Origin: an uncultured Chloroflexia bacterium | GTDB lineage: Bacteria; Chloroflexota; Limnocylindria; Limnocylindrales; CSP1-4 | Length of the DNA: 64,000 bases | NCBI GenBank assembly: GCA_963738475.1 | Contig: CAVTWU010000029.1 | Location: 65,924 to 129,923 of the forward strand | Direction: 5' to 3' | Part shown: in pieces, positions 1-64,000 of the stretch | Layout of the letters: every line of letters starts with the position of its first letter | Numbering within the stretch: the stretch's first letter is position 1 | Made by a program: the position numbers and the translations under genes | Notes under the pieces: model-generated | Told to the model about the DNA's origin: nothing | What the model saw: only the letters and a program-made list of their open reading frames with translations | Database searches by the model: none

Positions 1-836
1 TCCGCTGGCTGCGCCAGAACAGCGCCGGGCTGGATGTGACGATCACCGACGAGTCCGAGACGACGGCGGCGCTGGCGCTCCAGGGGCCGCTGTCGCGCGA
101 CGTCCTCGAAGCCGCGACCGGCGAGTCGTTCGCGCGACCTTGGCTACTTCCGGCGACGCGCGTCACGGATCGGCGACGTCGCGATCGACGTGTCGCGGAC
201 CGGCTACACGGGCGACCTCGGCTACGAGCTGTGGCTGCCGGCCGAGGCGCGCGGTGACCGTCTGGGACGCCCTCATGGCCGTCGGTGACGCGTACGGGCT
301 CCGGCCGGCCGGGATGCTGGCGCTCGACGTCGTCCGGCTCGAGGCCGGCCTCATCCTGCTCGAGGTGGACTACACGTCCGCCCGCCACGCGATGAACCCG
401 GACCAGAACTACTCCCCGTTCGAGATCGGGCTCGGGCGGCTCGTCGACTTCGACAAGGGCGACTTCGTCGGGCGCCTGGCGCTCGAGCGCGAACGGGCCG
501 GCCGGCGGACCGGCTCGCCGGCTGGTCGGCCTCCAGCTCGACTGGTACGACATCGAGGGGCTCTATTCGGCCCAGGGGCTCCCGCCGGCCATCAGTCCCG
601 CCGTGGATCGCTCGCCCGTCCCGGTGTTCGCCGGCAGCTCGCAGGTCGGCCGCGTCACCAGCCTCGGCTGGAGCCCGATCCTCAAGCAGGCCCTGGCCCT
701 CGCGTCGGTCCCGCCGCGCCACGAGGCGGTCGGGACCACCCTGTCGGTGGAGTGGACGGTCGAGGGTCGCCGGGGTCGTGTCGGCGCGACCGTCGTGGAC
801 CTGCCGTTCCTGGACCTGCCGCGCAAGCGGGCCTGA
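1..836 (+). CDS. GcvT-family aminomethyltransferase, 5' truncated by window edge, frameshifted
   Basis: Pieces in several frames: ALALQGPLSRDVL, TGYTGDLGYELW (read from sequence near 200-235), GMLALDVVRLEAGL, KGDFVGR, GRVTSLGWSPILKQALALA. Confidence 0.85.
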
Positions 837-856
837 TCGCCCGAGCCCGCGGTCGG

Positions 857-1981
857 CTACCGCAACGTCCGGTCGGCATACGCCTCGAGTCGGGCCAGCG
901 CCTCGGGCAGGTCCTCGCGCCCGAAGCCGATCCGGAAGTGGTCGCCCGCGTGCCCGAAGCGCGAGCCCGGCAGGAGCAGGACCCCTTCGGCCTCGACCAG
1001 GCGCGCCGACCAGTCGTCGATGCCGACGCCCGGGACGGTCAGCCGCGGATAGCCGATCGAGCCGGCCGTCGGCCGGACCCAGCTGAACGCATCCGACCAG
1101 CGCTCGAAGAACCCGTCGAGGTGGGCCATGTTGTCGAGCACGATCCGGCGCGACCGGGCCAGGACGGCCTCGCGGGCTCGCAGCCCGATGATGGCGAGGA
1201 TCTCGGATGGGGCGGACGAGCAGATCGTCGTGTAGTCCTTGAACGAGGCGACGCGGGCCAGCAGGTCGCGATCGTGCGACGCCAGCCAGCCGATGCGCAG
1301 CCCGGCCATCGCGAAGGACTTCGACATGACCCCGACCGAGATGCCGGTCGGGAGGGCGTCGGCGCCGGCCGGCAGCTGCGTGGACGGGTCGAATTCGAGG
1401 CCTCGATAGACCTCATCGAGCAGGAGGTGGGCGCCGGCGTCGGCGGCGATGGCCACCAACCCATCGAACGTCGCGCGATCGGGCAGCATGCCGGTGGGGT
1501 TGTGCGGCGCGTTGACGACGATCAGCCGGGTGGCCGGCGTGACCTGTCGCCGCAGGAGGTCGAGGTCGAGCGCCCAGCCGTCCGCCTCCCGTAGCTCGTG
1601 GAGGGTCACTGACGCGCCGGTCGCGCGGGCGACCTCGTACAGGCTCTGGTAGCCGGGCCAGGTCGAGATGACGTGGTCGCCTTCACCGACGAGGACGTTG
1701 ACGAGGCAGAAGATCGCCTCCTCGGCGCCGGCGAAGGTCAGGACCTCGTCAGGATCGATCGTGTCGTACAGGCTCGCGATCTCGCGCCGCAGGAGCGGGT
1801 GGCCGGTCGACTCCGCGTAGCCGAGGCGCAGGTCCGCCCACAGCGTCCGGGTCTCGTCGTCGGCGAGGGCCAACAGGTCCGCCATCGGATAGCCCTGCAC
1901 GTCCGACGCACACAGGATGTGCCGGACGGAGAACTCCCACTCGGCGAAGTACCGTTCGAGCGCGAAGTCGGCGAGGCGCAC
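857..1981 (-). CDS. PLP-dependent class I/II aminotransferase
   Basis: Intact 374 aa ORF with NAPHNPTG, DEVY and SKSFAMAGLRIGW (PLP lysine motif). Confidence 0.92.
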   Translation of the reverse strand: MRLADFALERYFAEWEFSVRHILCASDVQGYPMADLLALADDETRTLWADLRLGYAESTGHPLLRREIASLYDTIDPDEVLTFAGAEEAIFCLVNVLVGEGDHVISTWPGYQSLYEVARATGASVTLHELREADGWALDLDLLRRQVTPATRLIVVNAPHNPTGMLPDRATFDGLVAIAADAGAHLLLDEVYRGLEFDPSTQLPAGADALPTGISVGVMSKSFAMAGLRIGWLASHDRDLLARVASFKDYTTICSSAPSEILAIIGLRAREAVLARSRRIVLDNMAHLDGFFERWSDAFSWVRPTAGSIGYPRLTVPGVGIDDWSARLVEAEGVLLLPGSRFGHAGDHFRIGFGREDLPEALARLEAYADRTLR

Positions 1982-1993
1982 CCAGCGGCCCGA

Positions 1994-2716
1994 TCAGCCG
2001 CCGACGGCGATCAGGGCGGACCCGAACGCCCGGACGGTCGCCTCGTCCAGGCCGTCGCTGAGGAGCTGCCAGCTGACCGTCGAGCCCGGATCCACGGTGA
2101 TGACGTAGCGCGAGCCATCGGCCAGGAGGGCGCCATCGCGGTCCCCGAACGCGGCCGTCCCCGCGTCCGTCCCGCCGGGGACGCAACCGGACCCGTCGGT
2201 GCACCACGCACCCTCGCTCAGGGTGATATGCGCGCCACCCGGACCGCGATAGCTGATGACCAGCCGCCCGCCATCCGCCAGCCGATACGACCCCTGCTCC
2301 ACGTACCAGCCGCTCGGCAGGACGGGGCAGTAGACGGTCCAGGCGACGGCCACCGACACGGACTCGTAGAACGTCCGATTCTCGGCGGTCCCGGTGCAAT
2401 CGGTCGCGGCCCCGACCGGGCCGCCCGACGGGTCTTCCGTCGGGTCGGGCGGGACCGTCTCGGCCGACGCCGACTCGACCTCGAGCTCGTCCGTGGCCGA
2501 GGCCGCGGGATCCGAGGCCGCGGCCGAGCTGGACGTCGGCGGGGCCGCCCCAAGACTGGCCGGTTCGGTCGGCGCGCCCTCCGACGGTCCACCCGCGCAG
2601 GCCGCCAACGCGACGGCGAGCACGGCCAGGAGCGGCAGCCAGGAGCCGGGGATCGGATGGGATCGAGGGCGGCCGGGACGATGCGGTCCGGGCGCGCTCG
2701 ACCGAGGTCGCGTCAC
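1994..2716 (-). CDS. Hypothetical lipoprotein
   Basis: GTG at 2716 six nt after a TACGCT -10-like box; hydrophobic stretch ending in lipobox LAAC; Ser/Pro/Ala linker, then a Cys-containing domain. Confidence 0.7.
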   Translation of the reverse strand: MTRPRSSAPGPHRPGRPRSHPIPGSWLPLLAVLAVALAACAGGPSEGAPTEPASLGAAPPTSSSAAASDPAASATDELEVESASAETVPPDPTEDPSGGPVGAATDCTGTAENRTFYESVSVAVAWTVYCPVLPSGWYVEQGSYRLADGGRLVISYRGPGGAHITLSEGAWCTDGSGCVPGGTDAGTAAFGDRDGALLADGSRYVITVDPGSTVSWQLLSDGLDEATVRAFGSALIAVGG

Positions 2717-2799
2717 TCGCGGAGCGTAGCACCGGGGGCCCCGGACCGCCCTCGACCGGCTTGTGGCCGGGGCCTGCCGAGGTGTACAGTCCGACCCAT

Positions 2800-2910
2800 C
2801 GAAACAAGCCTGCCTGGACAGGGGAAGCCGGTGCAAGACCGGCGCTGACCCGCAACCGTAAGTCGACCGCATCGGCGGTGACGAGCCGGGATACCTGACC
2901 AGAAGGCTCG
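2800..2910 (+). ncRNA. Cobalamin (B12) riboswitch
   Basis: B12-box core GGGGAAGCCGGTGCAAGACCGGCGCTGACCCGCAACCGTAAG (2821-2862) and 3' motif GAGCCGGGATACCTGACC (2883-2900); closing stem gcct..ctgg / ccag..aggc; TACAGT -10-like box at 2785-2790; lies upstream of an ECF transporter operon. Confidence 0.9.
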
Positions 2911-3067
2911 GCTCCACAACCCGTCGAGGTCTGCGGACGGAGCCCGGAACCCAGATGGCGCCTCATGACCTCGCCCATCCGTGGCACACGGGTGGGCGAG
3001 TGTGTGTCTCCCATCGAAGCCGGGGCCCCAGTCGGACGCGACGACCCGCTTCGAGAGGAACGCGACG

Positions 3068-4262
3068 ATGGCCCTTTCCCGAGTCCTCCTGCGCCGAGCC
3101 GGTGCGCTCACCCTGGCGACGACGCTTGCCCTCTCGACGGGAGCGGCGGCCGTCCTCGCGGCCGAACCGCCGACCACGTCGGACCCGGGGCCGGCGGCCG
3201 CCGGTTGGATCGCCGGCCAGGTCGAGGCCGGCGTCGGGCCCGGGCAGCCTCGCCGACGCGATCTTCGCCTATGCCTCCACCGGCACGGGCGCGAACGCCG
3301 CCGCCGACGCCCTGGCCCGGCTCGAGAACGTCGTCGACAGCTACATCCTCGACGGATCCGCCGCGCTGGTCCCGGGCTACCTCGCCAAGACCCTGCTCGC
3401 GGTCCAGGTCGCCGGTGGCGACCCGACCTCGTTCGGCGGCCACGACCTCGAAGCCGAACTGCGCAGCCTCATCGTCACGACCCCCGGGCCGGACCTCGGT
3501 CGCTTCGGCGCCGGGCTCCCGTCGGACCAGGCGCTCGGCGTCATCGCCCTGTCGCGAACGAGCGGTGGCGCCCCCGCCGAGACGGTCGACTACCTCGTCA
3601 GCCTCCAGTGCTCGAATGGCGACTTCCAGTGGGACGCCTCCTGCCCCGGCGCGGGCGCCGAGGACCCCGATACGACCGGGCTCGCGCTGCAGGCCCTGCT
3701 GGCCGGTGGCGCCTCCTCGGCCGCGGCCACCTCCACCCAGCTGCTCCTCGATATCCAGGGCTCGGACGGCTCGTTCAGCTCGTTCGGGACGCCGAACACC
3801 AACAGCTCGGGTGTCGCCGGGCAGGCCTTGCGGGCCGCCGGTGAGGCCGGCGCCGCCGACGATGCCGCCGCGTTCATCCTGACCCTGCAGTACGGCTGCG
3901 ATGCCCCGGCCGCCGATCGTGGCGCCTATCCGTGGGCGACGTCCTACGCCGGCCTCCTCATCTACTCGACCCCGCAGGCCGTCCTGGCCTTCGGAGGGCC
4001 GTCCCTCGAGGACCTGAGCATCGCCGGCGCGTCGGCGGCGGCTCCCGTGCTCGATTGCGCGGCGCCGGAGCCGTCCGACGACGGCGGTGCCGCCCCGACC
4101 GATGACGGCGGCTCGGCGCCGACCGTGACCCTCCCGCCGACCGATCTCGATCCGGCGGTTCCGGCGTCGGGCGGTGCGCCGACCTCGGCCCTGGCGGTGC
4201 TGGTCCTGCTGGCCGGCGCGGCCGGTTCCGTGGCCGTCGTCCGCCGCCGGGTCCGTCGCTGA
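3068..4262 (+). CDS. Secreted prenyltransferase/squalene-oxidase-repeat (alpha/alpha barrel) protein with C-terminal anchor; frameshift near 3245
   Basis: Signal peptide MALSRVLLRRAGALTLA; repeats LQCSNGDF, IQGSDGSF, DPDTTGLALQAL, NTNSSGVAGQAL; C-terminal LPPTD, then TM helix and RRRVRR. Confidence 0.75.
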
Positions 4263-4287
4263 CGCGAGGCACGACGTCCGTGACCCG

Positions 4288-5214
4288 ATGATCGGCCGCC
4301 GCTGGTCCGCGCCGATCCTGGTGGCCGCCCTCCTGGCGGCCGGATCCCTGCTGGCCTCCAGCCCGGGTCCGGTCGCCGGGTCGGACGGTCCGTGCCCCGG
4401 CACGACCGGCGTGACGGTGGTCGTGGACTACCACGCCCTGGGGGGAGGCGTCGTGGTCCGCTGCGCACCGGGATCGCCGGCCAGCGGCTTCAAGGCGCTC
4501 CAGGCGGCGGGGTTCGACCTCGTGGAGGTCCAGAACGTGCCGGGCTTCCTGTGTCGCATCGACGGCAAGCCGAACGCGTCCCAGGATCCGTGCCTCAACA
4601 CGCCGCCGGCCAGCGCGTACTGGTCGTACTGGCACGCCGATCGTGGCGGCTCGTGGGTCACGAGCCAGCAGGGTGGCAAGACCCGCAAGCCGCCACCCGG
4701 GAGCGTCGACGGCTGGTCGTTCACCGATGACGGATCGCCCGGTGGCGCGTCACCGCCACCTGGCATCGCCCCACCGGCCGAGCCGGCGACACCGAAACCG
4801 ACCGCGAAGCCGACACCCAAGCCGACCGCGAAACCGACCGCGACAGCCGCCCCGACGCCCGCGCCGACACCGAAACCGACGGCTGGCGTGGCGACGCCGC
4901 GCCCGACAGCCCAGCCGACGCCGGTCCCATCACCGACGGCATCCGACGTGGCCCTCGCGACCTCGAGCTCGACGTCCTCGCCAGGTGTCACCCTGCCGCC
5001 AAGCGCCGCCTCGCCGGTCACCACCGACCCCGACCGCAAGCCGGCTGCCGTCCCGGCGGCATCGGCCAGCCCACCACCCGTTGGTGCGGCTCCGACGACG
5101 ACCTCCGGAGGCAGTGGGCCGCCGCTCGGCACGTTGCTGGGCCTGGGCCTCGTCGCGGCCATCGCCGTCCTCGGCTGGAGCCGGCGGCCGTCCCGTCGTG
5201 GCGGCGATGGCTGA
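4288..5214 (+). CDS. Secreted SCO2322/DUF4430-like protein with Pro/Thr stalk and C-terminal TM anchor
   Basis: Signal peptide; VTVVVDY..RCA..GFLCRIDGKP..AYWSYW..GSVDGWSF; PTPKPTAKPT repeats; C-terminal TM helix and basic tail. Confidence 0.7.
   Translation: MIGRRWSAPILVAALLAAGSLLASSPGPVAGSDGPCPGTTGVTVVVDYHALGGGVVVRCAPGSPASGFKALQAAGFDLVEVQNVPGFLCRIDGKPNASQDPCLNTPPASAYWSYWHADRGGSWVTSQQGGKTRKPPPGSVDGWSFTDDGSPGGASPPPGIAPPAEPATPKPTAKPTPKPTAKPTATAAPTPAPTPKPTAGVATPRPTAQPTPVPSPTASDVALATSSSTSSPGVTLPPSAASPVTTDPDRKPAAVPAASASPPPVGAAPTTTSGGSGPPLGTLLGLGLVAAIAVLGWSRRPSRRGGDG
4790..4880 (+). repeat. Coding tandem repeat (PTPK/PTAK units) forming a stalk
   Basis: Repeated ccgacaccgaaa / ccgaccgcgaag units translate to TPKPTAKPTPKPTAKPT. 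Confidence 0.8.
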
Positions 5215-6364
5215 GCGGCGTCGCTCCCCCGCCGCCGGACTGGGCCAGCTCCCACGGGCCCTGCATCCGGTCGCCTGGTGGCTGTGGGCGATCGGCCTGG
5301 CCGTGGCCGCGAGCCGGACCACGAACCCACTCCTCCTGGGGCTGATCATCGCGGTCGCGGCCTTCGTCGTCAGCGAGCGCCGATCGGATGCGCCGTGGGC
5401 CCGCGGGTTCCGCGGCTACCTGGTCGCCGGCCTGATCATCGTCGTCCTCCGCGTCGTCTACCGGATCCTGTTCGGCGGCGACTACGGGGACCACGTCCTG
5501 GTCACGCTGCCGGAGATCCCGCTGCCCGACTGGGCGGTCGGCGTGACGCTCGGTGGCGTCATCACCCTCGAGAGCGTGCTGGCGGCGGCCTACGACGGCC
5601 TGCGCCTCGCCACGCTGATCATCTGCATCGGGGCGGCCAACGTCCTCGCCGATCCCCGTCGCCTGCTGCGGAGCGTCCCGAGCGCCCTGTACGAGCTCGG
5701 GGCGACCCTCGTGGTGGCGGTGAGCGTCGCGCCGCAACTCGCCGAGAGCGTCGGGCGGGTCCGGCGCGCTCGACGGCTGCGCGGTGGCTCCGGACGTGGG
5801 TTCCGGGCGCTCGTCGGGATCCTCATGCCGGTCCTCGAGGACGCCCTGCATCGGTCGCTGGCCCTCGCGGCGGCCATGGACGCCCGCGGCTATGGGCGCT
5901 CGGCGCACGTCCCGACCCGCACCCGCCGCGCCACCGGCGCCCTCGTCATCGGCGGGTTGATCGGGATCTGCATCGGCGCGTACGGCGTCCTCGATCCGAC
6001 CGTCGCGCCGCTCCTCGGCCTGCCGATGCTGCTGGCCGGGACCGCCGCCGCCGTGGCCGGCTTCGCACTGGGTGGGCGACGCCTCGATCGCACGACCTAC
6101 CGGCCGGACCCGTGGGCCGGCGCCGAGACGATGGTCGCCGCCTCGGGCATCGCGGCCGCCGTCTTCATGTTCCTGGCCGGCATCATCGACCCGGCGTCCC
6201 TGAACCCGAGTCTCGTCCCGCTCGCCTGGCCCAGCCTGGCTCCGCTCGCCACCGTCGGGATCCTCGTCGGGGCGCTGCCGGCCTGGCTCGCGCCGCCCGT
6301 CCGCCGGACCACGGCGGTCGCCGTCGCCCGACCCGCCTCGGCGATGCCCGGAGCCGGGTCGTGA
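5207..6364 (+). CDS. ECF transporter T component (CbiQ/EcfT family)
   Basis: LHPVAWWLW N-terminus, multiple TM helices, ALAAAMDARGYG coupling motif; ATG overlaps the previous stop. Confidence 0.88.
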   Translation: MAERRRSPAAGLGQLPRALHPVAWWLWAIGLAVAASRTTNPLLLGLIIAVAAFVVSERRSDAPWARGFRGYLVAGLIIVVLRVVYRILFGGDYGDHVLVTLPEIPLPDWAVGVTLGGVITLESVLAAAYDGLRLATLIICIGAANVLADPRRLLRSVPSALYELGATLVVAVSVAPQLAESVGRVRRARRLRGGSGRGFRALVGILMPVLEDALHRSLALAAAMDARGYGRSAHVPTRTRRATGALVIGGLIGICIGAYGVLDPTVAPLLGLPMLLAGTAAAVAGFALGGRRLDRTTYRPDPWAGAETMVAASGIAAAVFMFLAGIIDPASLNPSLVPLAWPSLAPLATVGILVGALPAWLAPPVRRTTAVAVARPASAMPGAGS

Positions 6365-8016
6365 TCCGGTTCGAGCGGGTCTCGGTCACGTACGCCGACG
6401 CCGCGGCTCCGGTCCTGCGCGACGTGGAGGTCCGGATCGAAGAGGGCGAGCTGTGCCTCGTCATCGGTCCGACCGGGTCCGGCAAGTCCACGTTCCTCGG
6501 CGCCATCGACGGCCTGGTCCCCCACTTCACCGGGGGCACCCTCCAGGGCACCGTGACGGTCGACGGCCGTGACACGCGGACGCATCCGCCGCGCGAGCTG
6601 GCGGATGTCGTCGGGTACGTCGGACAGGATCCGGCGGCCGGCTTCGTGACCGACTCGGTCGAGGAGGAGCTCGCCTACTCGATGGAGCACCTGGCCCTGG
6701 ATCCGGCGGTGATGCGCAAGCGGGTCGAGGAGATCCTGGACCTGCTGGGCCTCGCCCAGCTCCGCGACCGGCCGCTCCGGACCCTGTCGGGCGGCGAGCA
6801 GCAGCGCGTGGCGATCGGCGCCGCCCTGACGTCGCACCCGCGCGTCCTGGTCCTCGACGAACCCACCTCCGCGCTGGACCCGACCGCCGCCGAGGAGGTC
6901 GTCGCCGCCATCACCCGCCTCGTCCATGACCTCGGGATGACCGTGGTGCTGGCCGAGCACCGCCTGGAGCGCGTCATCCAGCATGCCGACCGGATCGTCC
7001 TCATCGCGCCGGACGGCACGGTCGTCGCCGGCCCGCCGGTCGACATCCTGGGGATCGTCGCGGACGGGCCACCGATCGTCACGCTGGGCCGGTTGGCCGG
7101 CTGGGAGCCACTGCCGCTGTCGATCCGCGACGCACGACGCCTCGCCCGGCTGTTGCGGGACCGCCTGGCGGATCGCGAGCCGCCGCGGCCCGGCCCGCGG
7201 CCAGGGAAGGGGAGGGCCACGCGGCCGATGTCCTGGTCGCCCGGGACGTCACGGTCGCGTACGGTCAGGTCGTCGCCGTCCGGGAGGTGGACCTGACCCT
7301 GCGGGGCGGTGCCGTCGCCGCGGTCATGGGCCGCAACGGCTCCGGCAAGTCGTCGCTGCTGTGGGCGCTCCAGGGGTCCGGGGTCCGAGCCGGTGGGTCG
7401 GTCATCGTGGGCGACCTCGATCCGGCGACGTTGGCCCCGCCCGAGGCCCGCCGCCTCGTCGGCCTGGTCCCGCAGGACGCCGACGACCTCCTCTACCACC
7501 CGACGGTCGCGGCCGAGTGCGTGCAGGCGGACGCGGAGTCGGGCGTCGCACCCGGGACGTGCCGGCGGCGCCTCGACGCGCTCGTCGCCGGCATCGCCGA
7601 CGAGTCCCATCCTCGTGACCTGTCCGAAGGCCAGCGCCTGGCCCTGGTCCTCGCGATCCAGCTCACGGCGACGCCGAGGGTGATCCTGCTCGACGAACCG
7701 ACCCGCGGCCTCGACTACGCGGCCAAGCGCCACCTCGCCGTGATCGTTGCGCGAGCTGGCCGGCGCGGGGCACGCCGTCCTCCTGTCGACCCACGACGTG
7801 GAGTTCGTCGCCTCGGTCGCCGACCGGGTCCTGGTCATGGCCGACGGCGACGTCGTGGCCGACGGGACCGCCCGCGACATCCTGGTGGCGTCTCCGGCGT
7901 TCGCCCCGCAGGTCGCCCGGATCCTCGCGCCGGGACCGTGGCTGACCGTCGACGATGTCGCACTCGCGCTGGCGGCACCGCCCACCGCCGACCTGTCGGT
8001 GGAGGTCCCGGCATGA
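6361..8016 (+). CDS. ECF transporter ATPase with two fused ABC domains; frameshifts near 7220 and 7750
   Basis: GPTGSGKS, LSGGEQQR, LDEPT in domain 1; GRNGSGKS, LSEGQR, LDEPTRGLD, LSTHD in domain 2. Confidence 0.88.
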
Positions 8017-8876
8017 CCGCCCCGGCGAGCACCCTCCCCCGGACCACCGTCCGACCGAACGCGAGCGCCATCCGGTTCGACACTCGGTCGGCGGTCACGC
8101 TCGCCCTGGCCTCGTTCGCCGGCGCGATCGCCTTCGCCTGGCCCTTGCTCCTGCCGCCGAGCGCGAATGTCGGCCACGGGACCGACGCCCCGCTGGTCTT
8201 CCTGCTCCTGCTGCCCATCCTGGTCGTCGTCGTCCTCGCCGAGATCGCCGGCGGCGGCATCGATTCGAAGGCGCTGGCGATGCTCGGCGTGCTGTCCGCC
8301 ATCGGGGCCGCCCTGCGACCGCTGGGGGCCGGGACGGCCGGCATCGAGACGACGTTCTTCCTGCTCATCCTGGCCGGTCGGGTCTTCGGGCCCGGCTTCG
8401 GGTTCGTCCTCGGTTCGACGACCCTGTTCGCGTCCGCGCTCATCACCGGCGGGGTCGGGCCGTGGCTGCCGTTCCAGATGCTCGCCGCGTCGTGGGTCGG
8501 CCTCGGGGCCGGGCTCCTGCCACCGGTCCGCGGCCGAGCCGAGGTCTTCCTGCTGGCGGCCTATGCCGGGTTCGCCGCCCTGGCGTTCGGCCTGCTCATG
8601 AACCTCTGGTTCTGGCCGTTCGTCATCGGCGACGACTCATCGATCTCGTACGTGGCCGGCGCGCCGCTCGGGGAGAACCTGGGGCGACTCCTGCTCTACA
8701 GCCTCGCCACCTCGATGGGCTGGGACGTCATGCGCGCCGTCACGAACGTCGTCTTCATCCTGCTGCTCGGTCCGGCGGTGCTCGCCGTGCTTCGACGGAC
8801 CGCCCGGCGGGCCGCATTCGGCCGCGCCTCGGTCCTCCCGGCGGCGTCGCCAGCGGAGTCCAGCGCGCCCGGATAA
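8013..8876 (+). CDS. ECF transporter substrate-specific S component (CbrT-like, probably cobalamin)
   Basis: DSKALAMLGVLSAIGAALR, GRVFGPGFGF, GGVGPWLPFQM; under B12 riboswitch control. Confidence 0.8.
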   Translation: MTAPASTLPRTTVRPNASAIRFDTRSAVTLALASFAGAIAFAWPLLLPPSANVGHGTDAPLVFLLLLPILVVVVLAEIAGGGIDSKALAMLGVLSAIGAALRPLGAGTAGIETTFFLLILAGRVFGPGFGFVLGSTTLFASALITGGVGPWLPFQMLAASWVGLGAGLLPPVRGRAEVFLLAAYAGFAALAFGLLMNLWFWPFVIGDDSSISYVAGAPLGENLGRLLLYSLATSMGWDVMRAVTNVVFILLLGPAVLAVLRRTARRAAFGRASVLPAASPAESSAPG

Positions 8877-8950
8877 GCCCGCGATAAGGGGTCCCTGCGA
8901 CCATCGCGCCCTCGCCCTCCCGCCGCATCTCCGCCGGGGGAGGACTGGAC

Positions 8951-10081
8951 ATGGTGAGGTCGGCATGGCTTCGAAGCGCCGGACCGGGTCTCGTCGCGGT
9001 CGTCGCGGTCGGGTTGCTCGCGTCCACGACGATCGGGGCGCGCGAGCGCCCCTGGGATCCACCGGCGTGCGCCGGCCCGAGTGCCGCTGGCGACGATGCC
9101 GCGCGCGGCCCGCGGCCCTGGTTCCGGCTCGACCCGATGCTGGATCCGGCCGGCGCCCTGGCCGGCCAGCGACTCGTCGTCGGCCGGATGGATGGGACCG
9201 GCCGGCGCTTCGTGGACCTGCCGCCCGAGTCCGCCGTGAGCGGGCCGGTCGGCGGCGCGATCGTCGTCGCCACCGATGACGGGACGGTCTCGCGCGTGCT
9301 CGCGCTGGATGTCGTGGCCGGCTGCGCGACCACGCTCGACACGACCTCGGACGTCATCCGGCGCGCGACGATCGCCCCGGATGGGCGGTCCGTCATCGAG
9401 AGCCGGGTGGACCGTCGATCCCGGGCCGACCTCGGTATCTGGCGGCGTGGCCTCGATGGGCCGGAAGCGGCGAGTCGCTGGCTCGAGCCGATCGCGGCCG
9501 ACGCCCGGTTCGGGCGGACCTGGTCGACGGACCTGGCGTGGTCGACGACCGGCACCGAGCTGGTCGTCCAGTCGTGCGGCGAGCTCGCGTGCCGGACGCG
9601 CGTCGTGGCGACTGCGACCGACGATGTGCGCCTGCTGGATGACCCGGACCTCGGGCCGGGCATCGGCGTCGCGGACGGGCATCTGGTGGCGTACCTGGCG
9701 TGTCGCGGGATGCCCTGCCCCATCGTCGCGGTCGACCTCCGGACGGGGGCCCGACGGACGCTCGTCGCCGACGCTGGACCAGCCGTGCTGACCTGGACGG
9801 AAGTCGGCTCCCGGTTGGTGCATCGGGCGGGTTCCGGCGCGGGTGCCACCTTGCGCTCCGTGGCGCTCGACGGTGGTGACGATCGCGCGCTGGGACCGAT
9901 CCCCGACGACCTGGACCTCCTGACCGATCCCGCCTGGTCGGACGCGGGCGCCGGCCGGCCGGCGGGCTGGATCGTCCTCGCGCCAGGCGGCCGCATGCCA
10001 CGCGATCCCGCCGACTCCGGGCCGGTCCTCCGACATGCCCTCGATGGCACATCCGCCACATCCGATGAGGTGACTCGATGA
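8951..10081 (+). CDS. Secreted hypothetical protein, beta-propeller/TolB-like repeats
   Basis: Signal peptide; IAPDGRSV and LAWSTTGTELVV blade-like motifs; GGAGGA RBS upstream. Confidence 0.55.
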   Translation: MVRSAWLRSAGPGLVAVVAVGLLASTTIGARERPWDPPACAGPSAAGDDAARGPRPWFRLDPMLDPAGALAGQRLVVGRMDGTGRRFVDLPPESAVSGPVGGAIVVATDDGTVSRVLALDVVAGCATTLDTTSDVIRRATIAPDGRSVIESRVDRRSRADLGIWRRGLDGPEAASRWLEPIAADARFGRTWSTDLAWSTTGTELVVQSCGELACRTRVVATATDDVRLLDDPDLGPGIGVADGHLVAYLACRGMPCPIVAVDLRTGARRTLVADAGPAVLTWTEVGSRLVHRAGSGAGATLRSVALDGGDDRALGPIPDDLDLLTDPAWSDAGAGRPAGWIVLAPGGRMPRDPADSGPVLRHALDGTSATSDEVTR

Positions 10082-11123
10082 ACCGGATCGCACGAGGCCG
10101 GGGCGCTGTCGCCCTGGTCGCCTGTCTCATGGTCTCGGCCACGGTGGTGGGTGCCGTCTCGGCGCACGGCCCGGATCCGGCGTTGGCCGGCAAGCCCTTC
10201 GCCCAGGATCAGGCCCTCACGTTCGCCTGGCGATCCCGGCGCGGCGCCGGTCGCGGCCATCGCCACGGCCATCAAGGCCGCGGCGCTCGACGCGACGGCG
10301 ACGCGTCGAGAGCCGTGCGGCCACGTTCGCGTACGCGGCGACGGGCCCCAATCTCATCGGCTACGGGATCGGGGCGACCTGTGGCGTCAACGGCCTCGCC
10401 TGCTTCACGCGGGACGCCCCGAACGGCTTCACGATGTGGCTACGCGAGCAGGGCCACGTCTTCGACTGGGGCACGCTCAAGTGGTGCCAGTCGTACAAGG
10501 CGCCACCGAACGGCTGCTACGACGCCGAGACGATCGCGCTCGACGAGTTCGGCCACATCGAGGGCCTCGACCACCACGTCAACGACCCGGACGACAGCGA
10601 CTACACCGACGCGGTCGTCCAGACCTACTCGCGGACCAAGCCGGCCGCCGGCTGGAACATGCACACGTTCGGCCCGTGCGACACCGCCCGGCTCCAGCTC
10701 ATGTACGACATGACGAGCTGGTCGGCGAAGTACTCCACGTGCAACGCGGTCGCGACGACCCTCACCGTGCTGGCGCCGGCTGCCGTGATCTACGGCGGGA
10801 CCGCCACGATCGTCGCGACCCTCAAGGTCGATGACGACCCGGCCCTGGGTCGGCTGGCCCTCAACCCGGTCTCGGCTCGGGTGGTGTCGCTCCAGAGCCG
10901 GGCGCCGGGCGCGACGACCTGGCTCGCGGCCGGGACGATGGCCTTCGGGCCGACCTCCGGGACGTACACGAAGACGCTGACGTTGACCTCGGACCTCCAG
11001 GTCCGAGCCGTGTTCCGAACGCCGAGCGATGAGGGGCTCAAGGCCAGCACCTCGACGGCGCTGATCATCGACGTCGGCCCGTGCAAGGTCGCGCCGTGTC
11101 CACAGACCACAGGAGGTGACTGA
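10078..11123 (+). CDS. Secreted matrixin/metzincin-like protein with variant zinc motif; frameshifted near 10250-10320
   Basis: Signal peptide in the 10078 frame; DEFGHIEGLDH at 10542-10574 has metzincin spacing; beta-rich C-terminal domain. Confidence 0.6.
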
Positions 11124-11711
11124 TGCCGCGACCTGGATCCATCGTCGGCGTGGCCGCGACCGCGCTCATCGCGGTCGTGGTGACGGCCGCCGGCTGCACG
11201 GCATCGACGGCCCCGTCGGCCAGCCAGGCAGCCGCGACCACATCGCCCAGCACGTGGTGGCGACGACGACTCCCGCGGTCGCGCCGACCATGTCGCCGCC
11301 GCCGAGACGTCTTCGGCCACGGCGTCCGCCGGTGGAGCCGGGGTCGAGACGCCGCCGGACGCCGCGCTCGCGGTCGAAGGCGGGGACCCGGTCGAGGGTC
11401 AGCTCGGGACGTACATCTGGGCAGGTGGCGGGTCGGACAGCCCATGGCTGCCCGGCGCGCCTGTCGCCGCCGCGACCGGCGAGGTCCTGCTCCTCACGTT
11501 GTCACCGGACCTGGCCGCGTCCGAGTGGTCGGCGGTGCTCGCCCCGGCTTCCAGCCCGGACGGCGGCGGGCGGTTCGAGGCCGGCGCCGGGACCGGTCCA
11601 GGCCCCGTGACGATCCAGACGCCGGATGCGGGGGCGTGGACGCTCGCGCTGACGATCCGGTTCGGCGACCTGGGCAGCGCGACCTGGTTCTGGCGGCTCG
11701 ACGTGTCCTGA
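11123..11711 (+). CDS. Hypothetical lipoprotein, frameshifted
   Basis: Lipobox-like AAGC after a hydrophobic stretch; C-terminal part in ORF 11499-11711; start overlaps the previous stop. Confidence 0.55.
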
Positions 11712-11733
11712 GCCGCTTCGGGAACCGCCCCGT

Positions 11734-12018
11734 TCAGGCGGTCGCGGTGGCCGGCTCCGGGGAGGCCGAGAAGATCGAGACCTGGGCCTCTTCAGGCAGC
11801 ATCACGCCGAGGACCTTCTGGAGTGTCAGGAGATGGACACACGAAGACCAGGACTCGAAGTAGTGGCAGGTGCATCGCCACTGGCCGGCGTCGAGGCTGA
11901 CATGGTGCGTGTCGTTGTCGCCACGGAACGTGAGCGAGAGCCGGTCGAACGTGATCCGGTCCAGCTCGCGGGCGTAGCGATTGGCCTTTTCGACCTTGCC
12001 GATCAGGGAACTGTGCAT
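11734..12018 (-). CDS. Small SWIM-type zinc-finger protein
   Basis: CTCHYFESWSSCVH fits the CxC-xn-CxH SWIM pattern; GGAGGTAGG RBS upstream. Confidence 0.7.
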   Translation of the reverse strand: MHSSLIGKVEKANRYARELDRITFDRLSLTFRGDNDTHHVSLDAGQWRCTCHYFESWSSCVHLLTLQKVLGVMLPEEAQVSIFSASPEPATATA

Positions 12019-12191
12019 CGCAGACCTACCTCCGTCGCCCGTGGGCGTTCCGGGGCCGCCGACCGGTCATGCACCTCGACCGGTGAGGGCGGTCGCGTGC
12101 CGACAGCGTACACCCGCCGACCAGTGCCGGTACCGGCGAAATCGTCCTGGCCCGCGCCGCCCCTCGCAACGGCGACGGAGGTCGCCCGAGC

Positions 12192-12599
12192 CTACGGCGC
12201 GCTGGTCCCTTCGCGGCCGAAGTCGTCCTCGAGGCGGACCACGTCGTCCAGCTCCGGCGTCGAGACCTCGACGAGTTCGCATCGCTCGATCGCGGCGTAG
12301 CGGTGGATCCGGCCGGTCGCCACATGCCGGTGATCGCCAGGTCCGAGCGCCTCCACGACGAGCCCGCCGGCGTCGTCCTCGAGGGTCAATTCGAGTCGCC
12401 CGGACAACACCAGGATGGACTCGTCCTTGACCTCGTGGCGCTGGAGCGACAGGCGCCGTCCGGTCTCGATGACGAGGATCTTCCCGACGTAGGTCCCGGT
12501 GTGCGCCCAGATGAGCTCGTGGCCCCACGGCTTGTCGACCCGTCTGGTCGCTCCCTCGCCCCCGCCGGACGCCGCCGAGCCGCCTGCCTCAGCGGTCAT
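12192..12599 (-). CDS. Cupin-domain protein (type II mannose-6-phosphate isomerase-like)
   Basis: RVDKPWGHE, LSLQRHEVKDE, HRYAA, EVSTPELDDVVRLEDDFGR. Confidence 0.85.
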   Translation of the reverse strand: MTAEAGGSAASGGGEGATRRVDKPWGHELIWAHTGTYVGKILVIETGRRLSLQRHEVKDESILVLSGRLELTLEDDAGGLVVEALGPGDHRHVATGRIHRYAAIERCELVEVSTPELDDVVRLEDDFGREGTSAP

Positions 12600-14077
12600 G
12601 AGCCGCGCACCAGGCGCTCGCCGGCCACGAGCATCTCGTCGCGGATCTCGGGCGACGTGGCTTCCGTGTACACGCGGACGAGCGGCTCCGTGCCGGACGC
12701 CCGGACCAGCAGCCACGATCCGTCGGCCAGGAAGAACTTGAAGCCGTCGTTCGTCTCGAGCGGCACGGTCCGGGCCACCGCCTGGCCGGCCAGGTCCGCC
12801 GGGGCCTGCTCCCGCAGGTCCACCAGCAGCCGGCGCTTCGTCTCCGGATACAGGGCTCGCTCCACGTGCACGTCGATGCGCCGATAGAACGACGGCCCAG
12901 CCAGCGCGTGGAAGTGCTCGATGGCGCTCGAGACCGGCCAGCGACCGGCGGCGCGCTCCTTGAGGAACAGGTCGAGCAGCAGCAGGTCCGCGTAGACGCC
13001 ATCGCGCTCCGGCAGGTGCATCCCGAACCCGAACCCGCCGGACTCCTCGGCCCCCATCATCGCGTCCGTCTCGATCATCTTCGGACCGATGAACTTGAAC
13101 CCGACCGGGGTCTCGTGGGTCGCGATCCCGTAGTGCTCGCCGAGGCGCGCGGCCATCGACGTGTTGTTGACGCTCACGACGACCGGCTCGCGCAGTCCGC
13201 GGTGCTCGGCCAGGTAGTACATGAGCAGGCCCGTGACCTGGAGCTGGTGGATGAACGTGCCCCGTTCGTCGGCTGCGCCCGCCCGGTCGGCATCGCCATC
13301 CAGCAACAGGCCAAGGTCGTAGCCGCCGCCGGCCAGCATCCCCAGCGCTTCGTCGACGTTCGGGCGGATCGGCTCCGGGTTGACCCCGCCGAAGAACGGG
13401 TTGCGCTCCTGGTGGATCTCGTGCACCTGGATGCGTCCGCCGGCCAGCAGCCTGGAGATCCAGCCGCTCCCCGCGCCCCACATCGGATCGACCAGGATCC
13501 GCGCATCGGCCGCCCGCAGGGCATCGAGATCGAGCGTGCGCCGGACGAACCGCTCGTACCCGTCGAACGGGTCGAACCGCTCGACCAGCCCGGCCGCCTC
13601 GGCGTCCGCGAACGGCCGGCGCTCGAGCGCGATCCCGCCGTTCTGCGCCAGCTGCGCCTCGATGACCGACAGGATGTCGTGCCCGGCCGCGGCGCCCGTC
13701 GGGGCCTTGACCTTGAAGCCGTTGTCCACCCACGGGTTGTGGCTCGCCGTGATGACGATCCCGGCCGCGGCGCCGCGCTCCACCACCTCGTACGAGCTCA
13801 TCTGGGTCGGGACCGCGTGGACGGCGAAGGCCACCGGGATGTCGTGGGCGAGCAGGATCTCGGCGGCGGCCTGGGCGAAGTGCTCCGAGGCGAACCGGCG
13901 GTCGTAGGCCACGACGACGCCCTTGGCCGCCTCGCCGCGATCCACGACGTAGCGGGCGACGCCGTCGGCGCAGCGGCGGACGTTGTCGAACGTGAACTCG
14001 TCGGCGATCCGGGCGCGCCAGCCGTCCGTCCCGAAGACGATGGTCGTCGGCGCGGGCGCCGGGCCGGTCACGTTCAA
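12596..14077 (-). CDS. Phosphoglucomutase/phosphomannomutase
   Basis: FGTDGWR, TASHNP (phosphoserine), DGDADR (metal loop), GAEESGG, RASGTEP. Confidence 0.95.
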   Translation of the reverse strand: MNVTGPAPAPTTIVFGTDGWRARIADEFTFDNVRRCADGVARYVVDRGEAAKGVVVAYDRRFASEHFAQAAAEILLAHDIPVAFAVHAVPTQMSSYEVVERGAAAGIVITASHNPWVDNGFKVKAPTGAAAGHDILSVIEAQLAQNGGIALERRPFADAEAAGLVERFDPFDGYERFVRRTLDLDALRAADARILVDPMWGAGSGWISRLLAGGRIQVHEIHQERNPFFGGVNPEPIRPNVDEALGMLAGGGYDLGLLLDGDADRAGAADERGTFIHQLQVTGLLMYYLAEHRGLREPVVVSVNNTSMAARLGEHYGIATHETPVGFKFIGPKMIETDAMMGAEESGGFGFGMHLPERDGVYADLLLLDLFLKERAAGRWPVSSAIEHFHALAGPSFYRRIDVHVERALYPETKRRLLVDLREQAPADLAGQAVARTVPLETNDGFKFFLADGSWLLVRASGTEPLVRVYTEATSPEIRDEMLVAGERLVRGS

Positions 14078-15141
14078 GCTGCCTCCTCCGGGTCCGCGCA
14101 GCGCGCGAGCAGGTCCTCCACCTTCGCCCGGTCCGCGGCGGTCCCGCGCAGGACGGCGATGGGCTGGACGGCGGTCATGCTACCGCGCTCGAGTGGCGCG
14201 ATGATCCCGAGCCGGCCGCCCGAGCGACGGATGACGAGGTCCTCGCGCTCCACCTCGACCGTCTCGCCGGCCTGCACGACGGATCCGGTCCCGTGCGCCC
14301 CGATCGCCTCGAGCAGCGCGGTCCACGACCCGAGATCGGACCATCCGACATCCATCGAGCCCATGACGACGTGCCCATCGCGCGCGGCGCTCTCCATGAC
14401 CGCGTAGTCGATCGACACCGGCTTGAGCTGCTCGTAGGCGTGCTGGAGGAGGTTCGGGGCCGCCAGGGTCGGTTCGATGAGCTGGATGAGCCCGGTATAG
14501 CGCTCCAGGGCGGTCCGGATGGCCCGGCGCTGCCAGACGAACATGCCGGCATTCCAGGCCGCACCCTCGGTCGTGAACAGGTCCTCGGCCCGGGCCGGCT
14601 TGGGCTTCTCCTCGAACGCCTTGACGGGATAGCCGACGAGGCCCTCGATGTCCTCGCGCGCCTCGAGTCGCGGCAGCAGGTAGCCGTATTCGGTCGCCGG
14701 CCGGGTGATCTGCGTCCCGAGGGTGACGAGCGGATCGTCCAGGCCGAACGAGCCGGTCGCCAGGCGCGTGGCGGCGGTCCGCAGGACGTCGACGTAGACG
14801 CCTTCACGGGCGGGATCGATGTGGGCGTCAGCCGGCAGGACGAGCATGACGTCGTCGTCTGCGCGGTCCACGGCAGCCGTGACGAGGGCGATGGCGGCCG
14901 CCGTGTTGCGGCCCATCGGTTCGACGAGGACCGCCGCGGACGGGAGCTGCTCGCGGACGATCGCCTCGTAGCGTCGGTCCGTCACGACGGTGATGTCGTC
15001 GGTGAGGCCGCCCAGTCGTCGGGCCGTGGCCTGCAGCAGCGACTCCGCTCCGAGGAGCGGCAGGAAGGGCTTCGGACGCTCGGGACGGCTCAGTGGGTGG
15101 AGCCGGGTCCCGCCGCCGCCGGCCATGATGACGGCGTACAT
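14074..15141 (-). CDS. Mannose-1-phosphate guanylyltransferase
   Basis: MAGGGGTRLHPLSRPERPKPF, EPMGRNTAAAI, PADAHI, FEEKP, WNAGMF, WSDLGSW; start placed at MYAVIM. Confidence 0.9.
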   Translation of the reverse strand: MYAVIMAGGGGTRLHPLSRPERPKPFLPLLGAESLLQATARRLGGLTDDITVVTDRRYEAIVREQLPSAAVLVEPMGRNTAAAIALVTAAVDRADDDVMLVLPADAHIDPAREGVYVDVLRTAATRLATGSFGLDDPLVTLGTQITRPATEYGYLLPRLEAREDIEGLVGYPVKAFEEKPKPARAEDLFTTEGAAWNAGMFVWQRRAIRTALERYTGLIQLIEPTLAAPNLLQHAYEQLKPVSIDYAVMESAARDGHVVMGSMDVGWSDLGSWTALLEAIGAHGTGSVVQAGETVEVEREDLVIRRSGGRLGIIAPLERGSMTAVQPIAVLRGTAADRAKVEDLLARCADPEEAA

Positions 15142-15168
15142 GCCGCCCATCGTATAGGGCGCGGACCG

Positions 15169-16038
15169 TCAGTCGTTGACCACCACGTACAGGCCTTCCC
15201 AGATGACCTTGCGCTGCCACTCGTGGTAGCGGGTGTAGACCTTGCTGAACGCCGCCACCGTCATGTACTTGTACGGGTACGGGTCCGGGTAGCCACCCAG
15301 CGGACCGGTGACGTAGAAGCCCTGCAGGGTGCGCTTGGTCGGATCGTTCGGGTCCACCGCGGCCTTGTAGCCGAGCACGACCCAGGCGTGGGTCCCGGCC
15401 TTGACCGTGATCCCGACGGGGTGGCCGGTCCGGTCGATGGCCTTCACGATCTCGTTCATCGCGACGGTCTTGGACAGGTAGGCGCGGGCGTAGTACGGCT
15501 TGTAGGTCCAGCGGCGGAGTGCCCAGGCCCAACCCTGGACGTCGTTGCCGGACGTCGCGTAGCGATACCGGTTGTGCTGGCGGATCTGCTTGTACAGCGT
15601 GGACTGCCGCAGGTACGTCGAGTTCGAGTCGTTGCGGATGAGGTTCCACATCGTCTGCGTCGCCGCCGGCACGCACCAGTAGTTGGTGTATTGCCGCACG
15701 ATCGCGCTCCGCCGGTAGTTAAGGACGGTCACGAGCCTTGGCGTCGCTCCCGGTGTCGGCTCCGGCGTGGGCTCCGCGGTCGGCGTTGGCTCGACGGTCG
15801 GGGTCGGACTGGGGCTCTCGGTCGCGGCCGGCTCGGCGAGCGTGGACGGGGATGGGAACGGGGACGGCTCGATCGAGGGCTCGGGATCGGCCGCCAGCGC
15901 GACGGCCGGGCCGAGGACCATCAGGGCGGCACCCGCCAGGAGCCAGGCGCGGACCGCCGCAGCGGAGCGATGGCGTTCGGTCTTCGGGAGACGCTCGATG
16001 GCGGGACGGTGTCCGGGTTCCACGTGCAGACCTTTCAT
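15169..16038 (-). CDS. Secreted papain-fold (C39-like) cysteine peptidase with Pro/Thr/Glu linker
   Basis: Signal peptide, PT/PE linker, QYTNYWCVPAA (Gln and Cys) and HAWVVLGY (His). Confidence 0.65.
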   Translation of the reverse strand: MKGLHVEPGHRPAIERLPKTERHRSAAAVRAWLLAGAALMVLGPAVALAADPEPSIEPSPFPSPSTLAEPAATESPSPTPTVEPTPTAEPTPEPTPGATPRLVTVLNYRRSAIVRQYTNYWCVPAATQTMWNLIRNDSNSTYLRQSTLYKQIRQHNRYRYATSGNDVQGWAWALRRWTYKPYYARAYLSKTVAMNEIVKAIDRTGHPVGITVKAGTHAWVVLGYKAAVDPNDPTKRTLQGFYVTGPLGGYPDPYPYKYMTVAAFSKVYTRYHEWQRKVIWEGLYVVVND

Positions 16039-16336
16039 GCGGCACTTTGGGGATGCAGCAGTGGGAGAAGCCTACCAAGTGGGCGCGCTCGAAACCATCC
16101 CAGCGAAGGTCCGCCACGTTGCAGGCGCGATGGTCCTGTGCGGTCCTGACCCGTCCTGACCCGCACGGGGTCGTGCAGAGCGGGACATGGCGGTGCGGAT
16201 GCGGCGCTTCGTTGACGGTCCGGGCATCCGCCCGTACCATCCAGCCACCCAGACGCGCGCGCATCGAGGATCGCCGTTGACCGCTCCAGCGACGCCGGAG
16301 ACAGCCAGTCTCGCCGGCCCCGCGCCAGTCGCCTCC

Positions 16337-17467
<1,131 letters not shown>

Positions 17468-17519
17468 GCGCGGCCGACAGGCGTCCAGGATGACCCTGGG
17501 ACGCAGAGGAGGAACGCAC

Positions 17520-18698
17520 GTGGCGAACGAAGGTCTCGACGAACTGATGGCGAAGATGGCCCGGAACCGGGTCCCGCGCCGAAGCTTCCTGGCAGCGGCC
17601 GGTCTCCTGGGTGGCAGCGCGGCCCTGGCCGCGTGCACGTCGGGTGGGTCGGCGAGCGGCGCGCCATCCGACGCTGGCGCGGCCAGCTTCCCGCCGGCCG
17701 GTCCCATCGAAGACGAACTGTTCATGTACAACTGGTCCGACTATGTCGCGCCGGCCAACATGGAGGCGTTCAAGGCGGAATTCGGGGTCAAGAACTTCGT
17801 CTACGACACCTTCGCCGACAACGACGAGCTGCTGGCCAAGCTGGCCGCCGGCGCGTCGGGCTACGACTTCGCTTGCCCGACGGCCGAGTTCATGCCGCAG
17901 ATGGCCGAAGAGGGCTACATCCAGAAGCTGGACTTCAGCCGGATCCCGAACTCCAAGTACATCGACCCGGCCGTGATGAGCCAGAACTGGGACCCGAACA
18001 ACGAGTACCACGTGCCGAAGGACTTCGGTACGACCGGCATCCTGTACCGCTCCAAGATCGTGACCGAGCCACTCACGTCATGGCGCGAGTTCTACGACCT
18101 GGCGGTCGGCAAGTACAGCGGCAAGGTCGTCCTCGTGCACTCCGCCGGCGACGTCCTCGTGATGCCGCTCAAGATGCTTGGCTACTCGCTCAACAGCACG
18201 GATCCCAAGGAGCTTGAGGAAGCCAGCAAGCTGCTCCAGGACCTCGCGCCGCACGTGCTGGCGCTTGACTCGGACACGTACCAGGACAAGCTCGCCTCCG
18301 AGGAGGCGGTCCTGTGCCTCGGCTGGACCGGACCGCTGGTCGAACTCCAGGCCAACCCCGAGACTGCCGACACCAAGTACGTCGTGCCGAGCGAGGGCAC
18401 CCTGTTCTGGATGGACGTGTGGGTCATGATGGCCGACGCGCCGCACCCGAACGGCTCCTACGCCTGGTTCGACTTCATCCAGCGGCCTGCAGAACAGGCG
18501 CTCGAGACGACGACCAACGGGTACGGCACGCCCAACCTCGAGGCCAAGAAGCTGCTGCCGCAGGAGATGCTGGACGACCCGTCCATCTTCCCGCCGGAAG
18601 AGGCGATGAAGAACCTCGAAGGTGCGGACCCGTCGTCGACGGACAACGCGGATCGCCTGGCGATCTGGACCGAGTTCAAGTCGAGCATCGGCGGCTAG
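17520..18698 (+). CDS. potD: Polyamine ABC transporter substrate-binding protein with Tat signal
   Basis: GAGGAGG RBS then GTG; RRSFL Tat motif; YNWSDY, GTTGILY, VPSEGTLFWMD. Confidence 0.88.
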   Translation: MANEGLDELMAKMARNRVPRRSFLAAAGLLGGSAALAACTSGGSASGAPSDAGAASFPPAGPIEDELFMYNWSDYVAPANMEAFKAEFGVKNFVYDTFADNDELLAKLAAGASGYDFACPTAEFMPQMAEEGYIQKLDFSRIPNSKYIDPAVMSQNWDPNNEYHVPKDFGTTGILYRSKIVTEPLTSWREFYDLAVGKYSGKVVLVHSAGDVLVMPLKMLGYSLNSTDPKELEEASKLLQDLAPHVLALDSDTYQDKLASEEAVLCLGWTGPLVELQANPETADTKYVVPSEGTLFWMDVWVMMADAPHPNGSYAWFDFIQRPAEQALETTTNGYGTPNLEAKKLLPQEMLDDPSIFPPEEAMKNLEGADPSSTDNADRLAIWTEFKSSIGG

Positions 18699-18720
18699 CC
18701 GACAGCCGGTAGCCCCGACG

Positions 18721-19617
18721 ATGGCCACGGCGACGCCGCCCATCGAGACGCGCGAGCCAGAAGGTCGGTCGCGAGCCGGCCTTCTGACCGCCGCCCTGCT
18801 CGCCCCCGCCTCTCTCTGGTACCTGCTGCTGCTGGTGCTGCCGATGGCGTTCGTGGTCGTCTTCAGCTTCGGCGAGAAGGCCAAGAACGGCGGCTATACC
18901 CCCGGGTTCGACCTGGACAATTACGGCCAGGTGGTCAAGGGCGTGGATCCGTTCATCGAGAGCCTCAAGCTGGCGGCGATGGGGACGGCGCTCACGCTGT
19001 TCATCGCGCTGCCCCTGGCCTACTTCCTGGCCACTCGGGCCGGGAAGCGCAAGGGCCTCCTGATCCTCCTGCTCGTGATCCCGTTCTGGACGAGCTTCCT
19101 CATCCGGACCTATAGCTGGTTGATCGTGCTGGGACGCGAGAACCTCGGTGGGTTCATCGGCGCGCTCATCGGCGACGCGGACTTCCGGATCCTGGGGACG
19201 CCGACCGCGATCATGATCGGGATGGTCTATGGCTATCTGCCCCTGATGATCTTCCCGCTGTACGTGACCCTGGAGCGGATGGATCGCTCGCTCGTCGAGG
19301 CGTCCAAGGACCTTGGCGCCGCTCGCTGGGCCACCTTCCGCCAGATCACGCTGCCCATCGCGATGCCAGGCCTGATCACCGGCAGCATCCTCGTGTTCAT
19401 CCCGATGATCGGCGAGTACGTCATCCCGCAGATCCTGGGCTACGGCCGGACCTTCCTGATCGGTAACGCCCTGGTCCTGGACTTCCTGGAGGCGCGCAAC
19501 TGGCCGCTGGGAGCGGCCAAGGCCGTCGTCCTCATCGCGATCATGCTGGTGACCATCACGGTCTACATCTGGTTCCTCAATCGCGGGCGCCAGGAGCGGG
19601 AGGTCAGCGTCCTGTGA
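18721..19617 (+). CDS. potB: Polyamine ABC transporter permease
   Basis: IPFWTSFLIRTYSW, LVEASKDLGA (EAA loop), GSILVFIP. Confidence 0.9.
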   Translation: MATATPPIETREPEGRSRAGLLTAALLAPASLWYLLLLVLPMAFVVVFSFGEKAKNGGYTPGFDLDNYGQVVKGVDPFIESLKLAAMGTALTLFIALPLAYFLATRAGKRKGLLILLLVIPFWTSFLIRTYSWLIVLGRENLGGFIGALIGDADFRILGTPTAIMIGMVYGYLPLMIFPLYVTLERMDRSLVEASKDLGAARWATFRQITLPIAMPGLITGSILVFIPMIGEYVIPQILGYGRTFLIGNALVLDFLEARNWPLGAAKAVVLIAIMLVTITVYIWFLNRGRQEREVSVL

Positions 19618-20587
19618 GCGCGCCAACGGCCGCTGCGGAGCTGACCACCGGCACCCCGTCGCCACCTCGACGGGGTCGCGAGCTGATCGCCTCCGAGCGC
19701 ATGGACGGCTTCGTCACCGGCGTCTTCCGCTTCCAGGCCGTTCTCGTGTATGCCTTCCTGTACCTGCCGATCTTCGTGGTCGTGCTGTTCGCCTTCAATG
19801 CCAACCAGCTGGCGACCATCTGGACCGGGCTTCACGACCGATTGGTTCGGCCGGGCGCTGGACAACTCGGTCGCGATGAAGGCCCTGGGCAACAGCGCGA
19901 CGATCGCCTTCTTCAACGCGATCCTGGCCACCCTGTTCGGCACCATGGCGGCGCTTGGCCTCCAGCGAGTCGGCCGCAAGACCCGAGCCGGGTACGACGG
20001 CCTCATCTACATCAGCATCATCGTCCCGGAGATCGTCATCGCCCTGGCGACGCTGGTCTTCTTCGCCACCGCGTTCGACCTCGATCAACCCGATCCTGTC
20101 CGCCATCCAGGGTGGCGGCAAGGGCGTGTTCAAGTTGACCTTCGGGCACTACACGATCATCAGCGCCCACGTCCTGTTCAATACCAGCCTGATCCTGCTG
20201 CTGGTCCGCGCCCGCCTGTCCGGGATGGACCGGACCCTGGTGGAAGCCAGCCAGGACCTGTTCGCGACGCCGTGGCGGACGTTCCGCCAGATCACGTTCC
20301 CGCAGCTCCTGCCGGCGATCGTGGCCGGGTTCCTCCTGGCGTTCACGTTCAGCTTCGACGACTACGTCATCACGACGTTCGTCTCGGGTCCCGGATCCAC
20401 GACCTTGCCGCTGTACATCTTCGGGCAGGTCAAGCGAGGCGTGAGCCCGGAGACCAACGCGATCGCGGCGATGGTCCTCGCGTTCACGATCGGGATGCTC
20501 CTGATCGGCCAGCTGCTGCTCATCTGGAACGGCCGCCGATCCGGCGGGCGTGGTGGGTCGATGACGTCGATCGTCGCCGACGACTGA
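19614..20587 (+). CDS. potC: Polyamine ABC transporter permease, frameshifted near 19830 and 20080
   Basis: [50 protein letters not shown]. Confidence 0.88.
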
Positions 20588-20597
20588 CGGCATCGGG

Positions 20598-21064
20598 ATG
20601 GGGACTTCCCGATCGACAACGTGGACGGCTGGCGCGGGCCGACGGCGTCGCAGGCGACCGGCCTGACCCTGGCCGCCGCCCGGGCGGTCATCGATGCGGT
20701 CCAGGCCACCGCCCGCGAGCTCGGGGTCGCGATGAGCTGCGCCGTCGTGGACGCGGGCGACCAACTGGTCGCCTTCGAGCGGATGGACGCGGCCGACCTG
20801 GTCGGGATCACGCTGGCGCGGGACAAGGCGTTCACCGCGCTGGCCAACCGGATGCCGACGCGGGACCTCGCCCCGATCGTCCAGCCAGGGACCGAGTTCT
20901 ACGGCTACGCCACGGTCGCCGGCGGCCGGACGATCGTGTTCGCCGGCGGCATGCCGCTCGAGCGGGACGGCGTCCTGGTCGGTGCGGTCGGGGTGAGTGG
21001 CGGCGATTCGGCCCAGGATCAGCAGGCGGTCGACGCCGGCGTCCTGGCGTTCGGCGGCTCGTAG
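20598..21064 (+). CDS. GlcG/HbpS family heme-binding protein
   Basis: [34 protein letters not shown]; ATG at 20598 is one base out of frame in a G run. Confidence 0.85.
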
Positions 21065-21087
21065 CCGGTCGAGGTCCTGGCGAAGCG

Positions 21088-22314
<1,227 letters not shown>

Positions 22315-22384
22315 GCTGCGAGTAGGGCCTCCCTCGGTCGGATCCGTCGTCGGGAGACTACCACGGGCCCGCCCCTCGGTCGGA

Positions 22385-24348
22385 TCAGGCGGGCTGCCGG
22401 GCGCGCCAGGCGTCGAGGCCCTCGACCACGACCGGCTCGGGAGCATCCGCCGGCTCGAACCCGAAGACCTGGCCCAGGAATGACAGTTCGGCCTCGACCG
22501 ATCGCCGGATGGCCGCCTGCGCCTCGGAACCCATGGCCCTCGCCCTCGAACAGGAGGTAGCCGTGCGGGATGCCGTTCGCGACCAGGGCCTCGACGATCG
22601 CCTCCGCCTGGGACGGCGGGACGACCTTGTCATCGGCCCCCTGGAGGATGAGGACCGGGGAGGCGATCCGGTCGAGGGCATGGATCGGCGAGCGCTCGCG
22701 GTAGACGTCGGCCATCGCCGGATACGGGCCGACCATCGTGTCGAGGTAGCGCGACTCGAACTTGTGGGTGTCGCTGGCGAGTGTCTCCAGATCGCCGATC
22801 CCGTAGCGGCTGATGCCCGCCGCGAACGTGTCGTGGAACGCCAGGGCGGCGAGGGCGGTGTAGCCCCCGGAGCTGCCGCCGGCGATCGCCAGGCGCTCGG
22901 GATCCACGTCGCCGCGATCGACCAGGAACCGCGCGGCCGCGATGCAGTCCTCCACGTCGACGACGCCGAACGCGCCGTCCAGCTGCCCCCGATACTCGCG
23001 GCCATACCCCGTGCTGCCACCGAAGTCGACATCCACGACGGCGATCCCGCGACTCGTCAGGAACTGGATCCCGAGGTTCAAGCGACGTGGATGCGTTCGC
23101 CGTCGGCCCACCGTGGGAGTGCACGACCAGTGGCGGTCGCTCGTCGTCCGGCCCGACGAAGGCCGGGTGGCGCGGCGCGTAGTAGAGGGCATGCGCGGTG
23201 CGATCGCCGCTCGTCGGGAAGTCGATCGACTCCGGCAGCGAGATCTGAGCCGGGTCCAGGACGATCGAACTCGTCCGGCGCAGGATCCCGGCCGGCGCCA
23301 GCGTCTCGGCATCCAGCCGCACCACGACGGATGGACTCTCGGGCATCCCGGCGAGGACCAGCACGCCGGCCGGACCGACCTGCAGGCCGTCGAATTCCGT
23401 GAAGCTCGTCTCGACCTCGCCGATCGACACACCGGGCAGGAGGTGGAACAGCCGATCGTGGCCGGACTGGCGGGCGACGGCCACGATCGACCCGTCCGGC
23501 AGGAAGCCGTACGACGAGCGTCCGAAGACCCATGCCGGGTCGGCGAACTCGGCCTCCATCGGCGCCAGCGGCTCCAGCCTGGGGCCCTCGACGAGGCGGT
23601 ACAGGTTCCACCAGCCGCTCCGGTCGGACACGAGGTGGAGGATGCCGTCGGCGCTCCACTCGGGCTGGGCGATGGACTCGTCCGGGCCGCCGGCCGCGAG
23701 GTCGGCCAGGCCGAGCGTGCCGTCGGCCTCGATCGGCGCGACCCGCAGGCGCGTGGACTCCCAGGGCATGCTCGGGTGGTCCCACTCGAGCCAGCACAGG
23801 CGCGACCCGTCGGGCGACACGCGCGGCGCGGCGACGAAGTCCGGCCCGCTCACGAGGACGCGCGGGTCACGCTCGCCGTCAAGTGGGACGTCGACGATGA
23901 CGTTGACCGGCTCGCCCGCGCCCGAGTGGTCCTCGCGGACGGCCACGAACCGGCGGCGCGACACATCGAACCTCAGGTCGGCGTAGCGCCACGGGCCGGC
24001 CGGCGTGATGGCGACCGGAGCGTCGGCCCCCGGGTCGAGCCGATACAGCCGGCCGTCCGCGCCATCCGAGTACACGGCGATCCCGCCGGCGACGACATAC
24101 GCACCGCCGCCGTACTCGTGGACCCGGGTCCGGACCGAGATCGGCGCCGGGGTCAGGTCCTCCGGCGCCCCGTCCGCCCCGACCCGAACGAGGACCTGCC
24201 GGCCGGCCTCGGACGGTCGCGACTCCAGCCAGTAGAGGTCAGCGCCGTCGATCCATGGTTCCGCGAGCCCGATGACGTCGCCGACGAGGTCGTCGATCCG
24301 GATCGGGCTCCGCCACGATCCGTATGGCGCGATGGTGGGTTCGAGCAT
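22385..24348 (-). CDS. S9 family peptidase (dipeptidyl/acylaminoacyl peptidase), frameshifted
   Basis: [10 protein letters not shown], beta-propeller region, SHGGPT, GSSGG nucleophile elbow, [17 protein letters not shown]. Confidence 0.92.
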
Positions 24349-24354
24349 CCGGGC

Positions 24355-25633
24355 TCAGGTGCCGTGCTGCCAGGACGAGACGTACGCGGCCTGTTCGGGG
24401 GTCATCGGCTCGAGTTCGATCCCCAGGGCAGCCAGCTTGAGGCGGGCGACCTCGGCATCGATCGCCTCGGGCACGACGTACACCTGCGGCTTCAGGTCCG
24501 CATGGTGGAGGGCGACGTACTCGGCGGACAGCGCCTGGTTGGCGAAGCTCATGTCCATGACCGCGGCCGGGTGGCCCTCGGCGGCTCCGAGGTTGACCAG
24601 CCGCCCTTCGGCGATCAGGTTCAGCTTCTTGCCGCCCAGGTCGAACTCCTGGACGTTGTCGCGAACCTCGCGCACGTGACCCTCGGCGAGGGCGGTGAGC
24701 GCGGCCAGGTCCAGTTCGGCATCGAAGTGGCCCGAGTTGGCCATGATCGCGCCGTCGCGCATGACCTCGAAGTGCTCGCGCCGGAAGACGTTGAGGTTGC
24801 CGGTCGCGGTGATGAACAGCTCGCCCCAGGCCGCAGCGGCCGGCGTGGGACATGACGGCGAACCCGTCCATGAGCGCCTCGAGCGCCCGGATCGGATCGA
24901 CCTCCACGACCGCGACGTGGGCCCCGTGGCCGTCCATCCGCGACGCGATGCCCTTGCCGACCCAGCCGTAGCCGGCGACGACGACCTTGCGGCCGGCGAT
25001 GAGGATGTTGGTCGCGCGCAGGATCCCGTCGAGCGTGCTCTGGCCGGTCCCGTACCGGTTGTCGAAGAGGTGCTTGGTCTGGGCCTCGTTGACGGCCACG
25101 ACCGGGAAGCCGAGGGCGCCGTCGGCGGCCATGGCCTTGAGCCGGATGACCCCGGTGGTCGTCTCCTCCGTGCCGGCGAGGACCTCGGCGACCTGGGTGG
25201 GCCGCTCGCTGTGGAGCAGCGACACGAGGTCGCAACCGTCGTCCATCGTCACCTGCGGATGGGTGTCGGCGACGCTGTTGAGGTGGGCGTAGTAGGTGTC
25301 GCGATCCTCGCCGCGCCGGGCGAAGGTGGCGATGCCGTACTCGGCGACGAGCGCGGCGGCCACGTCGTCCTTGGTGGACAGCGGGTTGGACGCCGCCAGG
25401 ACGACCTCCGCGCCGCCGGCCTTGAGCGTGCGCATCAGGTTGGCGGTCTCGGTCGTGACGTGCAGGCAGGCGCCGATGCGCAGGCCGGCGAGCGGACGCT
25501 CGCGCTCGAACCGCTCGCGGATGAGGCGCAGGACGGGCATCTCGCGCTCCGCCCACTCGATCCGTCGGACCCCCTCGGCGGCGAGACCGAGGTCCGTCAC
25601 GTCGTGGGCCGGCAGGGTGCTGGTGGTGGTCAT
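24355..25633 (-). CDS. ahcY: Adenosylhomocysteinase, frameshift near 24845
   Basis: [69 protein letters not shown]. Confidence 0.97.
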
Positions 25634-26497
25634 GGGCGATCGGTCTCCTTGCGTTCGAACAGGCGGCGCAGCGGCGCCGTGAGGGCGGGCCAGGGTGAGC
25701 CAAGGCGATGGACGAGGCGCTCCTCGAACCGGGCGTGCTCGGCGTAGCCGAGTCGGCGGTAGGCGTTGAGCGCCGGGGGATTGTCGGAGCGGACGTTGAG
25801 CACGACCTGGTCGCAGGTCCGCAGCAATTCTGCCGTGACGGCACCGGTGACCGCGGTCGCGAAGCCGCGACCACGATAGTCGACATGGGTCAGGACGTTG
25901 CCGACGACCGCCAGGCGCGCGGCCGGACTGACGACGTGGGTCCCGGCCGCCGCGATGAGCTGGCCGTTGACGCGCATCCCGTAGTAGACGCCGTCGGCGA
26001 TGGCCGTCGACGGCAGCCAGGACGCGAACCCGAGCTGGTACAGGCGATTGAGCTCGCCGCTCTCCACCGGGAGCAGGCGCTGGACACTGGCCGGGTACGG
26101 TCGGAAGCGCGCCCGGTCCACCCACATCCGGACCATCGAAACGCCCGGATCCACGCGGTAATGCGGCCTGGACCGCAGTGATCGCGGCCGGCCGGGCTGC
26201 GACATACGCGGCACGCGGCCGGATGAGGTCGCGCAGGATGGCCTGGATGCCGTCCGGACGACCGGTGATGAACAACGGCTGTGGCGTCGGCCCGTTGTAT
26301 TCGAGGACGAGCGCGACCGGCTCGTCGCCGTCCCAGGCCACGCCCCAGCGCGTCCGGGCGAACTCGCGCTCCTCGAGGTCGCAGATGGCATAGGCCGAGT
26401 ACAGCCGGTCCTGTTCGAGGTACGCCCGCAGGAGCGCTCGATCGGTCGTGGCCTTGACGACGACCCCGCTGCGACGTCCGATCGCGACGGTGGCCAT
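25630..26497 (-). CDS. GNAT acetyltransferase (FR47-like C-terminal domain), frameshifted
   Basis: [16 protein letters not shown] acetyl-CoA motif, [19 protein letters not shown]; stop overlaps the ahcY ATG. Confidence 0.85.
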
Positions 26498-26516
26498 CAG
26501 CCCGCGCCCTCGGCCA

Positions 26517-28017
26517 TCACGTGGCCACGGCGCTGGCGAAGGGCGAGATCGCGGTCGCATGACGCGCCTTCGAGCTTGCGACGGCGTCGGCCAGGCCGGC
26601 CTCGAAGTCGCCGCGGATGACCCCCTCCTCGGTGACGATGCCCGTGATGAGCTCGGCCGGGGTGACGTCGAACGACGGGTTCCGGACCTCCGTGTCGGGC
26701 GGGGCGATGCGGACGCCACGGAACGACAGGACCTCGTCCGGCTTGCGCTCCTCGATCGGGATGGCGGCTCCGTCGGGTGTCGCGAGATCGACCGAGCTGG
26801 TCGGGGCACACACGTAGAACGGGATGCCATGACGGGCGGCGAGGACCGCGAGCGAGTACGTCCCCACCTTGTTGGCCGTGTCGCCGTTGGCCGCCACCCG
26901 GTCCGCCCCGACGAGGATGACGTCCACCTCGCCGCGCGACATCAGGAAGCCGGCCGCGACGTCCGGGATGAGCGTGTGCGGCACGCCGGCCTGGGCCAGC
27001 TCCCACGCCGTGAGGCGGGCGCCCTGGAGGTACGGCCGTGTCTCATCGACCCAGACATGGACGGGTCGCTCGGCGTGGTGCGCCACCTGGACGACCCCCA
27101 GCGCGGTCCCGAACTGGCCGCAGGCGAGCGGGCCGGTATTGCAGTGGGTCAGGATCCGCAGCGGCTCGTCGGTCCGAGGCGGCAACGCCTCGTAGCCGAA
27201 CGACGCCAGCCGGCCGTGATCCGTCGTCGCCTCGAAGACGATCGCGTCGGCCTCCTCGCGCATGACCCGGGCGATCTCGACACCGTCCTCCGACAGGTCC
27301 CCGACGGCCTCGTAGCGAGCCATGACCCGGTCGAGGGCCCACGCCAGGTTGATCGCGGTCGGCCTCGAGCTGCGCAGGGCGTTGGCGGCACCGCGCAACG
27401 TGGCCCGCCGCGCATACGGTCGCGAGTCGCGCGAACTTCGCGGCGGTCATGGCCAGCCCGATCGCCGCGACCTGGCCGATGGCCGGGGCGCCGCGGACGA
27501 TCATCTCGCGGATGGCGAAGGCGACCTCGCCCGCCGACCGGCAGTCGTATTCGACGAGCGCGTCCGGCAGGTGGCGCTGGTCGATGAGGTACAGGACGCC
27601 GCCGTCCTCGCGGAACGGCGTGCGGAAGCCTTTCGGGGCGGGTTCGCCGGCGAGCTCCGCCTCGAGGCCGGCCAGAGGGCTCCCGCTGTTCGGGTCGAGC
27701 AGGGCGCCCGCCGCCTCGGCCGACGCGCGCTGGAGGGCCTGGGCCGCCCCCGCCATCGTGGCCGCGGTCTGGATGATGTCGCCGGCGAACTGGCGGAAGA
27801 ACCGACGTCGGCCGAGATCCACGTCGGCCGGTCCCGGACCGGCGGGCGCCGGTGCCGGGGCGACGGCCGCGGATGCCTCGGGGGTCACCCGGGGGGCTGG
27901 CTGCGGCATCGTCATCCCGGCCGGCGGCGTCGGGGCGTCAGGTCCAGGCGGGACCTCGGGCGTCCCGGGGTCCGCGGTCGGATCCGGCTTCGCGCGCTCG
28001 TCGATGGGTTCCGCCAC
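26517..28017 (-). CDS. mtnA: Methylthioribose-1-phosphate isomerase with long N-terminal extension; frameshift near 27420
   Basis: [75 protein letters not shown]. Confidence 0.93.
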
Positions 28018-28046
28018 GTCGGCTCGGCCTCGTCTGCGGCTGCCGG

Positions 28047-28568
28047 TCAGTACTGGATGACGCTGGTGACCCGGCGACCGTCCAGCCGATCGCGGCCGTT
28101 GAGGAACTCGAGTTCGACCAGGAACGCGAGGCCGACGACGTCGCCCTTCAGGCGCTCGACCAGCTCGATCGTGCCCTTGACGGTCCCGCCGGTGGCGAGC
28201 AGGTCGTCCACGATGAGGACCTTCTGACCGGGCTGGATGGCGTCCCGGTGGATCTCGAGCGTGTTGGACCCGTACTCGAGGGCGTACTCGACCGAGATCG
28301 TCTCGGCGGGCAGCTTGCCGAGCTTTCGGACCGGCACCAGGCCGGCATCGATCTGATAGGCCATCGGGGCGCTGAAGATGAAGCCGCGCGACTCCATCCC
28401 GACGACGATGTCGATCGACTCACCCGCGTACGGCGCGAGCATCAGGTCGATCGATTCCTTGTACGCCGCCGGATCCTTGAGCAGCGTGGTGATGTCGTAG
28501 AACAGGATCCCGGGCTTGGGGAAGTCGGGGATCTCGCGGATCTTCGAGCGAAGGTCCTCGGCGGACAT
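28047..28568 (-). CDS. apt: Adenine phosphoribosyltransferase
   Basis: IPDFPKPGILFYDIT, ESRGF, RKLGKLP, YALEYG, VDDLLATGGT. Confidence 0.96.
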   Translation of the reverse strand: MSAEDLRSKIREIPDFPKPGILFYDITTLLKDPAAYKESIDLMLAPYAGESIDIVVGMESRGFIFSAPMAYQIDAGLVPVRKLGKLPAETISVEYALEYGSNTLEIHRDAIQPGQKVLIVDDLLATGGTVKGTIELVERLKGDVVGLAFLVELEFLNGRDRLDGRRVTSVIQY

Positions 28569-28693
28569 CGGTATGGACCTCCTGGGGTCGGGCGCAGCGC
28601 CTGGTGGATGGGGCTCAGGCCGCCCCGAAGTCTACCGCAGGCAGACGCACCCACCCGGCCGGTCCGCTGCGGTCAGGGTCGGTCGGGCTCACG

Positions 28694-30152
28694 TCAGCCG
28701 GGGGCCGGCGGCGCGGTCGGACCGGATCGGGTCGGCACCGGGTCGCCCGTCGGGCCGCCGACCCGGACCCGCCTGAGGCGTCCCGAGATCGCGAACCCGC
28801 CGACACCGACCAGGATCGACACGACGAAGGCGACCGCGAGGCCCATCTCGAGGTCCCCGGACGAGCGCAACGCCGCGGCGACGATCGCGCCGGACACCCC
28901 GGTCCCGATGGCCGTGCCGAGCGTGTCCATGAGCGACAGGGCGCTCGAGGCCGTGCCCTGGGTCTCGGTCGGCGCCTCACGCAGGACGATGAGCGCGAGC
29001 GGGGCGTAGGCGAGGCCCATCCCGTAGCCGGCGACCGCGAACGTCGGGACGGCCAGCCAGACCGGGACCTCCGGGATGAGCGTGAACGAGAACAGCGCCA
29101 GGCCGGCGATGACGACGAGGAATCCGACGCGAACGAACCGGCGGGTCGGCCAGCGCTCCGAGTTGCGCGCCTGCGTCCACGAACCGGCGGTCCACGCCAG
29201 CGTGGCGGCGGTCAGGACGATCCCGGCCGCGATCGCCGACAGGCCACGGCCGTCCTCCAGGGCGAGCGTCACGTAGGCGTCCACGCCAAAGAAGGTGCAG
29301 GTCAGGATGCCGCGCAGCATGACCGCGGCGGGCAGGACCGGTCGGGCCGTCAACGTGCCGGGCGGGGTCAACCGCAGGAGGGCCGGGATGCCCGCCAGCA
29401 GACCGGCGGCCACCAACACGACGACGAGGACCGGCTCGCTGCTGCTCAGGCCGGCCATGAACAGTCCGGCGCCGAGGCTCACGAGCAACGCGGACGGGAG
29501 CCGACGGCGCCCGGCGTTCCCGGCACGATGCTTCGTCCTCGGCGGTCGTCTCCGGCACCCGGACCGCCGCGATCGCGTGATGGGTCAGCACGCCGGCCAC
29601 CGCGATGAACGGGAGCATGCCCAGGAAGACGTAGCGCCAGCCCAGGGTCTCGCCGACCAGTCCGGCCAGGGCCGGTCCGATGACACCGGGCAGGATCCAG
29701 GCGGTCGACAGGGTCGCGAACATCCGCGGTCGAAGCGATTCAGGCAGGCTCCGCCCGATGGCCACGTACGCGATCGGCGGGATGGTGCCGGCACCCAGGC
29801 CCTGGATGAACCGGGCCACCACCAGGACCTCCATGCTCGGCGCGAGGCCACCGATGAGCAGTCCGATCCCGAACAGGGTCAGGCCGAGGGCGAACGGCCG
29901 GCCGAGGGCGCCGCGGTCGACGGTCCCGCCGACGACCGCGATCCCGATCAGCGACCCGAGGAAGAACGCCGAGAAGACCCAGCCGTACAGCTCCTGGCCG
30001 CCGAGCTCGCGAGCCACGATCGGCAGGACCGTCGAGACCGCCAGCGCCTCGAACGCGACGAGGGTGATGGTGAGGACGAGGCCGCCGCTCAGGACGCGGC
30101 GCTTCGGGGACCACAGGCCGTCGTGATCGGCGGCGGGCGAGGCTGGCTGCAT
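28694..30152 (-). CDS. MFS transporter, frameshift near 29510
   Basis: LVAFEALAVSTVLP, ARFIQGLGAG, WRYVF; many TM segments across two ORFs. Confidence 0.88.
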
Positions 30153-30224
30153 CCCGGAAGGATGGCGGCTGGCAGCGAACCCTGCCGGATGGGCCGTCTG
30201 GTGCGCCCCGACGCGGGGCGCCGG

Positions 30225-31263
30225 TCAGCGGGTCCGGGTCACCTTGCTGATCGAGCGCGGGTTCTCGGGGTCCCGGCCGCGTGCGATCGTCAGGTACATC
30301 GCGTGGAACTGACCGGCGACGATCGTCGCGATCGGGGCGACCCATTCGGCCGGGACGGGCGGCAGAGCCACGGGCCGGGTCGCCAGGGCCAGCGCATCGG
30401 GGCGGTCGGACAGGACGGTCAGATCCGGTGACGAGGTCCGTCCGCAGGCTCGTCAACTGGGCGACCAGGCTGTCCGCCGTCGGTCCGTCGCGCACGATCG
30501 CGAGGAGTGGGACGCCGTCTTCGAGCAGCGCCACCGGTCCGTGGGCGAAGTCCGCTGCGGAGTACGGGTCCGCGAAGACGTGGGCGAGTTCCTTGACCTT
30601 GATCGACCACTCGCGCGCCGTCGCGTACTCGTAGCCGCGGGCGACCAGCAGCGCCCGGTCCGCCGCGGCATGTGCCTGGGCCGCCTCACGCATGGCCGGC
30701 TCGACCGCGAGGACGGCCGCGAGGGCCTCCGGGACGGCCGCGACCGCGGCTCGATCCGCGGCGTCGCCGGTCAGCGCGGCCGACAGCGCGGCCACGGCCA
30801 GCAGCGACATCGTGTACGACTTGGTGGCGGCGATCGACCGTTCCGGGCCCGCTGACAGGTCGATGGTCCGGTCCGCCGCGGCCGCCAGCGGCGAGTCCAC
30901 GGCGTTCGTCAGGGCGACGGTCAGGGCCCCCTGCCGGCGAGCCGCATCCACCACGGCGATGATGTCGGGCGAGGCGCCGGACTGGCTGATCGCGATGACG
31001 AGCGCGTCCGACACGACCGGGTCGCCGCCGTAGACCGACACGACGGACGGCGTCGCGAGCCCGACGGTCAGCCCGTGGCGGATCCCCAGGACGTACTGGG
31101 CGTAGATCGCGGCGTGGTCAGATGAGCCGCGGGCGACGATGACGACGTGCCGGATGTCGCGCGCACGGATCGCCGCCGCCAGGTCGTCGATCGCGCCGGC
31201 CTGCCGGGCGAGCAGGCGGGCAGCCGCCTCGGGCTGCTCGAGGATCTCTTCGCGAAGGGGCAT
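30225..31263 (-). CDS. SIS-domain sugar-phosphate isomerase (GlmS C-terminal-like), frameshifted
   Basis: EILEQP, ARGSSDHAA, ISQSGASPD, GPERSIAATKSYT, DFAHGP, C-terminal ISKVTRTR. Confidence 0.88.
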
Positions 31264-31266
31264 CGG

Positions 31267-32209
31267 CTACGTCCCCGCCAGCCTGGCCACGACGGGCGCC
31301 AGTTCGTCGATGTCACCGGTCATGAACGACGTGATCCCGAGTCGCTCCCGGAGCATGACGAGCTTGTCGACGAGGCTGTCGACCGTCCCGATGAACAGGT
31401 GCGGCGACTCGAGCACCTCGTCGACGGTCAGGTCCACCGCGTTTCGGCCGCGCAGGTGCTCGATGACCCGTTCCGCCTCGGCGCGCGGGTCGTCCGTGAC
31501 CGTCACCGGCCAGGTGGACGGATAGACGTTGAAGACGAGGTCGTCGAACCGGTCGCCCGCGGCCTCGCGGACCCAGCCGATCTTCTCCTCGGCCGCCGCG
31601 ACGGTCAGCGACGACGGGTCGGAGCGCTGGCCGGACAGGATCCGCGGCGCCAGCCCGACGATGTCGGCCTCGCGACCGGCCAGCGCCAGGGTCCGGCGGC
31701 CGCCCCCGCCGATGAGGAACGGTGGATGCGGCCGCTGGACCGGCTTCGGGTACAGGTCGAGATCGGTGATCGTGTAGTGCTCCCCGGCGAACGAGAACGG
31801 CCCGTCGGCGAAGCAGCCCTTCAGGACGGCGATCGCCTCCTCGAGCCGGGCCTGGCGGACCGGGCGTCGGGTCGAACGGGATCCCGATGGCGTCGTACTC
31901 GGGCCGGTTCCAGCCGGCCCCGATGGCCACGTCCAGGCGACCGCCACTGAGCACGTCGAGGCTGGCGAGGTCCTGGGCGAGCACCGCCGGGTGGCGCAGG
32001 TCGTTGTTGTGGACGAAGGCCGCGATGCGCAGCCGCTCCGTGGCGGCGGCGATCGTCGCGAGGGCCGGGATCGGCGAGAGCTGCTCGATGAGGTGGTCCG
32101 GCACGACCAGCGAGTCGTAGCCCATCGCCTCGGCCCGGCGCGCCTCCGCGGCGAGGGTCGGGCCATCGGCGACGGCCTGGAACGCGGCGAGGAACGTGAA
32201 CGGCCGCAC
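31267..32209 (-). CDS. Luciferase-like (LLM) oxidoreductase, probable F420-dependent class; frameshift near 31860
   Basis: VVPDHL, NNDLRHPAVLA, LDVLSGGRL..IGAGWNRPEY, PKPVQRPHPP, IGGGGRRTL. Confidence 0.85.
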
Positions 32210-32210
32210 G

Positions 32211-32842
32211 CTAGGACGCAGGCGGCGAGGTCGTGCCGGCTGCGCGCCCAGCCCCCGATGGCCACGACCGCCACGCACATGGCGACCATCAGGATCAGGA
32301 TCCCGACGCAGTAGACCGCGACGGTCGCGTACCCACCGTTGGCCGGATCGAGGAACGGGTACGGGTACTTGCCGACGATCGCGCCGCGGATCAGGACATA
32401 CACGATCCAGGCGGCCGGGAAGCTCAGCCACAGGAGCCCCTGGCGCCGGGTGAGCCGGACGGTCGGCGGGTCGATGAGCCAGTCCATGAGGATGACGACC
32501 GGGATGATCTCGTGCAGGACGCTGTTCACCCACGGGATGGCGAGGTCCACGTCCGTGTTCGAGAGCAGCAGCGCGAAGACGATGAAGGTCACGGACAGGT
32601 AGACGACCGCGCCGCCACGCAGCAGGTCGATCCGCGCGCGACCGCGGCGACCGCCAGCGCGCGGCGCCGACGAGCAGCAGGGTCGCGCCGATCAGGTTGC
32701 TCAGGATCGTGAAGTAGCTGAAGTAGTTGACGAGGTCCAGCCGGCCGTCGTCGGCCAGCGTCTTGAGCTGGAACCCGATGGCGAAGAACGTCAGGAGACC
32801 GAAGACGAGCCGAAAGAGCGCGAGGAGCCCGCGACCGCTCAC
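32211..32842 (-). CDS. Pr6Pr-family membrane protein, frameshifted
   Basis: NYFSYFTILSN, LHEIIPVVILMDWL, YPYPFLDP. Confidence 0.75.
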
Positions 32843-33838
32843 GCGTCGGCGGTGACGAGCGCCGCGATCGCTCGAAGGTGCTCCGGCGTGCTCCCGCAGC
32901 AGCCGCCGATGATCGACGCGCCGGCCTCGCGCATCAGCAGCGCCTGGCGGGCCATCTCGGCCGGCTCGGACTTGTAGACGGCGCGCATGTCGACGAGCTC
33001 GGGCATCCCGGCGTTGGACTTGGCGACCAGGCGCACGTTCGGGGCGACCGCCCGCATCCGCTCGATGACGGTCACGATCTCGTCCGGGCCGTTGCCGCAG
33101 TTGCCGCCGACCGCGTCGGCGCCCCACGCATCGAGCGCGATGACCGCCTGCTCCGGGGTGACGCCCATCATCGTCCGGCCGCGCGTATCGAAGGTCATCG
33201 TCGCGATCGAGCGGGATCCCGGGCGCGACCCGGCGGACGCCCTGGATGGCGGCCTTGACCTCGGTCAGGTCGGACATCGTCTCGATCCAGATGAGGTCCA
33301 CGCCGCCGGCGATGAGCGCCTCGGCCTGCTCGGCGAACAGGTCGACGGCCTCGTCGTAGTCGAGCGTGCCGGTCGGGGCCATGATCGCGCCGCTCGGGCC
33401 GATGTCGCCCGCGACGAGCGCATCGCCGCCGTTCGCGTCCACCTCGGCGCGCAGGAGCACGGCGGCCGTCTGGTTGAGTTCGGCGACCCGTGTGTCGAGG
33501 CCGTGCAGCGCCAGGCGCAGCCGGTTGCAGCCGAACGTGTTGGTCATGACGATGTTCGAGCCGGCTTCGAGGTAGCCGCGATGGACGCGGCGGATGACGT
33601 CCGGCTCGGAGACGTTCCAGGCTTCGGGCGGATCGCCGAACTGGAGCCCGGCCGAGAACAGCATCGTGCCCATCGCGCCATCGGCGATGACGACCTTGTG
33701 CTCGTCGAGCATCGCCAGCCAGGCTTCCGCCTGGGCGCCACCGTCGACGGCTCGACGGGTCGCCACGTCGGGGAAGGCGATCGGGTCGACGGGACCCGGG
33801 TCGTTGGAGCTGCTCTGGAGTTCGCGGCGAGGTCGCAT
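32839..33838 (-). CDS. Stand-alone homocysteine S-methyltransferase domain (MetH N-terminal/BHMT-like); frameshift near 33210
   Basis: DGAMGT, HRGYLEAGS, TNTFG, GDIGPSG, IETMSD, GGNCG, SNAGMP, IIGGCCGSTPEH (Zn ligands). Confidence 0.9.
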
Positions 33839-33895
33839 GTCGGGAGGGTACCAGCCCGGTCGGGCCGGCTTCGGTCGGCTTGCTACGATGCGGCC

Positions 33896-34412
33896 ATGCC
33901 CGACGTGACCCTGACCGGCGAGCGCGTGGTCCTTCGGCCGCCCCGCGAGGACGACACCGAACGCCTGCGGACGATCCTGCTGGAGCCGTCCGTCGCCCGC
34001 TGGTGGGGTCCGACCGATCCCGCCACCGTCGCCGAGGAGTGGCTGGAGGTCGAAGCCGGACGACATGGTCTTCGTCATCGAGCTCGATGGCGTCGTCGTC
34101 GGCAGCATCCAGTACTCGGAGGAGACCGATCCGGACTACCGCCACGCCGGCGTGGACCTGTTCCTGACGACGGCCGTCCAGGGCCAGGGCGTCGGGCCGG
34201 ACGCGATCCGGACGGTCGCCCGCTACCTCATCGACGTCCGCGGCCACCACCGCCTGACGATCGATCCGTCAGCCGCCAACGAGCGGGCGATCCACGTCTA
34301 CTCGAAGCTCGGCTTCCGGCCGGTCGGCATCCAGCGCCTGTACGAGCGCGGCCCGGACGGCACGTTCCACGACGGCCTGCTCATGGACCTGCTGGCCGAC
34401 GAGCTGCGCTAG
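33896..34412 (+). CDS. GNAT N-acetyltransferase (AAC(6')-like/RimJ-like); frameshift near 34060
   Basis: LRPPRE, VARWWG, IQYSEETDPDYRHAGVDLF, QGQGVG, IDPSAANERAI. Confidence 0.85.
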
Positions 34413-35003
34413 CTACAGCCGGGTTGTTGCGGCTGCGTCCACGGTTCGTTCGCCGAGCGCCGACGTCGTACCAGGCATCGTCCGGGATCGACGGCCAGCA
34501 GGTCGCGGTCCGACACGAGCGTCCGTCAGCCGGTCGCTGATCGGACCTGCGACGCACAGGCACGATCGCGCACGACCTGGCGTCGTACCATCGACGCAGA
34601 TCGAGGACGACACGACGAGCACGTCGCATGCGACGATCGGCCCGACGTGGTCGTCGGCGACGGACGTCATGCGGCCGTCGACCGTCCGATACTCGTACGG
34701 CCATCGTCCAATCGGCGCGGCGCGACCGTCGTCCACGGTCGATCCCGTCGGGTCGCCGATCGCGAGCGACGCTGCACTGCTCGACCTCGCACTCGTCACC
34801 CGGGTCGCTCGGCACGGGCGTCTCGCGCATGGACCCAGAAGCCATCGACGGCCTGCGACATCATCGCCGAGCCAGTGCGCGCCGGTTCGGAGCAGCGCCG
34901 CGACGAGGCCACGAGCAGGACGCCGAGGAGCGATCGACTCGCATGCGCGGCACGATGCGCCACGCGTCCGCTCGTACGGCAAGGCGACGAAGGTCCCGCG
35001 CCG

Positions 35004-38878
<3,875 letters not shown>

Positions 38879-38882
<4 letters not shown>

Positions 38883-39572
38883 TCGTCGGTCGGCTTGCCG
38901 GGCAGGATGCGGCGCCAGCCGGTCTTCGTGCGGCGGATCCCGTCCGGGCCCGCCGGGCCGTCGACCGCACCCGGGTGCCGCCGTCCGGTCCGCATCGGCC
39001 GCCCGCAACTCGAACTTGTTGAACGTGTTGGCGGCCTTGCTCGTCCCGACCCGGGCCCAGGCCTCGACGGCATCGGCGGCGGCGTCCAGGAGCTCGTCGA
39101 GTCCGGGCCCGCTCGTCTGGCTCGAACTTGGACAGGACATGGTCGATCGATGTCGCGACCCGGCTCGCCGATCCCGATCCGCAGGCGGCTGAACTTCTCG
39201 GTCCCGAGCTCGTCCACGATCGACCGCAGGCCGTTGTGGCCGCCGTGGCTCCCGCCCTCGCGGAACCGGAGCTTGCCGAACGGGAGCGCGAAGTCGTCCG
39301 TGACGATCAGCAGGTCCTGCAGCGGGGCGTGGTCGCGCGCCAGCGACTTGCGCACGGCCAGACCCGACTCGTTCATGTAGGTGAGCGGCTTCACGAGCGT
39401 CAGGTCCAGGCCGCGATAGCGCCCGCCGACGACGTTCGACGGCGTCGCGCTGGCGACCACGACCGGCCCACCCGGCACGGTCCGCCAGGCGGTCGACGAC
39501 CATCCAGCCGATGTTGTGCCGGGTCCCCGCGTACTGCGACCCGGGGTTCCCCAGGCCGACGACCAGCTTCAC
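38879..39572 (-). CDS. pth: Peptidyl-tRNA hydrolase, frameshifted
   Basis: [54 protein letters not shown]. Confidence 0.95.
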
Positions 39573-39648
39573 CGAACCCTCCGCAGACAGCCGAACAGGG
39601 CCCGATCCCGTCCGGGAGGGCCTGCGACGGATGGTACCGCGCGGCGCG

Positions 39649-40210
39649 TCAGGCTGTGGGCCGGCGCGTCCGAGCAGGCGGGTCTCGAGCGCGCGCATCG
39701 CCGCTTCCTCCTCGGGCTCCGCGTGGTCCCAGCCGCAGAGGTGGAGCGTGCCGTGGACGGCGAGCAGGCGCAGTTCGTCCATGGCGGCCCAGCGGACGTT
39801 GCCCGTCTGACCGCCGAGTCCGGCCGTCGCCTGCTCGACGGCCCGCTCCACCGAGATGACGATGTCGCCGAGGTGCTGCCGCTGTCCGGGCGGCAGCGGG
39901 AAGGCCTCGGCCGCGTGGCCGGTCTCGCGCGGCGCGCTGCCCGGGTGCGGCCGGGAAGGCCTCGGGCGGCAGCAACGGGAAGGACAGCACGTCCGTCGGC
40001 CCGTCCTTGCCCATGTGGACCTGGTTCAGCGTCGGTCAGTTCGGCGTCGTCCGACAGGATCAGGCCGACCGATGCGGGTGACGGGGCGCCGGCCGCATCC
40101 AGGGCCGCGGCCACCATCCGGCTCAATCCGGCCATGGAGGCCGGCAGCGACACGCCGTCGCGGACGGTCACATCGATCCGCCACGGGGGCAGGAAGATCG
40201 CCCGGGTCAC
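39649..40210 (-). CDS. ybeY: rRNA maturation endoribonuclease, frameshifted
   Basis: [25 protein letters not shown] (H3xH5xH motif). Confidence 0.9.
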
Positions 40211-40227
40211 GGCGTGATCGCCCCCGA

Positions 40228-42393
40228 TCACGAGGCGGAGCCGCCGCCTCCGCCCGCCGCCCGACGCGACTCCAGGTCCACGATCTCGCTCTGCGGGTAG
40301 GCGATCCGCGTGTGGTACATGCCCAGCAGCTGGCCGACGAACGCCTCGCGGATCAGCTCGAGGTCGCGCAGCGTCAGGTCGCACTCGTCGAACTGGTCGT
40401 CGTTGACGCGCTCTTCCATGATCCGGCTGACCATCGCGCGGATGGCGGGCTCGTCGCGCGAGGCGAGCGAGCGGACGGACGCCTCGACGCCATCGGCGAG
40501 CATGATCAGGGCGGCTTCCCGTGTCTGGGGCTTCGGGCCGGCGTGGCGGAACTTGCGCTCATCCACGGCCGCCGCGGCCTTGGCGCCCTCGGCCGTGCCG
40601 GCGCCGCCATACGGCGCCGCCGCCAGGTCCTTCGCCCGCGCGTAGAAGTAGCCCATGATCGCCGTCCCGTGGTGCTGCGGGATGTAGGCGATGAGGGCCT
40701 TGGGCAGCTTGGCCTTGTAGGCGAAGTCGATGCCGTCGGCGACGTGCTGCTTGACGACCTGGGCGCTGACCTCGGGGTCGAGCTCATCGTGGATGTTCTC
40801 GCCGCCGGCCTGGTTCTCGATGAACGCGAGCGGGTTCGCGAGCTTGCCGACGTCGTGGTAGTAGGCCGCGACACGGGTCACCAGCGGGTCGCCGCCGATC
40901 GCCTCGGCGGCGCGCTCGGCGAGGTTGCCCGACCATCAGCGAGTGGTGATAGGTCCCGGGCGTCTCGACCAGGAGCCGGCGCAGCAGCGGCTGCGACGGG
41001 TTCGCCAGCTCCAGGAGCTGGAAGACCGTGAGGATGCCGAAGACGGAACCGAGGACGGCGAACAGCCCGACCGCCGCCACGCCCGACCCGGCCGCGCTGG
41101 CCGCCGAGGCGAACCACAGTTCCAGCAGGCCCTGGATGTCGCGCGTCACCCAGCAGCGAGAAGACGGTGACGACCATCGCGTTGCACGATGAACACGGCC
41201 ACCGCGGCCTGGACGAAGACCTGCAGTCGGTCGCCCTTGCGGACGGCGATGATGCCGGCGACGCCGCCCAGGAACGTGTAGGTCGCGAACTCGAGCGAGC
41301 CGCCGTTCACCGCGCCACCGATGATCGCGATGATCGCGATGACGATCGTGGCGAGGGACGCGTCCAGCAGGATCGCCAGGAGCATGCCGATGGCGGCGGT
41401 CGGCAGGAAGAACTGGAGGATCGACCGGCCGGCCGTGACCTTCAGGGCGAGCGTCGCCCCGACGACCAGCACGCCGATCAGGAACAGGACGTTGTCGCGG
41501 TGCCAGAGGCCCGGTCGGAACCGCCAGATCCAGGCGAGCAGCATGCCGACCACCAGGAGCGACAACATGAACCAGCCGACGAAGACGTTCGGGCTGGGAC
41601 CTGCCACGCCCAGGCCGAGCGCGTCGATCTTCTCGATGTCCGCGGCCGTCAGCAGCGTCCCGTTCCGGACGATGACCTCGCGCTGGGCGATCTCGACCAC
41701 GATCGGCGCGACGGCGGCCTCGGCTCGATCCTCTGCCTGATCCGTGAGGAGCTGGCTGAACGACGAGTTCGGGACGACCAGGTCCCGGACCAGTTCCGCG
41801 GCGAGCATCCGCTGAGCGGCATCGAGGCCACCGGCCATCAGCCCGGTCAGCCGCGTCTTGGTGGCGGCGACTTCGGTGTCCAGCAGCTCCGTGCGCAGGA
41901 TCCCGTCGAGGACGCGAGCCGCCTCGGCTCGAACGGCCGCCCAGCCGTCGCCGTCGAGGCCCGCCAGCGTCGTGCTGGACGCCTCCGTGAGCGACGGCAT
42001 GACGGTCGCCAGGAGCACCGCACGCTCCTCCGGCGTCATGTCGGCGGCGTAGAGCGTGTCGATCGGCGAGACCTTGCGCTCGAACGCGAGGGCCTGTTCG
42101 GCCGCGATCGCGATCGCCTTCTCGCTCGTGAAGTCGTACTGCGGATCGACGCCCGCTCGAGCCTCGGCGCGGGCGGCGGCGGTCTGGACGTCGCTCTCGA
42201 ACTCGATCGCGGTCGGCGCGACGATGTCGGTCGGGGCGATATCGCCGACGGCCAGGGTCGTCGTCTCCTTGGGCAGGAAGTCGGCGCCGAGGATCGCGGT
42301 CATGGTCAGGACCAGGATCACGGACGCGATGGCGAGCCGCGTCGCATCGCTTCGCGTGAAGCGGGAGATCGAGGCCGCCCGGCTGGTCAGCAT
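40228..42393 (-). CDS. 7TM-HD phosphohydrolase (PgpH/YqfF-like cyclic-di-AMP phosphodiesterase), frameshifted
   Basis: Extracellular domain plus TM helices, PGTYHHSLMV, YYHDVGK, FIENQ, IPQHHGT, GPKPQTRE, LADGVEA. Confidence 0.9.
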
Positions 42394-42397
42394 GGCG

Positions 42398-42889
42398 TCA
42401 GTGGGTCCCACCGTCGTGGGCGGCGAGGTCCGCCCGGGCGAGGGCCTGGACGACGAGCTCGCTCACGTGCTTGCCGTCCGCCCGACCCTTGGTCTTCGGC
42501 GACAGCCAGCCCATGACCTTGCCCATGTCGCGGGCGGACGTCGCGCCGGTCGCGGCGATCCCCTCGTCCACGAGCGCGACGACCTCGGCCTCGGTCAGCG
42601 CCTGGGGCAGGTAGCCGCTCAGGATCTCGATCTCGGCGGCTTCCTTGTCGGCGAGGTCCTGGCGGCCGGCGCCCTCGAAGGCGACCACCGACTCGCGCCG
42701 GGTCTTCACCTCACGGGTCAGCACGCCCAGCATCTCGTCGTCGGTCAGGGCACGGCCCTGCTTCTTCTCGACGTTGTAGGCGGCACTCGACGCCATGCGC
42801 AGGACGTCACGACGCAACGCATCACCACTCCGCATGGCGGCGGCGATGTCGGTCTGGATCTGCTCTTGAAGGGACACCGGTTCTGGCAC
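42398..42889 (-). CDS. GatB/YqeY domain protein
   Basis: IAAAMRSGD..RRDVLRM, EVKTRRES, GRQDLADKE, YLPQALTEAE, DMGKVM, ADGK. Confidence 0.92.
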   Translation of the reverse strand: MPEPVSLQEQIQTDIAAAMRSGDALRRDVLRMASSAAYNVEKKQGRALTDDEMLGVLTREVKTRRESVVAFEGAGRQDLADKEAAEIEILSGYLPQALTEAEVVALVDEGIAATGATSARDMGKVMGWLSPKTKGRADGKHVSELVVQALARADLAAHDGGTH

Positions 42890-42985
42890 CTCGGGTAGAC
42901 GGATCGGCCGATGATTCGGTTTCACCGCCGTCGCACCCGCAGGGGATGCAGGGGTTGGTACGGGGCCCGTCACGCGGGCCGCCGT

Positions 42986-43171
42986 TCAGCCGACCTGCGT
43001 TCGGGCGTTCTTCTTGCGCTTGGCTTCCTTGCGCTTGCGCTTCACAGAGGGCTTCTCGTAGTGCTCGCGTCGGCGAGCTTCGGCGAGGATGCCGCTCTGC
43101 TGGATCTTCTTGTTGAAGCGACGCAGGGCGCTTTCGAACGTCTCGTTCTCACCCACTCGGACTTCTGCCAA
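42986..43171 (-). CDS. rpsU: 30S ribosomal protein S21
   Basis: [31 protein letters not shown]; TTG start behind a GGAGGTG RBS. Confidence 0.96.
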
Positions 43172-43274
43172 TCCCGGTTCACCTCCCCAGGCCTGGGGTC
43201 GTGTCTGTTCGCGTCGGGCTCGCGGCCAACCGGCCCGTGACGCCACTCAGGCGGTTCCCCACCAGAGCCGGCGG

Positions 43275-43303
43275 AGCATACCCCGAGGTGCAGGGTCGGT
43301 CAA
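43275..43303 (-). promoter_or_regulatory. Sigma70-type promoter for rpsU
   Basis: Minus strand TTGACC (43303-43298), 17-bp spacer, TATGCT (43280-43275). Confidence 0.75.
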
Positions 43304-43359
43304 ACAGTCTTGAGCTAGTCGAGGAAGCGGAACCCGGCGGGCACGTTCTCCAGGCCGCA

Positions 43360-43698
43360 TCAGCCGGGAAGCTGCTGGCCGAGCACGAAGATCCAGTACG
43401 CGTCCAGCACGACGACGACCGCCCAGAACCCGATGATCAGCGTCGGGCGCCGGAGGAAGCACTTGCTCCACGACACGCCGAGCGTGATCGAGCGGGCATA
43501 GAGCGCGATCGCGACGATCGCGACGATCAGCACGAACCAGGCTGGTCCGACCGCCCAGGCGATCAGCCCGATGGTGCCCATCCGGCAGAACGTGAACGCG
43601 AGCCGCTCGTACTTCTCGGGGCGGCTCAGGGGCGGCCGGACGTACGACCCGGGGCCGACGACCCCCGGGGTCAGCGACTCGCCATGCAGACTCGTCAT
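43360..43698 (-). CDS. Small membrane protein (about 3 TM), last gene of the radical SAM operon
   Basis: ATG overlaps the radical SAM stop; FTFCRMGTIGLIAW and WSKCFLRRP segments. Confidence 0.75.
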   Translation of the reverse strand: MTSLHGESLTPGVVGPGSYVRPPLSRPEKYERLAFTFCRMGTIGLIAWAVGPAWFVLIVAIVAIALYARSITLGVSWSKCFLRRPTLIIGFWAVVVVLDAYWIFVLGQQLPG

Positions 43699-45278
43699 CG
43701 ATGGTCCCCCGATGCCATCGCCGGGCTGGACGCCGGGACGGCGTCCAGAGCCACCAACCGACCCGCGGGCACCATCCCGGCCGATGTGCGCCTGCGGAGT
43801 TCTCCGAAGACCTGTCGCGCACAGAACGGGATCCGGACGGGGTTCCGCTCCCCGTCGGTGGAGCCCACGTGCACGCAGCACTGCTGCAGCCGTTCGACGT
43901 TGAGCGTCCACGGATCCATGAACGTCTTGATCGAGACGCGCTTGACCCGCAGGGCGATCTCGTCGAGCGGAGCGCTGCCCCGGTTCGTCAACCACCGGCC
44001 CAGGCCCTTGATGAACCCCGAGACGCCCAGGTCGCAGACCTCGCAGATGTCCAGGAGGTAGTCGATGACCTCTCGACGACTGACCATGGCTGTCTCCGAC
44101 AGAAGGCCCGTGAGTGACTCCCACAGGGCATCGTCCGGGGCGAGGCGATTGCCGAAGACCGCCATCCGCTCCTTGAGCCGATCCCGCCCGATGAGCTGGA
44201 CGATGGACCGATGCGACCCGTCGTCACCGCGGATGAAGTAGGTCAGCGACGAGCAATCCGGGTGACTGCATGGCAAGGCGATGAAGTCGTCCGGACCGAC
44301 TCGACCCTCCGTCTGCGCGCCGAGGCGACGGATGGTCCCGGTCGTCGTCGCCCGGGCCATCGGATCGACCGGGTTGGCCCGCCCGGCGGTGAACATCGGC
44401 TGGATGGCGACCCCGGCGATGTAATCGGTCGCGAAGGCATGATCGACGACGGCCCCCACCTCGTCGTCGTTGACCCCCGTGGCAACGGCCATCGCCAAGG
44501 TCGTGAAGATCCGCTCCCCGGTGAGGCGCCTGATCGCCTCCGCCTTCATCTCACGCAGATCCTCACCGCGGTGGAACAGGTGGGTCTCGAGGCGGAAGCC
44601 GTCGAACTGGAGGTACACCTCGACACGGTCCCGCAACCGCGCCAGGTCCGCCAGGAATCGGTCGTCGCGGACGATCCGGATCCCATTCGTGTTGAGCACG
44701 ACCCGGGTGACCTTGCGCTCCACGGCGGCCTCCAGGATCTGGACGATCTCCGGATGCACGGTCGGCTCACCGCCGGACAGCATCAGCGCGTCGACGTGGC
44801 CACCCTCGCGCTCGATCGCCGTGTCGAGCGATCGCAGGATGTGCGGCAGTCGGGCGTGACGGTTGTTCCCCGGTCCGCTGTCGGCGAAGCAGGTGGGGCA
44901 ATGCAGGTTGCAGTTCTGGGTGACGTCGAGCAGCAGGATGCAGCTGTGCTGGGTCTGCAGGTCGCCCAGGCCGTCGAGGTACCCCATCGGGATGGGCCTG
45001 ACATTGTCGGGAACGTCCGGCGTGATCTCGCGAGTGGGGATCCGCCAGTCCTGCAGACCCTGCCAGAGGGCGTAGTCCTCCTCGTACAGGCTCACCACCT
45101 CACCGTGGCCGCGCTGGCAGTGGCGGCGCAGGTAGACGGCGCCATCCATGGCCACCAGGTTCCCCTGGAGGACGTCGACCTCGTAGTCGATCTCGCGATC
45201 CGGGTCGTCGCTGAAGCACCGTCCGCAGATCGTCAGGACCATCCGGAGAGGCAGGTACGGCCGGAGGGCGAGCGTCAT
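43695..45278 (-). CDS. Radical SAM enzyme of the Tes/GDGT-MAS (MJ0619)-like family
   Basis: Intact 527 aa. N-terminal CGRC...HCQRGHG; CNLHCPTC; SGGEPTVHP; NTNG; VYLQFDG; PCSHPDC; C-terminal DPWTLNVERLQQCCVH...RIPFC. Confidence 0.8.
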   Translation of the reverse strand: MTLALRPYLPLRMVLTICGRCFSDDPDREIDYEVDVLQGNLVAMDGAVYLRRHCQRGHGEVVSLYEEDYALWQGLQDWRIPTREITPDVPDNVRPIPMGYLDGLGDLQTQHSCILLLDVTQNCNLHCPTCFADSGPGNNRHARLPHILRSLDTAIEREGGHVDALMLSGGEPTVHPEIVQILEAAVERKVTRVVLNTNGIRIVRDDRFLADLARLRDRVEVYLQFDGFRLETHLFHRGEDLREMKAEAIRRLTGERIFTTLAMAVATGVNDDEVGAVVDHAFATDYIAGVAIQPMFTAGRANPVDPMARATTTGTIRRLGAQTEGRVGPDDFIALPCSHPDCSSLTYFIRGDDGSHRSIVQLIGRDRLKERMAVFGNRLAPDDALWESLTGLLSETAMVSRREVIDYLLDICEVCDLGVSGFIKGLGRWLTNRGSAPLDEIALRVKRVSIKTFMDPWTLNVERLQQCCVHVGSTDGERNPVRIPFCARQVFGELRRRTSAGMVPAGRLVALDAVPASSPAMASGDHR

Positions 45279-45793
45279 GTCGACGCCGTGAATGGCAGGC
45301 AGAGACCGGCGACCCCGACGAGCAGGATGATCGGGATGGCCATGAGGATCACCACGGCCCGTGCCGACCGTTCCGGGTCAGGACGACCGCGGCGGATGAT
45401 CAGCACCGAGATGATCACGGTCAGCCCGAGCGCGAACGTGAGCACCCCAAGCAGGACAGGGCCCATCCCGTACTGGAACGCCCGCCCGAGGTAGATGACC
45501 GCGAACACGAGCCAGGTGATGCCATACGCCAGCAGGACGATGTTGCGGGCACGGGTCCGCACCGGGCCGAACCGCTGTCGCTCGGCCTCGTGCTCACCCG
45601 AGATGCGGATCGCCTCGTCGACCTCACCCGCGTCGTAGCCTGCCTGGAGCGCAGCCGAGCGCAGCGCTTCGATCGTGAACCGATCGCGCTCCTTGTCAAA
45701 GTGGCTGACCAACGTCAGCTGACGCCACGCCGCATTCGCATGGGGTGGGGCCTGGCGGGCGGCGGGAGCGGGATCCCTCGGCGATCCATCCAT
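45275..45793 (-). CDS. Membrane protein, paralog A (N-terminal helical domain, 3 TM, C-terminal GLC)
   Basis: GGAGGTGA RBS; FTIEALRSAALQAGYDAGEV; ends LLVGVAGLCLPFTAST; stop overlaps the radical SAM ATG. Confidence 0.75.
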   Translation of the reverse strand: MDGSPRDPAPAARQAPPHANAAWRQLTLVSHFDKERDRFTIEALRSAALQAGYDAGEVDEAIRISGEHEAERQRFGPVRTRARNIVLLAYGITWLVFAVIYLGRAFQYGMGPVLLGVLTFALGLTVIISVLIIRRGRPDPERSARAVVILMAIPIILLVGVAGLCLPFTAST

Positions 45794-45825
45794 GTATCAC
45801 CTCCTGACGTGCGCGCGACTGGCCG

Positions 45826-46284
45826 TCATCCGCGGCTGGAGCTGAGGCCAGCGACGCACAGGCCACTGAGCCCGACGAAGATGACCACGGAGATCGCGAA
45901 GGCGATCGCCACGGACGCGCACCCGTTATCGCGGGTCGGCGCCGAAGCGAGTCGATACAGGGAGTACAGGCCACCCGCGACCATCGCGACGGCATAGAGG
46001 GGCAGGATGAGAGGGGCCCCAGACCCCCACGAGGCGGCGGCGAGGGCCAGCAGGATGGCTGGGGCGTATGCGGTGAAGACGACGAACATCAGGAGCCCGG
46101 ACGCCACCCGGGTCCCGGTGTCCGCGGTCGGCGGACGTTGGCCCGCGTCGTAGGCCGACCAGGCGGCAGCGATCTCCGCCTGATCATGGCCGCTGGCTGC
46201 CAGCGAAGCGGTGATCGCCTCGCGCGTGAAGTGGGCATCGTGGTCCGCGATGTACCGGAGGGCCGTCTCGTCGGGCGTGCTCAT
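45826..46284 (-). CDS. Membrane protein, paralog B (N-terminal helical domain, 3 TM, C-terminal GLC)
   Basis: ATG overlaps the Lgt-like stop; FTREAITASLAASGHDQAEI; ends IFVGLSGLCVAGLSSSRG. Confidence 0.75.
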   Translation of the reverse strand: MSTPDETALRYIADHDAHFTREAITASLAASGHDQAEIAAAWSAYDAGQRPPTADTGTRVASGLLMFVVFTAYAPAILLALAAASWGSGAPLILPLYAVAMVAGGLYSLYRLASAPTRDNGCASVAIAFAISVVIFVGLSGLCVAGLSSSRG

Positions 46285-47102
46285 GGCTGGACCTCGATGA
46301 AGCCGTGAGGCGGCGGGGCGGCGGGGATCCGATAGGCGTCCCGCTGGATCTGCCGCAGGAAGTGGATGACGAGCAGGCCGACCATCGGGATGAGGACCCA
46401 CTGCGGTCCGGTCAGGCCCAGCGCCTGCGGCTCATTGCCGCGCACGAACTCGACCAGGAACCGGAACGTCCCGGCGGCCAGGAGGTACAGCTTCAACCCA
46501 TCGCCGGGCACGGGCACGCGCTCGCGATAGCGGATGATCAGGGCGATCGCCACGAGGTTGAACCCGATCTCATACAGCATCGACGGATGCATCGCCACGT
46601 CACATCCGGGGCACCGAGCGAATGCGGCGGCGACCTCCGGGCCGACGCTGATCCCCCATGGCAGCGTCGTCGGTGTCCCGAGCGGTAGCTCCGAGAAGAA
46701 GCAGCCGATCCGCCCGATGACCGTCGCGACAGGGATCGCCAGGAGATAGCAGTCGCCTGTCGAGCGGGTATAGCCGAAGGCCCGCTTCGTCAGGGCGATC
46801 GCGATGTAGCCACCGGCCAACGCGCCGAGGATGCTCTTGCCGCTGCGCTCGATGACTTCGCTGAATGGGCGGTCGGCGAGCGCGCCATAGACCTCGAGGT
46901 GCTCCCAGGACGTGATGACGCGAGCCCCGATCACGCCCCCGAGGACGGCGGCGAGTGAGATCCAGAGGATCGGCCCGTCGAGCCAGCGCCGTCTGCGTAA
47001 CTCGCGGTAGTAGATCCCGAGGCCGACCGACAGCGCGATGACCGTGAACGCGTCGTGCGTCATCACGGTCAGAGGACCCCACTCGAACAGGATCGGGTGC
47101 AT
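46281..47102 (-). CDS. Prolipoprotein diacylglyceryl transferase (Lgt)-family paralog
   Basis: MHPILF N-terminus, GGVIGAR, GRIGCF, TTLPWG, HPSMLYE, RFLVEFVR; the HGG signature is replaced by ILGA. Confidence 0.85.
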   Translation of the reverse strand: MHPILFEWGPLTVMTHDAFTVIALSVGLGIYYRELRRRRWLDGPILWISLAAVLGGVIGARVITSWEHLEVYGALADRPFSEVIERSGKSILGALAGGYIAIALTKRAFGYTRSTGDCYLLAIPVATVIGRIGCFFSELPLGTPTTLPWGISVGPEVAAAFARCPGCDVAMHPSMLYEIGFNLVAIALIIRYRERVPVPGDGLKLYLLAAGTFRFLVEFVRGNEPQALGLTGPQWVLIPMVGLLVIHFLRQIQRDAYRIPAAPPPHGFIEVQP

Positions 47103-47215
47103 GGACGCCACCCAACTTGCCGGGACATCGGAGGATCCAGCGCCCCCTCATGAAGGACGCGTCGTTCGTCCGGATGGTACGCCCCGGCGCAACAGCTGAG
47201 GCTTATCCTGTATCC

Positions 47216-48856
47216 GTGTCCGAGACCCTTCTGGGCCTGCTCGACGAAGCCGTGTCGCGGTACGGCGACAAGCCCGCGCTGAGCCTGCGCGCGGACGATG
47301 GCTCGACCAGCGACTGGAGCTTCCGCGAGCTCGAGCGACGAGGGCGCCTCGCCGCCTGGCGCCTGCGGGCCCTCGGCCTGGAACCCGGCGACCGCGTCCT
47401 GACCTGGTCCCCGTCCATGCCGGAACTGGCGGCGGCCTACTTCGGGGCCATGCGTGCGCGCCTGATCTACGTGCCGCTGGACCTGCGCATGTCGACCGAG
47501 GCCGTCGAGGCGATCGTCCGCACGAGCGAGTCGCGCCACCTGATCCTGGGCACCGGACGCGACGCGCCGGACCCGCGCGAAGCTCGACTCGAACACTTCC
47601 CCACGACGACGCTCGAGGCCCTGTGCGCCGAACCCGCCGACGACGACCCGCTCTTCCCGCCCGACTGGGAGGCGCACCAGGCCGCCTGGGAGTCGCCGAC
47701 ACCCGACGAGATCTTCCAGCTCGTCTTCACGTCCGGCACGACCGGCACGCCGAAGGGCGTGATGCTCGCCCACGACAACCTGCTGGCCTCGATCGAGTCC
47801 TTCCACGCGGTCATGCCGCACCTGGAGCATCGGATCGTGTCGCTGCTGCCCCTGTCGCACCTGCTCGAGCAGGCGGTCGGGCTGTTCTACGCGCTGAGCG
47901 TCGGGGCCGACGTCCTGTACGTCCGCAGCCGCAACCCACGCGTCATCTTCGATGCCCTGCGCGACCACGAGGTCACCTCGATGGTCGTGGTGCCGCAGGT
48001 CCTGGACCTGTTCTGGAGCGCCATCACGCGCGAGGTCGAGAAGCGCGGGAAGACCGCGTCGTTCGATCGCCTTCGGGGGATCGCCCGTCATCTCCCGATG
48101 GCGATCCGGCGGATGCTGTTCGGCAGCGTCCACAAGCAGATCGGCGGGCACCTGCGCCTGTTCGTGTCGTCCGGGGCGTTCCTGCCGCCGGCGCTGCAGC
48201 AGGGCTGGGAGGACCTCGGCGTCATCGTCATGCAGGGCTACGGCGCCACGGAGACCGGGACCGGCAGCTGCACGACGCTGGACGATCACGGCCTCGGGAC
48301 GGTGGGGCGGCCACCGGCCGGGATCCAGATGCGCCTCGCCGAGGATGGCGAAGTCCAGTTCAAGGGCCGGCCGGTGTTCAAGGGCTACTGGCGGAACCCC
48401 GAAGCGACGGCCGCCGCCTTCACCGAGGACGGCTGGTACCACACCGGCGACATCGGCCACCTCGACGACGAGGGCCGCCTGATCCTGTCGGGCCGGATGA
48501 AGGACATCATCGTCCTGCCGAACGGCTTCAACGTCTATCCCGAGGATCTCGAGAACGCCCTCCGCATCGCCGGCATCCGCGACTCGGTCGTGCTCGAGAC
48601 GAAGCCCGGTCGCATCGAGGCCATCGTGCTCGCCGGCACGACGCTCGGCGCCACGCCCGACCCGGCCGAGATCCGCGCGCGACTCGATGCCGCCGTGAAG
48701 GCCGCCAACGCGACGCTGGGACCGAACCAGCGGATCGCCGGCTGGCGCCTGTGGCCCGAGGACGACTTCCCGCGCACCCACACGCTCAAGGTGAAGCGCC
48801 CGCTCGTGCGCGCCTGGGCCGACGTCGAGGCGGCGCTGCCCGTCCAGGCCTCGTAG
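47216..48856 (+). CDS. Long-chain acyl-CoA ligase (AMP-binding)
   Basis: FTSGTTGTPKGV, LPLSHLLE, QGYGATE, GWYHTGDIG, GRMKDII, NVYPEDLE; GTG start six nt after TATCCT. Confidence 0.9.
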   Translation: MSETLLGLLDEAVSRYGDKPALSLRADDGSTSDWSFRELERRGRLAAWRLRALGLEPGDRVLTWSPSMPELAAAYFGAMRARLIYVPLDLRMSTEAVEAIVRTSESRHLILGTGRDAPDPREARLEHFPTTTLEALCAEPADDDPLFPPDWEAHQAAWESPTPDEIFQLVFTSGTTGTPKGVMLAHDNLLASIESFHAVMPHLEHRIVSLLPLSHLLEQAVGLFYALSVGADVLYVRSRNPRVIFDALRDHEVTSMVVVPQVLDLFWSAITREVEKRGKTASFDRLRGIARHLPMAIRRMLFGSVHKQIGGHLRLFVSSGAFLPPALQQGWEDLGVIVMQGYGATETGTGSCTTLDDHGLGTVGRPPAGIQMRLAEDGEVQFKGRPVFKGYWRNPEATAAAFTEDGWYHTGDIGHLDDEGRLILSGRMKDIIVLPNGFNVYPEDLENALRIAGIRDSVVLETKPGRIEAIVLAGTTLGATPDPAEIRARLDAAVKAANATLGPNQRIAGWRLWPEDDFPRTHTLKVKRPLVRAWADVEAALPVQAS

Positions 48857-48914
48857 GCCAGGCGGCAGTCGACCGGCCGCGCCGTCCGCCTAGGCGCCGG
48901 CCCCGGTCGCGGAC

Positions 48915-49478
48915 CTAGCCCGGGACCGGGTACCCCACGCCGAGCGTCTCGAGCGCGGCCTGGATCTCGGCCGAGCCCGGATCGTTGGACGCCGCCGCCG
49001 GCTGCCACGCGTGATAGACGACCGTCGTCCCGACCTGGCGGATCGTGTGGACCGTGCCCTGCGGCGACTGGACCCGGCCCGGACCGGTCGCCAGGTAGGC
49101 CTGCTGTTCGGCGGCGGCCATGGCGGCCTGCGACGAGTCGATGAACTCGTAGACCACGATGTAGCCGCCGTTCGGATCCGCCGGCAGCGTGACCTGGTAC
49201 ACGGCCCGCGGCGCCGAGGCCAGCATCGCCGACTCCGGCGGCCGGTACGGCGAGATCGTGTCGGTCAGGATGAGGTTCCTGGCTCCCGAGCGCCTCGGCG
49301 ATCTGCCCGCGCGTCCCGATGACCGCCGGCGAGACCGTCCGATCCGGCCCGACCGAGCCCACCGGATACGTGACCGACGCCCCGTCGCTCGGCGAACACG
49401 CCGCGACGGCCCCGATGAGCGCGACGAGCAGCGACGCCGCCGAGCGCCGACCGAGCCCGCCCGTCCGACGGGCCTCAT
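48915..49478 (-). CDS. Hypothetical lipoprotein, frameshift near 49285
   Basis: LLVALIGAVAAC lipobox-like; ATG overlaps the HIT stop. Confidence 0.6.
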   Translation of the reverse strand: MRPVGRAGSVGARRRRCSSRSSGPSRRVRRATGRRSRIRWARSGRIGRSRRRSSGRAGRSPRRSGARNLILTDTISPYRPPESAMLASAPRAVYQVTLPADPNGGYIVVYEFIDSSQAAMAAAEQQAYLATGPGRVQSPQGTVHTIRQVGTTVVYHAWQPAAASNDPGSAEIQAALETLGVGYPVPG

Positions 49479-49843
49479 CCGGGCGGCCAGCCCATCTGGC
49501 GCCCGCCGAGCAGGTGCACATGGAGGTGATGGACGCTCTGACCGCCCTCGTCGCCGACGTTCGTGACGAGCCGGTAGCCGGCATCCGCGACACCCTCGGT
49601 GCGGGCCAGATCCGCGGCCACAGCGAACAGTCGCCCGAGCAGGGCGCCGTGGGCCTCGCCGAGCTCCGCCGCCGAGCGGATGTGCTCACGCGGGACGATC
49701 AGGACGTGGGTCGGCGCGTCGGGCGCGATGTCACGGAAGGCCACGACGAGGTCGTCCTCGTGGAGCCTCGTGGACGGCAGGTCGCCCGCGACGATCCGAC
49801 AGAACAGGCAGGCTGCGGCGTCCGACACGGGAACCTCCGTCAC
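49475..49843 (-). CDS. HIT (histidine triad) nucleotide-binding protein
   Basis: CLFCRIV, FRDIAP.AP.HVLIVP, GGQSVHHLHVHLLGGRQMGWPPG. Confidence 0.95.
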   Translation of the reverse strand: MTEVPVSDAAACLFCRIVAGDLPSTRLHEDDLVVAFRDIAPDAPTHVLIVPREHIRSAAELGEAHGALLGRLFAVAADLARTEGVADAGYRLVTNVGDEGGQSVHHLHVHLLGGRQMGWPPG

Positions 49844-50302
49844 CACAGGGTCGGCTTGGTGCTCATCAGGAACCCGATCGTCCCGACGAGTCCAGCCATC
49901 AGGTACGACACGTAGCGCTGGCGCTTGGCTCGCTCCTTCCAGACCCGGTCGTCGGCCGCCGCCGTGACGCCGACCAGGCGCCGCAGGTTCGGGCGCTGGA
50001 TGAAGAACGCCAGGCCGAGGTTCGCGAAGTAGATCGTCAGCGCGAGGACCAGCCACGGCTGCTGGAACATGCCCGAGCCGAGGGACGCCACGAGGCCGAG
50101 CCCGGTGATCGCCAGGCCGGCCCCGATGACGATCGTGCCGTGCGTCTGGGCGTACAGCAGCCCCTGGACGACGCGGCTGTCCGAGTCCACCGTGGCCCGC
50201 CGGGTCCGCAGCGTGAACGGCAGCAGGATGGACGGCAGCACCAGGCAGATCGCGAGCGCGATGTGGGCGACGAGCAGGATCGGGAAAGAGGTTCGAGGGC
50301 AT
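49840..50302 (-). CDS. DUF2269-like 4-TM membrane protein, frameshift near 50282
   Basis: LVAHIALAI, ITGLGLV, PWLVLAL, C-terminal LMSTKP. Confidence 0.65.
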
Positions 50303-50342
50303 CGCCGTCGATTGTAGGGTGGCGCGCTCGGCCTGGCGCGGT

Positions 50343-51329
50343 TCAGGCCGGCGCGGCGCGCCTCGAGCGCGACCCAGTCACCCTCGGCCGTCCGTGCCGT
50401 GACGGTCAGCCCGGCCGCCTCGAACGCGGCGACGACGGCCGCCTCGCGGTCGTGGAAGATCCCCGACGCGAGCAGGATCCCGCCCGGACGCAGCTCGTCC
50501 CGCAGCGGCACGGCGAGCGGGACCAGCACGCCGGCGATCAGGTTGGCGAGGACGACATCGAAGCCGGGCTCGCCGCTCGGGCAGGCTGCCCTCGCGGGCC
50601 CGGACGCTCCGGACGAGCCGGTTCCGTCGAGCGTTGGCGAGGGTCGCCTCCTCGGCGACCGGGTCCGTGTCCACCCCGAACGCGGAGGCCGCCCCGAGCT
50701 TGACCGCCGCGATGGCCAGGATCCCGGAACCGCAGCCGACGTCCAGGACGCGCGTCCCGGCCAGCTCGCCCCGGTCCGCGACGACCTCCAGGGCCGCCAG
50801 GCACAGCCGGGTCGTGGGATGCAGGCCGGTCCCGAACGCCATGCCCGGGTCCAGCGCCAGGACCACGTCGTCCGGCTGTCGACGATGCCGCCGCCACGTG
50901 GGCCGGATGACGATCCGCCGTCCGACACGCAGGACCGGGAAGTAGTCCTTCCAGGCATCGGCCCAGTCGGACTCGGCGACGAGGCGCGTCTGGAGCTCGC
51001 CGATCGGTCGCAACCCGAACGCCTGCAGGTGCCCGAGGGCCGCGGTCACATCGGCCACGACCGCCTCGGCGGCGGCGGGGTCGCCGGCCGGTACATACGC
51101 CCGGACCGTCGCCGGCCGGGTCGGGTCCACGCGCGCGCCGAGGCCCTCATCGACGAGGTCGAACGCCGGCTCCACGGACGTGCCCGGCCGGCGCGTGGCG
51201 GCCCAGGATCTCGCTGACCGCCTCGACCGCCTCCACGTCCGCCACGACCGAGAGTTCCAGCCACGCGCCCGTGGCCGCCGCCGGACTCCGCGTCGTGCCG
51301 ACGGCGCCCCCCTCAGCCGAGGGCGTCAC
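50343..51329 (-). CDS. prmA: Ribosomal protein L11 methyltransferase, frameshifted
   Basis: [53 protein letters not shown]; lies downstream of dnaJ. Confidence 0.92.
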
Positions 51330-52446
51330 GGACCTTGTCGAAGAAGCTCCCCGTCGCATGGGTGATCTCGCCGGACTCGTCCGCGTAGGCGGACAGCAGT
51401 TCCTTCTGGCGCTTCGTCAGCTTGGTCGGGACGACGACGTTGACCAGCACGTGCAGGTCGCCGCGCGATCCCGAACGGCGCAGGTGCGGGACGCCCTTGC
51501 CGCGCAGCCGGATCTCGGTCTCGGGCTGGGTGCCCGGCTTGATCTCGACCTCTTCGGTGCCGTCCACGGTCGGCACCATGATCCGCGTCCCGAGCGCGGC
51601 CTGGGCGATCGACACATCCGCCTCGAAGTACAGCTCCGTCCCGTCGCGCTTGAGGGTCTTGTGCTGGCGCGACGTGGACGGCCACGTACAGGCTGCCGGC
51701 CGGGCCACCGCGGGCCCCGACCTCGCCCTCGTTCGACAGGCGGATCTGGTGGCCCTCGTCGATGCCGGGCGGGATGGTCACGCGCAGCGTGCGTCGCTGC
51801 TCGGTGCGGCCCTCGCCCTTGCAGGTGGGGCAGGCCGACTCGATGATCTTGCCCTCGCCCTTGCAGCGCGGGCAGGCGCTGACGTTGACCATCTGGCCGA
51901 GCATCGTCTGGCGGACGCTGCGGATCTCGCCGCGGCCGTCGCACTGCGGGACAGGTGATCGGCTCCGCGCCCTCCTTCGCGCCACTCCCCTGGCAGGTGG
52001 CGCAGCGGAGCAGGACCGGGAACTCGATCTCCTTCTCGGTCCCGTTGACGGCCTCCTCGAAGGTCAGGCGCAGGTCGTAGCGCAGGTCCGCCCCGGGCTG
52101 CGGCCGGCCGCGACGGGCGGCACTCGCGCCACCGGCCCCGCCGAAGAAGGCATCGAAGATGTCGCTGAAGCCACCGAAGCCACCCTCGAAGCCGGCGCCG
52201 CCCGCGCCCGCCGGCGCCGTTGACGCCGGCCGCCCCGAACATGTCGTAGCGCTGGCGCTGCTGCGGATCCGACAGGACCTGGTAGGCCTGGTTGATCTCC
52301 TTGAACTTCTCCTGGGCCTCGGGCGTCGCGTTGACGTCCGGGTGCCACTGCTGGGCGAGCTTGCGGAAGGCGCGCTTCAGCTCGGCGTCGGACGCGCCGC
52401 GCTCGACGCCCAGGACCTCGTAGTAATCGCGTTCAGCGGTGGCCAT
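51313..52446 (-). CDS. dnaJ: Chaperone DnaJ, frameshifted
   Basis: [11 protein letters not shown] motif, G/F region, CxxCxGxG zinc repeats, [22 protein letters not shown]. Confidence 0.96.
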
Positions 52447-52495
52447 CGGTCACGAAGGATACGGGAGGATGGCCCCGCGCACCGGAGCGACGTCC

Positions 52496-53407
52496 TCAGT
52501 GGGCCGCCGCACCCACGTCGAGACCCGCCGCCTCGAGCAACCCGGCGAGGTGCCGAGCATCGTCGGCCGACAGGTCCAGGAGCGGGCCGCGGACCGGGCC
52601 GGTCGTCAGCCCGACGCTGCGGCAGGCCGACTTCACGGCGGCCGCGTAGCTCGTCGACTCGAGGAACGCGCAGATCGGCCAGAGGCGCGACCACAGCTCG
52701 CGCGCCCCGGCCAGGTCGAGGTCCTCGATGAGCAGGCGATGCAGCTGGACGCACTCGGCCGGCATGAACGACGCCGCGCCCCACACGACCCCGCGCGAGC
52801 CGGCGGCCAGCGCCGCGAACGTGAGCGTGTCCCAGCCGTTGAGGAGGACCGGCACGTCGCCTTCGCGCTGCATCAACTCGGTCTGGAGGACGGCGTCGCC
52901 GCCGGTGTCCTTGAGCGACGACACGCCGACGCGTGCCAGGTCGGCGGCGCGTTCGACCGTCAGGGTCACGCCCGTGATGCTCGGGATGTTGTAGTACATG
53001 ATCGGGATCGAGACGCGATCGGCCACGGCCGAGATGTGGGCCAGGAGTTCCGGCCACGTCGGCGCCCCGTAGAACGGCGGGACGATCATCACGCCGGCGG
53101 CGCCGGCGCGTTCCGCGTGGACGCTCAGCTCCACGGTCTCGGCCGTCGTCAGGGCACCGGTCGCGGCGACCGTCGGGACGCGCCCGGCAGCCGCCTCGAT
53201 CGTCAGCTCCACGACGGTCCGTCGCTCGTCGGTGGTCAGGGCCGTGAACTCGCCCGTGCTGCCGTTCGGGACCAGGCCGCCGACGCCGGCATCGATGCAG
53301 CGTTCGATGAGCGCCCGCAGGGCTGCCGCGTCGACCTCGCTCCCGTCCGGGGTGAACGGCGTGATCAGCGCCGGCAGGACGCCTTCGAACCCCTGGGATC
53401 CCGTCAT
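52496..53407 (-). CDS. Dihydrodipicolinate-synthase-family aldolase/lyase
   Basis: PALITPF, GSTGEF, YYNIP, LKDTGGD (Schiff-base Lys). Confidence 0.88.
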   Translation of the reverse strand: MTGSQGFEGVLPALITPFTPDGSEVDAAALRALIERCIDAGVGGLVPNGSTGEFTALTTDERRTVVELTIEAAAGRVPTVAATGALTTAETVELSVHAERAGAAGVMIVPPFYGAPTWPELLAHISAVADRVSIPIMYYNIPSITGVTLTVERAADLARVGVSSLKDTGGDAVLQTELMQREGDVPVLLNGWDTLTFAALAAGSRGVVWGAASFMPAECVQLHRLLIEDLDLAGARELWSRLWPICAFLESTSYAAAVKSACRSVGLTTGPVRGPLLDLSADDARHLAGLLEAAGLDVGAAAH

Positions 53408-54828
53408 CGAACCGCCTCCGCTTGCGCCGTGGATGGGCCATCGCCCTGATCGAGCATCGAGGCGACCCGGTCGGCCGCCGCGGCGCCGGTCCGTGCCGCC
53501 ATCTCGAGATTGCCGAGTTCGGCGAAGTAGTCGCCGGCCAGGTGGATGTTCGCATGTGGGCCCGAGCGGCCCTTCGATCGCCGACTGCAGACGCTGGCGA
53601 CCGGGCTTCGCGTACACGTTGCCCATCGGCCATCGCCACACGCGCGCCTCCTCGACCAGGCCCCGCGCCTCCGGGTAGAGCCCGACGAGGTCGCCGACGA
53701 AGCGCTCGATGATCACCTCGTCCGACTCGGCCATCAGGGTCGCCGCCGCCTGGGCGCCGGCGAACAGCATCAGCGTGCCGCCCGGCTGCCGGGCGCCGGC
53801 CGTCCGGAGGGCGTGGGACTGGTTCGTGAACATGTCGAAGACCCGGCCCGGCGTGGCCATCGCGTAGACGTCGTCCCAGGGCATCGGCTGACGTCTCCTT
53901 CGTCGCGACCGCCACGCTCAGGAACGCGCCGTACGACATCTGGCCGAGGGCGGTCGAGGCCTCCGGGGCGATCTCGGCGATGAGCGCGGACGCGAACGGC
54001 GCCTGCGCGGCGAGGACCACGTGGCGGGCCCGGATCCGCCTCGGCGTCCCGTGGTCGAGGTACTCGACGACGTGCCCGTCGTCGTCGGGGACGGATCGCC
54101 TCGGCCCGGGCGTTGGTCCGCGTCGCGTCCCCGAGCGCGGCGCCCAGGGCCGCCGGCAGCCGCCCCGTCCCGCCGAGCAGGTTGCGCGCGATGAGCGACT
54201 TCTTGCCGCCCCAGACCAGGGCGAACAGGCCGATCCCGCAGCCGGCCGAGAGCTCGTCGAGCTCGGCGGTCGCGCGGTGCGACGCGGTCGAGAAGATGCC
54301 TTCGACGGCCTTCGGCATCGAGCCCAGGAAGTCGGCGAACGTGCGGTCGTCGAGGAAGCCCAGGACCCGATCACGGACATCTGCGGGCGTGTCATCCGGA
54401 CCGGGCCTGGCGTTCTTCTGGTAGCTGGCCACCGCTCGCTGGATCTGGAGGCCCTTGATCGCGAACGCCGCCTTGTCGCGGAGGGACAGCGGCAGGCGCA
54501 GCGGATACGACTCGATGCGGCCGCTGGTCAGGCGCTTGTCGCCGACGGCCAGGCCCATCATCCCGCCCCAGACCGGGACCATCTCGAGGTCCACCTCGCG
54601 GGCCATCGTGTCGACCAGCGATCCCGGCGCCGGGAACAGGTGGGCGCCGTAGTTCATCCAGTAGTCGCCGTACGCCTCGGAGCGGACGCGGCCACCGAGG
54701 CGGTCCGAAGCCTCCAGCAGGACCACGTCCCGGTCGCGCAGCCGCCACGCCGCGGACAGGCCGGCGATGCCGCCGCCGATGACGACCACGTCATGCCGTT
54801 CGATGGGTCCCGTTCCGTCGTCCACCAT
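53404..54828 (-). CDS. FAD-dependent oxidoreductase (flavin amine oxidase/protoporphyrinogen oxidase family), frameshifted
   Basis: VIGGGIAGLSAA, LEASDRLGGR, GAHLF; C-terminal HLAGDYF. Confidence 0.82.
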
Positions 54829-54859
54829 GCCTCCAAGCCAGGACCGCGATCGTACGCTG

Positions 54860-55548
54860 CGGTCAGCCGGCGAGTGACACCGCCTGCGCGATCACGTGCC
54901 TCGAACATCGGCACCGTCAGGCGGCCGGTGAACGTGTTCTGCTGGCTCGGGTGGTACGACCCGACGAGGCGGTAGGGACCCACCTCGTACGACACGCCGT
55001 GCCCGAACCGGGGCTTGGGCGACGCCGGATGGCCGAGCGTCCGGAGCGCCCGGAGCGCCGCGTCCCAGCCGAACGTGCCGAGCGCCAGGATCACCCGCAG
55101 CTCGGTCAGCAGCGCGATCTCGCGGGCCAGGAACGGCGCGCACGCGTCACGTTCGTCGTTGGTCGGCTTGTTGAGCGGCGGCGCACACCGGACGGCGGCG
55201 GCGATGTAGGCATCGGTGAGCGTCAGGCCGTCATCCGCCCGGCGTGAGGACGGCTCGGTCCGCCAGTCCCGCCCCGTGGAGCGCCGCCCACAGGAAGTCG
55301 CCCGACTTGTCACCGGTGAAGACCCGGCCGGTCCGATTGCCGCCGTGCGCCGCCGGGGCGAGCCCGATGATCAGGATCCGACCGTCCGGGTCGCCGAACC
55401 CGGGCAGCGGCCGACCCCAGTAGGGCTCGTCGCGGAAGCGGGCGACCTTCTCGACGGCGACGCGCTCGCGCCACTCGACCAGGCGCGGACAGCGGCGACA
55501 CTCGACGATCTCGGCGCTGAGGGCCGCCAGTGCGGCTCGATCGGTCAT
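54860..55548 (-). CDS. Uracil-DNA glycosylase, Fe-S family 5 (UdgB-like); frameshift near 55250
   Basis: [46 protein letters not shown]. Confidence 0.92.
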
Positions 55549-55558
55549 CCCGCGTGAC

Positions 55559-56359
55559 CTACTTGAGCAGGAGCTTGTCGAGCCGACGAGACGTGATGAC
55601 GAGCCCGATGACGCCCATGACCACGAGGTAGGCGACGTTGAAGAGCAGGGCCGGCGACACGAAGCCGACCGACAGCGCGCGGATCAACTCCACGCCCTGG
55701 TAGAGCGGCGTGAGGGAGACGAACGTCTGGAGGGCCGGCGGATAGGCCGTGATCGGGTAGAACGTGGCCGAGAACAGGAACATCGGCAGGACGACGATGT
55801 TGATGAGGTCGAAGTCCTGCCAGGAGCGCATGAACGACGTGCAGGCCATGCCGACCGCGCCGAACGCGAAGCCGACCAGGAGCGCCGCCGGGAACGCGAG
55901 GATGACCCACGGCGAGACGATCAGGCCCAGCACCGCGATGACGACCATGAACCCGATGGCGTACAGGCCGCCGCGGATCAACGCCCAGCCGAGCTCGCCC
56001 ATCGCGATGTCGCCGGGCGACAGCGGCGTGGACAGGATCGAGGCGAACGTCTTGTTGTAGTTCAGCTTGAAGAAGAAGTTGAACGTCGCTTCCTGGATCG
56101 CGCCGTTCATCGCCGAGCTGGCCAGCAGCGCCGGGGCCACGAACTGCTGGTAGCTGATCTCCTGGCCGCCGGGGCCGATGACCGGTCCGACCAGCATGCC
56201 GATCCCGAACCCGATGCCCAACAGGTAGAACAACGGCTCGAAGAAGCCGCTGAAGATGACCAGCCAGCCGTGCTTGTAGACGTACAGGTTCCGCTCGATG
56301 AGCTTGGCCGAGCGGCGGCTCCCGAACATGAACGTCGGCGTGATCCGGAGGGCGGTCAT
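55559..56359 (-). CDS. ABC-2 type exporter permease (NodJ-like)
   Basis: [44 protein letters not shown]. Confidence 0.88.
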
Positions 56360-57189
56360 CCGCGCACCAGCCTCGCCCCGATCGTCCGGATCGCGAACCA
56401 CGTGCCCACGATCACGAAGGCGGACAGGAACAGGACGTCCACGACCGCCGCGACCGGGTCTGCGGTGATCGTTCCGAGCGACAGGCCGCGGGTCAGCGTC
56501 GACGCCGTGGTAGAGCGGCGTGAACCAGGCGAGGACCTGGAGCGACCTGTGGCAGCGACGACGACCGGGAAGAACGTGCCGGAGAACAGGAACAGCGGCG
56601 TGATGACGAACCGGAACAGCGCGTTGAACTTGATCGGCGTCTTCTGGGTCGCCGAGAACGCGGCGATCGGGGCGGCGAAGGCCATGCCGGTCAGGACCGC
56701 CGCGGGGATGGCCAGCACGATCAGCGGCGACTCGGCCGCGCCGAACAGGACGATGACGATCGTGAAGACCGTGCAGATGAGCAGGAGGCGCGCGGCGATG
56801 AACAGGAGATTGCCCAGGGCGATGTCGCGCGGCGAGATCGGCGACGCGTACATCGCGTGGAAGATCCGGCTCCACAGCAGGCCGCTCATGACCGGGAACG
56901 TCGCCTCGAAGGCGGCCGAGTTCATCGCGGCCGCGGCCAGCAGTCCCGGCGCCAGGAAGACGAGGTAGCTGATCCCACCGAGTGACGCGGTACTGCCGTC
57001 GTCCACGTACGACCCGAGACCCAGGCCCATGGCGGCGAGGAACAGGGCGGGCGTCACGAACGACGTGAAGATCGTCGAGCGGAACGTGCGCTTGTACGCC
57101 AGCAGGCGGTGCTCGAAGACGCGCGCGATGGTCGACCCCGGCGCCGGCGTTGGCGCGGGAGCGGACGGGGTTCGGGCGATGGCGGTCAT
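56356..57189 (-). CDS. ABC-2 type exporter permease (NodJ-like), probable frameshift near 56540
   Basis: FLAAMGLGLG, FLAPGLLA, TPLFLFSGTFFP. Confidence 0.86.
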   Translation of the reverse strand: MTAIARTPSAPAPTPAPGSTIARVFEHRLLAYKRTFRSTIFTSFVTPALFLAAMGLGLGSYVDDGSTASLGGISYLVFLAPGLLAAAAMNSAAFEATFPVMSGLLWSRIFHAMYASPISPRDIALGNLLFIAARLLLICTVFTIVIVLFGAAESPLIVLAIPAAVLTGMAFAAPIAAFSATQKTPIKFNALFRFVITPLFLFSGTFFPVVVAATGRSRSSPGSRRSTTASTLTRGLSLGTITADPVAAVVDVLFLSAFVIVGTWFAIRTIGARLVRG

Positions 57190-57210
57190 CGAGGCCTCGA
57201 CGGTCCGAGG

Positions 57211-58185
57211 CTATTCGATGAGGGAGCGGCCGGTCAGCCGCAGGAAGACGTCCTCGAGCGACGATCGGCGCACGAGCACCGCCTCCGGCTTGAGGCCCAT
57301 CGCGTGGACGGCGACCGCGGCCTCCTCGCCGTCGTCGGCGTAGAGCAGGATCCGGTCCGGCAGGAACTCGGTCCGCTGGGCGATCGCATCGAACCGGCCG
57401 TGGAGCGTCTCGGCCACATCCGGCAGGAACCGCAGTTCCGCGACTTCCTTCGTGGAGTACTGCTCGATGAGCGACCGCGGACTGCCTTCGGCCACGATCT
57501 TCGCCTTGTCCATGACGACCAGCCGGTCGCACAGCTGCTCCGCCTCGTCCATGTAGTGCGTGGTGAGGACGAGCGTGACGCCGCGCTGCTTGAGCCGGTA
57601 GAGCCGGTCCCACAGCAGGTGGCGAGCCTGCGGGTCCAGGCCGGTGGTCGGTTCGTCCAGCAGCAGGATCGTCGGCTCGTTGATGAGCGAGCGAGCGATG
57701 GTCAGGCGTCGCTTCATGCCGCCCGACAGCGGCTCGACCTGGTCGCCGGCTCGCTCCGTCAGCTGGGCGAACTCGAGCAGTTCGTCGGCGCGCTTGCCGA
57801 CCTCGGCCCGCGACAGCCCGAAGTAGCGGCCGTAGATGATCAGGTTCTCGCGGACGGTCAGCTCCGTGTCCAGCGTGTCCTGCTGCGGCACGACCCCGAG
57901 ACGAGCCCGGATGCGCGGCCCGTCCGTCGCCGGGTCCATGTCCATGATCCGGAGCGACCCGTCGGTGATCGGCGAGACGCAGCCGATCATCCGCATCGTC
58001 GAGGTCTTGCCGGCGCCATTGGGCCCCAGGAAGCCGAACGATTCGCCGGGCGCGACATCGAAGTCGACGGCGTCCACCGCGGTGAACTCGCCGAACCGCT
58101 TGGTCAGTCCGCGGGCACGGATGAGTGAGGGAGTCGCCGAGGTGTCGGGGGCGGACACGGCCGGCGACACGAGGGTGTCGGGCAT
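57211..58185 (-). CDS. ABC exporter ATP-binding protein (NodI/DrrA-like)
   Basis: GPNGAGKT, VVPQQD.LD, LSGGMKRR, LDEPTTGLDPQAR, TTHYMDEAE. Confidence 0.92.
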   Translation of the reverse strand: MPDTLVSPAVSAPDTSATPSLIRARGLTKRFGEFTAVDAVDFDVAPGESFGFLGPNGAGKTSTMRMIGCVSPITDGSLRIMDMDPATDGPRIRARLGVVPQQDTLDTELTVRENLIIYGRYFGLSRAEVGKRADELLEFAQLTERAGDQVEPLSGGMKRRLTIARSLINEPTILLLDEPTTGLDPQARHLLWDRLYRLKQRGVTLVLTTHYMDEAEQLCDRLVVMDKAKIVAEGSPRSLIEQYSTKEVAELRFLPDVAETLHGRFDAIAQRTEFLPDRILLYADDGEEAAVAVHAMGLKPEAVLVRRSSLEDVFLRLTGRSLIE

Positions 58186-58265
58186 GGGTGCGCATGGTAC
58201 CGCGCAGGCCGCGGGGGTGGGCGACCCATCCGATCTGCCCGGTCGCGCGTATCCCCTGTGAAACC

Positions 58266-58293
58266 TGCTACACCGGAGTAGCACAACGTGCTA
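58266..58293. promoter_or_regulatory. Two overlapping palindromes in a divergent intergenic region (candidate operator)
   Basis: TGCTAC-N6-GTAGCA at 58266-58283 and TAGCAC-N3-GTGCTA at 58279-58293. Confidence 0.5.
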
Positions 58294-58354
58294 GGATGCG
58301 ACACGACGCGAGTCCGGGCACGCGAAGCGACCGGCCGCCACACAGGAGCCCGAT

Positions 58355-58846
58355 ATGGCCACCGTTCCCGATCCCGTCTCCGCCTTGCTGGACAAGGCGC
58401 TCGTGGCCGAGCTGACCGTCGTCGATGGACACGGCACGCCCGTCACCTACCCGCTCATCCCGCTCTGGGACGGCGAGAAGGTCTATCTCACGTCCTCGAC
58501 CCTGTTCAGCCGGAAGCTCGAGCACATCAAGGGCAACCCGAAGGTCTCGGTCTCGATCACGGACCCGGTCGCGACCGACGGTTCGCTCGATCGCGCGACG
58601 ATCCAGGGCGACGCCCGGGTCATCGAGGAGGACCCGCACGGCGGCTGGGAGCGCCTCCTGCCGATCTGGGAGGCGAAGGAGCCGTCCATCGTCTACTTCC
58701 TCAAGGCCCGCGTCGCCCTGCCGCTGTTCTTCGAACGAGCGCTCATCGAAGTGACGCCGCGGCGGGTCCTGTACTGGTCCGACGGGGATGCGCACCACGC
58801 CCCGGTCGTCACCACCGCCGGCGCCGTCGCCGGGGAGGCCGCGTGA
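58355..58846 (+). CDS. Pyridoxamine 5'-phosphate oxidase-like split beta-barrel protein (flavin/F420-binding type)
   Basis: LTVVDGHG.PVTYP, SRKLEHIKGNPKVSVSI, IQGDARV; AGGAG RBS. Confidence 0.82.
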   Translation: MATVPDPVSALLDKALVAELTVVDGHGTPVTYPLIPLWDGEKVYLTSSTLFSRKLEHIKGNPKVSVSITDPVATDGSLDRATIQGDARVIEEDPHGGWERLLPIWEAKEPSIVYFLKARVALPLFFERALIEVTPRRVLYWSDGDAHHAPVVTTAGAVAGEAA

Positions 58847-60303
58847 TGCCCGCCACCGAAACGCCACGACCGCCACCGCCGCGCGGTCCGCGAGCGACTC
58901 CACCGACGGCCGCACGCCGTCCCTCACGCCTCGCGTCGGCCTCGACAAGCTGGCCACGTATCCGTTCCACGTCGCGACCTGGGTGGACGATGCCGGCTAT
59001 CCGGTCAGCGTCGCGGTCCAGGCCACGATCCATCCGACCGACCTGACCGCCACGTTCGACGCACCCGGCCGGGATGGACGTCCCGACCGTGCCGACCGAC
59101 CGGGTCATCTCGCTGACCGGATCGCACATCCGGCCGCAACCGGGCTACGGCTACGACGAGCGCCGCCACGTGACCGTGTGGGGCCCGGCCAGCCGCGATC
59201 GGCGATCTCCTCACGATGTCCGGCCGCCGAGCCTGGGGCTGGGACGAGGCCGAGGTCCCGTTCTTCGAGTACTCGGAGCGGTCCGTCGGCCAGTCGCGCC
59301 GCTACTTCGACGCCCTGTCGGCGGAGCGCGGCACGCCGGTCAAGCCGAAGCTGTCGTTCGGGTTCCTGACCCTGCGGACGACCCGCCTGCCGTTCCTCAC
59401 CGCGACGATCATCCCGGTCGTCCTGGGCATCCTCATCGCCGCCAGCCACGGCTCGTTCGACCTCGTCGCGGCCGTGCTGACCATCGTCGGGGCGTCCTTC
59501 GTCCAGCTCGGGCTCAACGTCGCCAACGACGTCTTCGATACCGTCCAGGGCGCCGACGATGCGAACGTCACGCCGACACAGTTCAGTGGCGGTTCGCGGG
59601 TCATCCAGTACGGGCTCGTCAGCCTGCGCCAGATGGCGACGCTGGCGACCGTGTTCTACGTCCTGGCCGGGATCATCGGGCTCGTCCTGCTGGCGACCCA
59701 TGGGTCGACCGCGCTGCTGGTCATCGGCGTCGTCGGGTTCATCGTGAGCCTCGGCTATACGGCGCCGCCGCTCAAGTTCGTCTATCGCGGACTCGGCGAG
59801 ATCGCCGTCGCGATCGGCTTCGGGCCACTCATGCTGCTGGGTGCCTACGTCGTCCAGACCGGCGGGACGCTCGCATGGGAGCCGTTCGTGGCGTCGATCC
59901 CGATCGCCCTGCTCGTCGCCCTGATCCTGTACGTCAACGAGATCCCGGATCGTCGCGGCGACGCGCGAGTCGGCAAGCGGACCCTCCCGGTGCGCTTCTC
60001 GGAGACGACCGTCATCACGGGCTACAACGTGGCGGCTGCGGGGGCGTTCATCGCCCTGGTCGCGGGTGTCGTGGCCGGGATCCTGCCGATCCCGGCACTG
60101 GCGATGCTCCTGACCATCCCGATGGCGCATCCGCGTCTCGCGCGGCCTCCGCCCGAACTACGACAACCCGTATGGCCTCATGGCGATCATGGGCGTCAAC
60201 GTCCAGCTGCACATGCGGGCCGGCCTGCTGTTGCTGGCCGCGTACCTGCTCGTGCTGATCGTCGGCGCGGTGGCCCCCGGACGCGAGCCTGTTCCTGGGC
60301 TGA
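58846..60303 (+). CDS. UbiA/MenA-family prenyltransferase with an N-terminal soluble domain; frameshifted
   Basis: TRLPFLTAT, NVANDVFD, DDAN...SGGSR, YRGLGEI, NEIPD..GD..VGKRTL; the frame from 59216 runs from the soluble region into the UbiA domain without a stop. Confidence 0.85.
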
Positions 60304-60305
60304 CG

Positions 60306-61091
60306 ATGGCGCTGACCGCGTGCAGCGCGCTCACGGCGGCCGAGGCGTTCGCACGTCCCCGGCCGCGGATCCACGGGCTGGATGCGACGACGACGCTGCG
60401 GGACTTCGCGATCGTCACGTTCGATGTCGATCCGGACCGACTGGCGGCGCGTGTTGCCGGCCGGTCTGTCGCCGGAGATCCGGACGCTCGATGACGGGCG
60501 CGAGCGCGGCTTCGTGTCCGCGGTCTCGTTCCGCGATGTCGACTTCCGGTTCGCCTTCGCGGGCTGGCTGCGGCGGTCGTTCTTCCAGACGAACTACCGC
60601 GCGTACGTGCGCGACCCGGACGGGCGACAGGCCGTGTTCTTCTTCGGGACGACGCTCGACTCCCGGCTGGTCGCGGTCCCGCGGCACGTGTGGGGCATGC
60701 CCTGGCACCCGGGCCGGACGTCGATCGAGGCGACCTGGACGGACGGGGCGTGCACGGCGTACCGGCATCGCTGCGACGGGCGACGTGGGGCGGCGCGGAC
60801 GTCGAGCTGGTCGGGTCGTCGGAACGGGCCGGCCGCCTCGACGGGTTCACCGACGCGGACGACACGGCCCACATCCTCACGCACCCGCTGGACGGCTGGT
60901 TCCGTCGACCGGACGGCCGACTGGGCCGCTATGCCGTCTGGCACGAACGCCTGCCGATGACCGTTGGCCGCGCGATCCGCGCTCGCTACGACGTGTTCGA
61001 GAGCCTTGGGCTGGTCGCCGCGGGCGCGGTCCCCCACTCCGTCCTGCTCGCCCCGTCGGTCGAGTTCGACGTGCTGCTGCCGCCCACGTAA
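60306..61091 (+). CDS. DUF2071 (YqjF-like) protein, frameshifted
   Basis: FAIVTFDVDP, FVSAVSF, QTNYRAYV, VFFFGT, WGMPWH, LTHPLDGW. Confidence 0.7.
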
Positions 61092-62003
61092 GCGGCAGGA
61101 AAGCGCCGCCTCGCAGACTCGCCGCGTGGATCCCATCCGGATCGGAGCCGACGTCCGGCTCCTCCGCAAGCGCAAACGCTGGACGCAGGCGCGACTGGCC
61201 AGCGAAGCGGGTGTCTCACGCTGGGTCATCTCCCAGATCGAGTGCGGGCGCGCTGATCGATTCGCCCTGGCGGTCGTCAAGCGCGTCGTCGATGCGACCG
61301 GCGGCTACCTGTCGGTTCGCATCCAGTTCCAAGGCGAGGGCCTGGACCGCCTCCGCGATCGCGCGCACGCCCGCATCGTCGATGACGTGGTCTCGATACT
61401 GGTCGCGTTGGGCTGGACCGTCGAGACCGAGGTGTCGTTCAACCACTTCGGCGAGCGGGGATCGATCGACATCCTCGCGTTCCACGCCCGCGCCGGAGCG
61501 CTGCTCGTCGTCGAGGTCAAGACGGTCGTGCCTGACGTCGGCGGGATGCTCATGACGCTGGACCGCAAGGTGCGCATCGGTCCGGGCCTGGCGCAGGCCC
61601 GAGGGTGGGAGGTCGAGTCCGTGTCGCGGCTCCTCGTGTTTCCCGAGTCCAGTACGCCACGGCGACGAGTGGCTGACCATGCCATGACATTCGCCAGCGC
61701 GTTCCCGGCACGGAACGAGGCGATCAAACGATGGCTGCCGCGACCGACCGAGCCGATCCGCGGGCTCCCTTTTCCTGTCAGATGCTGCCTCCGGCAGCAC
61801 GAGAACGCGGCGAACGGGCTGAACGGGCAGCGAATGTGGGCACGGAGGCCCCTTTTCCGGTCAGCTGCCGGTCCACGCCATCAGATGACCGGAACCGGCG
61901 GGCACGTGACGGCCGGGACAGCATCTGACGGGAACCCGGCCTCGACCGGGTTGCGTCTGGCCGATCGGATCCGGCGTCTCGGCTCAGCGCCGCCCACGTA
62001 AGC
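61079..62003. repeat. Exact 15-bp direct repeat GCCGCCCACGTAAGC at 61079-61093 and 61989-62003
   Basis: Read directly from the sequence; copies are 910 bp apart and the first contains the stop codon of the DUF2071 gene. Confidence 0.85.
61126..61822 (+). CDS. XRE-type HTH fused to a PD-(D/E)XK nuclease-like domain; probable +1 error near 61767
   Basis: VRLLRKRKRWTQARLASEAGVSRWVISQIECG (HTH); ETE...GSIDILAF...LVVEVKT (E-D-ExK). Removing one C gives IRGLLFLSDA...TG* ending at 61822; uncorrected, the ORF runs to 62001. Confidence 0.8.
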
Positions 62004-62022
62004 CGCTCGCCGGGAATCGATG

Positions 62023-62047
62023 CGGCCCGCCGGGGACCGGCGGGCCG
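62023..62047. terminator. GC-rich hairpin between convergent genes (candidate terminator after dnaK)
   Basis: CGGCCCGCCGG-GGA-CCGGCGGGCCG perfect 11-bp stem; no long U tract. Confidence 0.55.
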
Positions 62048-62074
62048 TTCGTGACTGCGTGGGCGTCGCGGAGG

Positions 62075-64000
<1,926 letters not shown>

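Follow-up and report, generated by a model that had tools for sequence, protein, structure and literature searches.

We identified, in the 64,000-nucleotide stretch of DNA analysed here (the window), which comes from the genome of a soil Chloroflexota, five genes that in all probability act as one conserved functional module, encoding an Lgt-family paralogue (LgtP), two Cys-tailed membrane proteins (memA and memB), a Tes/GDGT-MAS-like radical SAM enzyme (rSAM) and a small membrane protein (small). They represent the form that a widespread three-part membrane module, made up of LgtP, a Tes-like rSAM and a Cys-tailed membrane protein (Cys-protein), takes in Limnocylindria. As to function, we tentatively favour, at a little less than an even chance, a sequence-based reading in which LgtP would attach lipid to the Cys-proteins through a thioether while the bound rSAM would remodel the lipid tails. 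The original prediction had called the operon undescribed, and our literature search found no publication on the linkage of Lgt, Tes-like rSAM and Cys-protein, or on the module.

Gene layout and conservation of the block

Read 5' to 3', the block runs LgtP, memA, memB, rSAM, small, and all five ORFs are uninterrupted in the window:

46281-47102, minus strand: LgtP, Lgt-family paralogue, 273 aa (alternative GTG start at 47111)
45826-46284, minus strand: memA, 152 aa, N-terminal helical domain, three TM helices, Cys143
45275-45793, minus strand: memB, 172-aa paralogue of memA, three TM helices, Cys165
43695-45278, minus strand: rSAM, Tes/GDGT-MAS-like radical SAM enzyme, 527 aa
43360-43698, minus strand: small, 112 aa, three predicted TM helices, translationally coupled to rSAM
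43275-43303, minus strand: promoter-like site TTGACC-17-TATGCT between small and rpsU (9/12 matches, consensus match only)
42986-43180: rpsU (PF01165), downstream of the block
47150-48856: AMP-binding gene, divergent, directly upstream of the block
49475-49900: HIT gene, two genes beyond the AMP-binding gene

Both the co-orientation of the five genes and the three ATGA start/stop overlaps (46281-46284, 45275-45278 and 43695-43698) had been predicted, and the coordinates proved exact. Such 4-base overlaps are frequent in operons and are weak proof on their own. At the fourth junction, AGGAGG (45800-45805) lies between the memA stop (45826) and the memB start (45793). The predicted position between the HIT region and rpsU is correct on the rpsU side and merely approximate on the other, because the AMP-binding gene adjoins the block and HIT lies further out; the promoter-like site is a boundary marker outside the module. 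The ORFs had also been described as unbroken in contrast to most of the window, which holds for the neighbourhood that we examined: mapped against close relatives, the five module genes and the AMP-binding gene each keep a single frame, whereas the 7TM-HD gene (40270-42393) carries three frame changes and the genes at 50350-52446 are also frame-changed. The genome's lsp gene is split as well, and the completeness score is 60% in 30 contigs; taken together with the frameshifted flanks, this points to assembly indels, and not biology, as the source of the broken neighbouring genes.

Conserved gene order is strong evidence that the block is more than a chance arrangement. Within Limnocylindria, LgtP lies upstream on the same strand in 63/63 relatives with at least 2.6 kb of upstream sequence, and small directly follows rSAM in 77/77 relatives for which 450 nt or more of downstream sequence is available. 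Every locus with enough flank shows LgtP, Cys-protein(s), rSAM and small in this order, the linkage of LgtP and small to rSAM persists where the flanking genes differ, and the 4-nt rSAM/small overlap is retained in independently called relatives. All three examined Limnocylindria genomes with rSAM encode LgtP (G000, G221 and G058), and two same-genus genomes without rSAM, a small sample, gave no PF01790 match with a score in the range of LgtP; even inside one genus, the module has a patchy distribution. Co-occurrence in other genomes proved wider than had been supposed: the core triad is present in other Chloroflexota (at rSAM identities of 47%, 41%, 39% and 34%), including Ktedonobacteria, in Paenibacillus (P. 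tarimensis), in Flavobacteriaceae (Flavobacterium glycines), in one Patescibacteria MAG and on one contig with archaeal-type neighbour genes. Among metagenome loci, an LGT gene accompanies rSAM in 59 of 80 (36/39 where flanks are complete), on the rSAM strand in 59/59 and usually abutting it, with a median gap of about 4 nt, and two proteins (P0182 and P0210) are natural LGT-Zn-ribbon-rSAM fusions.

LgtP and its candidate acceptor proteins

The motifs of LgtP and of the two Cys-proteins lie as follows:

46749-46763, minus strand: LgtP STGDC
46701-46715, minus strand: LgtP GRIGC
46602-46613, minus strand: LgtP CPGC
46569-46589, minus strand: LgtP HPSMLYE
46440-46466, minus strand: LgtP FRFLVEFVR
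45856-45873, minus strand: memA Cys motif GLSGLC, with a 9-residue tail after Cys143
45299-45337, minus strand: IPIILLVGVAGLC, containing memB Cys165, with a 7-residue tail after the Cys

LgtP matches PF01790 as a whole-protein domain (E=1.6e-30, residues 6-250 of 276), and its family profile aligns over nearly the full length of E. coli Lgt 5AZB (E=3.2e-28, residues 14-285). It nevertheless falls below every NCBIfam Lgt cut-off (53.7 vs 118.9 and 64.4 vs 334 bits; equivalogs TIGR00544 and NF000778), and the same genome encodes a separate, canonical Lgt (PF01790, 195 bits vs 107 for LgtP). The Arg/Glu network, whose residues have described functional roles in Lgt (PMC4728403), is retained: R131, R214, E218 and R221 are the equivalents of R143, R239, E243 and R246, and in an alignment of 48 partner LGTs the two first-named Lgt arginines, R143 and R239, are matched in 48/48, with E or D at E243 and R or K at R246 throughout. 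LgtP has neither the His103 of the HGGL motif nor the Asn146 of the signature motif of Lgt. Asn146 is replaced by Cys in LgtP and in 47/48 partners, the His103 position is Leu in LgtP and V/L/M/I/T/A, never His, in the 48 partners, and Tyr235 is Ala in LgtP and its clade. His103 is essential in E. coli Lgt (PMC4728403); however, in the canonical Lgt of the same genome that position is Tyr (and the Asn146 position is Asn), and the argument from the missing His is therefore weaker in both directions. The CPxC motif of the LgtP head domain is a clade-specific insertion.

memA, which has no match in Pfam or NCBIfam, falls in the same family as memB by family HMM, and within the genome this family occurs at this locus alone. 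The two proteins end in ..VGLSGLC143-VAGLSSSRG and ..VGVAGLC165-LPFTAST, respectively. Nearly all relatives keep a Cys where the last TM helix ends on the outer side, in a G-x-C context (VAGLC, LSGLC, GLGIC) that lies 3-13 residues from the C-terminus or before a 150-aa domain. Tails after the Cys span 3 to about 160 residues, and no lipobox [LVI][ASTVI][GAS]C following a signal peptide at the N-terminus is seen in the neighbouring Cys-proteins. The rest of the protein varies: some relatives have a Zn-ribbon in place of the N-domain or no such domain at all, median identity is 34% vs 64-72% for the enzymes, and loci carry one to three copies. From their sequences, the Cys-proteins look like substrates: conservation is confined to the TM helix and the Cys, evolution is rapid and loci differ in copy number. 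The loop charges of memB predict, by the positive-inside rule, an internal N-terminus and a Cys outside the cell, and a long form of the Cys-protein carries a Pro-rich linker and a beta domain with an invariant Cys pair; together, these features place the conserved Cys outside the cell. The outside face is where Lgt acts. In one 70-aa candidate (L108), the Cys tail is predicted to lie inside, which counts against the favoured mechanism.

The radical SAM enzyme and competing readings

Sequence features of rSAM and small are as follows:

45216-45227 and 45105-45122, minus strand: rSAM rubredoxin-like site, CGRC and HCQRGH
44889-44912, minus strand: rSAM RS cluster, CNLHCPTC
44253-44270 and 44034-44045, minus strand: rSAM extra Cys pairs, CSHPDC and CEVC
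43908-43922, 43869-43886 and 43815-43829, minus strand: rSAM C-terminal cluster, FMDPW, QQCCVH and PFCAR
43585-43596 and 43456-43467, minus strand: invariant Cys38 (FTFC) and Cys80 (SKCF) of small

The enzyme had been described as Tes-like, which stands at the level of the Tes/GDGT-MAS superfamily, and it does not cluster with a non-lipid family. Both computational checks that had been named, on co-occurrence and on the family of the enzyme, thus favour the original prediction, whose interpretation is supported in part. Its best matches by far are the GDGT-MAS structures: 7TOL by profile (E=1.5e-33, residues 40-488), and 7TOM by Foldseek along the full-length four-domain fold (E=9.8e-25, TM 0.64/0.67, 510 columns, from a model of low mean pLDDT, 59, and pTM 0.68), with the next Foldseek match covering the core only (E=2e-7). 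The RS ligands C123/C127/C130 (CX3CX2C) and the rubredoxin-like C18/C21/C54/H58 are invariant in 22 relatives, and alignment alone assigns M454 (FMD), C467/C468 (QQCCVH) and C486 (PFC) as ligands of the C-terminal [4Fe-4S] cluster, which in Tes is held by 3 Cys and a labile Met. Identity to GDGT-MAS is 21-22%. Orthology to Tes was rejected: rSAM scores 175.4 bits against the NF045702 cut-off of 450, and the motif for the N-terminal auxiliary cluster is lost from its clade. In MJ0619, that [4Fe-4S] cluster is held by CX3CX2C (C73, C77, C80) and a His (PMC9433317); the corresponding GCPxDCGLC is kept in 11/11 other aligned Tes-like sequences and is missing from rSAM and from L102, L087, P0123 and P0124, where the alignment has PMGYLDGLG instead. 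The best NCBIfam family is TrsS (NF045646; 217.2 bits vs a cut-off of 490), a cut-off likewise reached by 0/10 other bacterial Tes-like representatives.

The coupled protein small is single-copy in the genome, has a median identity of 72% and matches nothing in Pfam or NCBIfam. A relationship to ArsP_1 permeases was ruled out (hhalign probability 0.2%).

In the mechanism that we tentatively favour, LgtP would use its Arg/Glu network to bind phosphatidylglycerol, the lipid donor of canonical Lgt, and would move diacylglyceryl from it, at the outer leaflet, onto the Cys in thioether linkage. On the cytoplasmic face, rSAM would be docked to LgtP, and here also to small, and would apply Tes-type radical chemistry to the ends of tails in or near LgtP, forming a C-C link that could either close one lipid into a macrocycle or bridge it to an inner-leaflet lipid. 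Lipidation and tail linking could occur in either order and would yield a dedicated membrane protein with a tail-remodelled, possibly membrane-spanning, lipid anchor. Tes substrates are glycerophospholipids, including one of PG type, and ester-linked phosphatidic acid is bound (PMC9433317, PMC13459092, PMC13274423). With rSAM in the cytoplasm and the Cys on the opposite side of the membrane, lipid already attached could be acted on directly only if its tails reached across. Conserved linkage, the fusions, the Arg/Glu network, the substrate-like Cys-proteins, the topology of the Cys and the GDGT-MAS fold all speak for this mechanism; the low identity of rSAM, the absence of His103 and Tyr235, the non-lipobox Cys motif and the LGT-less Tes-like loci speak against it.

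We regard as unlikely a bulk-lipid alternative in which rSAM would couple phospholipid tails into membrane-spanning (diabolic-acid/brGDGT-like) or macrocyclic lipids, LgtP would act on lipids as a head-group/backbone transferase or lipid-holding partner, and the Cys-proteins would be scaffolds or regulators. Nine of 16 Chloroflexota Tes-like loci have no LGT partner (one, L094, being just 3.9 kb), and LGT-free Tes-like genes adjoin plsY (L109 and L111, in place of LGT) and a methyltransferase. That setting, like the Tes fold and cluster sites of rSAM, fits such a role, and Limnocylindria come from soil and lakes, habitats with unresolved brGDGT sources. On the other hand, aerobic Flavobacteriaceae hold a very conserved copy of the module, and we know of no report of diabolic/brGDGT-like or macrocyclic lipids from them. 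The patchiness of the module also tells against bulk synthesis, which would moreover leave unexplained why almost all clusters retain a Cys-tailed protein whose other features vary. A role in making brGDGTs has been proposed for bacterial Tes homologues (PMC8941075, PMC11868695); however, known diabolic-acid producers yielded no Tes homologues (PMC13159169).

We consider it more doubtful still that the Cys-proteins are precursors of a RiPP-like lipopeptide, in which rSAM would install C-C or C-S peptide cross-links and LgtP would add the lipid to a membrane-bound or released product. Small, fast-evolving, multi-copy ORFs do adjoin the radical SAM gene, their short post-Cys tails recall core peptides, and the ICMT-family methyltransferase (L108, L110) and ArsP_1 permease of some relatives' clusters could tailor and export a product. 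However, rSAM has the lipid-binding Tes architecture and not a SPASM/twitch one, with peptide maturases matching it through the radical SAM core only; neither a protease nor a typical RiPP recognition element was seen in the clusters examined; the Cys is predicted to be extracytoplasmic and rSAM cytoplasmic; and the would-be precursors of this clade are polytopic proteins of 150-300 aa. Least probable of all, and very improbable, is the binding or transport of thiol-reactive metal(loid), selenium or sulfur compounds by the conserved Cys and the relatives' ArsP_1 permeases, for which one may cite the Cys-rich sites (CPGC and GRIGC of LgtP, C38/C80 of small, the Cys tails), the closeness of rSAM to the uncharacterised (seleno)protein TrsS rather than Tes, and the TPFC(S/T)C-containing permeases that follow rSAM in Ktedonobacteria and Patescibacteria clusters, but the Limnocylindria module has no ArsP_1 and small is unrelated to it, CPxC is clade-specific, no ars, mer or selenium genes lie nearby and TrsS has no published function.

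Comparison with known systems

Eukaryotic CaaX processing (prenylation, tail removal and ICMT methylation) likewise places a thioether lipid on a Cys that lies within a few residues of the C-terminus, and the ICMT-family methyltransferases of L108 and L110 recall it. This is an analogy only: the module's enzymes are unrelated, its lipid would be diacylglyceryl and not prenyl, its Cys is predicted to be extracytoplasmic and no ICMT gene is present in the Limnocylindria module. Of the bacterial chemistry demonstrated so far, the closest to our proposal is that of Mss from Thermotoga, compared here by its published description, a radical SAM enzyme that links the tails of fatty acids and is, according to its authors, only remotely related to Tes (PMC13159169); unlike the module, Mss has no reported Lgt partner or Cys-proteins. 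TrsS, for which the literature that could be searched describes no function, shares its overall architecture with rSAM, which differs in scoring under the family cut-off and in having no in-frame Sec codon.

Tes/GDGT-MAS (M. jannaschii MJ0619, 7TOL/7TOM; NF045702), which couples two lipid tails at their terminal carbons, shares with rSAM the full-length fold (TM 0.64-0.68), the Zn-ribbon/rubredoxin-like C-x2-C...C-x3-H, the CX3CX2C motif and the C-terminal cluster ligands, including Met. Unlike Tes, rSAM has PMGYLDGLG in place of the N-terminal cluster motif, extra CSHPDC and CEVC pairs, and obligate partners in LgtP, the Cys-proteins and small, whereas Tes alone was enough when expressed in Methanococcus maripaludis (PMC8941075). 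Finally, Lgt (E. coli, 5AZB/5AZC; PF01790, TIGR00544) resembles LgtP in fold family, in the invariant R143/R239 and in the kept charge at E243/R246, and the chemistry expected of LgtP is transfer to a Cys, as a thioether, on the outer-leaflet side. Unlike Lgt, LgtP has Cys for Asn146, no His103, Ala for Tyr235 and a CPxC insertion in the head domain; the Cys presumed to accept its lipid lies, in a G-x-C context, after the final helix of a polytopic protein and not behind a signal peptide with a lipobox; and LgtP adjoins, or is fused with, a radical SAM enzyme.

The locus and its flanks

The five genes lie together in DNA of ~71% G+C and are listed here with the two genes upstream of them.

46281-47102, minus strand: LgtP, a paralogue of the prolipoprotein diacylglyceryl transferase (Lgt) family; uninterrupted
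45826-46284, minus strand: memA, a Cys-tailed membrane protein; uninterrupted
45275-45793, minus strand: memB, its paralogue; uninterrupted, with AGGAGG ahead of the start, at the fourth junction of the block
43695-45278, minus strand: radical SAM gene (rSAM), resembling Tes/GDGT-MAS (MJ0619) of M. jannaschii; uninterrupted
43360-43698, minus strand: small, a 112-aa protein; uninterrupted
47150-48856, plus strand: AMP-binding (acyl-activating) gene, divergent, directly upstream of LgtP
48915-49478, minus strand: 187-aa ORF separating the AMP-binding gene from HIT; tblastn shows conservation in relatives at 48924-49286

Five unbroken co-oriented genes had been described, and this was borne out; the three ATGA overlaps claimed for the block were found exactly where they had been placed. 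The original prediction also set the block between HIT and rpsU: rpsU, with a YqeY-type gene, is indeed the downstream flank, but HIT lies two genes beyond the upstream AMP-binding gene. The contrast drawn between an unbroken block and its surroundings holds against close relatives, in that each of the five genes keeps a single frame whereas the neighbours are frameshifted, with three frame changes in the 7TM-HD (PgpH-like) gene at 40270-42393 and frame switches in the genes at 50350-52446, further upstream. Because lsp is split as well (G000 C28:674009-674420) in this Limnocylindria-like Chloroflexota MAG (3.7 Mb, 30 contigs, completeness score 60%), the frame changes point to assembly indel errors rather than to pseudogenes.

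A terminator scan gave nothing convincing within or after the five-gene block, and the 187-aa ORF has no Pfam match. Wherever the rpsU context is kept, the AMP-binding gene stands directly upstream of LgtP and divergent from it; other loci have a co-directional copy upstream, of 40% identity, and in one relative an AMP-binding/acyltransferase fusion is found just downstream (see also locus L105, 10636-13167). This gene may be a lipid-supply link to the module.

Recurrence of the module

Co-occurrence of these genes in other genomes had been proposed as a check, and gene-neighbourhood analysis found the linkage again in Limnocylindria, in other Chloroflexota and in other phyla. Among 80 Limnocylindria genome loci (rSAM identity 63-93%), those with enough flank carry LgtP upstream (63/63) and small downstream (77/77), with one to three mem genes between the two; independent gene calls agree with this order, which survives the exchange of the rpsU, HIT and AMP-binding flanks for other genes. 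Median identities at these loci are 64% for LgtP, 71% for rSAM, 72% for small and 34% for the mem proteins. In the window's genome, the mem and small families each occur only at this locus.

Across Chloroflexota the module is patchily distributed: a Tes-like gene is present in 37/301 genomes and the window's rSAM type (~70% identity, or the window itself) in only six of them, plus one sister at 47%, and two same-genus genomes have neither the module nor a PF01790 match in the LgtP score range. More distant loci combine the same two enzymes with differing Cys-proteins. At L087 (rSAM 47%) LgtP is followed by an 85-aa two-TM protein ending ..LFGTCISATQW, then by rSAM and a homologue of small. Two Ktedonobacteria loci (39-41%) have, between LgtP and rSAM, a Zn-ribbon/3-TM protein ending ..GFIGCVVIVFSQPLF or ..VYSCFAALSPPPG, and an ArsP_1 permease comes after rSAM. 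At L098 (34%) the set is LgtP, a TM protein ending ..LLWCFVVLFSYSGG and rSAM. No LGT lies nearby in 9/16 fetched Chloroflexota loci (one of the nine, L094, spans only 3.9 kb), and an LgtP-type paralogue is absent from the six genomes checked for these nine. The LGT-linked rSAMs occupy three separate tree clades. Two Tes-like genes (L109, L111) have no LGT partner and are set beside a class I methyltransferase and plsY, and a set of this type may act on bulk lipids.

A metagenome scan seeded by diverse Tes-like sequences yielded 80 loci, 59 of which carry an LGT gene, always on the rSAM strand, upstream of rSAM in 51 of the 59 and at a median gap of ~4 nt; where 1.5 kb was available on both sides, LGT was present in 36/39. 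Many of these loci have a 60-68-aa two-TM ORF directly 3' of rSAM, ending ..G(L/I)G(I)C-G-x3-5, and within this type rSAM identity is 87-92% among Tenacibaculum, Aequorivita, Flavobacterium and Psychroserpens; in Flavobacterium glycines the order is LGT, rSAM and a 67-aa ORF. Paenibacillus tarimensis has a Zn-finger/TM protein ending ..LFLSICGIILLSL, followed by LGT and rSAM. In a Patescibacteria MAG and a related contig (L108 8376-11569, L110 7376-10248), rSAM is followed by a methyltransferase (ICMT/PEMT family with a DUF4395 part, weakly matching protein-S-isoprenylcysteine O-methyltransferase), an ArsP_1 permease carrying TPFCSC, LGT and then a protein that shares the N-domain of memA and memB. 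Contig L107 (ENA ERZ1758341), at 7001-10174, encodes rSAM, a CGC membrane protein, an 88-aa Cys-tailed protein ending ..STGTCLGISYLGDR and a PF01790 LGT, with archaeal-type GatD/GatE genes as neighbours. Among named sequences its rSAM is closest to P0334, which is labelled Thermoplasmatota. If this contig is archaeal, it places an Lgt-family gene in an archaeon, against the current view that archaea are without Lgt homologues (PMC12462473). Natural fusions also exist, P0182 (733 aa) and P0210 (671 aa), which join an LGT domain, an HMPTM zinc ribbon and a radical SAM domain. Two further library proteins, P0193 and P0223, are extended at the C-terminus by ~200 aa of unexplained sequence.

The enzymes and their membrane partners

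LgtP falls in the Lgt family (PF01790, E=1.6e-30) and scores far under every curated Lgt model; canonical Lgt and Lsp are encoded elsewhere in the same genome. Nearly the full length of E. coli Lgt (5AZB, whose numbering is used here) is matched, at 3e-28, by a profile built from eleven LGTs linked to rSAM genes. Compared with the set of residues that cannot be mutated in that enzyme (PMC4728403), the rSAM-linked LGTs have invariant equivalents of Arg143 and Arg239 and keep charge at the Glu243 and Arg246 positions. The His103 position is never His in them, which is weak evidence because the genome's own canonical Lgt has Tyr there. Asn146 is replaced by Cys in LgtP and 47/48 partner LGTs, and Tyr235, retained by most partner LGTs, is Ala in the window's clade, where the periplasmic head of LgtP also has a CPxC insertion. 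[quoted passage not shown]

The assignment of rSAM as Tes-like stood in part: it aligns end to end with GDGT-MAS (7TOL, 1.5e-33) but, judged by its 175 bits on the Tes model (NF045702) vs a cut-off of 450, is not a Tes orthologue. Its top curated match is TrsS (217 bits vs 490), for which the literature search gave only a table entry and no described function. A search with NF045702 matched all 14 control genomes via the generic radical SAM core and is therefore uninformative on Mss, the Thermotoga synthase. The predicted model of rSAM, of low confidence (pLDDT 59, pTM 0.68), matched 7TOM/7TOL (E=1e-24, TM 0.64-0.68), and other radical SAM structures gave core-only matches at E=2e-7 or worse.

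In rSAM the ligands of the C-terminal cluster are retained, Met among them, as are the radical SAM motif and the rubredoxin-like site. In GDGT-MAS the N-terminal auxiliary cluster is ligated by a CX3CX2C motif (PMC9433317), which is present in 11/11 other aligned Tes-like sequences and has become PMGYLDGLG in the window's clade and its sisters. H111, C113, C337 and C342 were considered as ligands of this cluster and rejected, the true motif being CX3CX2C, missing in the clade (alignment, PMC9433317). The C-terminal ligands differ from GDGT-MAS in L128/L192-type, L106, L108 and L110 rSAMs (Flavobacteriaceae, Paenibacillus and Patescibacteria types), with SC, DC or EC for CC and PFE, PFD or PFS for PFC, and are intact in the window's clade, so that different LGT-linked clades have altered different clusters. 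Selenocysteine in relatives' rSAM, raised by matches containing one TGA, was rejected, since the match extends into the overlap with the next gene and the TGA is the natural stop.

Loss of the N-terminal motif coincides, in the window's clade, with gain of the translationally coupled small, a predicted three-TM protein whose charged loops put its two invariant Cys on the cytoplasmic side. From this coincidence small may, as a weak inference, either replace the role of the lost cluster or dock rSAM. A cut-down ArsP_1 permease was rejected as its identity (hhalign probability 0.2%).

For memA and memB no Pfam or NCBIfam family was found, and the mem family was defined from relatives' sequences. 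It has a ~45-residue three-helix N-domain, for which no Pfam, NCBIfam or PDB relative was found, and three TM helices, the third ending in a Cys in G-x-C context; charged loops predict a cytoplasmic N-terminus and an extracytoplasmic Cys. Short forms end 5-13 residues after this Cys; in long forms it is followed by a Pro-rich linker leading to a beta domain of ~150 residues, in which a further Cys pair is invariant. A model of this extracytoplasmic domain, taken from the long-form Cys-protein at L040 6068-6970, had no significant PDB match (best E=0.019). Its weak fold matches (E 0.02 or worse) are mostly LolA/LolB, LprG, RseB, VioE and EPDR1, which are lipid-binding half-barrels, a hint that the domain may lean to LolA/LolB/LprG-like lipid binders.

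Proposed chemistry and relation to known systems

The linkage, the fusions and the residue patterns are established by the analysis, and the mechanism built on them is a proposal. All that stays constant in the third component is a TM helix with a Cys at the outer end, which would fit an Lgt-type substrate at Lgt's site of work. E. coli Lgt has both its termini in the cytoplasm, and in the P0182 and P0210 fusions the radical SAM part comes directly after the LGT domain, so rSAM would sit at the cytoplasmic face. Tes substrates are glycerophospholipids, including PG-type, and Tes binds ester-linked phosphatidic acid (PMC9433317, PMC13459092, PMC13274423). Given the linkage, the residue patterns and what is known of Lgt and Tes substrates, we tentatively favour a complex of LgtP, rSAM and Cys-protein, in which LgtP would place a diacylglyceryl thioether on the Cys-protein and rSAM would C-C couple the tail ends of the attached lipid or of the donor lipid. 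The fuller version, which we consider unlikely, is a new protein anchor, with the thioether on a Cys by the C-terminal end of a membrane helix and its tails joined by the Tes-type enzyme to each other or to an opposite-leaflet lipid; in the latter case the protein would be stitched to both leaflets.

Bulk membrane-spanning lipid synthesis is a rival reading. Bacterial Tes homologues were noted earlier and proposed for brGDGT synthesis (PMC8941075, PMC11868695), and they serve to infer brGDGT producers in metagenomes, including Chloroflexota (PMC11868695); their function is unproven, they were not found in known diabolic-acid producers, and their distribution does not follow that of known makers of membrane-spanning lipids (PMC13159169). 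The other rivals are metal(loid) handling and a lipopeptide pathway of RiPP-like type.

If lipidation and tail coupling were correct, a substantial part of what are counted as bacterial Tes markers of brGDGT production would serve protein lipidation, not bulk lipids, and such gene counts would have to be read differently, given how tightly the genes are linked to an Lgt paralogue and a Cys-protein. It would also mean a second, dedicated branch of bacterial protein lipidation, with a non-lipobox acceptor near the C-terminus and a transferase physically coupled to radical chemistry. Since the module is present in cultured Flavobacteriaceae, where it is strongly conserved between genera, and in Paenibacillus, the hypothesis is directly testable.

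The original observation is confirmed, and its interpretation is partly supported, its genomic predictions having held and its chemistry being predicted. As it supposed, no characterised pathway combining these activities was found in the literature searched, nor any publication joining Lgt with Tes/GDGT-MAS. The module has no described counterpart, although its enzymes each form a new subfamily within a known family. The window's variant is a distinct one: its tandem Cys-proteins have three TM helices and a helical N-domain, its LgtP carries a CPxC loop, its rSAM lacks the N-terminal cluster motif, and a fourth conserved protein is added.

Follow-up and report, generated by a model that had tools for sequence, protein, structure and literature searches.

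A gene cassette of Chloroflexota joining an Lgt paralog and a Tes-like radical SAM enzyme to membrane proteins with a conserved Gly-x-Cys motif

Organisation of the locus

The window, i.e. the whole stretch of DNA that was analysed (64,000 nucleotides from contig CAVTWU010000029.1 of an uncultured Chloroflexia bacterium), carries on its minus strand an operon comprising genes for an Lgt paralog (hereafter Lgtp), membrane proteins of a family designated X (one to four copies in different cassettes), a radical SAM enzyme resembling Tes/GDGT-MAS, and a small membrane protein designated Y, in this order. Lgtp is encoded by the first gene (46281..47111, 276 aa), followed by two X genes, copy B (45826..46287, 153 aa) and copy A (45275..45793, 172 aa), the radical SAM gene (43695..45278, 527 aa), and the Y gene (43360..43698, 112 aa). 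A gene for an AMP-binding acyl-activating enzyme lies divergently from the operon on the plus strand (47117..48856, 579 aa; PF00501, E = 4e-69). Judged from its junctions, the operon is translationally coupled: the start of copy B overlaps the Lgtp stop codon as ATGA, copy A is preceded by AGGAGG 7 nt upstream and shares an ATGA, at its stop, with the start of the radical SAM gene, and the Y start overlaps the radical SAM stop as ATGA, every junction in the window being either such an overlap or Shine–Dalgarno-spaced.

A first-pass annotation of the window had described positions 45275-46284 as two tandem paralogous membrane-protein genes next to an Lgt paralog. Both open reading frames are present on the minus strand within this span, except that the ATG of copy B lies 3 nt past 46284, at 46287. 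The N-terminal strings and the endings VGVAGLC and VGLSGLC quoted there were correctly read, and the pairing with the adjoining Lgtp is real, while the four-part module that also includes the radical SAM enzyme and Y had been missed. The paralogy was confirmed by BLASTP (E = 5e-6, 23% identity over 147 residues) and by a single family HMM matching both proteins (174.6 bits for copy A, 110.2 bits for copy B); measured by these scores, it is beyond chance.

Each copy consists of a three-helix N-terminal domain and three transmembrane (TM) helices, copy A ending in VGVAGLC(165)LPFTAST and copy B in VGLSGLC(144)VAGLSSSRG, with the codons of Cys165 and Cys144 at 45301-45299 and 45858-45856, respectively. 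Neither copy was matched in Pfam or NCBIfam scans, and a Foldseek search of the PDB with short-form X returned nothing significant (best E = 0.88). One homolog of copy B was found at 50% identity, in an identical gene context. X is a previously undescribed family of membrane proteins, for which a Pfam or NCBIfam model is needed, since its 634 cluster representatives carry no annotation.

The G-x-C motif and predicted topology of family X

The only invariant columns in the MAFFT alignment of full-length X members, many of them only 20-40% identical to copy A, were G163 and C165 (147/147 each), an apparent invariance that is slightly inflated because the members were gathered with a profile containing the motif. 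Among near-full-length X copies found independently via the neighbouring radical SAM gene, 82 of 84 carry G-x-C; one of the two exceptions is likely a frameshift, and the other reads A-Y-C. By this comparison, the motif common to copies A and B is beyond chance, and the loss of the Cys among homologs, which the first-pass annotation had named as fatal to its proposal, was not seen in any of the 147 aligned members. A mere tandem-duplication curiosity was ruled out, as the number of copies varies from one to four across lineages, yet the motif is fixed.

Position −1 relative to the Cys is occupied by L in 87, A in 20, I in 15, and T in 12 of the 147 members, and by I, T, L, S, V, or A in the genome loci. 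Both copies depart from the canonical lipobox [LVI][ASTVI][GAS]-C of the PROSITE PS51257 type (copy A reads V-A-G-L-C and copy B L-S-G-L-C), as had been recognised earlier from the Leu at −1. Since the −1 residue is mostly large (L, I, V, T) and the invariant Gly at −2 is not canonical, the ordinary Lgt/LspA rules, on sequence grounds, do not apply to the X Cys.

The "C-terminal" placement of the motif does not hold for the family as a whole, since in 19 of the 82 copies the Cys is followed by a beta-rich domain of 135-164 residues. This domain contains an invariant Cys pair, and Foldseek searches of the PDB with these long-tail variants gave weak, non-significant matches to small beta-barrels, including surface lipoproteins (best E = 0.019), which we do not count in support of any reading. 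A minimal protein in the X position, found in a distant cassette (45% identity for both Lgtp and the radical SAM enzyme), has 86 aa and two TM helices, lacks the N-domain, and ends in LFGTCISATQW.

The AlphaFold2 model of copy A (pLDDT 82) shows the three-helix N-domain and three long helices, which, together with the pattern of basic residues, agrees with the original membrane-protein call. Counted along the chain, K+R amounts to 3.8 ahead of TM1, drops to 0.4 in loop 1, returns to 3.1 in loop 2, and is 0.5 for the tail; because of this charge distribution, the N-domain is predicted to be cytoplasmic and the Cys to lie at the extracytoplasmic end of TM3. The Cys is preceded by an uncharged run with a median of 22 residues, and TM3, with the positively charged loop 2 before it and the Cys at its predicted outer boundary, looks like an internal lipoprotein signal peptide. 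The Cys of a lipoprotein, however, follows an N-terminal signal peptide and falls within about the first 15-35 residues, while that of X is residue 165 of 172 in copy A and 144 of 153 in copy B, after a predicted cytoplasmic domain and two other TM helices. Topology prediction, a check named in the first-pass annotation, comes out in favour of its proposal: the last helix resembles a signal peptide and has the Cys at its outer end, on the membrane face where Lgt works (PMC4728403). The beta-rich domain with its invariant Cys pair behind the motif likewise fits an extracytoplasmic location.

The Lgt paralog

Lgt is regarded as a single-purpose housekeeping enzyme for N-terminal lipoboxes. Lgtp passes the Pfam gathering score for PF01790 (106.6 against 24.9 bits; E = 1.6e-30), in agreement with the adjoining Lgt paralog of the first-pass annotation, but is far below every NCBIfam Lgt equivalog cut-off (64 against 334 and 53.7 against 118.9 bits); going by these scores, it is therefore a member of the superfamily and not a housekeeping Lgt. 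A canonical Lgt (183-218 bits) was also present in 7 of 7 cassette genomes checked, and thus Lgtp is a spare copy. The canonical Lgt encoded elsewhere in the source genome keeps W-Y-G and GNFFNQELYG. Two further Lgt-like genes of that genome, with neither X nor a radical SAM gene beside them, were set aside.

The invariant features of Lgtp among 64 orthologs are T-H-D in TM1, GR-GC-F, ELPLG, a CPxC loop, HPS-LYE, and FRF-EF-R. When its residues were mapped by alignment to E. coli Lgt (5AZB), the donor-site residues R143, E151, E202, R239, E243, and R246 were found to be kept, the segments GRIG, SELPLG, HPSMLYE, and FRFLVEFVR aligning to donor positions with at least 98% conservation in the 64 orthologs. 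Y26 is replaced by the invariant His of T-H-D, N146 by an invariant Cys, and HGGL by S-I-L-G-A. Because Y26, H103, and N146, which are essential in E. coli Lgt, are replaced, Lgtp may catalyse a different reaction or none. Retention of the lipid-donor residues together with loss of the lipobox segment is the pattern that would be expected for a changed acceptor, HGGL being the proposed lipobox-binding site of Lgt (PMC4728403). The Lgtp segment at the HGGL position co-varies with the type of X, reading SGKS with short tails and GP[RK]S with long tails; as a sign of contact between Lgtp and X this was set aside, since it follows clade boundaries.

The radical SAM enzyme, Y, and the AMP-binding neighbour

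The radical SAM enzyme (PF04055, E = 2.5e-19) has an N-terminal Zn-ribbon-like CxxC...C...H in addition to CxxxCxxC. Between cassettes the enzymes are 51-91% identical, and C123, C127, C130, and six further Cys residues are invariant. A full-length match to GDGT-MAS 7TOL (residues 40-488, E = 1.5e-33), CxxxCxxC, and auxiliary Cys clusters place the enzyme among Tes/GDGT-MAS relatives, while its scores against the NCBIfam models Tes (175 bits, cut-off 450) and TrsS (217 bits, cut-off 490) are below equivalog level. SPASM-type models gave only 28-46 bits, under their cut-offs and in the core radical SAM region, and X is a polytopic protein of 150-290 aa, which argues against a RiPP precursor with its SPASM maturase. 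A protein search with the enzyme returned only close single-domain relatives among the matches listed.

Y has no Pfam or NCBIfam match. It contains two invariant Cys, C38 in KYExxAFTFC and C80 in KCxLRRP, and could be the real protein partner in place of X. Its gene comes after the radical SAM gene in almost every locus, and Y-like genes are found at this place in the distant cassettes L112 and L111 too.

The AMP-binding gene is divergently upstream of Lgtp in 25 loci, and in 7 loci of another Limnocylindria clade it is co-directional and directly upstream of Lgtp; the one scanned of these 7 (L057) encodes an AMP-binding/PP-binding/PlsC-acyltransferase fusion. The enzyme may be an accessory of the cassette, although this is uncertain, and shared synteny (HIT, rpsU, YqeY) is a possible cause of its retention.

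Conservation and distribution of the cassette

Gene order is kept in all 9 loci with readable flanks that were found via X, and in nearly all of the 80 loci found via the radical SAM gene, on which the genome scan for related loci was anchored. Two short X contigs show one flank each, carrying Lgtp or the radical SAM gene. Among 301 Chloroflexota genomes, X was detected in 6, and a cassette-type radical SAM enzyme (defined as scoring more than 1000 bits) in exactly the same 6. Both the loci and the genome counts show that X strictly accompanies this Lgt clade, a co-occurrence that the first-pass annotation had proposed to look for.

Across loci, X proteins are about 20-53% identical, against 55-91% for their neighbours, and 45 of the 62 loci having a G-x-C copy contain a single X gene. 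The fast evolution and variable copy number make X appear substrate-like rather than enzyme-like. Since a trio of Lgt-like, radical SAM, and Y genes occurs without X in locus L111, these three genes can do without it. Co-localisation shows a functional link, not which component acts on which. No published description of the cassette was found in the literature on Lgt paralogs, TrsS, Lgt together with Tes, or Limnocylindria lipids.

Possible function of the cassette

X is probably the dedicated target of a protein-lipid modification, because it always lies between a spare Lgt and a relative of the lipid-tail-joining enzyme of archaea. In the interpretation that we favour, although tentatively and with slightly more doubt than conviction, Lgtp S-lipidates the X Cys and the radical SAM enzyme remodels the lipid; we infer the lipid transfer, the identity of the lipid, and at which stage and on what the radical SAM enzyme acts. 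Copies A and B would be two copies of a dedicated acceptor for the cassette's own Lgtp. X would insert with its three-helix N-domain in the cytoplasm, and TM3, coming after an Arg-rich loop, would bring G-x-C to the outer face, presenting the Cys in the manner of a lipobox Cys. Lgtp, with its phospholipid-donor site kept and its acceptor site rebuilt, would move a glycerolipid moiety to the X thiol, by analogy diacylglyceryl from phosphatidylglycerol. The Tes-like enzyme would, in the manner of GDGT-MAS, reach lipid tail ends from the cytoplasmic side and remodel the acyl chains of the X-bound lipid or of its donor, with Y as its putative membrane partner. The relocated lipobox acting as the enzyme's substrate site, suggested in the first-pass annotation, is partly supported, in that all the computational predictions of that annotation were borne out. 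A more specific version, in our opinion unlikely, is that Lgtp attaches a glycerolipid to the outer-face Cys through a thioether, after which the radical SAM enzyme joins the tail ends of this lipid with one another or with a lipid of the inner leaflet. X would in that case have a covalent anchor that is macrocyclic or spans the membrane, and the long-tail variants would expose a beta-barrel-like domain on the cell surface of monoderm Chloroflexota.

Since the module also comprises a radical SAM enzyme and, in Y, another protein bearing Cys residues, the X Cys could instead serve the radical SAM enzyme or be a carrier thiol, and not a simple Lgt acceptor. X might be a non-substrate subunit or lipid carrier of an Lgtp-radical SAM-Y complex making a modified free lipid, e.g., a tail-coupled or macrocyclic glycerolipid, with the Cys acting as a transient covalent carrier or catalytic thiol or holding the complex together, and no permanent lipidation. 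We consider this rather doubtful, but the radical SAM enzyme is homologous over its full length to an enzyme that couples lipid tails through C-C bonds, bacterial Tes homologs have been proposed to act in the synthesis of brGDGTs or membrane-spanning lipids (Zeng et al. 2022, PMC8941075), the AMP-binding gene upstream of Lgtp in 7 loci (a fusion in L057) points to lipid metabolism, and the X-less trio exists; the invariant Cys of Lgtp at the N146 position and its CPxC loop could also exchange with the X thiol. However, it would be unusual for subunits of an enzyme complex to evolve at three to four times the rate of their partners or to range from one to four in copy number, and variants with a predicted extracytoplasmic domain of about 140 residues after the Cys resemble displayed proteins, not carrier subunits.

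It is quite improbable, in our estimate, that the radical SAM enzyme takes X or Y as a ribosomal substrate and modifies the Cys directly (e.g., through a thioether linking it to another residue or to a carbon of a lipid tail), with Lgtp supplying or positioning the lipid. Small, fast-evolving, multi-copy proteins next to a radical SAM gene do resemble RiPP precursors, the two invariant Cys of Y are flanked by positive charges and possibly lie on the cytoplasmic side, and the mechanism of GDGT-MAS reportedly includes a carbon-sulfur intermediate on a cluster sulfide. Nevertheless, the enzyme aligns over its full length with a lipid enzyme and scores below all SPASM/peptide-maturase cut-offs, the X Cys is predicted on the membrane face opposite to the cytoplasmic radical SAM enzyme, and the size and polytopic nature of X are not those of a leader-core peptide. 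We give very little credence to a purely structural Cys (e.g., one bridging X copies in an intermolecular disulfide or pairing with the CPxC loop of Lgtp), in which case X would serve as a regulator or scaffold and take no part in covalent lipid chemistry. Tandem copies A and B could pair, disulfides are possible for an outer-face Cys, and the long-tail variants already use a disulfide-like Cys pair; but most loci have a single X copy, a disulfide does not account for the equal invariance of the −2 Gly, and it leaves unexplained why X is never found apart from the Lgt paralog and the radical SAM gene.

Geochemists take an interest in the orphan Tes homologs of bacteria as a possible source of membrane-spanning lipids. 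In the cassette, specialised clades of Lgt and of Tes-like enzymes are firmly tied together, and both are tied to a fast-evolving family defined by one Gly-x-Cys, making X a concrete and testable candidate substrate for both enzyme families. If the X Cys is lipidated, bacterial protein lipidation would extend to internal and C-terminal sites of polytopic proteins and would be linked to radical lipid chemistry; if not, the cassette would still mark a novel lipid pathway, common in soil Chloroflexota.

Comparison with known systems

The C-terminal sorting and lipidation signals PGF-CTERM/archaeosortase A, PEP-CTERM/exosortase, and LPXTG/sortase resemble X in having a short conserved motif by a C-terminal TM helix and a dedicated enzyme nearby. 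In these systems, however, the motif precedes the helix and the enzyme is a sortase-type transpeptidase, whereas in X the motif comes where the helix ends on the outer side, and the neighbouring enzyme is Lgt-like; no sortase-type transpeptidase gene was found in the cassette by Pfam scans.

Like the cassette enzyme, Tes/GDGT-MAS (M. jannaschii 7TOL/7TOM, NF045702) has CxxxCxxC and further Cys clusters. The cassette enzyme is nonetheless far under the equivalog cut-offs of both Tes (NF045702) and TrsS (NF045646, a radical SAM (seleno)protein), and its host is a bacterium with ester lipids, while Tes/GDGT-MAS is archaeal. The bacterial Tes homologs belong to the same radical SAM superfamily but, unlike the cassette enzyme, have been discussed as free-lipid enzymes (PMC8941075). 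Coupling to an Lgt paralog and Cys-bearing membrane proteins, as seen in the cassette, has not been reported for Tes, and the literature searched contained no mention of an Lgt paralog or a dedicated Cys protein with bacterial Tes homologs.

The lipoprotein pathway (Lgt, E. coli 5AZB/5AZC, PF01790) shares with Lgtp the Pfam family and the donor Arg/Glu network, and with X a target Cys that ends an uncharged helix of about 22 residues after a positive segment and is preceded by small residues. It differs in that its Cys lies in the first 35 residues, and not at 144-165 of a three-TM protein, and that its lipobox [LVI][ASTVI][GAS]C is replaced in X by G-x-C, with an invariant −2 Gly and a usually bulky −1 residue. 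Compared to E. coli Lgt, Lgtp is a spare paralog with Y26H and N146C replacements and the HGGL segment lost and, unlike the enzyme of the lipoprotein pathway, it is tied by its cassette to putative substrate genes of its own and to a radical SAM enzyme.

Organisation of the cassette

The cassette occupies the minus strand as a compact block of five ORFs, in a region with a G+C content of 67–71%: the Lgt paralog Lgtp (47111..46281, 276 aa), two membrane proteins of family X, namely B (46287..45826, 153 aa) and A (45793..45275, 172 aa), a radical SAM enzyme (45278..43695, 527 aa) and, as the last gene of the operon, the small membrane protein Y (43698..43360, 112 aa). Neighbouring ORFs overlap as ATGA between Lgtp and B, between A and the radical SAM gene, and between the radical SAM gene and Y, and a 32-nt gap separates B from A, with AGGAGG preceding A. 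The first-pass annotation placed A and B at 45275–46284, which is correct overall except that the ATG of B lies 3 nt past that end; the sequence strings quoted for both proteins are accurate, and their paralogy, proposed by eye, was confirmed (E=5e-6, 23% identity across 147 residues).

The source genome is a 60%-complete metagenome-assembled genome (MAG) in which frameshifts are probable. One is likely in a 7TM-HD (YqfF-like) gene (within 40784–42411, minus strand), since it stops at 421 aa without an HD domain and the ORF at 40784–41149 apparently carries its continuation; the homolog at a related locus, L003, has 717 aa.

Family X and its terminal motif

Word-indexed protein searches with A and B returned only 9 and 2 relatives, respectively, all with the Cys. 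A profile run against 1.84 billion cluster representatives matched 634 proteins at E<=1e-3, of which 279 reached E<=1e-10. Neither Pfam nor NCBIfam has a model for the family. The members were collected by a profile that itself includes the terminal G-x-C motif; in an alignment of 147 full-length matches, G163 and C165 of A are the sole invariant columns, which bears out the shared C-terminal Cys of the first-pass annotation, and the next-best columns are P154 (132/147), then T40, A43, L44, G52 and A61. The same two columns are invariant in a second alignment (108 members, mean column identity 24%). The motif can thus be widened to [AGS]-G-x-C, where position -1 is L, A, I or T.

The N-terminus of X is confidently predicted as a three-helix domain, the last helix of which continues into TM1, with TM2 and TM3 after it (AlphaFold2, pLDDT 82); a PDB fold search with this structure gave no match. 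Across the family, the mean number of K+R residues is 3.8 ahead of TM1 and 3.1 in loop 2, against 0.4 in loop 1 and 0.5 beyond the Cys, so X is predicted to be N-in, C-out. TM3 carries no charge, the uncharged stretch up to the Cys having a median length of 22 residues, and the predicted charge layout gives this helix the n-region/h-region/Cys arrangement of a lipoprotein signal peptide, but in an internal position. The post-Cys tail is bimodal, with 3–41 residues in 63 copies and 135–164 in 19. Long tails start with a Pro-rich linker; the domain behind it is predicted to be beta-rich (pLDDT 83) and contains an invariant pair of Cys residues, which would fit an extracytoplasmic location; no significant PDB matches were obtained for the long-tail structure.

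The N-terminal module recurs as tandem repeats in unrelated proteins, and a distant cassette encodes an 86-residue, two-TM version of X that lacks it and still terminates in LFGTCISATQW; the essential part of X is therefore the G-x-C-tipped helix. In two X-profile matches, P0091 and P0134, three tandem copies of the module precede a MoxR-type AAA+ ATPase and six precede an LPG_synthase_TM-like domain. Pfam matches of the module there are weak only (DUF494/UBA-like), and it seems to be a small domain without an existing model.

The Lgt paralog

Lgtp passes Pfam PF01790 and misses all NCBIfam Lgt equivalog cut-offs by far. Alignment to E. coli Lgt, with conservation scored over 64 orthologs, revealed that R143, E151, E202, R239, E243 and R246, the donor (phosphatidylglycerol) network of Lgt in 5AZB/5AZC (PMC4728403), are retained. 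Y26 is replaced by an invariant His (T-H-D), N146 by an invariant Cys, Y235 by Ala, and HGGL, the proposed lipobox-peptide binding site (PMC4728403), by S-I-L-G-A; a conserved CPxC loop was gained. Judging from these residues, a donor site kept and an acceptor site rebuilt would be the pattern of a paralog with a new acceptor. A canonical Lgt with Y26/HGGL/N146-type motifs is encoded elsewhere in the same genome, and a canonical Lgt is also present in 6/6 other cassette genomes checked.

The genome contains two further, near-identical Lgt-like genes (G000:C15:7806-8774 and G000:C10 about 121023-121796; loci L027 and L028) without the GRxGN signature. Both sit next to a SARP/BTAD-like regulator and to an aldehyde dehydrogenase, within a segment duplicated on two contigs; the C10 copy has a divergent 3' end, and no X or radical SAM gene is linked to either. 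The sole LspA match (PF01252) in this genome, at G000:C28:674009-674420 outside the window, is broken into two neighbouring parts that occupy different open frames, through either a frameshift in the gene or a faulty assembly.

The radical SAM enzyme, Y and AMP-binding neighbours

Along its full length the radical SAM enzyme aligns with GDGT-MAS (7TOL; E=1.5e-33), and it scores under the NCBIfam Tes and TrsS cut-offs. Y, conserved far above X, has two invariant Cys residues, C38 in K-Y-E-x-x-A-F-T-F-C and C80 in K-C-x-L-R-R-P. Outside Chloroflexota, a Ca. Elarobacter MAG keeps Y in a trio (L111) with an Lgt-like gene and a radical SAM gene but no X; the Lgt-like gene of this trio, like Lgtp, reads GR-GC. 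Y may be the module's older core partner.

Seven loci of a different Limnocylindria clade have a same-strand AMP-binding gene directly upstream of Lgtp (L057:909-3284, plus strand; homologous positions in L044, L059, L083, L088, L105 and L107). The L057 gene, the only one of the seven scanned, encodes an AMP-binding/PP-binding (ACP)/PlsC-acyltransferase fusion. X copies in this clade are mostly of the long-tail type. The window's clade has a plain AMP-binding enzyme upstream of Lgtp, in divergent orientation.

Gene order and distribution

Co-occurrence of X with this Lgt clade, anticipated from the single locus, extends to every X locus with readable flanks: the order Lgtp/X/radical SAM/Y is the same in 3 contigs reached via X proteins and 5 genomes reached via the X profile, and two short contigs with distant X members each have one flank, carrying Lgtp or the radical SAM gene. 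A second set, anchored on the radical SAM enzyme, comprised at least 558 loci in GTDB species genomes. The best 80, which were examined, belong almost entirely to Chloroflexota (Ca. Limnocylindria/Limnocylindrales, Chloroflexia, Thermobaculum), plus a few MAGs labelled otherwise, and nearly all of those with sufficient upstream DNA have the order Lgtp, X (1 to 4 copies), radical SAM, Y. One X copy was found in 45 loci, two in 14, three in 3, and four in genome G058. Between the same pairs of loci, identity is 55–85% for Lgtp, 51–91% for the radical SAM enzyme, 44–86% for Y and only about 20–53% for X.

Among 301 sampled Chloroflexota genomes, X occurs in 6, and exactly those six carry the cassette-type radical SAM enzyme (>1000 bits); 28 further genomes have only another Tes-like clade, scoring about 106–290 bits against the cassette profile, and no X. 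G124 and G261, the only two sampled genomes of the same genus as the window's, lack both X and the cassette-type enzyme, which marks the cassette as accessory. In other Limnocylindrales it lies in conserved synteny between HIT/AMP-ligase and rpsU/YqeY, which, together with its absence from these two genomes, suggests recent loss or patchy inheritance. The X-less Tes-like clade, which is commoner in Chloroflexota than the cassette type, does not have the first 33 residues; examples are G257:C238 and G224:C7, and G221:C6 carries a second copy.

Proposed function and comparison with known systems

A literature search for the combination of an Lgt paralog, a Tes-like radical SAM enzyme and a Cys protein found no description. 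The best-supported reading, which we advance tentatively, is that X is a dedicated acceptor of Lgtp, in line with the substrate role suggested by the first-pass annotation. Lgtp would attach a glycerolipid to the outer-face Cys of X as a thioether; partnered by Y, the Tes-like enzyme would remodel the tails of the X-bound lipid from the cytoplasmic side. Linkage, motif invariance, predicted topology and residue pattern are the observations from which we infer this chemistry.

It is rather unlikely that X instead serves as a carrier or subunit in a free-lipid pathway. We consider it improbable that the radical SAM enzyme acts directly on X or Y as its substrate, and more improbable still that the Cys of X is purely structural.

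If X works as a dedicated Lgtp acceptor, it may be likened to a prolipoprotein, although it departs from two defining features of the lipobox: where the Cys lies, and which residues occupy -1/-2. Similarly, Lgtp belongs to the Lgt superfamily without qualifying as an Lgt equivalog, and the cassette radical SAM enzyme resembles Tes but falls outside the Tes equivalog.

Follow-up and report, generated by a model that had tools for sequence, protein, structure and literature searches.

The usual view of Lgt is that of a single-copy enzyme with one function and a target for antibiotics, and paralogs tend to be written off as weak duplicates. Both the Lgt active site and the lipobox cysteine of prolipoproteins lie at the outer face of the membrane. 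The DNA analysed here, a stretch of 64,000 nucleotides from an uncultured Chloroflexia bacterium (the window), carries an Lgt-family gene with several altered active-site positions, followed by genes for two small membrane proteins and a radical-SAM enzyme (Table 1). The locus raises the question of whether this paralog is one more weak duplicate or an enzyme with a task of its own, and if so, what its neighbours contribute.

Table 1. Features of the locus, with positions in the window and the basis of each assignment
Feature	Position	Strand	Basis
Lgt-family paralog, 273 aa (P0001), first gene of the operon	46281..47102	-	Pfam LGT, AlphaFold2 model, 5AZB match
His16, opposite E. coli Tyr26	47055..47057	-	Alignments; invariant in subfamily
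SGKSILGA, opposite E. coli GGMSFHGG (H103 to Leu92, G104 kept, G105 to A)	46821..46844	-	Alignments
GRIGCF, opposite GRLGNF (Arg131 = R143; Cys134 replaces N146)	46698..46715	-	Alignments
CPGC (Cys164-Cys167), extracytoplasmic head loop, before HPSMLYE	46602..46613	-	Motif coordinate check
HPSMLYE = E. coli HPSQLYE	46569..46589	-	phmmer
RFLVEFVR (R214, E218, R221 = R239, E243, R246)	46440..46463	-	Alignments
Small 3-TM protein A, 152 aa, tail GLSGLC143VAGLSSSRG	45826..46284	-	Family alignment
Tail cysteine Cys143 of small protein A (G-x-C box)	45856..45858	-	Conserved in alignment
Small 3-TM protein B, 172 aa, tandem paralog of A, tail VAGLC165LPFTAST	45275..45793	-	
Tail cysteine Cys165 of small protein B, its sole Cys	45299..45301	-	Conserved
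Radical-SAM enzyme, GDGT-MAS/Tes family, 527 aa	43695..45278	-	7TOL homology

The open reading frame of the paralog (46281-47111) contains an ATG at 47102 and an additional in-frame GTG at 47111; the product from the ATG is identical to the database entry, and its relatives share the MHP start. The protein scored 106.6 bits against Pfam LGT (PF01790; gathering threshold 24.9), with residues 6-250 covering positions 1-237 of the 240-position profile, whereas it reached the cut-off of none of the seven NCBIfam/TIGRFAM lgt equivalog models (53.7 versus 118.9 for TIGR00544, 64.4 versus 334 for NF000778). A structural model generated with AlphaFold2 from an alignment with 74 relatives (pLDDT 92.1, pTM 0.86) gave a single significant match in a search of PDB structures, E. 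coli Lgt (5AZB, E = 1.6e-7, TM 0.66/0.63), to which the protein is 23% identical. The model confidently predicts an Lgt fold of seven transmembrane helices and a head domain. The paralog thus resembles E. coli Lgt (b2828; 5AZB/5AZC; PF01790; TIGR00544; EC 2.5.1.145) in this architecture and in its HPSxLYE motif, and its active side is likewise predicted to lie at the outer membrane face. It differs in the CPGC motif of its head loop, and in being encoded with a radical-SAM enzyme and small proteins bearing a G-x-C box, whereas E. coli Lgt stands alone.

Residues were matched by phmmer against E. coli Lgt (5AZB) and by a MAFFT family alignment that included the MG1655 gene. A first-pass annotation of the window had read GRIG, HPSxLYE and RFxxEFxR as retained, SGKSILGA as standing in place of GGMSFHGG, GCF in place of GNF, and CPGC as lying in the loop before HPSMLYE. 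All of these readings hold: the retained motifs and CPGC were each located by coordinate, the SGKSILGA segment faces GGMSFHGG in both alignments, and GCF corresponds to a replacement of N146 by C134. Two substitutions can be added to that list, Y26 to H16 and Y235 to A210. A 13-residue motif has been described for Lgt (Y26, H103, G104, G142, R143, G145, N146, E151, G154, Y235, R239, E243 and R246), of which Y26, H103, R143, N146, G154 and R239 are essential in the E. coli enzyme; Y26 and N146 were assigned to phosphatidylglycerol entry and H103 to the positioning of the protein substrate (bioRxiv 10.1101/2025.03.27.645668). The paralog keeps 9 of the 13 positions, including the glycines equivalent to G104, G142, G145 and G154, and differs by Y26H, H103L, N146C and Y235A. 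Its equivalent of E151, E138, is offset by one, being one residue closer to Cys134 than E151 is to N146.

The pattern of conservation shows that these substitutions are family traits and not chance changes. In 16 relatives, down to 28% identity, H16, R131, C134, E138, H172/P173, Y177/E178, R214, E218 and R221 are invariant, and R131 and R214, the counterparts of the phosphate-positioning R143 and R239, are invariant across the 74 aligned relatives. Because the replacements His16 and Cys134 are themselves invariant, while R131, E138, R214, E218 and R221 are strictly kept, the pattern is that of an active site that has been re-tuned and is not decaying. The proposal of an altered acceptor or donor specificity, made in the first-pass annotation, is supported. 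A C-x-x-C is found in most relatives of the subfamily, including copies from Mycobacterium and Nonomuraea, and in the window protein the CPGC pair most likely forms an extracytoplasmic disulfide with a structural or thiol-handling role.

The annotation had further held that this is probably not the housekeeping Lgt, and had called for a canonical gene to be sought elsewhere in the genome and for a phylogeny. The source genome is a 3.7-Mb metagenome-assembled genome (MAG) in 30 contigs, 60% complete, and has four PF01790 matches: the paralog, a third type without the two arginines, in two near-identical copies, and a canonical lgt, on contig C17. The product of the last scored 195.5 bits against Pfam LGT, compared to 106.6 for the paralog, and contains the motifs GWYGLGY, GLGVYGG and ARWGNF together with Y26, E151 and Y235. 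In the draft assembly this canonical gene has one extra G after codon 17 relative to its relatives (MLDFIPNPVLIQLGPIT / IGWYGL). The frameshift is probably an assembly error, since other genes of the assembly are also split: lspA lies in two frames, a PgpH-like gene, which in five relatives is a single frame encoding 719-791 aa, is broken in two, and one of the third-type copies is frameshifted relative to the other.

An orthologue of the paralog is found in 6 of the 25 genomes of the genus that were searched, the source genome included. The five among the 24 other species that hold it are 68-86% identical to the window protein. Most other species, four of which are >90% complete, gave only a canonical-type match at ~30% identity, and five incomplete genomes gave no match. 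A higher-scoring canonical Lgt is also encoded in four of five other module-bearing genomes examined, the fifth being a 1.9-Mb MAG. A FastTree phylogeny built from 156 Lgt-family sequences groups the canonical copies, those of this genome and its relatives included, in a clade of their own; the paralog falls apart from them in a 64-row clade with 100% support, nested in a 116-row clade (99% support) that contains every Lgt-family sequence linked to a radical-SAM gene. The separate canonical gene, the distinct clade and the patchy distribution all bear out the annotation on this point: the gene in the window is accessory and additional to a canonical lgt. Since the fold and the Pfam domain agree with Lgt, while the catalytic motif, the equivalog models and the housekeeping role do not, the protein would best be described as a member of the Lgt superfamily and should not be filed as an Lgt enzyme.

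The four genes follow one another on the minus strand in the order paralog, small protein A, small protein B and radical-SAM enzyme. ATGA stop/start overlaps join the paralog to small protein A and small protein B to the radical-SAM gene, and at the junction between A and B an AGGAGG (Shine-Dalgarno) sequence lies five bases ahead of the ATG of small protein B. In this arrangement, the genes form one translationally coupled, co-transcribed operon. The acyl-CoA synthetase gene on the other side of the paralog (47117-48856, plus strand) was considered as a further member and set aside, as it adjoins yqeY also in relatives without the cassette; the cassette is a block, present or absent, between these two genes.

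The radical-SAM enzyme is homologous over its full length to the archaeal tetraether synthase, GDGT-MAS/Tes of Methanocaldococcus jannaschii (MJ0619; 7TOL/7TOM; NF045702), with E = 1.5e-33 against 7TOL and residues 40-488 aligned to 39-492. It shares with Tes the N-terminal zinc-ribbon cysteines, the CxxxCxxC motif (C123/C127/C130, within CNLHCPTC at residues 123-130) and the C-terminal CC..H and FC motifs. Unlike the archaeal enzyme, it is bacterial, is encoded with an Lgt paralog, and scores below the Tes cut-off. Its scores, 175.4 versus 450 for Tes (NF045702) and 217.2 versus 490 for TrsS, both miss the respective NCBIfam cut-offs, and for this reason it belongs to neither named family.

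The association of these genes was followed in species-representative genomes of Limnocylindria, Chloroflexia, Thermomicrobiales, Anaerolineae and others, which yielded 80 loci whose Lgt-like proteins are 55-85% identical to that of the window. In 76 of them the Lgt-like gene is followed downstream, on its own strand, by a radical-SAM gene, and in the remaining four the contig ends shortly after the Lgt-like gene; the full trio is present in at least 74 of the 80. When the open reading frames of these loci were clustered, only three widely conserved families emerged: the Lgt-like protein (75 loci), the radical-SAM enzyme (73 loci) and the small membrane protein. Within the genus, the same five of 24 relatives hold both enzyme genes. 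The linkage is maintained at 36-45% identity, and in a sample of 301 genomes, apparently of Chloroflexota, all 10 genomes with the paralog also belong to the 33 in which a radical-SAM homolog occurs (the 33 include G272, which is flagged as unpublished and on which no claim is based).

Independently annotated records place the module beyond Chloroflexota as well. The plasmids pS2b of Mycobacterium avium and pJCM12687 of M. branderi encode an Lgt-family protein, two small hypothetical proteins and a radical-SAM protein; the order is small protein, Lgt-like protein and radical-SAM enzyme in Nonomuraea gerenzanensis, and Lgt-like protein, radical-SAM enzyme and small protein in the Bacteroidota Chondrinema litorale and Persicobacter psychrovividus. 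In the Mycobacterium and Nonomuraea Lgt-like copies, a histidine stands in the place of Y26, and both GRIGCH and the CPGC pair are present. The radical-SAM tree contains a 100%-supported clade of 22 sequences, all linked to an Lgt-like gene, which mirrors the Lgt-like clade, and in both trees a clade with 100% support unites the Chloroflexota and mycobacterial copies. The module is co-inherited across at least three phyla, and the gene in the window very probably belongs to it.

The linkage is not a property of all Tes-like radical-SAM enzymes: 15 of 16 distant Chloroflexota homologs have no Lgt-family open reading frame nearby (within 4 kb at most on each side, some loci being shortened by a contig end), and a Tes-like enzyme on a plasmid of M. 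vanbaalenii has a methyltransferase and CcdA as neighbours and no Lgt neighbour. No Lgt-radical-SAM fusion was recovered with the Lgt-like query, either among the four long proteins given by a search for longer relatives or among the other long relatives scanned with Pfam. Three kinds of candidate were discarded: P0272 (786 aa), which is not similar to the radical-SAM enzyme, results from a spurious read-through, P0271 joins a PD40 segment to an Lgt domain, and relatives of 550-575 aa have the LGT domain alone.

The third component of the module is the small membrane protein. A membrane open reading frame lies between the two enzyme genes in 74 of 76 Chloroflexota loci, and 21 of the 76 have two or three copies, as is typical of substrates. 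The Chloroflexota proteins are about 150-320 aa long, with three predicted helices; they share an N-terminal motif (Y..NR..YT.EALR...AGY...EI.AAW), and their last helix contains a G-x-C box. In counts made without a composition filter, a cysteine lies within the last 25 residues in 96 of 99 small open reading frames, compared to ~10% expected from the cysteine content elsewhere; a glycine stands at -2 from it in 79 of the 96, and 57 of the 99 have a single cysteine. The median number of residues after the tail cysteine is 10 (small open reading frames of 74 loci). The small proteins of distant Chloroflexota, actinomycetes and Bacteroidota (64-197 aa; 64-118 aa in Mycobacterium and Bacteroidota) lack the N-terminal motif and keep a positively charged loop, a final helix and a near-terminal cysteine, usually within G-x-C (for example in tails ending FGTCISATQW, SAGICTGLNPAMYTWR and GAGVCGSFF); two distant Chloroflexota proteins have LWC and AVC in place of the box.

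Because a positively charged loop precedes the last helix, this helix is predicted by the positive-inside rule alone to run from inside to outside, which would place the tail cysteine at the outer membrane face. The succession of loop, helix and G-x-C resembles in its layout a lipoprotein signal peptide. The canonical lipobox, L-[AS]-[GA]-C, has its small residue at -1, whereas in G-x-C the small residue is at -2, and the box in this respect departs from the lipobox. The tail cysteine could instead be catalytic, metal-binding or redox-active.

We hypothesize, tentatively and at somewhat less than an even chance, that the Lgt paralog S-lipidates the tail cysteine of the small proteins and that the radical-SAM enzyme modifies the lipid tails. 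A dedicated S-lipidating transferase is proposed because the active site seems re-tuned: it keeps the phosphate-positioning arginines together with the helix-6 acidic/basic cluster, and the residues for lipid entry and substrate positioning are replaced invariantly. The paralog would take a phospholipid donor at the outer membrane face, as Lgt does, and transfer a (di)acylglyceryl group to the thiol of the G-x-C cysteine, which, at the outer end of the last helix, would occupy the position of the lipobox cysteine of a prolipoprotein. The radical-SAM enzyme, which is cytoplasmic, might act on the lipid tails of the donor beforehand or on those of the attached lipid afterwards and, by analogy to Tes, would couple unactivated tail carbons through a C-C bond, so that the product could be a protein-linked macrocyclic or membrane-spanning lipid. 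A direct encounter between the radical-SAM enzyme and the cysteine is unlikely, since the former is cytoplasmic while the latter faces outward. The more specific version, in which the paralog links a glycerolipid to the tail cysteine by a thioether and the radical-SAM enzyme welds its tails together or onto a lipid in the opposite leaflet, is doubtful.

The module could instead serve lipids only. The paralog would then pass a glyceryl or diacylglyceryl group from one lipid to another or to a small molecule, giving a new headgroup or ether link, the radical-SAM enzyme would join tails into membrane-spanning or macrocyclic lipids, and the small proteins, as scaffolds or regulators, would tether the soluble radical-SAM enzyme to the membrane-bound paralog. 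Tes-family enzymes do act on lipids, a role in making membrane-spanning lipids has been proposed for bacterial homologs, and the changed residues of the paralog include both of those assigned to lipid entry; the N-terminal motif of the Chloroflexota small proteins, predicted to be cytoplasmic, could dock the radical-SAM enzyme. However, that motif is missing in Mycobacterium and Bacteroidota, where the tail cysteine is the only feature shared across phyla, and small genes in tandem multiple copies suit substrates better than scaffolds. We consider this alternative unlikely.

Another possibility is that the paralog is a second general Lgt, a redundant or condition-specific enzyme for ordinary lipobox proteins whose adjacency to the radical-SAM gene is incidental. 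The retention of 9 of the 13 motif positions, R143 and R239 included, would agree with this, as would the frameshift of the canonical gene in the draft, were it not probably an assembly error. The closest parallel is MSMEG_5408, the second Lgt homolog of Mycolicibacterium smegmatis, which carries Y26H and N146C, is non-essential and was described as having a 'presumed low Lgt activity' (bioRxiv 10.1101/2025.03.27.645668). Lipoprotein labelling is not abolished in this organism when its main Lgt is lost, and redundancy with MSMEG_5408 has been suggested on that ground. The M. smegmatis homolog was reported to be unable to complement a C. glutamicum lgt mutant. This failure of complementation fits a different substrate and a weak enzyme equally. 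Against a general Lgt in the window stand the linkage to a radical-SAM gene and cysteine-tailed proteins in 76 of 80 loci and in three phyla, the replacement of Y26, H103 and N146, all essential in E. coli, and the accessory distribution of the gene, which together make this explanation improbable. That the paralog is a catalytically dead Lgt-like lipid or protein binder, chaperone or membrane adaptor for the radical-SAM enzyme would fit the replacement of these three residues, but is very improbable given the invariance of His16 and Cys134 and the strict retention of R131, E138, R214, E218 and R221 down to 28% identity.

If the paralog S-lipidates the tail cysteine, as in our preferred reading, it would be comparable to AliA and AliB of the archaeon Haloferax volcanii, which are membrane enzymes that lipidate cysteines, have conserved arginines and work with unusual lipids; unlike the Lgt paralog, they show no detectable match to the Lgt fold and have no radical-SAM partner. 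Full-text literature searches for a pairing of Lgt-like and Tes-like proteins found no description of it, an Lgt partner goes unmentioned in the papers searched on Tes and its bacterial homologs, and no account of the three-part module was found in the papers searched. The papers searched on MSMEG_5408, the neighbours MSMEG_5406-5410 included, likewise gave no link to a radical-SAM enzyme. The window paralog shares Y26H and N146C with this protein, and the mycobacterial plasmid copies share the same signature, the CPGC pair and the radical-SAM neighbour.

The locus thus brings to light a large clade of Lgt paralogs locked to a Tes-like enzyme and to cysteine-tailed mini-proteins in soil Chloroflexota, in actinomycetes, mycobacterial plasmids among them, and in Bacteroidota. 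Bacterial Tes homologs gain a concrete genetic context, and the shared residue signature offers a possible explanation for the second Lgt of M. smegmatis. If the proposed S-lipidation and tail joining are correct, a protein bound covalently to a macrocyclic or membrane-spanning lipid would represent a new class of lipid-linked protein or peptide, and if a cut like that of signal peptidase II follows, the end product would be a lipopeptide of ~10 residues. Study of the three-gene system may uncover a protein-lipid linkage of a new kind or another way of making membrane-spanning lipids, which are relevant to brGDGT proxies.

The canonical lgt of G000, the genome to which the window belongs, carries a single surplus G after codon 17 (between …LGPIT and IGWYGL…), and the first 17 N-terminal codons are therefore out of frame with the remainder; the relatives' canonical lgt, compared with this copy, is an unbroken gene. 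A frameshift is likewise suggested in lspA, because its match to PF01252 falls in two adjoining pieces, 4 bases apart, covering profile positions 2–85 and 87–141. The PgpH-like gene is one open frame of 719–791 aa in five relatives and is split in two in the window, probably by a further assembly indel. Taken together, lspA and the other split genes suggest that the G000 assembly is indel-prone, which may be the reason for its 60% completeness estimate.

Coordinates of the features discussed in the window and elsewhere in G000
Feature	Location	Strand	Remark
Canonical lgt	L001:1303-2281 (contig C17)	minus	
Third Lgt-family type	L003:1354-2322 (contig C15)		
Third Lgt-family type	L004:1396-2169 (contig C10)		
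lspA (signal peptidase II, PF01252)	contig C28:674009-674420		
PgpH-like 7TM receptor/HD hydrolase gene	window 40228-40881 and 41146-42411	minus	two pieces
Intergenic stretch, rSAM stop to yqeY	window 42974-43694		~720 bases
Predicted sigma-70-like promoter	window 43303-43275	minus	
Small Cys-tail membrane genes	window 45275-46284		tandem pair, 152 and 172 aa

The operon of the Lgt paralog in G000 carries two tandem copies of the small Cys-tail membrane gene; the genus relatives read have a single copy, located between the Lgt-like and Tes-like radical-SAM (rSAM) genes. No convincing gene was found between the rSAM stop and yqeY, and this gap contains the sole sigma-70-like promoter match of the region, which would serve as the promoter of yqeY.

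A second subfamily of Tes-like rSAM genes, 31–36% identical, was observed in other Chloroflexota (loci L136–L149) and on a Mycolicibacterium vanbaalenii plasmid (L151). No Lgt-family neighbour was seen beside these genes, within at most 4 kb on either side for the Chloroflexota loci, some of which are truncated by a contig end, and the plasmid copy is accompanied by a methyltransferase, CcdA and a disulfide oxidoreductase.

The third Lgt-family type of G000 occurs as two near-identical copies, that on C10 being frameshifted relative to that on C15, and each is adjoined by a BTAD-domain regulator. The equivalents of R143 and R239 (E. coli numbering) are both absent from this type, which reads GVGKFT and EPSQAYE. 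The two copies resemble an arginine-less subgroup of the Lgt family mentioned previously (bioRxiv 10.1101/2025.03.27.645668).

Follow-up and report, generated by a model that had tools for sequence, protein, structure and literature searches.

A repeated gene end around an HTH-nuclease-fold gene and its palindrome beside dnaK in an uncultured Chloroflexota bacterium

The exact 15-mer GCCGCCCACGTAAGC occurs twice in the window (the whole 64,000-nt stretch of DNA analysed here, from an uncultured Chloroflexia bacterium), at 61079-61093 and 61989-62003, on either side of a single gene that encodes a helix-turn-helix (HTH) protein. Is this pair the footprint of an insertion, as a sequence-only reading of the locus had proposed in describing a minimal mobile element, or a coincidence? 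The pair itself is as that reading described it: the upstream copy includes the last codons and the TAA of a DUF2071 gene. The match stretches to 17 of 18 bases (61079-61096 versus 61989-62006), and there is no third copy of the 15-mer in the 3.7-Mb assembly.

The duplicated end of the DUF2071 gene

Taken alone, the window is ambiguous on whether the repeat differs from chance. It contains five pairs of exact direct repeats, 15 bp or longer, with a spacing of 100-1500 bp, against 1.0-2.2 in Markov-simulated windows; the genome-wide mean is ~20 such pairs per 64 kb, and the probability of a flanking repeat of at least 15 nt around one pre-chosen gene is ~0.007. The pair counts are favourable to the view that identical 15-mers arose by chance 910 bp apart in a genome of 71% G+C and that the HTH gene is an ordinary resident regulator. 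The same direction is indicated by L007, a 90%-identical relative with a different sequence at the second site, and by the absence of a flanking repeat from 37 of the 44 distinct dnaK-adjacent loci, where the sequence-only reading had expected other copies of the gene to carry one. A chance origin, first drawn from the window and genome statistics together with L007, was dropped on the evidence of two other loci, L080 and L177.

The closest relative, L177, the HTH protein of which is 92% identical, and L178 carry at the orthologous downstream site a 37-nt copy of the DUF2071 3' end that is identical in 31 of 37 positions and keeps the stop codon (P<0.0005 against shuffles). This copy reads IKFDVLLPPT*, with the homology running 25 nt into the DUF2071 coding sequence in the same frame. 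In the window, the upstream copy, U (61060-61096, forward strand; ..SVEFDVLLPPT* plus 5 nt), was delimited by repeat search and alignment with relatives, and the downstream relic, R (61964-62006, forward strand), is orthologous to the 37-nt relic of L177 and L178, its left part being decayed and interrupted by a 5-nt insertion. Decayed relics orthologous to R are also found in L181, L180 and L007. The distant lineage L080 has independently repeated the same gene end, with its own 17-nt repeat and two downstream copies, each followed by a hairpin. It is the only one among the 44 distinct dnaK-adjacent loci, all outside the window's own group, where the DUF2071-end pattern was matched downstream of the HTH gene, and no relic of this end was detected at loci that lack DUF2071. 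The U and R copies agree within a lineage and differ between lineages (PPT* versus PPRRG*), including an indel, so that either the event happened more than once or the copies have been homogenised.

The target gene itself (60306-61091, forward strand) starts 2 nt past the UbiA stop codon and is broken into two frames in this assembly, with PF09844 matches in both ORF pieces (60382-60957 and 60690-61088) and one internal stop in the genome search; unbroken orthologues of 254 aa are present in L180 and L181. UbiA is frameshifted in the assembly as well. R ends 17 nt ahead of a GC-rich hairpin, GGCCCGCCGG-gga-CCGGCGGGCC (62024-62046), read from the sequence between R and the dnaK stop codon. The hairpin is kept in L007, L177, L180 and L181, and hairpins also lie between the DUF2071 and dnaK stop codons at the empty sites of G069 and L185 described below; it is likely to be a shared bidirectional terminator. 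The 3' part of dnaK, taken from the ORF list, follows on the reverse strand (62075-64000), convergent with the HTH gene, and its product is 88-96% identical within the genus. Lying directly beside the conserved terminator, R occupies exactly the position of the DUF2071 end at the empty sites.

Because of the comparative data on L177, L178 and L080, the 15-mer is considered genuine, and a fortuitous match now appears extremely improbable. The L177/L178 copy bears out the earlier claim that the repeat duplicates the DUF2071 3' end around an insertion unit. On sequence comparison, the exact 15-mer is probably the undecayed core of a duplication of ~37 nt of this gene end.

Upstream of the HTH gene, there are promoter-like boxes (61086-61119, forward strand) that match a motif found upstream of many family loci, including those without DUF2071 (GRTRAGC-N4-GRTRAGC followed by cANNNT). 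The boxes are CGTAAGC (61086-61092), GGAAAGC (61098-61104) and a -10-like CAGACT (61114-61119) that ends 6 nt ahead of the GTG start codon, and they may well be the promoter of the HTH gene. Box 1 overlaps both the DUF2071 stop codon and the upstream 15-mer, and this overlap would fit functional twin sites, that is, two copies kept alike as operators bound by the HTH protein or by a different factor rather than insertion scars; GGTGAGC is kept at the downstream site of L007, and L080 has three copies. Such a box, however, is present downstream in only 3 of 39 dnaK-adjacent loci, so that a twin operator downstream of the palindrome was rejected as a general feature. Moreover, the L177 homology extends far enough into the coding sequence to keep frame and stop codon, and the relics in L180, L181 and L007 decay freely. 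Twin sites are accordingly a very improbable explanation of the duplicated end.

The HTH-nuclease-fold protein and its palindrome

The only gene between U and R (61126-61822, forward strand) was delimited from HTH_31 and HTH_3 matches, homologue lengths and an AlphaFold2 (AF2) model. Its true stop codon is TGA at 61820-61822, for a product of ~231 aa, and not, as had been assumed, one inside the second repeat: a single extra C in the run at 61767-61769 of the assembly extends the ORF to 62001 (291 aa). Comparison with relatives indicates that this longer frame is a +1 frameshift artefact. The shorter length is adopted because the proteins of relatives are 228-234 aa long with matching C-termini; at least 1715 homologues of 220-250 aa align to the first 74% of the query.

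Residues 6-59 score above the Pfam gathering thresholds for HTH_31 (31.2 bits, cut-off 27) and HTH_3 (25.9 bits, cut-off 23), placing the protein in the XRE family, and the fold of this part matches HipB and C.AhdI. For the remainder, the AF2 model (pLDDT 86.5) has the alpha-beta-beta-beta-alpha-beta core of the PD-(D/E)XK superfamily (H79-94, E98-107, E110-120, E125-131, H138-158, E165-173) and the corresponding E/D...D...(D/E)xK motif, with E102, D115, E130 and K132 invariant in 43 aligned homologues. Foldseek matches include the R2 RLE domain, Card1, XisH and NucS (E-values of 7e-5 to 1e-2). Judging from the model, an XRE HTH and a PD-(D/E)XK-fold domain are joined in one protein, a predicted nuclease, as the sequence-only reading had surmised. 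No Pfam or NCBIfam model matches the nuclease-fold domain, and a PDB sequence search returned HTH proteins only. In NCBIfam and PADLOC, the HTH alone is matched (best PADLOC E-value 1.7e-5), and there is no PADLOC effector-domain match that would place the protein in anti-phage defence. A search of the literature turned up neither this fusion nor the element.

The gene is not the sole content of the unit, as had been thought, because a 165-nt palindromic element, PAL (61772-61934), defined by an inverted repeat (I1) and a direct repeat (D5), starts within its 3' end. PAL consists of boxes A (61772-61787), B (61855-61870), C (61879-61894, inverted) and D (61919-61934, inverted), of which box A lies inside the HTH ORF and encodes ..LFLSDAA, the tail of the protein. 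Both strands of the element fold into a long hairpin (z-scores of the folds, -3.2 and -3.3). The palindrome arms are 35 nt long and 100-130 nt apart. An inverted repeat at the end of the ORF or downstream of it is found at 60 of 79 family loci, with a mean score of 10.6 versus 7.6 in control segments, and the palindrome is a family-wide feature of HTH gene loci. Four loci (L124, L106, L111 and L094) have a palindrome copy on each side of the HTH gene.

Gene-less copies of PAL are scattered over about seven other loci of the window's genome, G000, which has 8 palindrome loci in all; in G077 there are about 9. The arms of solo palindromes are genome-specific in G000, G077 and G047. Between G000 and G077, some solo palindromes are common to both and some are not; at the differing sites, the indels exceed the size of the element and the borders are not clean. 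There are no target duplications at solo palindromes, where the longest shared strings are 7-8 nt, as in the null. An RNA stem formed by the arms on the coding strand was also considered. Among the arm mismatches on this strand there is no excess of G.U (86, against 115 A.C and 281 others), which lends no specific support to an RNA role; Rfam covariance models run over 60500-62600 gave no match at E-values up to 1.

Empty sites, synteny and the age of the insert

At some sites, DUF2071 is directly convergent on dnaK with no HTH gene between them (G069, L185 and L186), which are the single-end alleles that had been anticipated from the sequence. Bases 719-821 of G069 match 60985-61087 of the window and bases 893-1011 match 62014-62137; the interval between these two blocks contains no module sequence, its homology to the module being not significant. 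In L185 and L186, the DUF2071 stop codon is followed by 75 nt and then by the dnaK stop codon. Since such HTH-less sites exist, the ~0.87 kb at 61097-61963 can be taken as the insertion unit that duplicated the end of the target gene. Our preferred explanation, which we consider somewhat better than an even bet, is that this segment is an old insertion module, consisting of the HTH-nuclease-fold gene and the palindrome, that integrated at the DUF2071 end and duplicated ~37 nt.

The wider synteny is awkward for a simple account of insertion at this site. Across Limnocylindrales, 58 of the 103 family loci have the HTH gene beside dnaK and convergent with it, in most cases with UbiA immediately upstream and DUF2071 absent. 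Because this order-wide synteny mostly lacks DUF2071, the HTH-dnaK association must predate the U/R duplication by a long way. DUF2071 occurs in just 3 of the 61 genomes of the genus, so that a species tree does not fix whether the change was a gain or a loss.

The same adjacency can be accommodated by local rearrangement without any mobile element, whereby UbiA-DUF2071-HTH-dnaK would be the ancestral order, U and R would stem from tandem duplication followed by deletion, or from slippage, and the other layouts, empty sites included, would be deletions, some via recombination between U and R. Deletion from the full layout can yield every configuration observed, and such losses are apparent: a 631-bp deletion in DUF2071 is in progress in L007, the HTH gene is cut to 16-18 codons in L184 and L188, and a DUF2071 fragment abuts dnaK in G045. 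However, two precise events would be needed to leave just a 37-nt second copy, the empty sites retain no trace of the module, and the match of U and R within the window's clade and within L080 is combined with a between-clade difference and an indel that rearrangement leaves unexplained. We therefore regard this explanation as unlikely.

Conservation next to dnaK also suggests an old cellular gene, a domesticated structure-specific nuclease or transcription factor, the palindrome of which would serve as a terminator or mRNA stabiliser and for which the U/R scar would be unrelated to function. The strong purifying selection on the catalytic motif, the age of the paralogues and the location of the palindrome where a terminator is expected are all compatible with such a role. 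Against it, the gene is patchy in the genus (a match in 20 of 41 relatives, and none at about 18 of 37 dnaK loci) and is frequently truncated, G070 and G006 keeping an N-terminal remnant and G001, G005, G015, G060 and G073 a broken copy; solo palindromes with genome-specific arms lie at unrelated loci, and the length and spacing of the arms are far beyond the needs of a terminator. Domestication thus appears improbable as the explanation of the locus.

The earlier proposal of a mobile or selfish element stands in part. The target-end duplication, the empty sites and the second duplication in L080 speak for it, whereas the synteny with dnaK and the low identity of the HTH paralogues within the genome (35-50%) speak against it, and present movement is unsupported. 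Synteny and vertical inheritance across the clade, named beforehand as evidence that would count against mobility, apply in part, namely to the loci beside dnaK. There are no near-identical copies of the HTH gene in different contexts. We conclude that the insert is old and mostly inherited, that it shows no sign of present movement, and that the locus is probably an old integrative module of a kind not described before.

A possible mechanism, related systems and implications

Under the old-insertion explanation, DUF2071 and dnaK would have been convergent in the ancestor and shared a terminator, a state still present in G069, L185 and L186. The module would have entered the last DUF2071 codons, with ~37 nt of the 3' end, stop codon included, being duplicated, so that copy U kept DUF2071 intact and the original end was pushed to the terminator side as copy R. 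This geometry would fit a circle, bearing the end of the target, that integrated through a single crossover (Campbell-type or att-type), the crossover perhaps being effected by host recombination or by a recombinase in trans. Afterwards, the module would have been inherited vertically in the species group, with R decaying at unequal rates and with recurrent truncation or deletion of the HTH gene. The HTH most likely binds the boxes of its own palindrome, and the nuclease domain is predicted to act on DNA; by analogy, the solo palindromes with the same genome-specific arms may be non-autonomous relatives, similar to those of REPIN-RAYT systems or to PATEs.

The module resembles elements that integrate at gene 3' ends in having direct repeats at both ends (U and R) with the last codons and the stop of the target, an intact target gene, a displaced end next to the old terminator and empty sites in relatives. 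It differs from them in its small size (~0.87 kb), in the absence of any tyrosine or serine recombinase, the HTH-nuclease gene being the only gene, and in the decay of the repeats in most relatives, which implies an old insertion. The earlier statement that the unit lacks a transposase or integrase holds, and neither Pfam nor NCBIfam detects a transposase domain that would make it a transposon or insertion sequence. Equally, no inverted repeat joins the ends of 61079-62003, as stated, but that description missed the large internal palindrome, the only long inverted repeat of the unit.

With REPIN-RAYT systems and the PATEs of IS200/IS605, the locus shares a single gene tied to a palindrome, dispersed gene-less copies with genome-specific arms, repeats on both sides of the gene at some loci and largely vertical inheritance of the gene. 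Unlike in these systems, the protein combines an XRE HTH with a PD-(D/E)XK fold instead of an HUH/Y1 (IS200-like) transposase, the copy number is low (~8 loci), and the left arm lies inside the ORF. Free-standing homing endonuclease genes (T4 seg/mob and the PD-(D/E)XK enzyme I-Ssp6803I) are likewise single genes for a nuclease or nuclease fold with a DNA-binding domain and their own promoter or promoter-like boxes, located between conserved genes, polymorphic in presence and frequently decayed; homing, however, makes no target duplication, and the N-terminal domain here is an XRE HTH. TnpB and IscB with their omega-RNA are similar in that a structured element starts in the 3' end of the nuclease ORF and extends downstream, but here RuvC and HNH domains are absent, Rfam gives no match and the coding-strand mismatches show no sign of an RNA helix. 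The N-terminal 60 residues are like those of XRE regulators and HipB- and C-protein-like HTH proteins (HTH_31/HTH_3, HipB and C.AhdI, in sequence and fold), whereas the fused 150-residue nuclease-fold domain and the absence of a partner toxin or restriction-modification gene nearby set the protein apart.

Conceivably, although we consider it doubtful, the gene and palindrome constitute a self-contained new class of minimal element, mobile or recombinogenic, within Limnocylindrales. Its HTH would read the genome-specific boxes of the palindrome, its predicted nuclease would cut either the hairpin once extruded or the empty target, the unit would move as a circle that carries the target end, and the gene-less palindromes would be non-autonomous derivatives. 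Such a class would amount to a REPIN-RAYT-like partnership built on a restriction-endonuclease fold rather than on an HUH transposase.

The locus illustrates that a short exact repeat can be the sole visible remnant of an older, longer duplication, and that the last codons of a gene, here those of the HTH gene, can be dictated by a nucleic-acid palindrome. It also documents a family of more than 1700 members for which there is no Pfam model of the putative catalytic domain. If the module is mobile now or was so once, it would be among the smallest gene-bearing integrative units known and the first in which a PD-(D/E)XK nuclease is paired with genomic palindromes of its own cognate family; this would be a second, independent relationship of the REPIN-RAYT kind, in a system from an uncultured soil phylum that lends itself to testing.

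The duplicated 3' end of the DUF2071 gene

The 15-mer GCCGCCCACGTAAGC occurs at 61079–61093, where it contains the final codons (..LLPPT) of the DUF2071 gene along with its TAA, and again at 61989–62003, as described in the sequence-only reading, which proposed a minimal mobile element bracketed by this exact direct repeat. The match extends to 17/18 nucleotides (61079–61096 vs 61989–62006), and no further copy of the 15-mer is present in the 3.7-Mb, 30-contig assembly. By itself, the pair is unremarkable: exact pairs of at least 15 bp, spaced by 100–1500 bp, number 5 in the window, compared with 1.0–2.2 in Markov-simulated windows, and the genome mean is ∼20 such pairs per 64 kb; at one pre-chosen gene, a repeat of ≥15 nt in the flanks has P ∼0.007. 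The second site in the 90%-identical relative L007 reads CAAGCCGGGGTGAGC. From the pair counts and L007, the repeat was initially attributed to chance, a reading that was overturned by two other loci, L080 and L177.

L080 emerged when the flank-repeat test was run on all family loci, that is, the loci of HTH-nuclease homologues, and L177 when the closest relatives were compared. In L177/L178 (HTH protein 92% identical), the copy upstream of the HTH gene is GTCGAATTCGACGTGCTGCTTCCTCCCACGTAAGTCGC, and the site orthologous to the second 15-mer of the window carries ATCAAGTTCGACGTCCTGCTGCCGCCTACGTAAGTCGC, which is identical to the upstream copy in 31/37 positions, reads IKFDVLLPPT* and has a match score of 25, compared with a shuffle maximum of 15.5. 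The second copy in the window aligns to this relic, with its left part decayed and a 5-nt insertion; more decayed relics occupy the same place in L181/L182 (..CCGCCCCATGAGCGGC), L180 (..GGGTAAGCGGC) and L007 (..GGGGTGAGCC), and every relic directly precedes a conserved GGGAATCGATGCGGCCCGCCGG hairpin, itself ahead of the dnaK stop. In L080 (HTH protein ∼60% identical), the 3' terminus of the local DUF2071 gene is repeated: CTGCTGCCACCGCGCCG (codons LLPPRR) precedes the HTH gene and recurs 143 nt past the HTH stop, with a third near-copy 55 nt beyond the second; after both downstream copies come GGGC(G/A)TGAA and a hairpin. Given the L177/L178 copy and the decayed relics at the orthologous site, the 15-mer pair is what survives best of a duplication that spanned ∼37 nt of the DUF2071 3' end, with the upstream copy (U) at 61060–61096 and the downstream relic (R) at 61964–62006. 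The duplicated gene end suspected from the window is thus borne out by the relics and, separately, by the L080 repeat.

The motif GRTRAGC-N4-GRTRAGC, then cANNNT ∼10 nt ahead of the start codon, is shared by many family loci whether or not they carry DUF2071. In the window (61086–61119), these boxes read CGTAAGC, GGAAAGC and CAGACT, and the first of them overlaps the 15-mer copy at 61079–61093 as well as the stop codon of DUF2071. The boxes suggest a putative family-specific promoter of a leaderless or short-leader mRNA. ‘Twin operators' were rejected as the cause of the repeat because a similar box is found downstream in only 3/39 loci. The bipartite motif GRTRAGC-N4-GRTRAGC also recurs across the upstream regions of L077–L154. 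Intergenic DNA at some family loci is rich in short G+C-rich tandem repeats (L094, ∼3860–4060, with GGAATCCGGGCTCGGCGCCGC ∼8 times; L168, 1800–1920, with GCGTCAGGTCAGGTCGGCTCGCCGCT units; L115, L090, L118 and L121, upstream).

The HTH-nuclease gene and its palindrome

The HTH gene, located between the DUF2071 gene and the convergent dnaK, starts at GTG 61126, and residues 6–59 of the product are an XRE-type HTH (HTH_31, 31.2 bits; HTH_3, 25.9 bits), beyond which no model in Pfam, NCBIfam or PADLOC covers the protein. The AlphaFold model (43 homologues; pLDDT 86.5) contains an alpha-beta-beta-beta-alpha-beta core C-terminal to the HTH; E102, D115, E130 and K132 are invariant, and Foldseek matches include the restriction-endonuclease-like domain of R2 elements, Card1, XisH and NucS. 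Together, the HTH profiles, the modelled core and these matches indicate that the initial ‘XRE-HTH plus PD-(D/E)XK-like' assignment is right as a predicted fold. No description of such a fusion or element was found in a literature search.

The homologues (>1700, nearly all 220–250 aa) align to no more than the N-terminal 74% of the 291-aa ORF in the window and terminate in ..RGLLFLSDAASGSTRTRRTG*. Removal of one C from the run at 61767–61769, where L177 has CC, gives the window exactly this C-terminus; because the homologue lengths and C-termini fit the window minus one C, the true stop is placed at TGA 61820–61822, with the ORF extending into the second repeat only via a frameshift. The UbiA and DUF2071 genes are likewise split in the window assembly (30 contigs, estimated completeness 60%), so that, compared with intact orthologues, frameshifts are present in these two genes (59216–61091) and in the HTH gene (61767–61769). 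Sequencing error is the likeliest cause, and the pattern is what homopolymer errors in a long-read assembly would give, and fits genuine pseudogenes less well.

The 910-bp unit was originally said to hold only the ORF, which overlooked a palindrome at 61772–61934. Its boxes, TTCCnGTCAG(A/C)TG, are A (61772–61787), B (61855–61870) and, inverted, C (61879–61894) and D (61919–61934), and it folds into one long hairpin from either strand (z ∼−3.2). Box A is within the ORF and codes for ..LFLSDAA; GLLFLS is a confident beta-strand in the AlphaFold model, and the tail beyond is disordered. The same architecture is found elsewhere in the window's own genome, G000 (contigs C1:33651–33906, C9:12398–12575, C20:103383–103560, C15:1382–1561 and C27:1881–2086), with partial copies at C14:266455–266660 and C24:299274–299457, and the solo loci have one to three copies of the right-hand 40-nt unit (CACGTGxCGGCCGGGACAGCATCTGACCGGAAC). 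These gene-less copies are intergenic and 165–270 nt long, some common to the relative G077 and others not. The copies in C9, a 12.6-kb contig, and C20:103300–103560 are nearly identical including their flanks, and C9 may represent the C20 region a second time, either redundantly or from a strain variant.

At 60/79 family loci, the terminal ∼35 nt of the ORF recur in inverted, imperfect form 100–160 nt downstream; under stricter scoring, the mean arm match is 10.6, and segments from elsewhere in these genes score 7.6. The arm sequence varies between species: solo palindromes of G077 resemble those of G000, and those of another genome, G047, have its own arm, CAGATGACACTCAGGCGGTC. Four loci (L124, L106, L111 and L094) have a second copy upstream of the HTH gene. 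Among arm mismatches, G.U is not in excess over A.C (86 vs 115); no target duplications were found at the solo palindromes, and Rfam has no match to the element. Given the recurrent inverted copies of the ORF end and the genome-specific arms of the solo copies, the element is a conserved, genome-specific palindrome tied to the HTH-nuclease family, and it may act as DNA or as RNA.

Synteny, empty sites and the origin of the arrangement

By a refutation condition of its own, the mobile-element reading at first looked untenable, since the gene seemed to keep its synteny and to pass vertically within the clade. The convergent dnaK lies downstream, typically at 200–500 nt, in 58/103 family loci from many Limnocylindrales genomes, UbiA is upstream in 38/103, and the paralogues in the window's own genome are 50%, 36% and 35% identical. 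In the HTH-protein tree, dnaK adjacency is clustered and spread across several clades, and every locus with DUF2071 belongs to a single well-supported clade. L007 has the order ABC transporter, methyltransferase, PNPOx, UbiA, a 46-aa remnant and HTH, then dnaK-grpE on the opposite strand; the 631 bp extra in the window (60394–61024) are the DUF2071 body, and the HTH gene is at its position in L007 as in the window. Across 37 genomes of the genus surveyed on the downstream side of dnaK, the HTH gene is full-length in 9, broken in 5, reduced to the 42 N-terminal codons in 2 and missing from ∼18, some of them with UbiA directly next to dnaK.

The gene string is very compact: the UbiA-family gene (58846–60303; ∼484 aa in relatives, with a ∼150-residue N-terminal extension) overlaps the stop of the PNPOx-like gene, and DUF2071 starts 2 nt past its stop. 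The locus L154 (DATLVO010000043.1), labelled Verrucomicrobiia, has the Limnocylindrales-type PNPOx-UbiA-HTH-dnaK order, nests in the Chloroflexota clade of the HTH tree and has probably been mis-binned.

Few genomes of the genus have DUF2071 (3/61), and filled, truncated and empty sites are all present among the genomes that bear it. Empty alleles, expected for a mobile element, were indeed found. In G069, an intact DUF2071 (..EFDVLLPPTRV*) ends 125 nt from the dnaK stop, without the HTH gene; 719–821 and 893–1011 align to window 60985–61087 and 62014–62137, respectively, and the spacer has no significant similarity to the module (HTH gene plus palindrome). L185/L186 are likewise empty (..LLPPRPA*, 75 nt with a hairpin, dnaK). 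The other DUF2071-bearing contigs include two filled ones, L187 and a contig from run ERR12035934, as well as L184 and L188, in which the HTH gene stops after its first 16–18 codons and a methyltransferase gene on the opposite strand comes next; the DUF2071 end of L184 keeps the exact GCCGCCCACGTAAGC. A UbiE-type methyltransferase gene (∼824 bp; L007 2928–3752) lies between the ABC transporter and PNPOx genes and is absent at window 58204–58220; L184 and L188 carry this type of gene between DUF2071 and dnaK in place of most of the HTH gene. The methyltransferase gene seems to move around the dnaK/UbiA locus.

U, R and the empty sites are most simply explained by entry of a unit into the DUF2071 end with a ∼37-nt target duplication, an account that we hold to be moderately likely. 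The unit would consist of the promoter boxes, the HTH-nuclease gene and the palindrome, and a single crossover between the chromosome and a circle bearing DUF2071-end sequence could yield this geometry, R being the displaced original end and U the copy that completes DUF2071. The main rival, an ancestral full arrangement from which all other states are deletions, with U and R arising by local duplication, explains the synteny well but fails on the lineage-specific identity of U and R. The observation holds, and the interpretation in the sequence-only reading is supported in part: the repeat, the duplicated gene end and the empty sites bear it out, and the dnaK synteny across the order stands against it.

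The module shares its scar and empty sites with att-type integrative elements but lacks a recombinase. Its pairing of a gene with a palindrome that also has solo copies resembles REPIN-RAYT and IS200/IS605 PATEs, although its protein is not a HUH transposase; and, as a single nuclease-fold gene between conserved genes, it is similar to a free-standing homing endonuclease gene, except that homing proceeds without a duplication.

U and R of L080 share another tail (PPRRG*/PPRRA*), which points to either a second event or homogenised copies. In L177, U and R diverge by 16%, similar to the intergenic divergence among clade members, so that the insertion would date to about the origin of the species group and be much younger than the order-wide association of the HTH gene with dnaK.
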